Shown here: piece by piece, positions 1 through 25,605 of the stretch
How positions within the stretch are numbered: the first letter of the stretch is position 1
Layout of the letters: each line of letters starts with the position of its first letter
Sequence record: SRR31156797_3177
DNA length: 25,605 nt
Direction: 5' to 3' (one strand)
Notes under the pieces: generated by a model
Database searches by the model: none
Told to the model about the DNA's origin: nothing
Seen by the model: the letters and a program-made list of their open reading frames with translations, nothing else
Made by a program: the position numbers and the translations under genes

Positions 1-48
1 TTGACAATCTCCTCCCCCATTTTTTGAAAGAACAGGTTTAACACCACC

Positions 49-2718
49 ATGACCACCAACGTAAAAATCACCCCAATGCTCCGGCAATACCTGGAAATAA
101 AAGAAGCATACGATGACGCCATCCTTTTTTACAGAATGGGTGATTTTTATGAAATGTTTTTTGAGGATGCAGTCACAGCTTCTAAGGTTCTTGGTATTAC
201 CCTTACATCCAGAAGCCACAAAGATGAAGCTAATAAAGTTCCGATGTGCGGCATTCCTTTCCATGCACTGACAGGCTACCTCGGCAAAATGATAAAATCC
301 GGACATCGGGTTGCTATCTGCGAACAGGTCGAAGATCCGAAACACGCTAAGGGGATTGTTAAGAGGGAGGTGGTCCGTGTAGTCTCCCCTGGAGTCACCA
401 CAGATGAACAAATTCTTGATGAAAAAACAAATTGTTACGTCTGCGCCTTAACCACCCCTAAAAAAACCGGGACCAAGCAAATCGTTGGCTTGAGTTTTAT
501 CGATGCGTCCACAGGTGAATTTCTTGTAACAGAGCTTCCCTTTAACATCGATGATGCAACTGAACTCATCGACATAATGACCCGCATTAAACCGGCTGAA
601 CTGATCTTTAATGAAAAAGACTGCGAACCCCAACATGCCCTTGCCAAGGTGATCACGGAAGCCCTCGGCGACATCTGCATTACCATGCGCCCAGACTTCC
701 ACTTTGCACTGGATACAGCCCAAACAACACTGCTTGAACATTTCCACACCAGCAACCTTGCTGGTTTCGGGTGTGATAATCTCCCCACTGGTATCTGCGC
801 AGCAGGTGCTCTCCTTAACTATATTCAAGACACCCAAAAATCTGCACTAAATCATATTCAGCAAATCAAACCACTCAACCAATCTGGTTTTCTGACCATT
901 GATGATTCCTCCCGTCGCAACCTGGAACTGACTGAAACCATTGTCGGCGGGAAACGTGAAGGTTCCCTGCTTGCAGTCCTGGACTTTACCGCCACACCAA
1001 TGGGAGCAAGACTTCTGAGAAAACGTCTTCTTTTCCCACTGCAAGATCGATCCTCTATTGAAAAACGGCTCACAGCAGTAGAGGAACTTATTGAATCCCC
1101 GGTTTTAAGAAAAGATTTGCAAGCCTCTCTTTCATCAATCTATGACCTTGAACGTCTATGCAGTAGACTTGTCCTTGCCCAGGGCAATGCCAGAGACATG
1201 AGTGCATTAAAAATATCACTTGCTCAATTGCCGCTGCTGCGACAATCGATCAAAAGCTGTTCATCCCTTCTCTTCAACACTATACATAATCAACTGGATG
1301 AACTTGCAGAGCTGCATACTCTCATTGACAGCAGCATTCGTGATGACGCCCCTGTGAGTCTTCGTGAAGGCCGACTTATCAAAGAAGGCTACAATGCCAA
1401 ACTCGATGAGCTTCTTCTTCTTCTTCGGGATGATAAACAACTGATCCTCAAACTTGAAGCAAAAGAAAAAGAAAAAACCGGTATTTCGAAGCTAAAAGTA
1501 GGGTATAATAAGGTGTTCGGTTATTTTTTTGAAATAACCCGCAGTCAGGCGGGTGCAGTGCCGGAAAACTTTATCCGTAAACAAACTCTCGTTAACGCAG
1601 AGCGATTCATTACTCCTGAACTCAAAGAGCTTGAAAACTCCATTGCCACAGCCCAAGAAAAACGACTTGATCTGGAATATAAGCTTTTTTTGAATATTAG
1701 GGAATCTATTGCAGACCAAAGTAAGAGAATTCTCGATACTGCATATCAAGTAGCCAGAATAGACTTTCTGCTCAGCCTTTCTGCTGCAGCAGTAAAATAT
1801 CGTTACCGGAAGCCATCGATAAACGATGACCAACAAATTCACATTGAAGAGGGCCGGCACCCTGTTATAGAAAGGGCGCTCGAAGCAGGTCGTTTTGTAC
1901 CCAATGATGTTGAGCTTGACCAGCAACAACAACTCATTATCATTACCGGTCCCAATATGGCCGGAAAATCAACTGTCCTCAGGCAAACTGCCCTCATAAC
2001 TCTCATGACCCATGCAGGCAGTTTCGTCCCTGCGCGTTCAGCAAGCATTTGTATTGTCGACAGAATTTTCACCAGAGTTGGCGCCATGGATGACTTGCGA
2101 CGTGGACAGTCGACCTTTATGGTTGAAATGAACGAAACAGCTAACATCCTCAACAATGCAACCAGAAACAGCTTGGTTATCCTTGACGAAATAGGTAGAG
2201 GAACATCCACTTATGATGGTCTTGCCATTGCATGGGCCGTAACTGAGGCACTTGTCAATAAAGATAATATCGGTATAAAGACACTTTTCGCAACCCACTA
2301 TCACGAATTGACTGAGCTTGCGGCTTCTCACCAACGTGTACAAAATTACTCCATTGCTGTCAGGGAATGGAATGACACCATTATTTTTCTCCATAAACTC
2401 GTAAAAGGTGCAACTAACAGGAGCTACGGCATTCAGGTGGCATCGCTTGCGGGTGTCCCTGAAGACGTAACAAAACGCGCCTACGATATACTTGCAGAAA
2501 TAGAACGCGGACAAGTACACCATCAGGGCGCTGTCACTATTGCTCAGGGTCAGCACGCAATTCAAGAAAAGAAAAAACCGGCTCAACTCCCACTTTTTCC
2601 TCAGGATGATGGCCCCTTACTTAAATTACTAAAAAAGGCTAACCCTGATACCCTTACCCCAAGACAGGCCCACAATTTACTCTATGAAATAAAAGAACTC
2701 CTTCTCGATGTCCCATAA
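49..2718 (+). CDS. mutS: DNA mismatch repair protein MutS (MutS1)
   Basis: 889 aa ORF. It has TPMLRQY and the mismatch-binding motif FYRMGDFYEMF, Walker A TGPNMAGKST, STFMVEM, Walker B DEIGRGT, FATHY, SYGIQVA, and a C-terminal beta-clamp-type motif QLPLF. Confidence 0.98.
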   Translation: MTTNVKITPMLRQYLEIKEAYDDAILFYRMGDFYEMFFEDAVTASKVLGITLTSRSHKDEANKVPMCGIPFHALTGYLGKMIKSGHRVAICEQVEDPKHAKGIVKREVVRVVSPGVTTDEQILDEKTNCYVCALTTPKKTGTKQIVGLSFIDASTGEFLVTELPFNIDDATELIDIMTRIKPAELIFNEKDCEPQHALAKVITEALGDICITMRPDFHFALDTAQTTLLEHFHTSNLAGFGCDNLPTGICAAGALLNYIQDTQKSALNHIQQIKPLNQSGFLTIDDSSRRNLELTETIVGGKREGSLLAVLDFTATPMGARLLRKRLLFPLQDRSSIEKRLTAVEELIESPVLRKDLQASLSSIYDLERLCSRLVLAQGNARDMSALKISLAQLPLLRQSIKSCSSLLFNTIHNQLDELAELHTLIDSSIRDDAPVSLREGRLIKEGYNAKLDELLLLLRDDKQLILKLEAKEKEKTGISKLKVGYNKVFGYFFEITRSQAGAVPENFIRKQTLVNAERFITPELKELENSIATAQEKRLDLEYKLFLNIRESIADQSKRILDTAYQVARIDFLLSLSAAAVKYRYRKPSINDDQQIHIEEGRHPVIERALEAGRFVPNDVELDQQQQLIIITGPNMAGKSTVLRQTALITLMTHAGSFVPARSASICIVDRIFTRVGAMDDLRRGQSTFMVEMNETANILNNATRNSLVILDEIGRGTSTYDGLAIAWAVTEALVNKDNIGIKTLFATHYHELTELAASHQRVQNYSIAVREWNDTIIFLHKLVKGATNRSYGIQVASLAGVPEDVTKRAYDILAEIERGQVHHQGAVTIAQGQHAIQEKKKPAQLPLFPQDDGPLLKLLKKANPDTLTPRQAHNLLYEIKELLLDVP

Positions 2719-2802
2719 GGCGTCTTTACATCGAAATAAACATATTTAAAAACAAGACGAGAGCAGTCAGCGGAGGGAGCAGCCAAAAAAAGTACAAATT
2801 CT

Positions 2803-2831
2803 TTTACTGCGCTGCTCAAATACGGTATATT
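2803..2831 (+). promoter_or_regulatory. Putative sigma70 promoter for the amidase gene, overlapped by an inverted repeat
   Basis: TTTACT (2803-2808), a 17 nt spacer and TATATT (2826-2831) in the mutS-amidase intergenic region. The -10 box lies inside the inverted repeat TACGGTA-tatt-TACCGTA (2821-2838). Confidence 0.4.
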
Positions 2832-2981
2832 TACCGTAGATTTAATATTGGTCACTATAGCTGCGTCTTAATATACTAAGCGGTGCCCGTATTCATCAAA
2901 TATCGTTTTTCCTTATGGTGACAGAAAATTATTTGGTGAAGAGTCAAGATTATTTCATTTCCAAAGTAGAACATATCTAAG

Positions 2982-4853
2982 ATGATCACAAGGCACTCCA
3001 CAGTCCTCAACCTATTTCGCCATACGCATATTCTTATTTTTACTGTAACTGCCGCCATGGCAGTGTTGTTTTTTAATAGTGCCTCTATTTACGGGAAGGA
3101 ACTCACCGAGAGCGTTAATGGGAGGTACAATTTTATTGAAAAAGACTACAAAACTGCAAAAGATTTTTACTACCAACTTGAAAGAGACCAGGAGTTAGGC
3201 CTGCACAGAAAAAACTGGCTCAAAGGCGTCCGTAAATTCAGGAAACTTTATCTCGAACAAACAAAAGGACCACTGGCCCCGTCTGCTCTCTACATGATGG
3301 GAAAAATGCAACACAAAATGTACCAGCGTTTTCACCTGTCCATAGATCTCGAAGATTCCATAGGTTATTTCAATGATGTGGTCACCATTTTCCCTGAAAA
3401 TTCACTTGCAGATGATGCCTTATTTAACACGGCTGAGATATATCTAACCTACAAAAAAGATCAAAAATTGGCAGCGGATCAGTATCTTAAATTAATACAG
3501 CAATTCCCCAAAGGCGATCGATATTCTCTAGCATTGAACCGACTCGATAAGCTACAAAAAAAAGGGATAGTCAAACTCCCTGCCCACCTTGAACACAAAC
3601 AAAAAGACCATAAACTGATCAATGTACTCCCTGTAAAATACTGGTCATCTGACGACTATACTAGAATCGTTGTCCGGGCTTCATCACCCGTCCATTACTC
3701 TTCAGAACTACTAGAAGAAACAACAGGGCAACCCAGAAGACTCTACATTGATTTTAAACCCAGCTATATTCCTCCAAAATATCGTGCGCCAGTGCCCATT
3801 GAGGATGGATTACTCAAACAAATCAGGACTGGTCAATTCACTGACTCCACGGTAAGGGTTGTTCTCGATATAGAATCGATTTCAGACTATAAAATTTTTA
3901 GTCTCAATGATCCCTTTAGAGTCGTTATTGACGTGCATGGCAATAAGACAAAAAAACAATCAGCCGAGAAGGTAGTAACTGCGCACAAACAAAAGTCTGT
4001 TCCGATAGTGCCTGCTTTTAAAAGAAGTGAACGAAGGGCGCCAAAAAATGAAAGCATCCATCCTTTTATTAGCCTTCAGGATCACAAAAAAAGGAAACCT
4101 GCTGATAAGGCAAAATCTATATCTTCATCCTTCCCAGCAAAGTACTCTCTCGCACAGCAGCTTGGGCTAGGGGTACGCAAGATAGTCATTGATCCTGGTC
4201 ATGGCGGCAAAGATCCCGGAGCAATTGCCCATGGTTTAAAGGAAAAGGATATCGTGTTAGCAATTTCAAAGAAACTTGCACAGGTGCTCGAATCTACCTA
4301 CGGTTACGATGTATCACTCACTCGCACCAGTGATGTCTTTATTCCGCTCGAAGAGCGAACTGCCATTGCCAACACTCTGAAAGCTGACCTCTTTATATCC
4401 ATACATGTCAATGCTCACAAAGATATGAGCATCAGTGGTATAGAAACCTATTTCCTCAACCTCGCAACCAATGCGGAAGCAATGCGGGTGGCAGCTCTTG
4501 AAAATGCTACTTCAACGCATAATATAGGTGAGATGCAAGATATACTGTCAAGTCTAATGCAAAATTCGAAAATCAATGAATCTTCAAGGCTTGCTGAATA
4601 TGTGCATGCCAACTTAATTTCAGGCCTTAGCTCCAATTATCCTACTCGTGATCTCGGAGTAAAACAGGCGCCTTTCTATGTCCTTATCGGTGCGGAAATG
4701 CCCGCAGTACTAGCAGAAATCGCCTTTTTGTCAAATCCAAATGAAGCAAGGCTTCTCAACAGCACCAATTATCAAAATAAGGTAGCTCAACAAATAGCAG
4801 CAGGTGTTGTCTCCTATATAGATCATCACACTACAGCTGCTCTTCAACTGTAA
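2982..4853 (+). CDS. N-acetylmuramoyl-L-alanine amidase (AmiC-like) with N-terminal TPR region and AMIN domain
   Basis: N-terminal hydrophobic segment, TPR-like helices (SALYMMG, LADDALF), AMIN-like segments (PRRLYIDF, VRVVLD, PFRVVIDV) and Amidase_3 motifs IDPGHGGKDPGA, EKD, LEERTAIAN, SIHVNA, LAEIAFLSN. The exact start codon is uncertain. Confidence 0.92.
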   Translation: MITRHSTVLNLFRHTHILIFTVTAAMAVLFFNSASIYGKELTESVNGRYNFIEKDYKTAKDFYYQLERDQELGLHRKNWLKGVRKFRKLYLEQTKGPLAPSALYMMGKMQHKMYQRFHLSIDLEDSIGYFNDVVTIFPENSLADDALFNTAEIYLTYKKDQKLAADQYLKLIQQFPKGDRYSLALNRLDKLQKKGIVKLPAHLEHKQKDHKLINVLPVKYWSSDDYTRIVVRASSPVHYSSELLEETTGQPRRLYIDFKPSYIPPKYRAPVPIEDGLLKQIRTGQFTDSTVRVVLDIESISDYKIFSLNDPFRVVIDVHGNKTKKQSAEKVVTAHKQKSVPIVPAFKRSERRAPKNESIHPFISLQDHKKRKPADKAKSISSSFPAKYSLAQQLGLGVRKIVIDPGHGGKDPGAIAHGLKEKDIVLAISKKLAQVLESTYGYDVSLTRTSDVFIPLEERTAIANTLKADLFISIHVNAHKDMSISGIETYFLNLATNAEAMRVAALENATSTHNIGEMQDILSSLMQNSKINESSRLAEYVHANLISGLSSNYPTRDLGVKQAPFYVLIGAEMPAVLAEIAFLSNPNEARLLNSTNYQNKVAQQIAAGVVSYIDHHTTAALQL

Positions 4854-4953
4854 TAGTCCTTACAGATAAATCACATACCGTGACACTTTAAATGGTGTTC
4901 GTACTCCTTACAAAATGATTTTCATGAACTTGGACTGATCTCTAAGTAACTTG

Positions 4954-4989
4954 AAAAAAAAAGGGGCTGCCTGAACAGGCAGCCCCTTT
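4954..4989 (-). terminator. Intrinsic terminator of the atp operon, possibly bidirectional
   Basis: Perfect inverted repeat AAAGGGGCTGCCTG-aa-CAGGCAGCCCCTTT (4960-4989) with an A9 run at 4954-4962 that is a U-tract on the minus strand. It lies 25 nt downstream of the atpC stop, between convergent genes. Confidence 0.92.
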
Positions 4990-5014
4990 GGGTGGAACAA
5001 TTTCAAAACAGAAT

Positions 5015-5431
5015 TTAGCTTCGTGCCATTTCTGCCGCTTTTAATCTGGCCATAGCCCTCTGTAAAGCAGCTTCTGCACGAACTCGGTTTATCGTCTCAG
5101 CAGCTTGCTGAGCTTGGGCGAGACGCTTTTCTGCCCTTTCCTTTGCGAGCATTGCCCGGCTTACATCGATATCTTTACCGAACTCAGCGCTTTCAACAAG
5201 AAAGGTGATTTTATTATTTGAAACTTCAGAAAAACCGCCACTGACCATGAGGTACTTTACCTGCTTATCCTTTTTAAAACTCAGAGTACCGGTTTTGATG
5301 GTACTCAGAAAAGGAGCATGGTTGGCCAGGACGCCAAACTCACCACCTACACCTGGGGCAGTAACGATGTCAACATCGTCACTGATCACAGGCCCGGTTG
5401 GTGTTACTACTTCAAGATGAATCTGTGCCAT
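5015..5431 (-). CDS. atpC: F1Fo ATP synthase epsilon subunit
   Basis: 138 aa with [22 protein letters not shown] and a C-terminal helical hairpin. Last gene of the atp operon. Confidence 0.97.
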
Positions 5432-5461
5432 AAGAGTGTCCTCTGTTCAGCTCGCAAAGCT

Positions 5462-6928
<1,467 letters not shown>

Positions 6929-7810
6929 TTAGCCTTTAAGTGCCGCAGCACCACCGACAATATCCATTAACTCACCGGTAACAGCAGCTTGGCGAGCTTT
7001 ATTGTACAATTGTGTAAGTTCATCGATCATATCCTTACATGCATTGGTAGCATTATCCATGGCCGTCATCCTGGCGGCATGTTCACTCGCTCCAACTTCA
7101 AGCATTGCATGATATACCTGAACATTCAAATATAGCGGAAGCAGTACTTCCATAATTTCATTTGGATCAGGTTCATAGATATATGATCCGGTTGCGCCGC
7201 TCTGTTCTTGAACAGACTCTCCCTCACCTTCTATAGGCTTAATTGGAAGCAGTTCCTCTACTTCAGGTTTCTGCACTGCAACAGAGTGAAACTTTCCGTA
7301 TATTATATCAACCTGGTCACTCTCTCCGTTAAGAAATGTCTCAGTGATATCTTGGGAAATTTCACGCGCATTGAAAATCTGGAAAGTACCCATGATATCA
7401 TCGTAGGATTTTCTTAACTTCCCTGATTTCTTAAAAGCCTGTGTTCCTTTCTTGCCGACGCTAACAATGCTTACGCTCTTGCCTTCGCTCTCGTACTGCT
7501 TAACAAGCTTTTCAACGGTTTTGATAATATTGCTGTTAAAACTACCGCAAAGACCACGATCAGACGTAACAATGACGATCTCTACAGTTTTAACATCCCG
7601 TATTTCCATGAGTGGGAGGTTTGCATCTTCCATACCCGCTGAGAGTTCACCCATTGTTCCTGCGAACTTCTCGGCATAAGGTCTGAAAGACTCCATCTTG
7701 TCCTGTGCACCTCTCAACTTTGCAGAAGCAACCATGTTCATGGCCTTGGTGATCTGCGCAGTTTTCTTTACACCGGAAATTTTGTCTTTGACATCCTTTA
7801 ATCCAGGCAT
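6929..7810 (-). CDS. atpG: F1Fo ATP synthase gamma subunit
   Basis: QITKAMNMVASAKL, SDRGLCGSFN, EHAARMTAM, YNKARQAAVT. Confidence 0.98.
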   Translation of the reverse strand: MPGLKDVKDKISGVKKTAQITKAMNMVASAKLRGAQDKMESFRPYAEKFAGTMGELSAGMEDANLPLMEIRDVKTVEIVIVTSDRGLCGSFNSNIIKTVEKLVKQYESEGKSVSIVSVGKKGTQAFKKSGKLRKSYDDIMGTFQIFNAREISQDITETFLNGESDQVDIIYGKFHSVAVQKPEVEELLPIKPIEGEGESVQEQSGATGSYIYEPDPNEIMEVLLPLYLNVQVYHAMLEVGASEHAARMTAMDNATNACKDMIDELTQLYNKARQAAVTGELMDIVGGAAALKG

Positions 7811-7828
7811 AAGACTCTGTCCTTATGA

Positions 7829-9352
7829 TTAATTCAGGCCCTTTGTGGCCTTAAAGGTCTCGCCAAAGGACGTCAGTGTTTTCTTCATTTTCTCTTCAAG
7901 CTCACTTGAGATTTCTTCTTTATCTTTAAGCTCTTGAAAAATTGAAGGTTCATTAGCTTCAATGTAGCCATACATTTCTTGTTCATAGTCACCCAGTGTA
8001 TCTACTGGGAATGCATCAAGAAAGCCCTTTGTACCAGCAAAAATAATGGTAACTTGCTTTTCCATTGAAAGCGGCTGATACTGTGGCTGCTTAAGAATTT
8101 CAACCAGACGTTCACCACGAGTCAGCTGTGCCTGCGTTGCGGCATCAAGATCTGAACCGAAGCCAGCAAAAGCTGCAAGCTCACGATACTGGGCGAGGTC
8201 AAGTCGCAAAGTTCCAGCGACCTGCTTCATTGCTTTTACCTGTGCTGAACCACCAACACGTGATACTGACAAACCAACATTAATTGCAGGACGGACACCA
8301 GCAAAAAACAGGCTAGGCTCAAGGTAAACCTGACCATCAGTAATCGAAATAACGTTAGTAGGAATAAAAGCGGAAACGTCACCAGCCTGTGTTTCAATGA
8401 TAGGCAGAGCAGTCAAGGAACCTGCACCGAGTTCATCGCTCACCTTAGCAGCACGCTCAAGCAATCTGGAGTGGTTAAAGAAAATATCTCCAGGAAAAGC
8501 CTCACGTCCTGGAGGACGACGAAGCAGCAATGACAGTTCACGATAGGATACAGCCTGTTTGGAAAGATCATCATAAATGATCAATGCGTGTTGGCCGTTG
8601 TCACGAAAGTACTCGCCCATTGCACAGCCTGCAAACGCTGATACGTACTGCATTGGTGCCGGATCGGAGGCACAAGCAGCTACAACAGTGGTATATTCCA
8701 TAGCACCGTGTTTACGAAGAGCTTCAACAACCAATGCTACCGTTGATTTCTTCTGACCGATGGCGACATAAATACAATGTACATCGGTTTCTTTCTGAGC
8801 GATAATAGCGTCGACACAGAGTGCGGTTTTACCAATTTGACGGTCACCAATAACAAGCTCACGCTGTCCTTTACCAACTGGTGTCATAGCATCAACGGCC
8901 TTTGCACCAGTATAACAAGGCTCATGCACACCCTTTCGAGCGATAACACCAGGAGCGAGCACTTCCATTTTACTGTAGTTTTTGGCATCGATAGGTCCTT
9001 TGCCATCGATGGGCTGACCGATACCATCAACAACACGACCTTCCATTTCAGGTCCAACAGGAACCTCAGCAATACGTCCGGTTCGTTTAACGATATCGCC
9101 TTCTTTAATTTCACGAACATCACCAAGAACAGCACAACCAACGTTGTCTTCTTCAAGGTTCAGGGCAAGTCCGAAAATGTTACCCGGAAATTCGAGCAGC
9201 TCCATGGCCTGACAATTCTCTACGCCATAGACACGTGCAATACCGTCACCCACCGAAAGTACTGTTCCGGTTTCCTTCAGGTCGACATCACTCTCGTAGC
9301 CAGCGATTTGATCCTTAATAATCTGGCTGATTTCTTCGGCTTTGATCTGCAT
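7829..9352 (-). CDS. atpA: F1Fo ATP synthase alpha subunit
   Basis: [66 protein letters not shown]. Confidence 0.98.
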
Positions 9353-9356
9353 TTGA

Positions 9357-9905
9357 CTAATCTCTCCCCTTGATAGATTCTTTTAATCCATTAAGTTGTG
9401 TCTTTATACTTCCGTCCAGTACCAAATCACCAACCTTTGCGATGATGCCACCGATTATCGTCGGATCGACCTCGGTCTGAAGTATAACCTTATTACCTGT
9501 AATTTTTTCTAAAGTAGCCTGGATACTTTTTTGCAGTTTGCTATCCAGTTCTACGGCAGAGACGACAGAACCATGACTGATGTTCTGATCCATGTCCACC
9601 ATGACTTGTATTTCGCTAGCTATATCAGGCAAGATGTCCGCTCTCTTTTTCTCAATCAACAAGTTAAGAAAACTAGACATTGTTGCATCTGCCTTTGCAT
9701 TTTTGGCAATTTGTGCCATCACTTTTTGCCGTGCATCAAGAGGATACAAAGGATTTGTCAACGCATCCCTGACACCAACGGCACTGTCATCGTACAATGC
9801 TGCGATAGCAGCTAGCAGCTCACTGTATTCTTCATTTTTCCCCTGCTCTTTACCCAAAGAAAAAAGCGCCTTTGCATAACGGCGTGCTAGAATTGTATTT
9901 CTCAC
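9357..9905 (-). CDS. atpH: F1Fo ATP synthase delta subunit
   Basis: [22 protein letters not shown]. The GTG start overlaps the atpF TGA stop (GTGA). Confidence 0.96.
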
Positions 9906-10648
9906 TGTACCGTACCCACTCTTTCAAGGAACTGTTCTGTTATCGTCACCTGATCTGCTGGAGTGAGATTGGAAACGATTAACTCCTCAGCCATTGCAGC
10001 TGCCTGCTCTGCAACCTCGTCACGTAACATCCGCTTTGCATCCTCCAGTTCACCTTGAATGGAAGATTCAGCCTGACGTTTAATATCTTCAGCTGCCTGT
10101 TCAGCCTCAGCGAGAATACGTTTCTTTTCATTCTCAGCTTGGGCAATTGCTTTCTCTACGACACGGTCCATTTCTTCTTCCATGCCAGCAAGCCGTGTCT
10201 CAAACTCCTTAAATTCAGCCTGAGCATCATCGCGTTTTGCCTCAAGTTCCTGCAGCTCTTCTTTTATTTGTTTTTGGCGACCAGAGAGCCCTGTAGCAAT
10301 TGGTTTGGCTAGGAACTTAACGAGCAAAATTACCAAGGCGATAAAGTTAACTGTTCTCCAAAAAAGGTCTTTCAGCTTTGCTGGAGCAAGCGATCCGCCA
10401 TGTACTTCTCCATGTTCACCTGCTGCATCAGGGGCGGCAGCGTGAGCGTCATCCTGGCGTGTAACTGCTCCTGCTGTTGCATGGCCTGCGGCTTCACCAT
10501 GGGATTCCACTGCAGCAGCTTCAGCATGAACAGCAGTTTTTCCACTCTCGTCGTGGCTTGGTGCTGAAGCCATGACAATCGATGCCGCGCCTGAAAACAG
10601 CAACAGCAACAGAGTAGGTACAATAATTCCGACAATACGAGATTTCAT
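9902..10648 (-). CDS. atpF: Fo subunit b with a long N-terminal extension
   Basis: Membrane anchor WRTVNFIALVILLVKFLAKPI at about residue 97, followed by an E/K/A-rich coiled coil. About 90 extra N-terminal residues. Located directly upstream of atpH. Confidence 0.93.
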   Translation of the reverse strand: MKSRIVGIIVPTLLLLLFSGAASIVMASAPSHDESGKTAVHAEAAAVESHGEAAGHATAGAVTRQDDAHAAAPDAAGEHGEVHGGSLAPAKLKDLFWRTVNFIALVILLVKFLAKPIATGLSGRQKQIKEELQELEAKRDDAQAEFKEFETRLAGMEEEMDRVVEKAIAQAENEKKRILAEAEQAAEDIKRQAESSIQGELEDAKRMLRDEVAEQAAAMAEELIVSNLTPADQVTITEQFLERVGTVQ

Positions 10649-11076
10649 GCTTCCAAGCTCCTCCCAAGTATCTTTCCGGCCATATCTCTAGCAAACCCTT
10701 CTGTTTTTGCCTGCAGGTCTCCTCTAGCAGCTTCAACCTGAGAGCGTATTTCCGCCATTTGTTTCTCTTTTTCGCCGTCTGATTCCTGACGAATAGCGGC
10801 GAGTTTTTCTGCTCCTGCAGCCTGCGCGCTTGCTCGAGCCGCATCCAGTGCCTTTTTGGCCTTGCCGCTGCCCTCACGCATTTTTTTGTCCAAATCAAGC
10901 TGTCGACTCCTTGCCCTTTGTTCCAACTGGGCAACCTCATCGTGCATGGAATCTACCTTTTGCTTCCTTTTTTCAAGGATCCCCAGCACCGGCTTGTACA
11001 AAATTGCATTGAGCACCAGCATCAACACAATCATGTTGATGATATGTATTACCATAGTAATATCAATTGAAATCAT
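10645..11076 (-). CDS. atpF: Fo subunit b' (second peripheral-stalk b-type subunit)
   Basis: 143 aa with an N-terminal TM segment (IINMIVLMLVLNAILYKPV) and a coiled coil. ATGA overlap with the next gene, and a GAGGAG SD upstream. Confidence 0.92.
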   Translation of the reverse strand: MISIDITMVIHIINMIVLMLVLNAILYKPVLGILEKRKQKVDSMHDEVAQLEQRARSRQLDLDKKMREGSGKAKKALDAARASAQAAGAEKLAAIRQESDGEKEKQMAEIRSQVEAARGDLQAKTEGFARDMAGKILGRSLEA

Positions 11077-11151
11077 ACCAACTACTCCTCATCTCAAGAA
11101 GAAAACAGGCCATAACTCAGAAAGTGAATGGCGGCTCATATTACGACAGGA

Positions 11152-11180
11152 TTTCTACTTAAAAATCCTCTCACTGTCAA
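11152..11180 (-). promoter_or_regulatory. Putative sigma70 promoter of the atp operon
   Basis: Minus strand TTGACA (11180-11175), 17 nt spacer, TAGAAA (11157-11152), about 75 nt upstream of the atpF' start. The -35 is perfect and the -10 is imperfect. An inverted repeat AGGATTT-N8-AAATCCT (11148-11169) overlaps it. Confidence 0.5.
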
Positions 11181-11261
11181 TTCATTTTAAATAAAACTTA
11201 TATGTTTTTTCAGTTCTGCTTACCACTGGGCAACAAACACGGAATACAGATGACTTCAGAG

Positions 11262-11304
11262 GGGTAATATTACCCGGAAACAGACCGCAATGGGTAATTA
11301 TTAC
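11262..11304. repeat. Perfect 14-bp palindrome with an imperfect tandem copy (candidate operator sites)
   Basis: GGGTAATATTACCC (11262-11275) and GGGTAATTATTAC (11292-11304), with starts 30 bp apart. Confidence 0.5.
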
Positions 11305-12299
11305 ACAGCTTCACGACCCAACCAAGACACTAATAACGACATCCCTTCAGCTGTACTTACCTGTTCCTGGTAACCAAGTATATGCTTTGCCTTGTCGTGA
11401 TTGAACCAGTGCGAATGTGCCAATTGGTGAGCAAGAAAACGTGTCATTTTAGGCTCCGTTTTACATCCAACCAAGCCAAATACGCCCTCAAGAAGTGCTC
11501 CAGCCAGGTAAGCTAACCTAAACGGTACCTGTTTAGACACCTCCTCAATGCCAACCCTTGCAAACAGACTGTTGATCCACTCCCAAAGGTGCACCGGCTG
11601 CTCTTGCCCAATGAAAAATGCCTCCCCACCAGCGGAACCACTGGCGTGCAGATTTTCTGCAGCAAGAATATGAGCATGGACAACATTATCTATATAACTG
11701 ATATCGACGATATTGTCTCCCTTGCCTACAATTTTAAGCTTTCCCCCCCTACCTCGTTCAAGTAACCGTGGAATAAGGTGCTGATCCCCTGGCCCCCATA
11801 CAAGGTGTGGACGGATTGCTGCAGTCCGCAGTCCTTTGCCATCTGCTGCCAGCAGTATTTTTTCCGCTTCAATCTTACTTACGGCATAATGGCACAGTGG
11901 ACGGGCAGCATATGGCAACCGTTCGTCTTTGCCTGCAAGTGGGGCACGATCAAACACAACTGAAGGGGTCGAGGTGTAAACAAGAGCTGAGACGAACGCA
12001 TCCTGGCAAGCAGCAATAACATTTTGGGTGCCCTGGGTGTTTATCGAAAAATATTCTTCTTTAATTCCCCATATTCCTGCCTTCGCAGCGACATGAAAAA
12101 CGGTGTCGATTCCTCTAAAACTTGATTTTAAAAAATCCACATCACGAATATCACCACGATGACACCGCACCCCTAAAGCCGTCAACTGCGGATAGGAATT
12201 ACGACCTACCACAGTGACCTGAAGTCCCTTAGTAACCAATTTGCGTACGATGGCTTGACCAATAAAACCACCGCCACCAGTAACCAGTACATTTTTCAT
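11301..12299 (-). CDS. oleD: 2-alkyl-3-oxoalkanoate reductase OleD (extended SDR, 3-beta-HSD-like)
   Basis: TGGGGFIG, FHVAAKAG, YTSTPSVV, catalytic YAVSK, RPHLVWGPGD, YIDN. Fourth gene of an oleABCD run. Confidence 0.9.
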   Translation of the reverse strand: MKNVLVTGGGGFIGQAIVRKLVTKGLQVTVVGRNSYPQLTALGVRCHRGDIRDVDFLKSSFRGIDTVFHVAAKAGIWGIKEEYFSINTQGTQNVIAACQDAFVSALVYTSTPSVVFDRAPLAGKDERLPYAARPLCHYAVSKIEAEKILLAADGKGLRTAAIRPHLVWGPGDQHLIPRLLERGRGGKLKIVGKGDNIVDISYIDNVVHAHILAAENLHASGSAGGEAFFIGQEQPVHLWEWINSLFARVGIEEVSKQVPFRLAYLAGALLEGVFGLVGCKTEPKMTRFLAHQLAHSHWFNHDKAKHILGYQEQVSTAEGMSLLVSWLGREAV

Positions 12300-12355
12300 A
12301 AAATATAGATATACACGTTATTAAGCTTATGTCCTGACCAGGTCATCGTTACTCA

Positions 12356-13996
12356 TCAATCATGACACCCGACTTTACGTCCGGCCCAAAGAGCAAGCTG
12401 CTCACGGAAAATTTTAGCATTATGTCTAATATCAACAGGAAAACCGGGGTGGACAAGAAAGGTCTCTATCTCTTGGGTGATAGTGTTTGCAGCGGCTAAG
12501 GACTTGAGTTGCTGAAACAAGATTTCTTGGTGACGATTTTTCTGATTAAGCTCAACAATTAACACTGGCTTTTGCTTCCCTTTTTTTCCAACCCCTACAA
12601 GAGCCGAACGAAACACTGACGGATGTTCATTAAAAATTGCCTCACAGGGAATAGTGTATAAAATTCCAAGGTCCGTAAAAACCCTGTGTGCCTTGCGCCC
12701 ACAAAACCATAAACGTCCTTGGTCATCAAAGTAGCCCATATCCCCCATCCGGTGCCAAAACGTTTGCCCGTCAACAATTTTTGAATTGGCATTTTCTTGG
12801 GTATTACTGTCATAGGCTTTAGTAACCACCGGGCCCTTAACGACAATTTCCCCAATTTCACCGGTACCCAGTTCAACAGCTTTATTCCACTCAAATAACG
12901 GTCCTTCACAGGGAGTGATAACTTTAATCGTAATCCCAGGTAAAGGCTTGCCAACACAGGTCCCTCGTCCCCGCTGAGTCTGCTGCCAGGTTTCGTGGAC
13001 AACCTCATGACCCTCTATTGCTGCTATGGGAAGGCTTTCTGTGGCACCATAGGGCGTAAATACCTGCCCATCATTCTCCATTATCTGTTGCAGGCTCTGG
13101 GTAAGCGTCCCGGGAACGGGAGCACCAGCCATGAGAATCTTTTTCACAGGCAGTTTGATCCCGTTTTCCAGACAATATCGGCTGACTACACTCCAGATGG
13201 CGGGAGAGCCAAAAGAATAGGTGACGTCATACTCCAAAATGGATTTAACGAACTTCTCGGGGGTAACTTTTGCAGGTCGGGTCGGATCCATGTCCGGAAT
13301 AACAGCTGTCGCTCCCAAGGCAATTGAAAAGAGGCCGAATAATGGAAATCCTGGTTGATCGATATCTCCTTCTCCGATGCCAAAGTAATCCCTGATCAAC
13401 TCCAGTTGAGCATGAAAAATGCCATGTGTATACTGGACGCCCTTTGGAGGTCCAGTGGATCCGGTGGTAAAGATAATGGCTGCCAAATCATCGACATCGG
13501 CTTTGAAATGCGGGAGTTCAGGCCTGAACATTTTTGTATTAGAAGCATCAATTTCTTTCAGACAAGGTCCCTGCCAAAATATAGAATTTCCGACACAAAT
13601 ACTGGTGCGAAGTGACACAAAGGGTTTATAAAAAATTTTACTGAAATAAATTGCTTTGGGAATACCAATCAAAATATCTGGCCTGACAGCACCAATGCAA
13701 CGCAATAAATTCCTATATCCCATTCCTGGATCAATCAGGATAACCACCGCTCCAAGTTGAAACAGAGAAAAAGTCAGGCATATGAACTCAACCGACGGCT
13801 TAACCATCAGCATGACTCTGTCCCCTTTCTTTACTCCAAGCTCATGAATTTCTCCGACATAATCATTGGCAATGGCTGACAGCTCTTGAAATGACCAAGA
13901 CTGCCAGCCGCCCTTACACGGAGCAGCAAGCCCTCTCTTGTTTTTCAGTTTCTGAGCAACCTGTTCAAGAACATTCCCGATATTATAATCTATCAT
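12356..13996 (-). CDS. oleC: Olefin beta-lactone synthetase OleC (ANL / AMP-dependent ligase family)
   Basis: LIDPGMG, AMP-binding FTTGSTGPPKG, TPYGATE, WHRMGD, WFCGRKAHRV and the OleC-type C-terminal PVDIRHNAKI. Start set at ATG 13996 after a GAGGGG SD. Confidence 0.92.
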   Translation of the reverse strand: MIDYNIGNVLEQVAQKLKNKRGLAAPCKGGWQSWSFQELSAIANDYVGEIHELGVKKGDRVMLMVKPSVEFICLTFSLFQLGAVVILIDPGMGYRNLLRCIGAVRPDILIGIPKAIYFSKIFYKPFVSLRTSICVGNSIFWQGPCLKEIDASNTKMFRPELPHFKADVDDLAAIIFTTGSTGPPKGVQYTHGIFHAQLELIRDYFGIGEGDIDQPGFPLFGLFSIALGATAVIPDMDPTRPAKVTPEKFVKSILEYDVTYSFGSPAIWSVVSRYCLENGIKLPVKKILMAGAPVPGTLTQSLQQIMENDGQVFTPYGATESLPIAAIEGHEVVHETWQQTQRGRGTCVGKPLPGITIKVITPCEGPLFEWNKAVELGTGEIGEIVVKGPVVTKAYDSNTQENANSKIVDGQTFWHRMGDMGYFDDQGRLWFCGRKAHRVFTDLGILYTIPCEAIFNEHPSVFRSALVGVGKKGKQKPVLIVELNQKNRHQEILFQQLKSLAAANTITQEIETFLVHPGFPVDIRHNAKIFREQLALWAGRKVGCHD

Positions 13997-14008
13997 GACC
14001 CCTCTCAA

Positions 14009-14866
14009 TTATTGTTCCAGGAAACCTTTAATTAGAGGAAAAATATCTGGTAACGCATCTTCTAGTACGTAGTGCCCAGCCTCAGGAAAATAATGTCCTT
14101 GGGCATCTGGAAAACGAGCGAGCCATTCGTCATAAAAATGCCGGGTAAAACAAAAATCCTTCCCCCCCCAACAGATAAGCATGGGATGCTGTTGCAATCG
14201 TTCAAGGGATCGTTCAACTTCGACCAGACAGTTCCATGAAGGGTGATCTGCTGTTAATGGTATATCCTGGACAAATCTGAGAATCGCAATTCTATTTTTC
14301 CAGCTATCATAGGGGGCTAAAAAACCAGCTGCCACATCCCTGTGCATTTTTTTGGTCACAGCCATAAAAAGAGCGGCCCGGGCAAACCCGTTAAGCCCAC
14401 GGACCAAAAAATCGCCGATAACCGGCCAACGGCAGACAGCAATGCGAAATGGTATTCGCTTTGACCTGAAAGCAGCTGTATTCAAGACTACCACCTTCTT
14501 TACAATCTCAGAATTTCTCCCAGCCCATCCCATGCCTATTGCCCCACCCCAATCGTGGACCACCAGTATACACTCCTTAATCTGTAAATGGGCTAAAAGG
14601 GCTTCAAGGTTGGCAATATGATTTTGAAGGGAATAGTCATACTGCAAGGGCTTATCAGAAAAACCGCACCCAAGGTGATCGGGGACGATTAAACGAAAAT
14701 AACCAGAAAGCTGAGAAACCAGTTTCCGGTAAAGATAAGACCAGGAAGGATTCCCGTGAACACAGACAACCACTGGCCCTTCCCCTTCATCAAGGTATGC
14801 CATTCCCCCCCCACCTACCCTGAATCGTCTGGGAGTAAATGGATACTCTACAAGTTGGTGCATCAT
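14009..14866 (-). CDS. oleB: beta-lactone decarboxylase OleB (haloalkane-dehalogenase-like alpha/beta hydrolase)
   Basis: HGNPSWS, PDHLGCGFSDKP, nucleophile elbow HDWGG, GHYVLED. Lies between oleA and oleC. The start is ATG 14866 or 14863. Confidence 0.9.
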   Translation of the reverse strand: MMHQLVEYPFTPRRFRVGGGGMAYLDEGEGPVVVCVHGNPSWSYLYRKLVSQLSGYFRLIVPDHLGCGFSDKPLQYDYSLQNHIANLEALLAHLQIKECILVVHDWGGAIGMGWAGRNSEIVKKVVVLNTAAFRSKRIPFRIAVCRWPVIGDFLVRGLNGFARAALFMAVTKKMHRDVAAGFLAPYDSWKNRIAILRFVQDIPLTADHPSWNCLVEVERSLERLQQHPMLICWGGKDFCFTRHFYDEWLARFPDAQGHYFPEAGHYVLEDALPDIFPLIKGFLEQ

Positions 14867-14868
14867 GG

Positions 14869-15903
14869 TTACCACTCTATGCCAAGCATCAGCGAATTAA
14901 TCCCTGAGCCTATTCCAAGTAAGGCTGCTTTTTGGCCTGCTGCAAGCTTGCCCTGTTCAATCCCCATCGCCATGGTTACAGGTGCTGACACAGAACCTAC
15001 ATTACCTAGGACTGGCAGGGTTTCAAAATTTTTACGAGGATCCAGCTCCAATCGTGTGAAAAGAGCCTGAGCATGCGCTTTCCCTACCTGGTGACAAAAA
15101 AAGCGGTCGATGTCCTCTCCTGACCAACCAAGCTCACGTTGAAACCCGTGCCAACAACCGACTGCAGTTTCAATCCCCTGAAGTAACAGCTCCTCAGAAT
15201 CAGTGGACATCAATGTGCCCTGTTCGGAGTTTTGCCCCCCCTGGCAAAGATGATTATAGGCTGTATTGGCCCTACAGCTACCGCCTATCAAAGAATGACC
15301 TGTATCGAGAACACGCTTATCTGACATAACAATAGCCACCGCACCAGAACCAATGGTAAGAGAGGCAAACAAAGGTTTTACACTCTTCCTGGTAAGAGAT
15401 CTTTCCTCAAGCATGTGCCGCATGGTCGACTCAACCAAGTCCTCTGCAGTTTCTCCGGCAACAATCACCCCTGAGCGAACCTGCCCAAGCTCAATCATAT
15501 TGGCAAGCATGATCATGCCGTTCAGAAATCCAAGGCAAGCATTGGAAAGATCAAATAAATGGCAGGCATTGGGAAGTTCCAAAGACTGATGGACAAATGC
15601 TGCTGTGGCAGGTTCCATCATGTCCCGACTTACAGAGGTAAAAATAAGACAACCGATATCAGCTCTATCCACGCCAGAACGTTCAAGAGCCGCCTTTCCT
15701 GCCTGAGCAGCCCCTTCACTTGGTCTAGAGCCTTTATTCCACAAACGCCTGCTTTTGATACCGCTCATTAACTCCAGCCGACCGTGTGGGAGTTTCAACC
15801 GCTCATACAAGGGGGCAAGACGGCCTTCGATATCATCTGAGGTAAGAGTGATGGGTGGCAGCGCATACCCAAATTCATGCAGACAAACATTTGAAAATTG
15901 CAT
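14869..15903 (-). CDS. oleA: Head-to-head acyl condensing enzyme OleA (thiolase / KAS III fold)
   Basis: OleA-type catalytic set: Glu in EPATA, Cys in NACLGF, His in HQVG, Asn in GNVGS. Also ASLTIGSGA and the C-terminal GIGSGIN..W. Confidence 0.92.
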   Translation of the reverse strand: MQFSNVCLHEFGYALPPITLTSDDIEGRLAPLYERLKLPHGRLELMSGIKSRRLWNKGSRPSEGAAQAGKAALERSGVDRADIGCLIFTSVSRDMMEPATAAFVHQSLELPNACHLFDLSNACLGFLNGMIMLANMIELGQVRSGVIVAGETAEDLVESTMRHMLEERSLTRKSVKPLFASLTIGSGAVAIVMSDKRVLDTGHSLIGGSCRANTAYNHLCQGGQNSEQGTLMSTDSEELLLQGIETAVGCWHGFQRELGWSGEDIDRFFCHQVGKAHAQALFTRLELDPRKNFETLPVLGNVGSVSAPVTMAMGIEQGKLAAGQKAALLGIGSGINSLMLGIEW

Positions 15904-15945
15904 TATCTATGAGGTGATAAATTGAAATTAAACGGCTTTAAGTTA

Positions 15946-16188
15946 TTAGTCTTCAGGTGGATAGAACCCTTGAGCCCAGGTTAATAAAAGGGCTGCAAGA
16001 GCGACATCGTCGAGGATACCCACAACCGGCACCCATTCTGGAATAATATCATAGGGAGAAATTACATACAGCAACCCGCTGCCAAGAATTATTTTAACGT
16101 ACAGCGGTGTCTCTTTAGAGAAAAAGACAGCAACGGCATGTCTGGCCATCTGCACAACTCTATTCAGCATGTTTCCCCGCGACTGCAT
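15946..16188 (-). CDS. YkvA / DUF1232 family small membrane protein
   Basis: LLYVISPYDIIPEWVPVVGILDD matches the DUF1232 pattern Y..SP.D.IPD.iP..G.lDD. Alternative start at ATG 16170. Confidence 0.85.
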   Translation of the reverse strand: MQSRGNMLNRVVQMARHAVAVFFSKETPLYVKIILGSGLLYVISPYDIIPEWVPVVGILDDVALAALLLTWAQGFYPPED

Positions 16189-16224
16189 TCATATACGGTG
16201 CTGACCTTACCAGGCTACCTCTTT

Positions 16225-17025
16225 TCAGATGGAGGCTTTGGCTACAATCTCAGCATCAAAATAATTCATTCCCATGCCAGCATCGACTACTAAGCATTGA
16301 CCATTAATTCCAGAGGATCTAGGAGACAGTAAAAAGGCCGCAACATTTGCGGCTTCATCAGTTTTCAGTGCTTTTTTTCGCAGTGTCGCCTTTTCAGCAA
16401 ATAGATAACTGTCAATATAGCCTGGAATGCCTGCAGAAGCAGAAGTCTTCAACAAGCCCGGACACACAGCATTAAATCTGACTTCAGAAAAAGCGGAAAA
16501 ACTCTTTGCCAAAAAACAGATTGAGGATTCCAAAGCAGCCTTCACTGGTGCCATGTAGCCATAATTTTCAGCAGCCATTCGAGTAGTAGAGATGGAGATG
16601 GTTACGAGGGCAGCCTGTTTAGCAAGCAATGATCGAAAATGATTTGCAATTGAAATAAAGGAAAAACAACTGATATCAACCGCCTGGAGGAAATCTCTTT
16701 TGAGTGTTTCGTGAAAGGGTTTGAGGCCTTCAGAATAATTAGCAAATGCTATTGAGTGGACAATACCATCCACAGGACCATCAAGACCGCGTTCAATTTG
16801 ATCCCGAACAGCAATAATATTTTCTTCATTTTCGACATCACAAATAAAAACTTTGCTTTCCGGAAAAAGCTTTGCCGCCGTCTCTGCTCGCTGTTCAGAT
16901 CTCACTACATGGATGACCTCAGCACCAGCTTCAACCAGTACCCGACCGATGCGGCAGGCAACAGATTTTTTATTGGCTAGTCCAAAAATAATAATTTTAC
17001 GCCCTGTTACACCTAAAAAATCCAC
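16225..17025 (-). CDS. fabI: Enoyl-ACP reductase, FabI-like (cluster-specific paralog)
   Basis: [19 protein letters not shown], catalytic Y-x2-M-x3-K (YGYMAPVK), KAALES, VDAG. The GTG start abuts the fabZ stop. Confidence 0.85.
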
Positions 17026-17484
17026 TTAATCCCCTTTGAGTGCGCAGGCAAACTCAACCTGCACTGCAATTTTACCACGAACTCTGACATTTCCTTTCAA
17101 AAACCAGGCAGTTCCAAGTCTTTCGACTAAGCTTGCAGCAATTTCAATTGTGTCTCCAGGGCCAACTTCACGCTTAAACCTGGCATTCAAAATTCTTGTT
17201 AACACCGGAATGCTGCCGACTTGCTTTGGTTCGCCTTTTTGCTGCTGCTTATGCATCAATTCACTGATATAAACTGCTCCAGCCTGAAACACTGCCTCAC
17301 ACAGCAGCACTCCCGGCATAATCGGATAATCGGGATAATGTCCCCGAAAAAGGTCCAGGTTTTCAGGAATCGTCTTCTTTGCCTGAATCCCATCTTCGTT
17401 GATATCAGTAATTTCATCCAGCCAAAGAAAAGGAGGTCGATGGGGAATTCTGGAATGAAGATATTGTTGGTCACTTATTTCCAT
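17026..17484 (-). CDS. fabZ: 3-hydroxyacyl-ACP dehydratase, FabZ-like
   Basis: IPHRPPFLWLD and FRGHYPDYPIMPGVLLCEA (His/Glu dyad), ARFK..V.PGD. TAATG overlap with fabG. Confidence 0.88.
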   Translation of the reverse strand: MEISDQQYLHSRIPHRPPFLWLDEITDINEDGIQAKKTIPENLDLFRGHYPDYPIMPGVLLCEAVFQAGAVYISELMHKQQQKGEPKQVGSIPVLTRILNARFKREVGPGDTIEIAASLVERLGTAWFLKGNVRVRGKIAVQVEFACALKGD

Positions 17485-18224
17485 TACAGCCCTCCGGTAA
17501 CCTCAAGCACAGCACCATTGATGTACGTGGCATTGTCACTGGCAAGAAATAAAACCGCATCAGCCACCTCTTGAGGAGTGCCGAAACGCCGTTGCGGCAC
17601 CATCTTTTTATATTCTTTGAGCTGATTCTCGTTAAGGTCATCAATAAAATCAGTGGCAATAAAACCCGGTGATACACAATTGGCCGTAATTTTTCGTTTG
17701 CCCACTTCTTTTGAAAGTGATTTCATCAGGCCGACCTGGCCTGCCTTTGATGCAGCATAATTGGCTTGACCGGCAAACCCAAGATGCCCCATGGGTGAGG
17801 TAATAAAAACAATCCGACCATACTTCTGTTTCAGCATGAGAGGCAGTACGCATTTAGACATGATATAGCCGCCAGTGAGATTGACATCAATAACGCGACG
17901 CCAGTCCTCTTCTTTCATCATAGCCACTACAGCATCACGCCGGACCCCGGCATTGTTAACCAGGATGTCCACGGTATCATACCTATCTTCCACCTCGGCA
18001 AAAAAAACAGCAACGGCTTCATAGTCACTCACATCGAGTTGCTGAAGCAACAGGCGTCCATCAAAACGAGCACACTCCTGTTCCAACTGATTTGCGGCCT
18101 CTTTATTACCACCATAAACACCAAGAACCTCAGCACCACCGGCAAGCAGTGACAGCGTGATTGCCTTTCCAATGCCACGGGTTGCCCCGGTCACAACAGC
18201 TTTCTTTCCCTTAAAATCAGCCAT
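17484..18224 (-). CDS. fabG: 3-oxoacyl-ACP reductase, FabG-like
   Basis: TGATRGIG, LVNNAG, GQANYAASK, PGFIATD. Confidence 0.9.
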   Translation of the reverse strand: MADFKGKKAVVTGATRGIGKAITLSLLAGGAEVLGVYGGNKEAANQLEQECARFDGRLLLQQLDVSDYEAVAVFFAEVEDRYDTVDILVNNAGVRRDAVVAMMKEEDWRRVIDVNLTGGYIMSKCVLPLMLKQKYGRIVFITSPMGHLGFAGQANYAASKAGQVGLMKSLSKEVGKRKITANCVSPGFIATDFIDDLNENQLKEYKKMVPQRRFGTPQEVADAVLFLASDNATYINGAVLEVTGGL

Positions 18225-18283
18225 ATCCCTACACAGTAATATTCAAGTATGCATTCCGGTTATCCTTACAGAAGCCAACGCCC

Positions 18284-19696
18284 TCATCCCTGCTCGCGCA
18301 GGTAGCCGTCAACATCATGAGCTGCAATCACGCCATAGTTAATGGCTCCCAGCCAACCACTCATAATAATCCCCACAGAACCAACATGATAAAGGCCGGG
18401 TAAGGCCTTGTGGAGTGATCTGGAGATGTCAAGACCTTCAAATTTGGTCCCAAAAGAGGTTCCCCTGGTATGCAAGGTATATCGGTTAAAGGTTCTGGGA
18501 GTAGCTGATTCAACTGTATCAATTTTGCCTCTTATATCAGGAACATATCGTTCCAGATCAACTAGACACCTCTCGATCATTGCCTGCTTTGCCTGCTGAT
18601 ACTCGTTTGGTTCCAACCCAGCCCAATCTGCATAATTGGCGTTCATCGACGCGACGATAGTATAATCAGGTTTTTCCGGTCTTGTTTTGGGATAATATAC
18701 TGAAAAAGTTCGGCTCCTCGTCTCCATACCCCGCATCTCCTCGGCAGAGTATTCCTCTGCGGTGGAGGTAAACAACAGGTCGCCGATATCGTCAATGGTC
18801 TCTCCCTTACGAATACCAAAATACACCTGACAACTGGAGTTATTCACCTCAACCTTATCATGCTTGGCTAGGAAATCAGGGGAAAACATCTCTCTTCCGG
18901 CAAGGTTATCAATGGTATTGGTAATGCCAGCATTGGAAACAACAGCAGTTGCACCTACCTGTTTCCCGTTGACAATAACCCCACAGGTTTTACCATGATC
19001 GACCAGAACCTTTTCCACCTTGGCACCGGTACAAATTGTAACCCCCTTTTGCTGCAATTCTTTTGCCATCAGGCCAATAAGCGTATCTGTTCCGCCTTCA
19101 AAAGTATAGACTCCCCGGTTCATGAAATTTGAAAACACAATGCCGTAGGTTATTGCAGGTTCATCCATAGTAGACCCATTTGCATACGAAATGGGCTCCA
19201 TAAGCAGGCGGTGTATATCGGTCCGGCCCGGAAAAAACGTATCAAACAATTCTCTGGTGGTCATTGTTTGATCGTCGTAGAAATTCATGCCGTCGACAGT
19301 GGTAAAAAAATCATTGACGGTCTGAGTGGCGACACCAAAAGTCTCATGGAGGATACGAATAAAATCCTCTTTGCTAAAAGTCGTCGTCAGGGAGAATTGG
19401 GGGTTATCAAAAACAATCTTCGGCAATTGGACAATCCGGTCACGAATCTCTTTACCCCAGTATTTTTTACAGGTCTTCACCATCCCGTAGGGAAATCCGT
19501 GCAGGGAAACATCAAAAATATGCCCCCCCCGTTTAAACCAAGTCGCTAAACCACCAAGCTGGATATGGTGTTCAAGCAGCAACACTGAGTGTCCGGCATT
19601 GGCTAGCCTGTTTGCGCATGTCATTCCGCCAAGTCCTGACCCAATGACAACCACGTCATAGCAGTTTTCAAGCGTATCAAAAGAAGAATATTTCAT
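18284..19696 (-). CDS. Phytoene desaturase (CrtI) / retinol-saturase family FAD-dependent oxidoreductase, paralog 2
   Basis: Rossmann motif VIGSGLGG, LLLEHHIQLGG, FKRGGHIFDVSLH, FEGG, ATPRTFNRYT..GTSFG, GLYHVG. AAGGA SD upstream. The substrate is unknown. Confidence 0.85.
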   Translation of the reverse strand: MKYSSFDTLENCYDVVVIGSGLGGMTCANRLANAGHSVLLLEHHIQLGGLATWFKRGGHIFDVSLHGFPYGMVKTCKKYWGKEIRDRIVQLPKIVFDNPQFSLTTTFSKEDFIRILHETFGVATQTVNDFFTTVDGMNFYDDQTMTTRELFDTFFPGRTDIHRLLMEPISYANGSTMDEPAITYGIVFSNFMNRGVYTFEGGTDTLIGLMAKELQQKGVTICTGAKVEKVLVDHGKTCGVIVNGKQVGATAVVSNAGITNTIDNLAGREMFSPDFLAKHDKVEVNNSSCQVYFGIRKGETIDDIGDLLFTSTAEEYSAEEMRGMETRSRTFSVYYPKTRPEKPDYTIVASMNANYADWAGLEPNEYQQAKQAMIERCLVDLERYVPDIRGKIDTVESATPRTFNRYTLHTRGTSFGTKFEGLDISRSLHKALPGLYHVGSVGIIMSGWLGAINYGVIAAHDVDGYLREQG

Positions 19697-19726
19697 ATGT
19701 CCTTTATGCTGTTACGTAGCCGTGTC

Positions 19727-19892
19727 TAGGGGCTGCTGGATAATTTCTTTTTCCCCACCTCGGCGTTTTTTTCAAAAAACCAAACTCGCTGCTCGCAAGC
19801 GTAGACTAGACTCCGATACCAATTACATACCAGTGCTTGGTAGCTCTACATCCCCTGCCCTGAGAAAAAAACTATTCTCCAACAGATTCCTA
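19727..19892. mobile_element. Degenerate MITE-like / palindromic repeat element (about 166 bp)
   Basis: The left end TAGGGGCTGCTGGATAATTTCTTTTTCCCCA aligns with the reverse complement of the right end TAGGAATCTGTTGGAGAATAGTTTTTTTCTCA at about 22 of 32 positions by eye. It is bounded by CTAG on the left and CTAA on the right, and no transposase is encoded. Confidence 0.45.
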
Positions 19893-21266
19893 AGAAAGAA
19901 TATGTTGATTAATCACAGTAACGCCACTGAGCATTGCCCCGACAATACCTAAATACCCTTGGTCAGTACCGGCGATAAATAAATTTGGCCAAGGCGTTTT
20001 ACCGTCTTTTATCTTCAGGGGACTCCCATAAATGGCACCTTCTGCCTTCCGGGTAAAACGTTCCACAGTCAGCGGTGTAAAACTATCCTGGTAGACGACA
20101 TTATCACTGTAGGGACCGATAACTTCTTCCGCATTGCTTATCGCAGCCTGGGTCCACTGCTGCTTAAGCTTTTTATATTCAGCAGGCGTTGCAGCTTTCC
20201 AGAGTGCATAATTGGCAGCATTGGTGTTCCTGATCTGAAAACACTCTTCTTTCTCTATCCCTTGGAAATTGTCAGGAAAGCAGATAACCCCCCAAGAAAG
20301 ATCGAGAAATGTCGCCGGTCGCTGATACTGTAACTGCGATTTTTTATTATAAAAAAGGATTGTCGCCGAACTGTCAAGATCCTCTCTTGCCTTTTGATCA
20401 ACCAGGGAAACGGTTTCCATAAAACTCATCCGCCCACCGTATGCCTGCTGCGGTATATCCCAACCGCTGAGCTTTATGGTTTCCGGCATACCTACAGTGG
20501 AAAGTACCGCATCTGCTGTTAAAACCTCGCCATCGGCAAGCCGTATACCTTTAACCGTCCCCATTTCTCTGTGGATTTCTTTCACCAATGCACGGTAACG
20601 GATTTCCCCACCAAAACCTTTAAACTGGTCAAGCAGCATGGTAAGGAATTCTCGAATAGTTCCACCAGGTCGAAAAAAGCCCTCCTCAAAAACAGACCGA
20701 AACATTATCACAAACTGCCCCATGTCCATGTCGTGCTCCTCGGGGTTACCGTATACCATCAACGGCAGCAGTAACATTTCCTCCAACAATGGGTTGCCAA
20801 GAGTTTGTGATAGAAAGCCGCGTGCAGATTTCCATGGTTGCACCGTAAACGGATCATACTCGGCAATCCTTTCTTTTAGGGCAATAAACCTGTCCACACT
20901 ACCTGGGAAAGACCTTGCCACTTCCTGCTCAAGAACCAGGGGATCGTTGGAAAAAAGAAGGGACGCATCGGGGTAGCGTATTTCAGAACCTACCTGCTCA
21001 TGGGTAGCAAATGTTTTTCTAGAAAGTTTGAGTTGGCGGAAAAGGACGTTTAATGGTGCACGCTTATTGCCGGATGCCGCATAGTTGGTCATAGCGTGCA
21101 GCCCGGTTTCCAGTATTTGCCCCTGCCTGAAATAATAGGAATTCAGGCCTCCTGGAATGGTGTGCTGTTCAAGAAGTAATGTCTTGACTCCGAAACGCGC
21201 AGCCCGAATGCCTGCAGCTATTCCAGATAAACCGCCGCCAATGATAATCAGCTGATACTCAGCCAT
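19890..21266 (-). CDS. Phytoene desaturase (CrtI) / retinol-saturase family FAD-dependent oxidoreductase, paralog 1
   Basis: IIGGGLSG, LLLEQHTIPGGL, YFRQGQILETGLH, FTPLTVERFT..GAIYG, NLFIAG..G.LGIVGAMLSG. Start set at ATG 21266 (MAEYQL), just ahead of the Rossmann strand. Confidence 0.85.
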   Translation of the reverse strand: MAEYQLIIIGGGLSGIAAGIRAARFGVKTLLLEQHTIPGGLNSYYFRQGQILETGLHAMTNYAASGNKRAPLNVLFRQLKLSRKTFATHEQVGSEIRYPDASLLFSNDPLVLEQEVARSFPGSVDRFIALKERIAEYDPFTVQPWKSARGFLSQTLGNPLLEEMLLLPLMVYGNPEEHDMDMGQFVIMFRSVFEEGFFRPGGTIREFLTMLLDQFKGFGGEIRYRALVKEIHREMGTVKGIRLADGEVLTADAVLSTVGMPETIKLSGWDIPQQAYGGRMSFMETVSLVDQKAREDLDSSATILFYNKKSQLQYQRPATFLDLSWGVICFPDNFQGIEKEECFQIRNTNAANYALWKAATPAEYKKLKQQWTQAAISNAEEVIGPYSDNVVYQDSFTPLTVERFTRKAEGAIYGSPLKIKDGKTPWPNLFIAGTDQGYLGIVGAMLSGVTVINQHILS

Positions 21267-21339
21267 AGAAAAAAATGGGAAGGAGGGTAAGGGCAGGATT
21301 AACGGGCAGCAATGCCGGCGCAACCCTGCCTGCTCAAGT

Positions 21340-21591
21340 TCAGGCGTCTTTCAGCTTAGGTTCCAAGTAGTTAACACAGCTGGTCAAAGTTGCCAGTTCC
21401 GGATATTCGTCCTCGGGAACCTGCAACTGATACCGCTTTCGCAGTTCCATAACAATATCCAAAAAATCCATTGAGTCTAAATCAAGCTGATCACGTAACG
21501 GCGCATCTGCGTCGAGGTTATCAAATTCTGCTTCTTCGTCAATATCTTCTATTATTTCAAGGATGACATCCTTGATTTCTTCCCGAGTCAT
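21340..21591 (-). CDS. Acyl carrier protein (cluster-specific)
   Basis: 83 aa acidic protein with the phosphopantetheine site LDLDSMDFLDIV. ATG 21591 follows a GGGGATGGAG purine-rich RBS region. Confidence 0.93.
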   Translation of the reverse strand: MTREEIKDVILEIIEDIDEEAEFDNLDADAPLRDQLDLDSMDFLDIVMELRKRYQLQVPEDEYPELATLTSCVNYLEPKLKDA

Positions 21592-21775
21592 ACTCCATCC
21601 CCGTTGGTATTGAAAACTCTTCAAACAGCAGCTATTCAGCCAAGAGTCGTAGTCATAATTTGGAAATCAGCTAAATGGCCAGCGATTAATCTACGATCAT
21701 ACTGACAGCTCTTCCCACCCCCTGCCTATATTAATCAGGCGAGGGACAAAACGGAAAAGCATACCATAAAACACC

Positions 21776-23023
21776 TCAGCCCGCCACAAAACTCTTGACA
21801 ACGACTACTGAATTTATCCCCAGCATGCCAAATGAGTTGTTTAACACAGCATCTACACGAGAAAGTTTTTGCGGTTCACCACTCACCAATCCCTGCATGG
21901 CACAGTCGGGATCCAGCTGGTCAATATTAATGGTCGGGTGCACGTAATTATCGGCAAAAGAAGGAAGGTTGCCGGCAAGCTCAAGTACCCCTGCGGCGCC
22001 CATCGCATGCCCTATGCTAGATTTGGTATTATTGATATAGGTGGATGAGCAGTCGGCAAAAGTCTTTCTGATAGCCGAACATTCCTCTACATCTCCCTGA
22101 CGGGTGCCGGTTGCATGGGTGTTGACAATCGTGACATCACAAGCATTCATCCCTGCACGCTTAAGTGCCATTTCCATGCACTCCTGCTGCCGTGGCCCAT
22201 ACGGCAACACAAAATCCCTGGCATCGGAATTCATGGCATATCCTGCGAGTTCTCCATAAATTTTTGCTCCTCTTTTCAACGCACGGTCCAATCTTTCCAG
22301 GGTAAAGACACATCCCCCTTCTGAAATAACTATCCCGTTCCTCTCCATATCAAAGGGACGACTGGCGCGTACGGGGTCGGGGTGTTCAGCCAAGGCCCCC
22401 TGAGACTTAAAAGAAGCGAAAATACCAAAAGATCCTGTACACTCTGAAATCCCGCCGCAAAGAGCAAAATCAACTTCTCCCAGCCTCAGCATCTGGGCTC
22501 CCTGAATAAGAGCAGCATTCCCAGCTGCACATGCAGCACCAATTGTATAATGGGGACCGGTAATACCAAGATTCATGGTAATCTCACCGGCAGGATTATT
22601 AAGGACGGTTCGCGGGTTATGGTGGTGGGTCCAGTAGTCTACATCATAATCGAACTTGCTTATATTATAGACTTCATTTTCGGTTTCCACCGTCCCGTGC
22701 TCCGTGAGACCGAGATAGACTCCGGTTGCGCTGCGGTCATAGTCATCAAAGGTTATCCCAGAGTCGACCAAAGCCTCATTAGCACAGTACACAGAAATGC
22801 ATCCGGCCCGGCTTCCGCGCTTGTTCTCCTTCTTTTTACGGTACTTTGTCTCATCAAACGTACAAATACCGGCCGGGTGGACCCCCATATACCGAAGATC
22901 CAAAGTTGTTATGCCGCTTTTGCCGGCAAGAAGATTGGCTCTAAACTGGTCGAGCGAAGATGCACCAGGTGCGGCAAGCCCCACTCCGGTGATGACAATA
23001 CGTTGAGAATCAGACTGTTGCAT
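21776..23023 (-). CDS. fabF: beta-ketoacyl-ACP synthase, FabF/FabB-like (divergent)
   Basis: RIVITGVG, catalytic Cys (AACAAG), SRPFD..RNG...EG, His (NTHATGT), KS.IGH, NSFG. Start set at ATG 23023 (MQQSDSQR). The longer ORF-track start runs through the alaS terminator. Confidence 0.88.
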   Translation of the reverse strand: MQQSDSQRIVITGVGLAAPGASSLDQFRANLLAGKSGITTLDLRYMGVHPAGICTFDETKYRKKKENKRGSRAGCISVYCANEALVDSGITFDDYDRSATGVYLGLTEHGTVETENEVYNISKFDYDVDYWTHHHNPRTVLNNPAGEITMNLGITGPHYTIGAACAAGNAALIQGAQMLRLGEVDFALCGGISECTGSFGIFASFKSQGALAEHPDPVRASRPFDMERNGIVISEGGCVFTLERLDRALKRGAKIYGELAGYAMNSDARDFVLPYGPRQQECMEMALKRAGMNACDVTIVNTHATGTRQGDVEECSAIRKTFADCSSTYINNTKSSIGHAMGAAGVLELAGNLPSFADNYVHPTINIDQLDPDCAMQGLVSGEPQKLSRVDAVLNNSFGMLGINSVVVVKSFVAG

Positions 23024-23095
23024 GTGCTTACTATTATTTCGATGCTGCATCACTATCAATAAAAGTGCAGCAGAATCCGAGTTATGGTTTATGCG

Positions 23096-23132
23096 AAAAA
23101 CGCATATACGACCTCGGTCGCATATGCGTTTT
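23096..23132 (-). terminator. Hairpin / probable intrinsic terminator after alaS
   Basis: AAAACGCATAT-a-CGACC-tc-GGTCG-c-ATATGCGTTTT (23097-23132). The single a/c mismatch becomes a G-U pair on the minus-strand RNA, which ends in U5. It lies 45 nt downstream of the alaS stop. Confidence 0.75.
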
Positions 23133-23177
23133 ACAGCGTTTAACAAACAACTAATAATTTAAATAATTAACGGCAGG

Positions 23178-25605
23178 TTACTTGAGCAGCTCCTCAATGA
23201 CAGCAGGCACCGTACTGACTGCCTCATCGAGTTTATCCGGCATACTGCCACCAGCCTGGGCCATGTCTGGTCGCCCACCGCCTTTGCCGCCGACAATAAC
23301 GGCAACTTTATTGACAATATCGCCCGCTTTTATCCTGCCGGTCAAATCTTTACTCACCACAGCGAGCAAAGCCGCTTTCCCACCAAATTCTCCGCCAAGT
23401 ACGGCAATACCAGTCTGCATCTTATCTCTGACCTTATCGCCTATCTCGCGTAATGTTTTGGGGGAATTCAGCTTCACCGTACTGGCAACAACCTGCACCC
23501 CTTTCACGTCGACTGCACTAGCAAGCAGTTGATCCAGGTTGGAAAGTGTCATTGTGGCAGTGACTGCCGCAAGCTCCTTTTCCAGCGCTTTTTGCCGCTT
23601 TTGCAAATTAAGCACCTTTTCTGCAGCTCCCTCCAGTGGACTTCCCACGGTCTTACACAACTCCGTTGCATCCTGTTCAAATCTGTGGAGCCACTCCATG
23701 GCTTGCCTGCTCGTAACAGCCTCAATGCGCCTTACTCCGGCAGCAATACCTGTTTCATGAACCACCTTAAACAGCCCGACATCGCCGGTTGCACCGGCAT
23801 GTGTCCCTCCACAGAGTTCCTTACTGAAATCGCCGATGGTTATCACCCTGACATCATCACCGTATTTTTCACCAAAAAGCGCTGTCGCGCCCCCTTCAAT
23901 GGCTTTTTCCCTGTCAAGGACAGCCGAAGACACAGGGATATTCTGTCGAACTTTAGCATTAACGATTTGCTCTACTTTCACAATTTCTTCAGAGGAGACT
24001 GGAGAGAAATGGGTAAAATCAAAACGTAACCGTTTATCGTCTACCAGTGAACCAGCCTGCTTTACATGTTCCCCCAAGACCTGCTTTAAAGCCGCATGCA
24101 AGAGATGGGTGGATGTATGGTTCGAGGCAATCTCTGCACGACGCTCGGCAACCTGAAGATTAACCTGCTGGCCCTGCTCAAGTGTTCCCTCCACAATCTC
24201 TCCCTGATGAAGGATTATCCCCTCGACAGGCGAAACTGTTTGTGTTACCTGAAAACGGCCTCCCGGCCAGGATATTTCCCCTTGATCACCTACCTGACCG
24301 CCAGATTCGGCATAAAACGGTGTTTGCCTGCAAAAAATCTGCAGCTTTGCGCCAGCTGTCCCGCTTTCAACCAACTCCCCTTCCTGATCAATGATTCCGT
24401 CAACTACAGAATCAGTTGCAATAGAAGAATAACCTGTAAACTCAGCACGCTTTCCCTGGTTCACCAGATTCAGCACGCCTTTATCAAGGTGGTCCACATC
24501 ACAACCCTTCCAGGATTTCCTTGACTGCTCGCGCTGCTGCTCCATTGCTTGGCTAAAACCTGGCTCATCAAATGCTATCCCCCTTTCTATCGCAGCATCG
24601 CGGACAATGTCGACGGGGAATCCATAGGTGTCATACAACTTAAAAATAAAAGCGCCATCTATAATAGCCGAATCTCCAGACTCCGCTTGTAATCGCTGTA
24701 TTTCTTCATCTAGCTTTTGCAGCCCTCTATCCAATGTCATACCAAAACGCTGTTCCTCATTGGCAACAACCTTGCCCAACAAATCCTTCGTGTCATCAAG
24801 GTGTGGATAAGCTTCGACCATTGCCTCTGTAACAAGCGCACAGACTCCTGGAAAAAACGATTCCAAGCCTAATGCCCTTCCGTAGCGGATGGCCCGACGC
24901 ATGATTCGACGTAGGACATACCCTCGGCCTTCATTGGACGGCAGCACGCCGTCACCCACAAGGAAAGTAGTTGCCCGTGCATGGTCTGCAATAACACGCA
25001 GGGATACATCGTCACGATCATTGTCATGGTATTTTTTACCGGCCAAATGGGCAATATGATCAATAATCGAGCTAAAAAGATCGCAGTCAAAATTGTTATA
25101 TTTGCCCTGTAAAACAGCTGTTACTCGCTCAAGTCCCATACCTGTGTCGATAGAAGGACTTGGCAACGGTGTCATTTTACCGTTCTCGTCTCTGTAGAAC
25201 TGCATAAAAACCAGGTTCCATAACTCCAGGAAACGGTCACAATCACAGCCCAGCTTACAATCAGGACGGCCGCACCCAGCCTTTACGCCCTGGTCTATAT
25301 GAATTTCAGAACAGGGGCCGCACGGTCCGGTATCGCCCATGGCCCAGAAATTCTCTTCTTCACCCATGCGTACAATTCTTCCCGGCGGCAGCTCTTTGAC
25401 CTGCTTCCACAGTTCGTCGGCCTCATCATCGTCATCATAGATGGAAACCCATAACTGCTGTGGGTTCAGACCCAGCTCAACAGTCAAAAAATCCCAAGCA
25501 TAGGCAATGGCTTCCTTTTTGAAATAATTACCAAACGAAAAGTTGCCTAACATTTCGAAAAAGGTATGGTGACGGGCTGTATATCCTACATTTTCAAGGT
25601 CATTA
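23178..25605 (-). CDS. alaS: Alanine--tRNA ligase (5' end outside the window)
   Basis: The frame stays open to the window edge (NDLENVGYTARHHTFFEMLGNFSFG). Also GPCGPCSE, IDTGMGLER, YDTYGFP, editing-domain HTSTH and ELCGGTH, and GGKGGGRPDMAQAGG. Confidence 0.98.
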   Translation of the reverse strand, partial: NDLENVGYTARHHTFFEMLGNFSFGNYFKKEAIAYAWDFLTVELGLNPQQLWVSIYDDDDEADELWKQVKELPPGRIVRMGEEENFWAMGDTGPCGPCSEIHIDQGVKAGCGRPDCKLGCDCDRFLELWNLVFMQFYRDENGKMTPLPSPSIDTGMGLERVTAVLQGKYNNFDCDLFSSIIDHIAHLAGKKYHDNDRDDVSLRVIADHARATTFLVGDGVLPSNEGRGYVLRRIMRRAIRYGRALGLESFFPGVCALVTEAMVEAYPHLDDTKDLLGKVVANEEQRFGMTLDRGLQKLDEEIQRLQAESGDSAIIDGAFIFKLYDTYGFPVDIVRDAAIERGIAFDEPGFSQAMEQQREQSRKSWKGCDVDHLDKGVLNLVNQGKRAEFTGYSSIATDSVVDGIIDQEGELVESGTAGAKLQIFCRQTPFYAESGGQVGDQGEISWPGGRFQVTQTVSPVEGIILHQGEIVEGTLEQGQQVNLQVAERRAEIASNHTSTHLLHAALKQVLGEHVKQAGSLVDDKRLRFDFTHFSPVSSEEIVKVEQIVNAKVRQNIPVSSAVLDREKAIEGGATALFGEKYGDDVRVITIGDFSKELCGGTHAGATGDVGLFKVVHETGIAAGVRRIEAVTSRQAMEWLHRFEQDATELCKTVGSPLEGAAEKVLNLQKRQKALEKELAAVTATMTLSNLDQLLASAVDVKGVQVVASTVKLNSPKTLREIGDKVRDKMQTGIAVLGGEFGGKAALLAVVSKDLTGRIKAGDIVNKVAVIVGGKGGGRPDMAQAGGSMPDKLDEAVSTVPAVIEELLK

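Follow-up and report, generated by a model that had tools for sequence, protein, structure and literature searches.

A twelve-gene operon in a Desulfobulbus relative joins a second type II fatty acid synthase and two CrtI-fold flavoproteins to oleABCD: a probable Pfa-independent source of chains for polyene hydrocarbons

How strict anaerobes without the Pfa synthase make the polyunsaturated hydrocarbons C31:8 and C31:9 is a question that dates from 2009. The locus described here bears on it, and also on whether there is a flavin-dependent way of making polyunsaturated chains without oxygen. It lies in a stretch of 25,605 nucleotides (record SRR31156797_3177, analysed whole and called the window below) from a relative of the sulfate-reducing Desulfobulbus, where one 12-kb unit unites a candidate supplier, its carrier, two flavoenzymes and four Ole enzymes. 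We put at roughly two in three (about 0.68) the probability that this single operon encodes a dedicated second type II fatty acid synthase which, with two CrtI-fold flavoproteins, supplies polyunsaturated acyl chains independently of Pfa to OleABCD, and that the latter dimerise them to a C31 polyene hydrocarbon.

The core of this idea is not new; it has been in print since 2009, yet it is unproven. The accessible text of Rattray et al. 2009 (PMC2649909) describes clusters of FASII and phytoene-dehydrogenase-like genes in Desulfotalea and Kuenenia and proposes a new anaerobic PUFA route, so that the earlier note on this DNA, made from its letters alone, had referred to such prior work correctly. 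According to the same portion of that paper, Desulfotalea psychrophila is without a PUFA-type PKS while C31:8 plus C31:9 make up 5% of its lipid. The accessible text of another paper predicts that C31:9 arises from two 16:4(n-3) chains via OleABCD (PMC4882568). As for the chemistry, of which the note knew no solution, a 2026 review (PMC13459092) still gives the ladderane route, including its desaturase step, as proposed mechanisms only. Our literature search, which covered few subscription journals, found no paper that connects the block with ole genes or with the exclusion of pfa. In 2010, Sukovich et al. reportedly found C31:9 in Planctomyces maris and in a strain of the Opitutaceae.

All twelve of the co-oriented genes that had been claimed are present on the minus strand (Table 1), in the order KS-ACP-flavoprotein 1-flavoprotein 2-fabG-fabZ-fabI-DUF1232-oleA-oleB-oleC-oleD. 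The tight junctions are as first described, with one base in common between fabG and fabZ, fabZ abutting fabI, and an overlap of 7 bases between oleA and oleB; oleB and oleC also abut. The gene arrangement is not a product of chance, because the identical order recurs in related loci. At the upstream end the mechanical KS reading frame begins at 23146 and crosses a strong terminator-like hairpin of the neighbouring alaS gene (-25.6 kcal/mol, z -4.9; none of 200 shuffles folded equally well), which marks the upstream edge of the operon. The KS probably starts at an ATG at 23023 or 23049, and the cluster end at 23023 adopted in the earlier note is the better start. A promoter and terminator consensus scan, which did not list the alaS hairpin, found no clear terminator inside the operon, and Rfam and tRNA scans over the window returned zero matches. 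A look for transcripts listed no RNA sample that contains this DNA; the one sample listed is probably its source.

Table 1. Positions of the operon, its genes and the hairpin at its upstream edge, in window coordinates
Feature	Position	Strand	Basis
Operon, 12 co-oriented genes	11301-23023	-	ORF list, Pfam, NCBIfam
KS, divergent FabF-type beta-ketoacyl-ACP synthase	21776..23023 (mechanical ORF 21776-23146)	-	Pfam, TIGR03150
ACP, dedicated acyl carrier protein	21340..21624	-	PF00550
Flavoprotein 1, CrtI fold, more divergent paralogue	19890..21323	-	Amino_oxidase, NAD_binding_8
Flavoprotein 2, CrtI fold, strongly conserved paralogue	18284..19696	-	Amino_oxidase
FabG-type 3-oxoacyl-ACP reductase	17484..18224	-	adh_short
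FabZ-type 3-hydroxyacyl-ACP dehydratase	17026..17484	-	PF07977
FabI-type enoyl-ACP reductase	16225..17025	-	adh_short_C2
Small DUF1232 protein, role unassigned	15946..16188	-	PF06803, 46.9 bits
OleA, thiolase-fold head-to-head condensing enzyme	14869..15903	-	NF006720
OleB, alpha/beta-hydrolase, predicted beta-lactone decarboxylase	14009..14875	-	Abhydrolase_1; between oleA and oleC
OleC, AMP-dependent enzyme, predicted beta-lactone synthetase	12356..14008	-	NF006754
OleD, NAD(P)H-dependent 2-alkyl-3-oxoalkanoate reductase	11301..12299	-	3Beta_HSD
Terminator-like hairpin and U-run just after alaS stop codon	23097..23132	-	Sequence and fold

The upstream genes encode the full discrete elongation cycle that had been proposed, with its own ACP and two flavoproteins beside KS, FabG, FabZ and FabI. 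The KS carries both the N and C ketoacyl-synthase domains of Pfam and reached 294.7 bits with TIGR03150 against a cut-off of 493.75, the best ACP model gave 42.6 bits against 66, FabG gave 280.7 against 297.75 with TIGR01830, FabZ 108.6 against 113 with NF000582, and FabI 165.9 against 362 with the top FabI model. FabF, AcpP, FabZ, FabI and FabG thus all lie under the equivalog cut-offs of a housekeeping type II FAS; one FabG subfamily model was passed (245.3 against 222), and FabZ found PDB FabZ matches down to E 1e-20. Inspection by eye showed intact catalytic motifs for KS (Cys/His/His motifs AACAAG, HATGT and GHAMG), ACP (serine motif DSM), FabZ (His and Glu motifs), FabI, FabG, OleA and OleB. 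Among the PDB sequence-search matches, FabZ and ACP showed no preferential closeness to anammox structures. Versions of the cluster from Desulfobulbaceae, Chloroflexota and Opitutaceae include FabI, and the DUF1232 protein occurs, among related loci, only in Desulfobulbaceae loci like that of the window.

Might these genes simply be the housekeeping fatty-acid set of the organism, lying beside ole? They do encode a complete elongation cycle, and a second fab set is known from relatives, not from the window's own genome. However, every score falls under the housekeeping cut-offs, domain annotation of the window found no FabD, FabH or Acc genes beside the block, and the genomes of all five relatives with the same block hold exactly one FabF over the curated cut-off (637-664 bits), located apart from the block, in addition to 5-11 divergent KS matches per genome. 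We regard the fab genes of the block as divergent paralogues which, in line with the earlier note, are probably not the sole housekeeping copies, and we give the housekeeping explanation practically no credence. From these five genomes we infer that the window organism has its own housekeeping fab set and lacks pfa.

Flavoproteins 1 and 2 are ancient paralogues, 22% identical to each other. Their AF2 models (pLDDT 92.0 and 89.3, respectively) have the GR2-type FAD fold of CrtI and CrtD by Foldseek, with CrtD, CrtI and PDS as the best structural matches of these predicted models; the best PDB fold was 4rep (CrtD) for both (TM 0.73, E 2e-25 and TM 0.74, E 4e-26), and 4dgk and 5mog were also matched. 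Although the predicted fold is held in common, identity to solved CrtI-type structures is only 14-18%, the two TIGR02734 scores (85.0 and 46.1 bits) lie far under the CrtI/phytoene desaturase family cut-off of 238.1, and no carotenoid genes are nearby, the window containing no crtB, crtE or cyclase gene. A PDB sequence search gave weak matches for both, in the FAD-binding part only (E about 1e-8 to 1e-9); the FAD-binding signature is retained. Flavoprotein 1 likely starts at M20 (21266). Flavoprotein 2 is 57-63% identical between phyla, with 121 invariant residues among 39 sequences, and its partner lies upstream of it in 56 of 61 loci and is missing there in the other 5. In the accessible text of PMC4790861, the Kuenenia homologues show no CrtI activity and do not replace CrtI, and expression work in E. 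coli established no ladderane pathway.

Alternatively, the flavoproteins might be saturases or reductases of the RetSat type and not makers of double bonds, taking over enoyl reduction in clusters without FabI or trimming C31:9 to C31:8. Such a role would fit the Desulfocapsaceae version of the cluster, from which FabI is absent, a neighbouring protein-atlas cluster labelled "all-trans-retinol 13,14-reductase family", and the excess of C31:8 over C31:9 given for Desulfotalea in the accessible text of PMC2649909. We nevertheless hold it to be quite improbable, given that the window has its own FabI alongside both flavoproteins, that KS and ACP, and not ole, are what the flavoproteins accompany where the two halves of the operon are apart, and that eight or nine double bonds made without pfa would lack a source if no enzyme of the cluster formed double bonds.

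Downstream, the four Ole genes follow in the contiguous order A (thiolase), B (alpha/beta-hydrolase), C (AMP-dependent ligase) and D (SDR reductase) on one strand. OleA is of the thiolase-fold condensing type distinct from FabH: it scored 439.4 bits with NF006720 against a cut-off of 285 that was passed in none of 14 control genomes, and it shows the active-site cysteine motif NACLG by eye. OleB resembles haloalkane-dehalogenase models, under their cut-offs. OleC passed the broader NF006754 (650.6 against 478) and stayed below the equivalog level of the named olefin beta-lactone synthetase models (530.9 against 900 and 503.6 against 850), as did OleD with NF042423 (390.1) and NF042422 (352.9), whose cut-off is 580; both are best-named matches, yet divergent from the Xanthomonas and Shewanella models. 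Characterised OleA enzymes take acyl-CoA as substrate. It counts against the proposed coupling that genes for FabD, a phosphopantetheinyl transferase, a thioesterase and an acyl-CoA ligase are all lacking from the cluster, which thus offers no evident means of passing a chain from ACP to OleA.

The fab/flavoprotein half and the ole half, which the earlier note had treated as one system, are also syntenic elsewhere. When we compared 33 loci from several phyla with at least 8 kb of flank on both sides (from a wider set of 61), KS, ACP and flavoprotein 1 lay beside flavoprotein 2 in every one, and at least one ole gene was found within 10 kb in 23 of them (oleA itself in 13). There are three block-ole arrangements, and gene orders differ between Desulfobulbaceae, Dehalococcoidia and Opitutaceae. 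Desulfobulbus rhabdoformis DSM 8777 (locus L027), a relative that is in culture, has the same operon arrangement as the window, Desulfocapsaceae loci (e.g. L015 and L023) have a six-gene form of the block, and the Desulfotalea version is without FabI and shows no ole fusion.

By Pfam and ORF annotation the window contains no pfa-type gene, as had been claimed, and a wider pfa search, which the earlier note had called for, found PfaD (TIGR02814) in none of the five relatives and in none of 75 flavoprotein-bearing genomes of the three phyla sampled. These samples comprised 603 genomes (301 Desulfobacterota, 151 Verrucomicrobiota and 151 Planctomycetota), of which 113 have OleA: 70 of these also carry the flavoprotein and a different 40 carry PfaD, with 3 genomes lacking both and none containing both. 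In Desulfobacterota, flavoprotein was found in 17 genomes and OleA in 28; the 13 with both all lack PfaD, which is present in 13 of the 15 with OleA only. Verrucomicrobiota gave 31 genomes with flavoprotein and 31 with OleA, 30 of them shared, and the single OleA-only genome has PfaD 15 kb from oleA. All 27 flavoprotein-bearing Planctomycetota have OleA, while PfaD occurs in 26 of 27 OleA-only genomes of this phylum. Among five carriers from other phyla, OleA was found in four and PfaD in none. The P values for co-occurrence ignore kinship between genomes. Many of the sampled genomes have PfaD no more than about 15 kb away from oleA. Large KS-bearing ORFs in two relatives (G001 and G005) were considered as PfaA and rejected, being model matches only; they are other PKS/NRPS types, namely a reducing type I PKS, an NRPS-PKS hybrid and an ER-KS-AT-ACP-KR-DH protein, with no FabA-type dehydratase. 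Since OleA genomes divide into 70 with the flavoprotein and 40 with PfaD, with none having both, the flavoprotein module is most likely a substitute for the Pfa synthase in providing Ole with acyl chains.

In an OleA tree, the pfa-linked sequences fall in one clade with 100/100 support, except that of genome G045, and the single pfa-type verrucomicrobial OleA belongs to this clade, apart from 12 other verrucomicrobial OleAs. A single clade of all pfa-linked OleAs was rejected (p-AU 0.026), because G045 sits elsewhere on a long branch.

It could be argued that the fab/flavoprotein block makes a separate lipid, such as a pigment, a polyene acid or a ladderane-like precursor, and that its adjacency to ole is accidental. 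OleA was not found in 5 of the 75 flavoprotein-bearing genomes (G011, G019, G061, G098 and G382), no ole gene is near in 10 of the 33 full-flank loci, and anammox bacteria, according to the accessible text of PMC2649909, have related genes and no such hydrocarbon. The module may therefore have other sinks in these OleA-less carriers, one of which (G098) has three copies of it. Against an accidental adjacency stand the presence of OleA in the other 70 carriers, a pattern complementary to that of PfaD, the recurrence of the ole linkage with rearranged gene orders in different phyla, and the one verrucomicrobial test case above, in which OleA lineage tracks the partner system. We judge a separate lipid to be very improbable, and retain the reading of the block as supplier to Ole.

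The only other OleA partner seen in the sampled genomes is Pfa (pfaABCDE), likewise an oxygen-independent acyl supplier linked to oleABCD, as in Shewanella and the pfa-ole tandem of Geobacter bemidjiensis (accessible text of PMC3098273 and PMC4882568). Whereas Pfa consists of multidomain megasynthases, the window operon encodes discrete type II enzymes, has neither a PfaD-type reductase nor a FabA-type dehydratase domain, and has two CrtI-fold flavoproteins where Pfa uses FabA-like domains. The "extended FASII" of Desulfotalea and Kuenenia, as far as it can be matched by its description in the accessible text of PMC2649909, embodies the same idea and most likely the same gene family. As in those clusters, a divergent FabF-type KS, an own ACP, FabZ, FabG and paired phytoene-dehydrogenase-like flavoproteins are found in the window, in a genome which is pfa-less as judged from relatives. 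The window block adds FabI and the fusion to oleABCD in one operon. In contrast, that portion of the paper leaves ole genes unmentioned, proposes decarboxylation of a C32 acid, and involves radical-SAM genes, of which there are none in the window.

How might such flavoproteins place double bonds? In the FabA/FabB pathway of E. coli, a double bond is introduced while the chain is an enoyl-ACP, and a dedicated KS carries it through further elongation, without oxygen. We take this pathway as a working analogy; unlike E. coli, the window has no FabA homologue, and the isomerising role would fall to the flavoproteins. The dedicated KS, FabG, FabZ and, where present, FabI would run elongation cycles on the dedicated ACP, and the flavoproteins would act on ACP-bound enoyl or allylic intermediates from the cluster FabZ, setting cis double bonds that escape reduction and that the specialised KS would carry forward. 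A methylene-interrupted pattern such as 16:4(n-3) would need two alternating double-bond placements, which would fit two ancient paralogues, each being either a redox-neutral isomerase (CrtISO-like) or a dehydrogenase (like CrtI or UfaD). Two such chains would next be joined by OleA, after which OleD would reduce the keto group and OleC would form the beta-lactone for decarboxylation by OleB. By analogy with pfa-less Desulfotalea, in which it was measured, the product is likely a C31:8/C31:9 polyene.

A precedent for the substrate class, likened here by description, is UfaD of Rhodobacter furan fatty acid synthesis, a phytoene-dehydrogenase-like flavoprotein able to desaturate a fatty acyl chain (accessible text of PMC7380195). 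UfaD is a single enzyme that acts on phospholipid-bound chains and forms a conjugated trans diene, with product seen only in aerobically grown cells, whereas the window flavoproteins are a pair with their own KS and ACP. The characterised CrtI-family desaturations, that of UfaD included, give conjugated bonds (same text), mostly trans and beside an existing one, and not skipped cis bonds. The module might accordingly feed Ole another special chain (monounsaturated, conjugated-polyene or otherwise modified), and the hydrocarbon would not be a skipped polyene of the C31:9 type. The accessible text of PMC2649909 does not state the double-bond positions of the Desulfotalea hydrocarbons, and the Desulfobulbaceae product is a prediction. 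Nevertheless, the mutual exclusion with PfaD seen in three phyla suggests that the module does the same job as the PUFA synthase, and the Desulfotalea C31:8 and C31:9 have masses known from pfa-bearing bacteria (same text); we consider another chain unlikely and prefer the polyunsaturated one.

We consider the chances even that the flavoproteins, with their own KS, ACP and FabZ, constitute a "type II PUFA synthase", a flavin-based and O2-independent route to polyunsaturated acyl chains that would be the third after the O2-dependent desaturases and Pfa, and that this route is spread over Desulfobulbales (relatives of cable bacteria included), Opitutaceae, Planctomycetota, Dehalococcoidia and others, in which Ole works with it instead of Pfa. 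From the either/or occurrence with PfaD across three phyla a clear functional prediction follows, and the question is directly testable since the cultured D. rhabdoformis has the same arrangement. If the chemistry is new, it would add an enzyme class for oxygen-free double-bond placement, with relevance to membrane adaptation, sediment lipid biomarkers and hydrocarbon bioproduction; if the route exists as proposed, its flavoprotein chemistry may also be relevant to the polyene precursors proposed for the anammox ladderanes.

The twelve co-oriented genes of the cluster lie on the minus strand from 11301 to about 23023 in the ORF list. The junctions described in the earlier note are borne out by the ORF coordinates, fabG and fabZ having 1 base in common and oleA and oleB overlapping by 7 bases, with fabZ abutting fabI and oleB abutting oleC as well. 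The flanks are core chromosomal genes according to Pfam and the window annotation: alaS lies on the upstream side, and the downstream side holds the ATP synthase operon, an amidase and mutS. Immediately 3′ of the alaS stop we found a strong hairpin (23097-23132, minus strand; 16 bp and a U-run; -25.6 kcal/mol, z -4.9) that sets the cluster apart from alaS and that is not listed by a consensus terminator scan of the window. Since this hairpin is located within codons 1-40 of the longest (mechanical) KS ORF, the TTG start at 23146 is spurious and the KS start is probably the ATG at 23023 or 23049, in agreement with the end at 23023 proposed previously. In the neighbouring operon, the longer of two ATP synthase b subunits (9902-10648, minus strand, 248 aa) is extended at its N terminus by about 90 residues, which open with a signal-like hydrophobic segment and include a stretch rich in Ala, His and Gly; its ATP-synt_B domain begins at residue 95.

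Genes of the cluster, all on the minus strand, identified by Pfam and NCBIfam
Gene product	Coordinates
FabF-type ketosynthase (KS)	21776-23146 as mechanical ORF
Acyl carrier protein (ACP)	21340-21624
Flavoprotein 1, amine-oxidase/CrtI-type	19890-21323
Flavoprotein 2, amine-oxidase/CrtI-type	18284-19696
FabG	17484-18224
FabZ	17026-17484
FabI	16225-17025
DUF1232 protein, 80 residues	15946-16188
OleA	14869-15903
OleB	14009-14875
OleC	12356-14008
OleD	11301-12299

The catalytic signatures, judged by eye in the translations, are intact in the KS (Cys-His-His), FabZ (His and Glu), FabI (Tyr-x6-Lys), FabG (Tyr-x3-Lys), OleA (active-site Cys) and OleB (Asp in the HDWGG motif), and the phosphopantetheine serine of the ACP is present. 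In both flavoproteins the dinucleotide-binding glycines are kept, and the second strand ends in an invariant Glu. OleA scores over its cut-off (NF006720, 439.4 vs 285); for OleC and OleD the named olefin enzymes are the best models, yet the scores fall under those equivalog cut-offs, marking them as divergent members. The fatty acid synthesis genes diverge from their housekeeping counterparts, all scoring below the NCBIfam cut-offs: 294.7 vs 493.75 for the KS with the FabF model, 42.6 vs 66 for the ACP, 108.6 vs 113 for FabZ, 165.9 vs 362 for FabI and 280.7 vs 297.75 for FabG. That the block of KS, ACP, flavoproteins and fab genes is simply the housekeeping FAS is practically untenable, given these scores and the presence, in each of five relatives searched (genomes G001-G005, carrying the related loci L027, L015, L055, L001 and L003, respectively), of exactly one FabF over the cut-off (637-664 bits), located away from the block.

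The same five genomes contain 5 to 11 divergent KS matches each besides FabF. OleA was found in all of them, next to the block in three genomes and on a different contig in the other two, and PfaD, the marker of the Pfa megasynthase, in none. The PfaA model matched large ORFs in G001 and G005, which we rejected as Pfa: one is a fully reducing KS-AT-DH-ER-KR-ACP polyketide synthase, another an NRPS-PKS hybrid, and the third, a small caveat for G005, an ER-KS-AT-ACP-KR-DH protein on a 14-kb contig; FabA-type dehydratase domains were found in none of the three. This third protein (L121:3397-11355, G005:C129; 2652 aa), alone on its contig, has an NMO-type ER, KS, AT, ACP, KR and a PKS-type DH and is not a canonical Pfa, in a genome that also has the flavoprotein module. 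In Desulfobulbus rhabdoformis, genes for a class I/II aminotransferase and an acyltransferase-like protein come after the single-module fully reducing type I PKS (L122:6881-16700, G001:C148; KS-AT-DH-ER-KR-ACP, 2542 aa), and this arrangement suggests a long-chain amino lipid. Each relative also has a second, larger lipid locus (G001:C137:58000-85000; G002:C11:360000-414000; G003:C169; G004:C70; G005:C22) with 3-5 more divergent KS paralogues, among them KS-like ORFs about 750 aa long. It probably corresponds to the other "extended FASII" locus known from Desulfotalea and Kuenenia, and no flavoprotein 2 copy was detected there at E 1e-30.

The two flavoproteins are paralogues that share 22% identity over 449 residues. 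PDB sequence searches gave weak matches for both, and the AlphaFold models were confident (pLDDT 89.3 for flavoprotein 2 and 92.0 for flavoprotein 1). With Foldseek, the top structure for both was the CrtD desaturase 4rep (TM 0.74 and 0.73, respectively), followed by 3ka7 (an archaeal oxidoreductase), 4dgk (CrtI) and 5mog (a plant phytoene desaturase) at 14-18% identity. Conservation is high, with 121 invariant residues in 39 flavoprotein 2 sequences from several phyla and 71 in 42 flavoprotein 1 sequences. In the protein atlas, flavoprotein 2 groups with unnamed clusters of the "phytoene desaturase family", most of them from Planctomycetota and Verrucomicrobiota, and no carotenoid genes occur near the flavoproteins in the window. 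The phytoene-dehydrogenase-like UfaD has been reported to desaturate a fatty acyl chain (Lemke et al. 2020, PMC7380195), and Kuenenia homologues, one of which was purified and found soluble, do not substitute for CrtI (Javidpour et al. 2016, PMC4790861). It is very unlikely that the two proteins are saturases.

A search with flavoprotein 2, using one genome per species, gave no fewer than 591 related stretches, and we took the best 80 of them as loci. The closest among these are from Desulfobulbaceae (78% identity to Desulfobulbus rhabdoformis DSM 8777, L027, where all twelve genes are arranged as in the window). Identities of 57-63% extend to Dehalococcoidia/Chloroflexota, Opitutaceae and other Verrucomicrobiota, Phycisphaerales, a Nitrospinaceae MAG and a Muiribacteriota MAG. 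When neighbouring genes were located by tblastn with the window proteins, KS, ACP and flavoprotein 1 were beside flavoprotein 2 in 33/33 loci with at least 8 kb on each side. The synteny of the fab/flavoprotein half with the ole half recurs elsewhere in an order varying by lineage, with one or more ole genes no further than 10 kb away in 23 of these 33 loci (oleA in 13). The gene for flavoprotein 1 precedes that for flavoprotein 2 in 56 of the 61 loci with enough upstream sequence (all except L034, L064, L068, L072 and L079). Desulfobulbaceae loci have the same order as the window, alaS and atpF flanks included. Desulfocapsaceae, whose carriers include Desulforhopalus vacuolatus DSM 9700 (L055), have a six-gene block (KS, ACP, the two flavoproteins, FabG and FabZ) followed by tol genes, lacking FabI, with oleD and oleC nearby on the opposite strand or elsewhere; in Dehalococcoidia oleA is upstream of the KS, and in Opitutaceae fabZ-fabI-oleA-oleB lie downstream of a block without fabG. 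This linkage, kept despite rearrangement, argues for a functional tie, and a block that serves another lipid and adjoins ole by chance is highly improbable. The constant partners of the flavoproteins are KS and ACP, plus FabZ in nearly all loci; FabG, FabI and the ole genes may be located away from them. At L034:10001-11401, in the cable bacterium Candidatus Electronema sp., flavoprotein 2 (75% identity) was found with the other cluster genes undetected in 10 kb upstream and about 6 kb downstream, where three masked N runs may hide genes.

Occurrence of flavoprotein 2, OleA (NF006720) and PfaD (TIGR02814) in even samples of three phyla; in Desulfobacterota PfaD was searched only in the 31 genomes with either marker
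Phylum	Genomes	Flavoprotein 2	OleA	Both	OleA only	OleA only, with PfaD	Flavoprotein 2 with PfaD
Desulfobacterota	301	17 (strong matches)	28	13	15	13	0/17
Verrucomicrobiota	151	31	31	30	1 (G380)	1	0/31
Planctomycetota	151	27	54	27	27	26	0/27

Across the three phyla, the 113 genomes with OleA have flavoprotein 2 in 70 cases, PfaD in 40, neither in 3 (G117 and G184 in Desulfobacterota, G462 in Planctomycetota) and both in 0. One planctomycetal OleA (G539) is a contig-end fragment below the cut-off. Fisher tests on co-occurrence gave very small P values but ignore shared ancestry; the weight of evidence rests on the same either/or pattern appearing in three phyla. PfaD is often within about 15 kb of oleA in Desulfobacterota and 15 kb away in G380, and five carriers from other phyla have OleA in 4/5 and PfaD in 0/5. 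Pfa-like clusters co-occur with ole and have been proposed to feed it (Shulse and Allen 2011, PMC3098273); by its co-occurrence pattern, the flavoprotein module occupies the same place relative to Ole. Flavoprotein 2 without OleA was found in G382 (Verrucomicrobiota) and in G011, G019, G061 and G098 (Desulfobacterota). The last has three copies with 53-56% identity (C28:11221-12594, C8:69344-70750 and C1:107334-108746), neither OleA nor PfaD being found in that genome, which hints that the module is able to serve another end product.

In a maximum-likelihood tree of 42 OleA sequences, 12 of the 13 pfa-linked Desulfobacterota OleAs form one clade (100/100 support), which also includes one "neither" genome and the single pfa-linked verrucomicrobial OleA. 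The latter sits inside this clade (100/99), apart from the 12 other verrucomicrobial OleAs, all from flavoprotein-bearing genomes. Judging from these sequences, the OleA lineage appears to follow its partner system. Strict monophyly of all 14 pfa-linked OleAs was rejected (p-AU 0.026), since that of G045 is placed elsewhere on a long branch.

The idea of an anaerobic PUFA pathway is not new. Rattray et al. (2009, PMC2649909) described FASII clusters in Kuenenia that contain phytoene-dehydrogenase-like and radical-SAM genes and are strikingly syntenic in Desulfotalea psychrophila, reported a PUFA-type polyketide synthase to be absent from both, and proposed such a pathway. Desulfotalea contains the hydrocarbons C31:8 (4%) and C31:9 (1%) (PMC2649909), and the predicted origin of C31:9 is the joining of two 16:4(n-3) chains via OleABCD (Yoshida et al. 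2016, PMC4882568). It is unlikely that the module supplies Ole with another type of chain. Rattray et al. assumed decarboxylation of a C32 acid, and ole genes go unmentioned in the available portions of their paper (PMC2649909); a 2026 review (PMC13459092) still treats the ladderane route, desaturase step included, as a matter of proposed mechanisms only.

In the most likely scheme for supplying polyunsaturated chains to Ole, the dedicated KS, FabG, FabZ and FabI would elongate a chain on the dedicated ACP, and the two flavoproteins would act on ACP-bound enoyl-stage intermediates, setting cis double bonds that escape reduction and that the KS would pass on through further elongation. We assign the flavoproteins to the carrier-bound chain and not to the finished hydrocarbon because KS, ACP and FabZ are their constant partners and FabG, FabI and ole are separable. 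A 16:4(n-3) chain would call for alternating placement, at the 3-position (at C6 and C12) versus the 2-cis or 4-position (C8/C10 and C14/C16), and two differing double-bond reactions would fit two old paralogues. These could be isomerisations that use reduced flavin and are redox-neutral, or else dehydrogenations that use an acceptor. The main chemical objection to this role is that the known desaturating members of the CrtI family give conjugated bonds. The Ole steps follow established enzymology (condensation, reduction, lactone closure and decarboxylation), as also named in the NCBIfam models. FabD, a phosphopantetheinyl transferase, a thioesterase and an acyl-CoA ligase are all missing from the cluster, which leaves the hand-off from ACP to OleA without an assigned enzyme.

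The Ole pathway itself is well known and the hypothesis of an anaerobic route is seventeen years old and unproven. Our literature search, covering few subscription journals, returned no paper that connects the block with ole or with pfa exclusion. What our analysis adds is the fusion of the block with oleABCD in one operon and its either/or relation with PfaD in three phyla, which together make the module the leading candidate for a Pfa-independent supplier of Ole.

Follow-up and report, generated by a model that had tools for sequence, protein, structure and literature searches.

A candidate O2-independent route to polyunsaturated chains built around a pair of CrtI-fold flavoproteins encoded beside oleABCD

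Described systems closest to the locus

The routes to polyunsaturated chains known to us are the O2-dependent desaturases and the Pfa megasynthase. In Pfa producers, OleA takes 16:4n-3 from the acyl carrier protein (ACP) (PMC6463001), and the Pfa route is considered to require both Δ2-cis and Δ3-cis isomerisations, a point flagged as speculative in the source (PMC4882568). A 2009 study showed that Desulfotalea psychrophila makes C31:8 and C31:9 without a PUFA polyketide synthase, and a FASII cluster of this organism includes two neighbouring pfam01593 genes, DP2405/DP2406 (PMC2649909). Rattray (2009) proposed similar D. psychrophila genes as anaerobic desaturases of a novel anaerobic PUFA route and saw in the isotope data an argument for monounsaturated fatty acids as the precursors (PMC2649909). 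The proposal differs from the reading developed below in mixing the locus with radical-SAM clusters, in invoking desaturation and in taking the hydrocarbon as a decarboxylated C32 acid, with the ole genes unmentioned in the accessible text (PMC2649909). Beyond the cited papers, a literature search with most subscription journals outside its coverage found no later test, characterised enzyme or link to ole genes.

The locus described here lies in a window that comprises the whole stretch of DNA analysed (25,605 nucleotides; sequence record SRR31156797_3177) and encodes two flavoproteins, PDa and PDb, within a single-strand run of the order fabF-acp-PDb-PDa-fabG-fabZ-fabI-DUF1232-oleABCD. A first, sequence-only reading had seen in the pair an uncharacterised type of anaerobic fatty-acyl tailoring, which is not wholly new given the similar suggestion of Rattray (2009; PMC2649909). 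The pair resembles DP2405/DP2406 and DP1860 of D. psychrophila and kuste3336/kuste3607 of Kuenenia, all of them described as 'phytoene dehydrogenase-like' pfam01593 genes in FASII clusters (PMC2649909; PMC4790861), and D. psychrophila is moreover a Desulfobulbales organism in which two such genes are adjacent. We infer that DP2405/DP2406 are orthologues of PDa/PDb; D. psychrophila is absent by name from the best 120 PDb relatives, which do include a Desulfotalea sp. MAG and Desulfocapsa sulfexigens. The anammox ladderane cluster, in turn, contains amxACP, amxFabZ, a FabF pair, PDH and a B12 radical SAM protein, one FabF being non-canonical (PMC10139942). The window's cassette has neither a radical SAM gene nor a non-canonical FabF, its only FabF retaining Cys-His-His. 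FabZ and ACP lend no support to orthology with the anammox cluster, those of the window being no closer to the solved structures 7QV0, 8AYB-D and 7AUF, which we take to be anammox proteins, than to ordinary ones.

The flavoprotein pair and its gene cassette

PDa (470 aa; 18284..19696) and PDb (458 aa; 19890..21266, with its ATG at 21266) are CrtI/amine-oxidase-fold flavoproteins, and both ORFs lie on the minus strand where two proteins of about 460-470 aa had first been noticed, at 18284..21266. Both exceed the PF01593 gathering cut-off of 19.8 bits (48.8 and 53.3 bits, respectively), which places them in the superfamily, and their predicted models (pLDDT 92.0 and 94.4) match solved superfamily members along the whole chain, with more than 430 residues aligned. 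The best fold match is 4REP in both cases (Z 33.0, rmsd 3.0, 436 aligned for PDa; Z 31.7, rmsd 3.3, 432 aligned for PDb), and profile searches of solved structures returned no close relative of either protein (best E 6.5e-19 and 6.7e-20). The two proteins are 22% identical over 449 columns (BLASTP, E 8e-13) and align over 426 columns in profile-profile comparison (probability 100, E 2.6e-46); the tree gives weak support (SH-aLRT 82) to the old duplication that had been suggested for them. In the family alignment, PDa is strongly conserved, with 53-78% identity across phyla, whereas PDb evolves faster and shares 34-66% identity with family members. The family motifs GxGxxG and R.G...[DE]..LH are present in both exactly as first described, but the spacing of two others had been misjudged: the true forms in both proteins are LLExH...GG, with three residues rather than two, and TP.T..R[YF]T....G..[FY]G, with four rather than two. 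GxGxxG, with its predicted FAD binding, lies close to the N-terminus in 82/83 PDa rows and 70/74 PDb rows, and every row of both alignments has [DE]..LH (83/83 and 74/74). The label 'anaerobic' applied to the pair is too narrow, since the source names of its relatives include Thalassoglobus and Planctomicrobium, which are aerobes.

The sequence-only reading had set the pair between acp and fabG, and acp is indeed directly upstream and fabG directly downstream; it stopped short, however, of the full run, which begins with fabF, extends past fabG to fabZ and fabI and takes in four ole-like genes, all on the minus strand, and it thereby missed the probable end product, Ole hydrocarbons. The run opens with a private FabF-like ketosynthase (415 aa; 21776..23023; 294.7 bits to TIGR03150, whose cut-off of 493.75 it does not reach) that keeps its Cys-His-His motifs and has the extra conserved motifs TEHG..ETE.E and W.HHHNPRTV (79 rows), followed by a dedicated ACP (83 aa; 21340..21591; PF00550 34.6 bits) with a DSMDFLDIVMEL motif, conservation being scored over 83 rows. 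Beyond PDa lie a FabG-like ketoreductase (17484..18224; TIGR01830 280.7 bits, cut-off 297.75), a dehydratase (17026..17484) and a cassette-type FabI-like enoyl reductase (16225..17025; at most 165.9 bits to FabI models, all below cut-off). The dehydratase is of the His/Glu FabZ type, with GHYP and CEa conserved, and not FabA-like, scoring 108.6 bits against the FabZ model NF000582 (cut-off 113) and 29.3 bits against the FabA model NF003509 (cut-off 124).

A small DUF1232 protein (15946..16188; PF06803 46.9 bits) precedes the four ole-like genes, whose order of thiolase-fold condensing enzyme, alpha/beta hydrolase, adenylate-forming enzyme and SDR is that of OleABCD. The first (14869..15903) scores 439.4 bits against NF006720, above the cut-off of 285; that model is named 3-oxoacyl-ACP synthase III, and we take the gene to be an OleA-type condensing enzyme from its place ahead of the three genes that follow it. 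The alpha/beta hydrolase (14009..14875; PF00561 98.6 bits) is OleB-like by position, its best NCBIfam match being the haloalkane dehalogenase model NF002938 (152.4 bits, below the cut-off of 241). The OleC-like beta-lactone synthetase (12356..14008) passes NF006754 (650.6 bits, cut-off 478) and falls below the cut-off of 900 for the olefin beta-lactone synthetase model NF045786 (530.9 bits), and the OleD-like 2-alkyl-3-oxoalkanoate reductase (11301..12299) has its best matches in NF042423 (390.1 bits) and NF042422 (352.9 bits), both under the cut-off of 580. The named OleC and OleD models (NF045786, NF042423, NF042422), which give the best named matches of the two proteins, point to Xanthomonas and Shewanella proteins. 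Promoter-like sites (30, vs 17.6 +/- 4.6 in shuffles) and terminator-like sites (20, vs 13.8 +/- 3.7) in 10900-23400 are uninformative on co-transcription.

Conservation, distribution and the link to Ole proteins

The FAS neighbourhood of the pair is kept across phyla. In 48/51 loci with room, PDa is preceded by fabF, acp and PDb; acp stands directly before PDb in 79/94 full-length PDb loci, and fabG follows PDa at a distance of at most 5 kb in 51/66 loci with room. Where FabI is not beside PDa, a cassette-type copy (54-75% identical) occurs elsewhere in the genome in 10/10 cases, and the cassette-type FabF likewise persists in 5/5 genomes with scattered cassette genes, a separate, housekeeping FabF above cut-off being present in 5/5 cassette genomes. 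One record encodes a PDa-FabZ fusion protein (P0362), and the search for a second yielded one related locus, unfused. A two-domain protein of 1009 aa (P0476) was rejected as a PDb-PDa fusion, both of its halves falling outside both clades.

Together with the constant co-occurrence of the pair and the scarcity of phytoene/squalene synthase genes described below, this neighbourhood supports a link to ACP-bound chains and not to isoprenoids. Database names of the type 'phytoene desaturase family', the CrtI-type fold and the presence of a phytoene/squalene synthase gene (PF00494) in 26/72 pair genomes could be taken to mean that the substrate of the pair is phytoene or some other isoprenoid and that its genomic position is incidental. 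Such a role is very improbable, however, since the remaining 46/72 genomes, including 15/15 Desulfobacterota, have no PF00494 match, the FAS neighbourhood is conserved across phyla and the pair scores 46-110 bits against the three best carotenoid models, with cut-offs of 238-587. PDa and PDb reach 85.0 and 46.1 bits against CrtI (TIGR02734, cut-off 238.1) and 110.1 and 65.1 bits against CrtH/CRTISO (TIGR02730, cut-off 586.9), the carotenoid isomerase model being the best NCBIfam match of both; for PDa it is closely followed by the CrtD desaturase model (107.3 bits), which also lies far under its cut-off. No RetSat model appears among the NCBIfam or Pfam matches of either protein. Similarly annotated anammox proteins, at best putative orthologues of the pair, failed to replace CrtI (PMC4790861). 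Within the window, the absence of carotenoid genes noted at first sight holds for the 16 proteins scanned with Pfam, among which there is no phytoene/squalene synthase or prenyltransferase (alaS and five atp subunits were identified by inspection). The sequence-only reading, which favoured ACP-bound chains over isoprenoids, had named isoprenoid action, or homologs mostly without ACP/FAS neighbours, as what would speak against it, and the data give neither.

Across 463 genomes from three phyla, PDb is present in 65/65 PDa genomes, three of which were seeds of the search itself, and in 0/146 of the PDa-negative genomes tested, so that the constant co-occurrence proposed as a check on the pair holds throughout the genomes tested. 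The pair co-occurs even when its genes are far apart, as on the single contig of genome G259, where PDb, PDa and oleA lie at 1.49, 2.27 and 2.78 Mb. OleA accompanies the pair in 62/65 PDa genomes; the other three (G015, G056, G277), like G337, have no OleA above cut-off and are possibly incomplete. PfaD is found in 0/65 PDa genomes, and the 99 OleA genomes divide into 62 with PDa only, 34 with PfaD only, none with both and 3 with neither, one of which (G108) has PfaA above cut-off. In the Planctomycetota alone, the 51 OleA genomes comprise 26 with PDa, 24 with PfaD and 1 with neither. PfaA is above cut-off in 0/5 cassette genomes, which sets the cassette apart from the Pfa synthases. In a quick tree of 90 rows, which cover the majority of the 99 OleA genomes and two Chloroflexota besides, the OleA proteins of PD genomes separate for the most part from those of Pfa genomes, forming two clades with 4 changes vs 30.0 in shuffles. 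The exclusion therefore represents two mobile modules and not 99 independent events, and Fisher p-values for it are inflated. Taken with this limit, the pattern makes it very likely that the cassette is a dedicated supplier of OleA, and it probably does for its hosts what the Pfa synthase does for other Ole-bearing bacteria.

The nature of the product is a separate matter. For the profiled genomes the link to a product is an indirect one; whole cassettes exist where OleA is unmatched (G056, G015), and the separate clade formed by the OleA of the PD module could mean a different substrate. The cassette might accordingly feed OleA with something other than a Pfa-type polyene (a chain with one or two double bonds, for example, or one that is conjugated or modified in another way), or serve mainly membrane fatty acids. 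This is quite unlikely in view of the C31:8 and C31:9 made by D. psychrophila without Pfa (PMC2649909) and of the description of C31:9 as frequent in planctomycetes, where 50/51 OleA genomes have one module or the other. The C31:9 producers Lacipirellula, Frigoriglobus and Telmatocola could not be placed in either module from named matches.

Proposed pathway and comparison with known systems

In the reading that we prefer and consider likely, PDa and PDb tailor the chain within an accessory type II fatty-acid synthase, which makes a polyunsaturated C16 acyl-ACP without O2 for conversion by OleABCD to C31:9/C31:8. In this pathway, the private FabF, ACP, FabG, FabZ and FabI would build the polyunsaturated C16 acyl-ACP, which would then pass to OleABCD to yield the C31:9/C31:8 hydrocarbons, and there is good reason to expect a methylene-interrupted polyene such as 16:4n-3 as the product of the synthase. 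The cassette provides KS, KR, DH and ER functions and no FabA-type isomerase, leaving two missing steps and two unexplained enzymes. We favour, weakly, the possibility that PDa and PDb are redox-neutral isomerases acting on FabZ-made trans-2-enoyl-ACP while the chain is being elongated. By chain arithmetic, 16:4n-3 would call for three kinds of cycle: at C6 and C12 the trans-2 bond would be shifted to cis-3, at C8 and C14 it would be flipped to cis-2, and at C4, C10 and C16 it would be fully reduced. The private FabF would draw the unfavourable cis isomers forward. The leading place of TIGR02730 among the NCBIfam matches and the inclusion of a fatty-acid isomerase (2B9W) in the fold are consistent with isomerisation, and the PDa-FabZ fusion is consistent with the pathway.

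The same pathway could operate with one or both enzymes as RetSat-like reductases, in which case FabI would be skipped to leave a conjugated 2,4-dienoyl-ACP, 1,4-reduction would leave a cis-3 bond and the partner would carry out the cis-2 step. This scheme accounts for the need for two enzymes, and RetSat has a motif similar to the invariant [DE]..LH, but it appears unlikely: the name all-trans-retinol 13,14-reductase that JGI gives to some PDb relatives is automatic, and the retention of FabI in 10/10 genomes tested fits an ordinary cycle, even if the reductase scheme also needs FabI once. Nor do we see much probability in O2-independent desaturases that use a quinone or other acceptor to introduce further double bonds into an acyl-ACP that is unsaturated from the start, the view of Rattray (2009) and the first option of the sequence-only reading. 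The top fold matches, 4REP and 5MOG, are desaturases, PDb can be aligned with rice PDS at the ETGLH motif of the latter, and in D. psychrophila two monounsaturated fatty acids show a 13C depletion similar to that of the C31 hydrocarbons (PMC2649909). Methylene-interrupted bonds, on the other hand, need the removal of unactivated hydrogen, for which established chemistry suggests that a flavin is poorly suited, a difficulty that Rattray (2009) acknowledged in the case of the first bond (PMC2649909); tailoring after synthesis would need no private KS, KR, DH and ER; and the search of the window proteins revealed no electron-transfer partner among the conserved neighbours. Carotenoid desaturases, for their part, extend conjugation.

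PDa and PDb thus probably mark a second, candidate bacterial route to polyunsaturated chains. A bolder version, in which two CrtI-fold programmed acyl-ACP isomerases (cis-3 and cis-2, in alternate cycles) constitute a second de novo PUFA route that replaced Pfa in about two thirds of the sampled Ole genomes across three phyla, and may make free or membrane PUFA in the few genomes without OleA, is doubtful in its entirety. With seven soluble-looking proteins of 83-470 aa plus OleABCD, the cassette offers a short candidate for the C31:8/C31:9 puzzle of D. psychrophila; it is present in cultured strains, among them Desulfobulbus rhabdoformis DSM 8777, Desulforhopalus vacuolatus DSM 9700 and Desulfopila sp. 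IMCC35006, and its either-or pattern with Pfa makes the loose suggestion of 2009 directly testable. If true, the pathway would bring new flavin chemistry on acyl carrier proteins, account for a lipid marker that is common among planctomycetes and sulfate reducers, and provide a modular route to omega-3 chains.

Among known flavoenzymes, the polyunsaturated fatty acid isomerase of Propionibacterium acnes (2B9W) resembles the pair in its amine-oxidase fold and in being a flavoprotein, one whose reaction shifts a double bond within a fatty acid (Z 24.0, rmsd 3.6, 388 aligned with PDa; Z 23.9, rmsd 3.8, 385 aligned with PDb). It differs in its 11-13% identity, in acting on free acids and in making conjugated products, according to its entry title, and not cis bonds on ACP. 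The isomerase reading is weak both in model scores and in fold, the CrtD desaturase model nearly equalling the carotenoid isomerase model for PDa, 4REP being a desaturase and 2B9W matching no better than amine oxidases. With CrtI, CrtD, CRTISO/CrtH and PDS the pair shares its fold (Z 31.7-33.0 to 4REP), the dinucleotide-binding motif and an expected long-chain hydrophobic substrate, and CRTISO reportedly carries out redox-neutral cis-trans isomerisation with reduced FAD. Unlike these carotenoid enzymes, PDa and PDb miss all curated cut-offs widely, show 15-19% structural identity, have no carotenoid genes alongside and occur mostly in genomes without phytoene synthase. Another parallel is the Pfa synthase with OleABCD of Shewanella, Photobacterium and Geobacter bemidjiensis, likewise a dedicated ACP-based synthase linked to oleABCD, with the same predicted hand-off of an acyl-ACP to OleA. 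Where Pfa is a multidomain synthase, however, the cassette consists of discrete type II enzymes; FabZ and the flavoprotein pair stand where Pfa has its PKS-type and FabA-type dehydratase/isomerase domains, and FabI stands where it has PfaD.

The cassette and its neighbourhood

Both members of the pair that a sequence-only reading had placed at 18284..21266 are present there on the minus strand: PDa (18284-19696, 470 aa) and PDb (19890-21266, 458 aa), two flavoproteins of the CrtI/amine-oxidase fold. The acp-fabG neighbourhood proposed for them proved too narrow, as the run extends to fabF, fabZ, fabI and ole-type genes, and reads alaS, fabF, acp, PDb, PDa, fabG, fabZ, fabI, a DUF1232 gene, four genes in oleABCD order and atp genes. 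The DUF1232 gene (15946-16188) lies between fabI and oleA, as in many Desulfobulbaceae loci, and the flanks (49-11076 and 23178-25604) are ordinary, with mutS, an AMIN-domain amidase, the atp genes of two b subunits and of delta to epsilon, and alaS immediately upstream of fabF; Desulfobulbaceae loci likewise have alaS and atp genes as neighbours. The OleC- and OleD-like genes have the named Ole models as best or near-best matches, yet fall under the cut-offs of these models, and the condensing enzyme is labelled OleA from its NF006720 match and the gene order.

The window FabF has intact catalytic motifs plus conserved extra motifs, the ACP a conserved DSMD site, and the dehydratase is of the FabZ type, scoring weakly as FabA. 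A separate FabF above the housekeeping cut-off occurs in 5/5 cassette genomes tested, so the cassette (fabF-acp-PDb-PDa-fabG-fabZ-fabI) is a second, private fatty-acid synthase.

PDa and PDb share 22% identity across 449 columns (E 8e-13), and a profile-profile alignment of the two families spans 426 columns (E 2.6e-46); of four motifs previously attributed to both, two occur as written and two had been given a wrong spacer count. Both proteins pass PF01593, and in NCBIfam they come closest to the carotenoid isomerase, CrtD and CrtI models, scoring 46-110 bits where the cut-offs are 238-587. Their predicted structures are confident (pLDDT 92.0 for PDa, 94.4 for PDb) and best match the gamma-carotenoid desaturase 4REP (Z 33.0 and 31.7, respectively). 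In a quick tree each is monophyletic (support 100 for PDb, 96 for window-type PDa rows), and together they split from 16 other CrtI-like rows with a support of only 82, so that the old duplication suggested earlier is plausible as their common origin, but not demonstrated. A close PDb relative (93%) is labelled Desulfogranum marinum. Proteins of about 1006-1009 aa with two tandem CrtI-like domains (P0476 and cluster members P0511-P0521; 12 members at 90%) form a separate family; P0476 was rejected as a PDb-PDa fusion, both halves falling outside the PDa and PDb clades.

Distribution and the either-or pattern

The cassette is a real, widespread and uncharacterised accessory fatty-acid synthase. 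In a GTDB genome scan, at least 591 PDa relatives were confirmed; the best 80 belong mostly to the Desulfobulbales, with other hosts in the Dehalococcoidia, Opitutaceae, Nitrospinaceae, Phycisphaerales and Muiribacteriota. Among the same best 80 of at least 591, fabF, acp and PDb lie upstream of PDa in 48/51 loci with room, fabZ, fabG and fabI downstream in 56/66, 51/66 and 30/66, and an ole gene is present in 23/34 long loci. If the neighbourhood lacks fabI or fabF, a cassette-type copy occurs elsewhere in the genome (10/10 and 5/5, respectively), as does a non-adjoining OleA (5/5). Opitutaceae-type loci (L066, L077, L078, L080, L126-L130) have no adjacent fabG, only oleA and oleB beside fabI, and a divergent SDR (25-30% to OleD) head-to-head with fabF. 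In three planctomycete loci (L108:11926-12999, L111:13825-15063, L117:14019-15104) the cassette fabZ match is split in two, 700-900 bases apart, which indicates inserted sequence within the dehydratase gene or between its parts.

The pair, OleA and the polyunsaturated-fatty-acid megasynthase (Pfa) were surveyed in 201 Desulfobacterota, 131 Verrucomicrobiota and 131 Planctomycetota genomes (460 drawn genomes and 3 seeds known to carry PDa), at E <= 1e-60 for PDa, E <= 1e-50 for OleA and by TIGR02814 for the Pfa subunit PfaD; absence means "not found", genome completeness not being reported. PDa was found in 65 genomes, OleA in 99 and PfaD in 41. The 99 OleA genomes comprise 62 with PDa only, 34 with PfaD only, none with both and 3 with neither (10/9/0/2 in Desulfobacterota, 26/1/0/0 in Verrucomicrobiota and 26/24/0/1 in Planctomycetota); one of the 3 has PfaA over the cut-off. 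PDb was found in 65/65 PDa genomes, frequently unlinked to PDa, and in 0/146 PDa-negative genomes tested (105 planctomycetes and 41 others, the remaining 252 lying outside the test). Phytoene/squalene synthase was found in 26/72 pair genomes, and in 0/15 Desulfobacterota among them.

Contrary to the pattern, G015, G056 and G277, and also G337, have PDa but no OleA over the cut-off, and 7 genomes have PfaD without OleA. Whole cassettes occur in G056 and in G015 (L084), where the unsaturated chains that they may make would serve some other purpose. G056 (loci L081, L082 and L083) also holds two extra lone PDa copies with a single PDb, and the PDa copy in L082 lies near primase-like genes that look mobile by eye. 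Two OleA-like genes on very long branches (G172:C77:6522-7535 and G342:C81:4081-5127), in genomes with neither supplier over the cut-off, are possibly fed by other synthases.

In a quick OleA tree of 90 rows, the supplier label changes 4 times, against 30.0 in shuffles, and the OleAs of pair and Pfa genomes mostly separate into two clades, with three phyla intermixed in each; two OleAs of the Pfa type lie on the opposite side, on long branches. The pattern is hence best read as two mobile modules of old origin, in each of which an OleA is combined with a supplier of its own. Because OleA falls largely into two supplier clades, Fisher values for PDa/PfaD exclusion overstate the evidence. The observation that an OleA in these three phyla is almost always accompanied by one supplier or the other stands.

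Candidate roles of PDa and PDb

PDa and PDb most likely introduce the unsaturation of the chains that OleABCD receives, an alternative to the Pfa route. According to one study, OleA in Pfa producers condenses two 16:4n-3 chains taken off ACP (PMC6463001). By chain arithmetic, building 16:4n-3 in two-carbon steps requires a cis-3 bond to be set at the C6 and C12 stages, a cis-2 bond at the C8 and C14 stages, and full reduction at the C4, C10 and C16 stages; these cis-3 and cis-2 isomerisations are also described for Pfa in a review, which flags them as speculative (PMC4882568). The cassette provides condensation, ketoreduction, dehydration and enoyl reduction, and no FabA-type isomerase. Two steps are thus lacking, and two co-inherited enzymes are left to be accounted for. 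Redox-neutral precedents in this fold are CRTISO, from the title of a cited reference (PMC4492965), and the P. acnes fatty-acid isomerase, a fold match to both proteins (Z ~24). On these grounds we tentatively favour PDa and PDb as two in-cycle isomerases, at somewhat less than an even chance. One protein of 625 aa in which PDa is fused to FabZ through a compact junction (P0362, a single record) fits such isomerases; the one relative found is unfused. A dienoyl reductase route and a desaturase route are both unlikely, to the same degree; sequence and fold scores do not separate these readings.

Relation to known systems

In the literature searched, with subscription journals mostly outside, there was no pair-ole link, no pfa exclusion and no enzyme assay. 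In published work, the two anammox genes fail to replace CrtI (Javidpour 2016, PMC4790861), the anammox cluster is regarded as unproven (Dietl 2023, PMC10139942; a 2026 review, PMC13459092), pfa-like clusters are associated with ole genes (Shulse and Allen 2011, PMC3098273), and n-C31:9 is recorded in three species descriptions of planctomycetes (PMC6995999, PMC7534041, PMC3327967). In D. psychrophila, Rattray 2009 (PMC2649909) measured C31:8 (4%) and C31:9 (1%) and found no PUFA polyketide synthase; FASII clusters of this species hold three pfam01593 genes, two of them adjacent (DP2405, DP2406), which the study put forward as desaturases of a novel anaerobic PUFA pathway. One cassette genome has a further cluster, containing four FabF-like genes (G001:C137:64305-84257), which may correspond to the other of the D. 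psychrophila loci, compared by Rattray with anammox clusters. Like PDa and PDb, DP2405/DP2406 are an adjacent pair in a FASII cluster, and they are putative orthologues of PDa and PDb. The gene pair and the broad idea have been known since 2009. Added here are the connection to Ole, the strict pairing of PDa and PDb and the either-or relation to Pfa, which make the 2009 idea directly testable.
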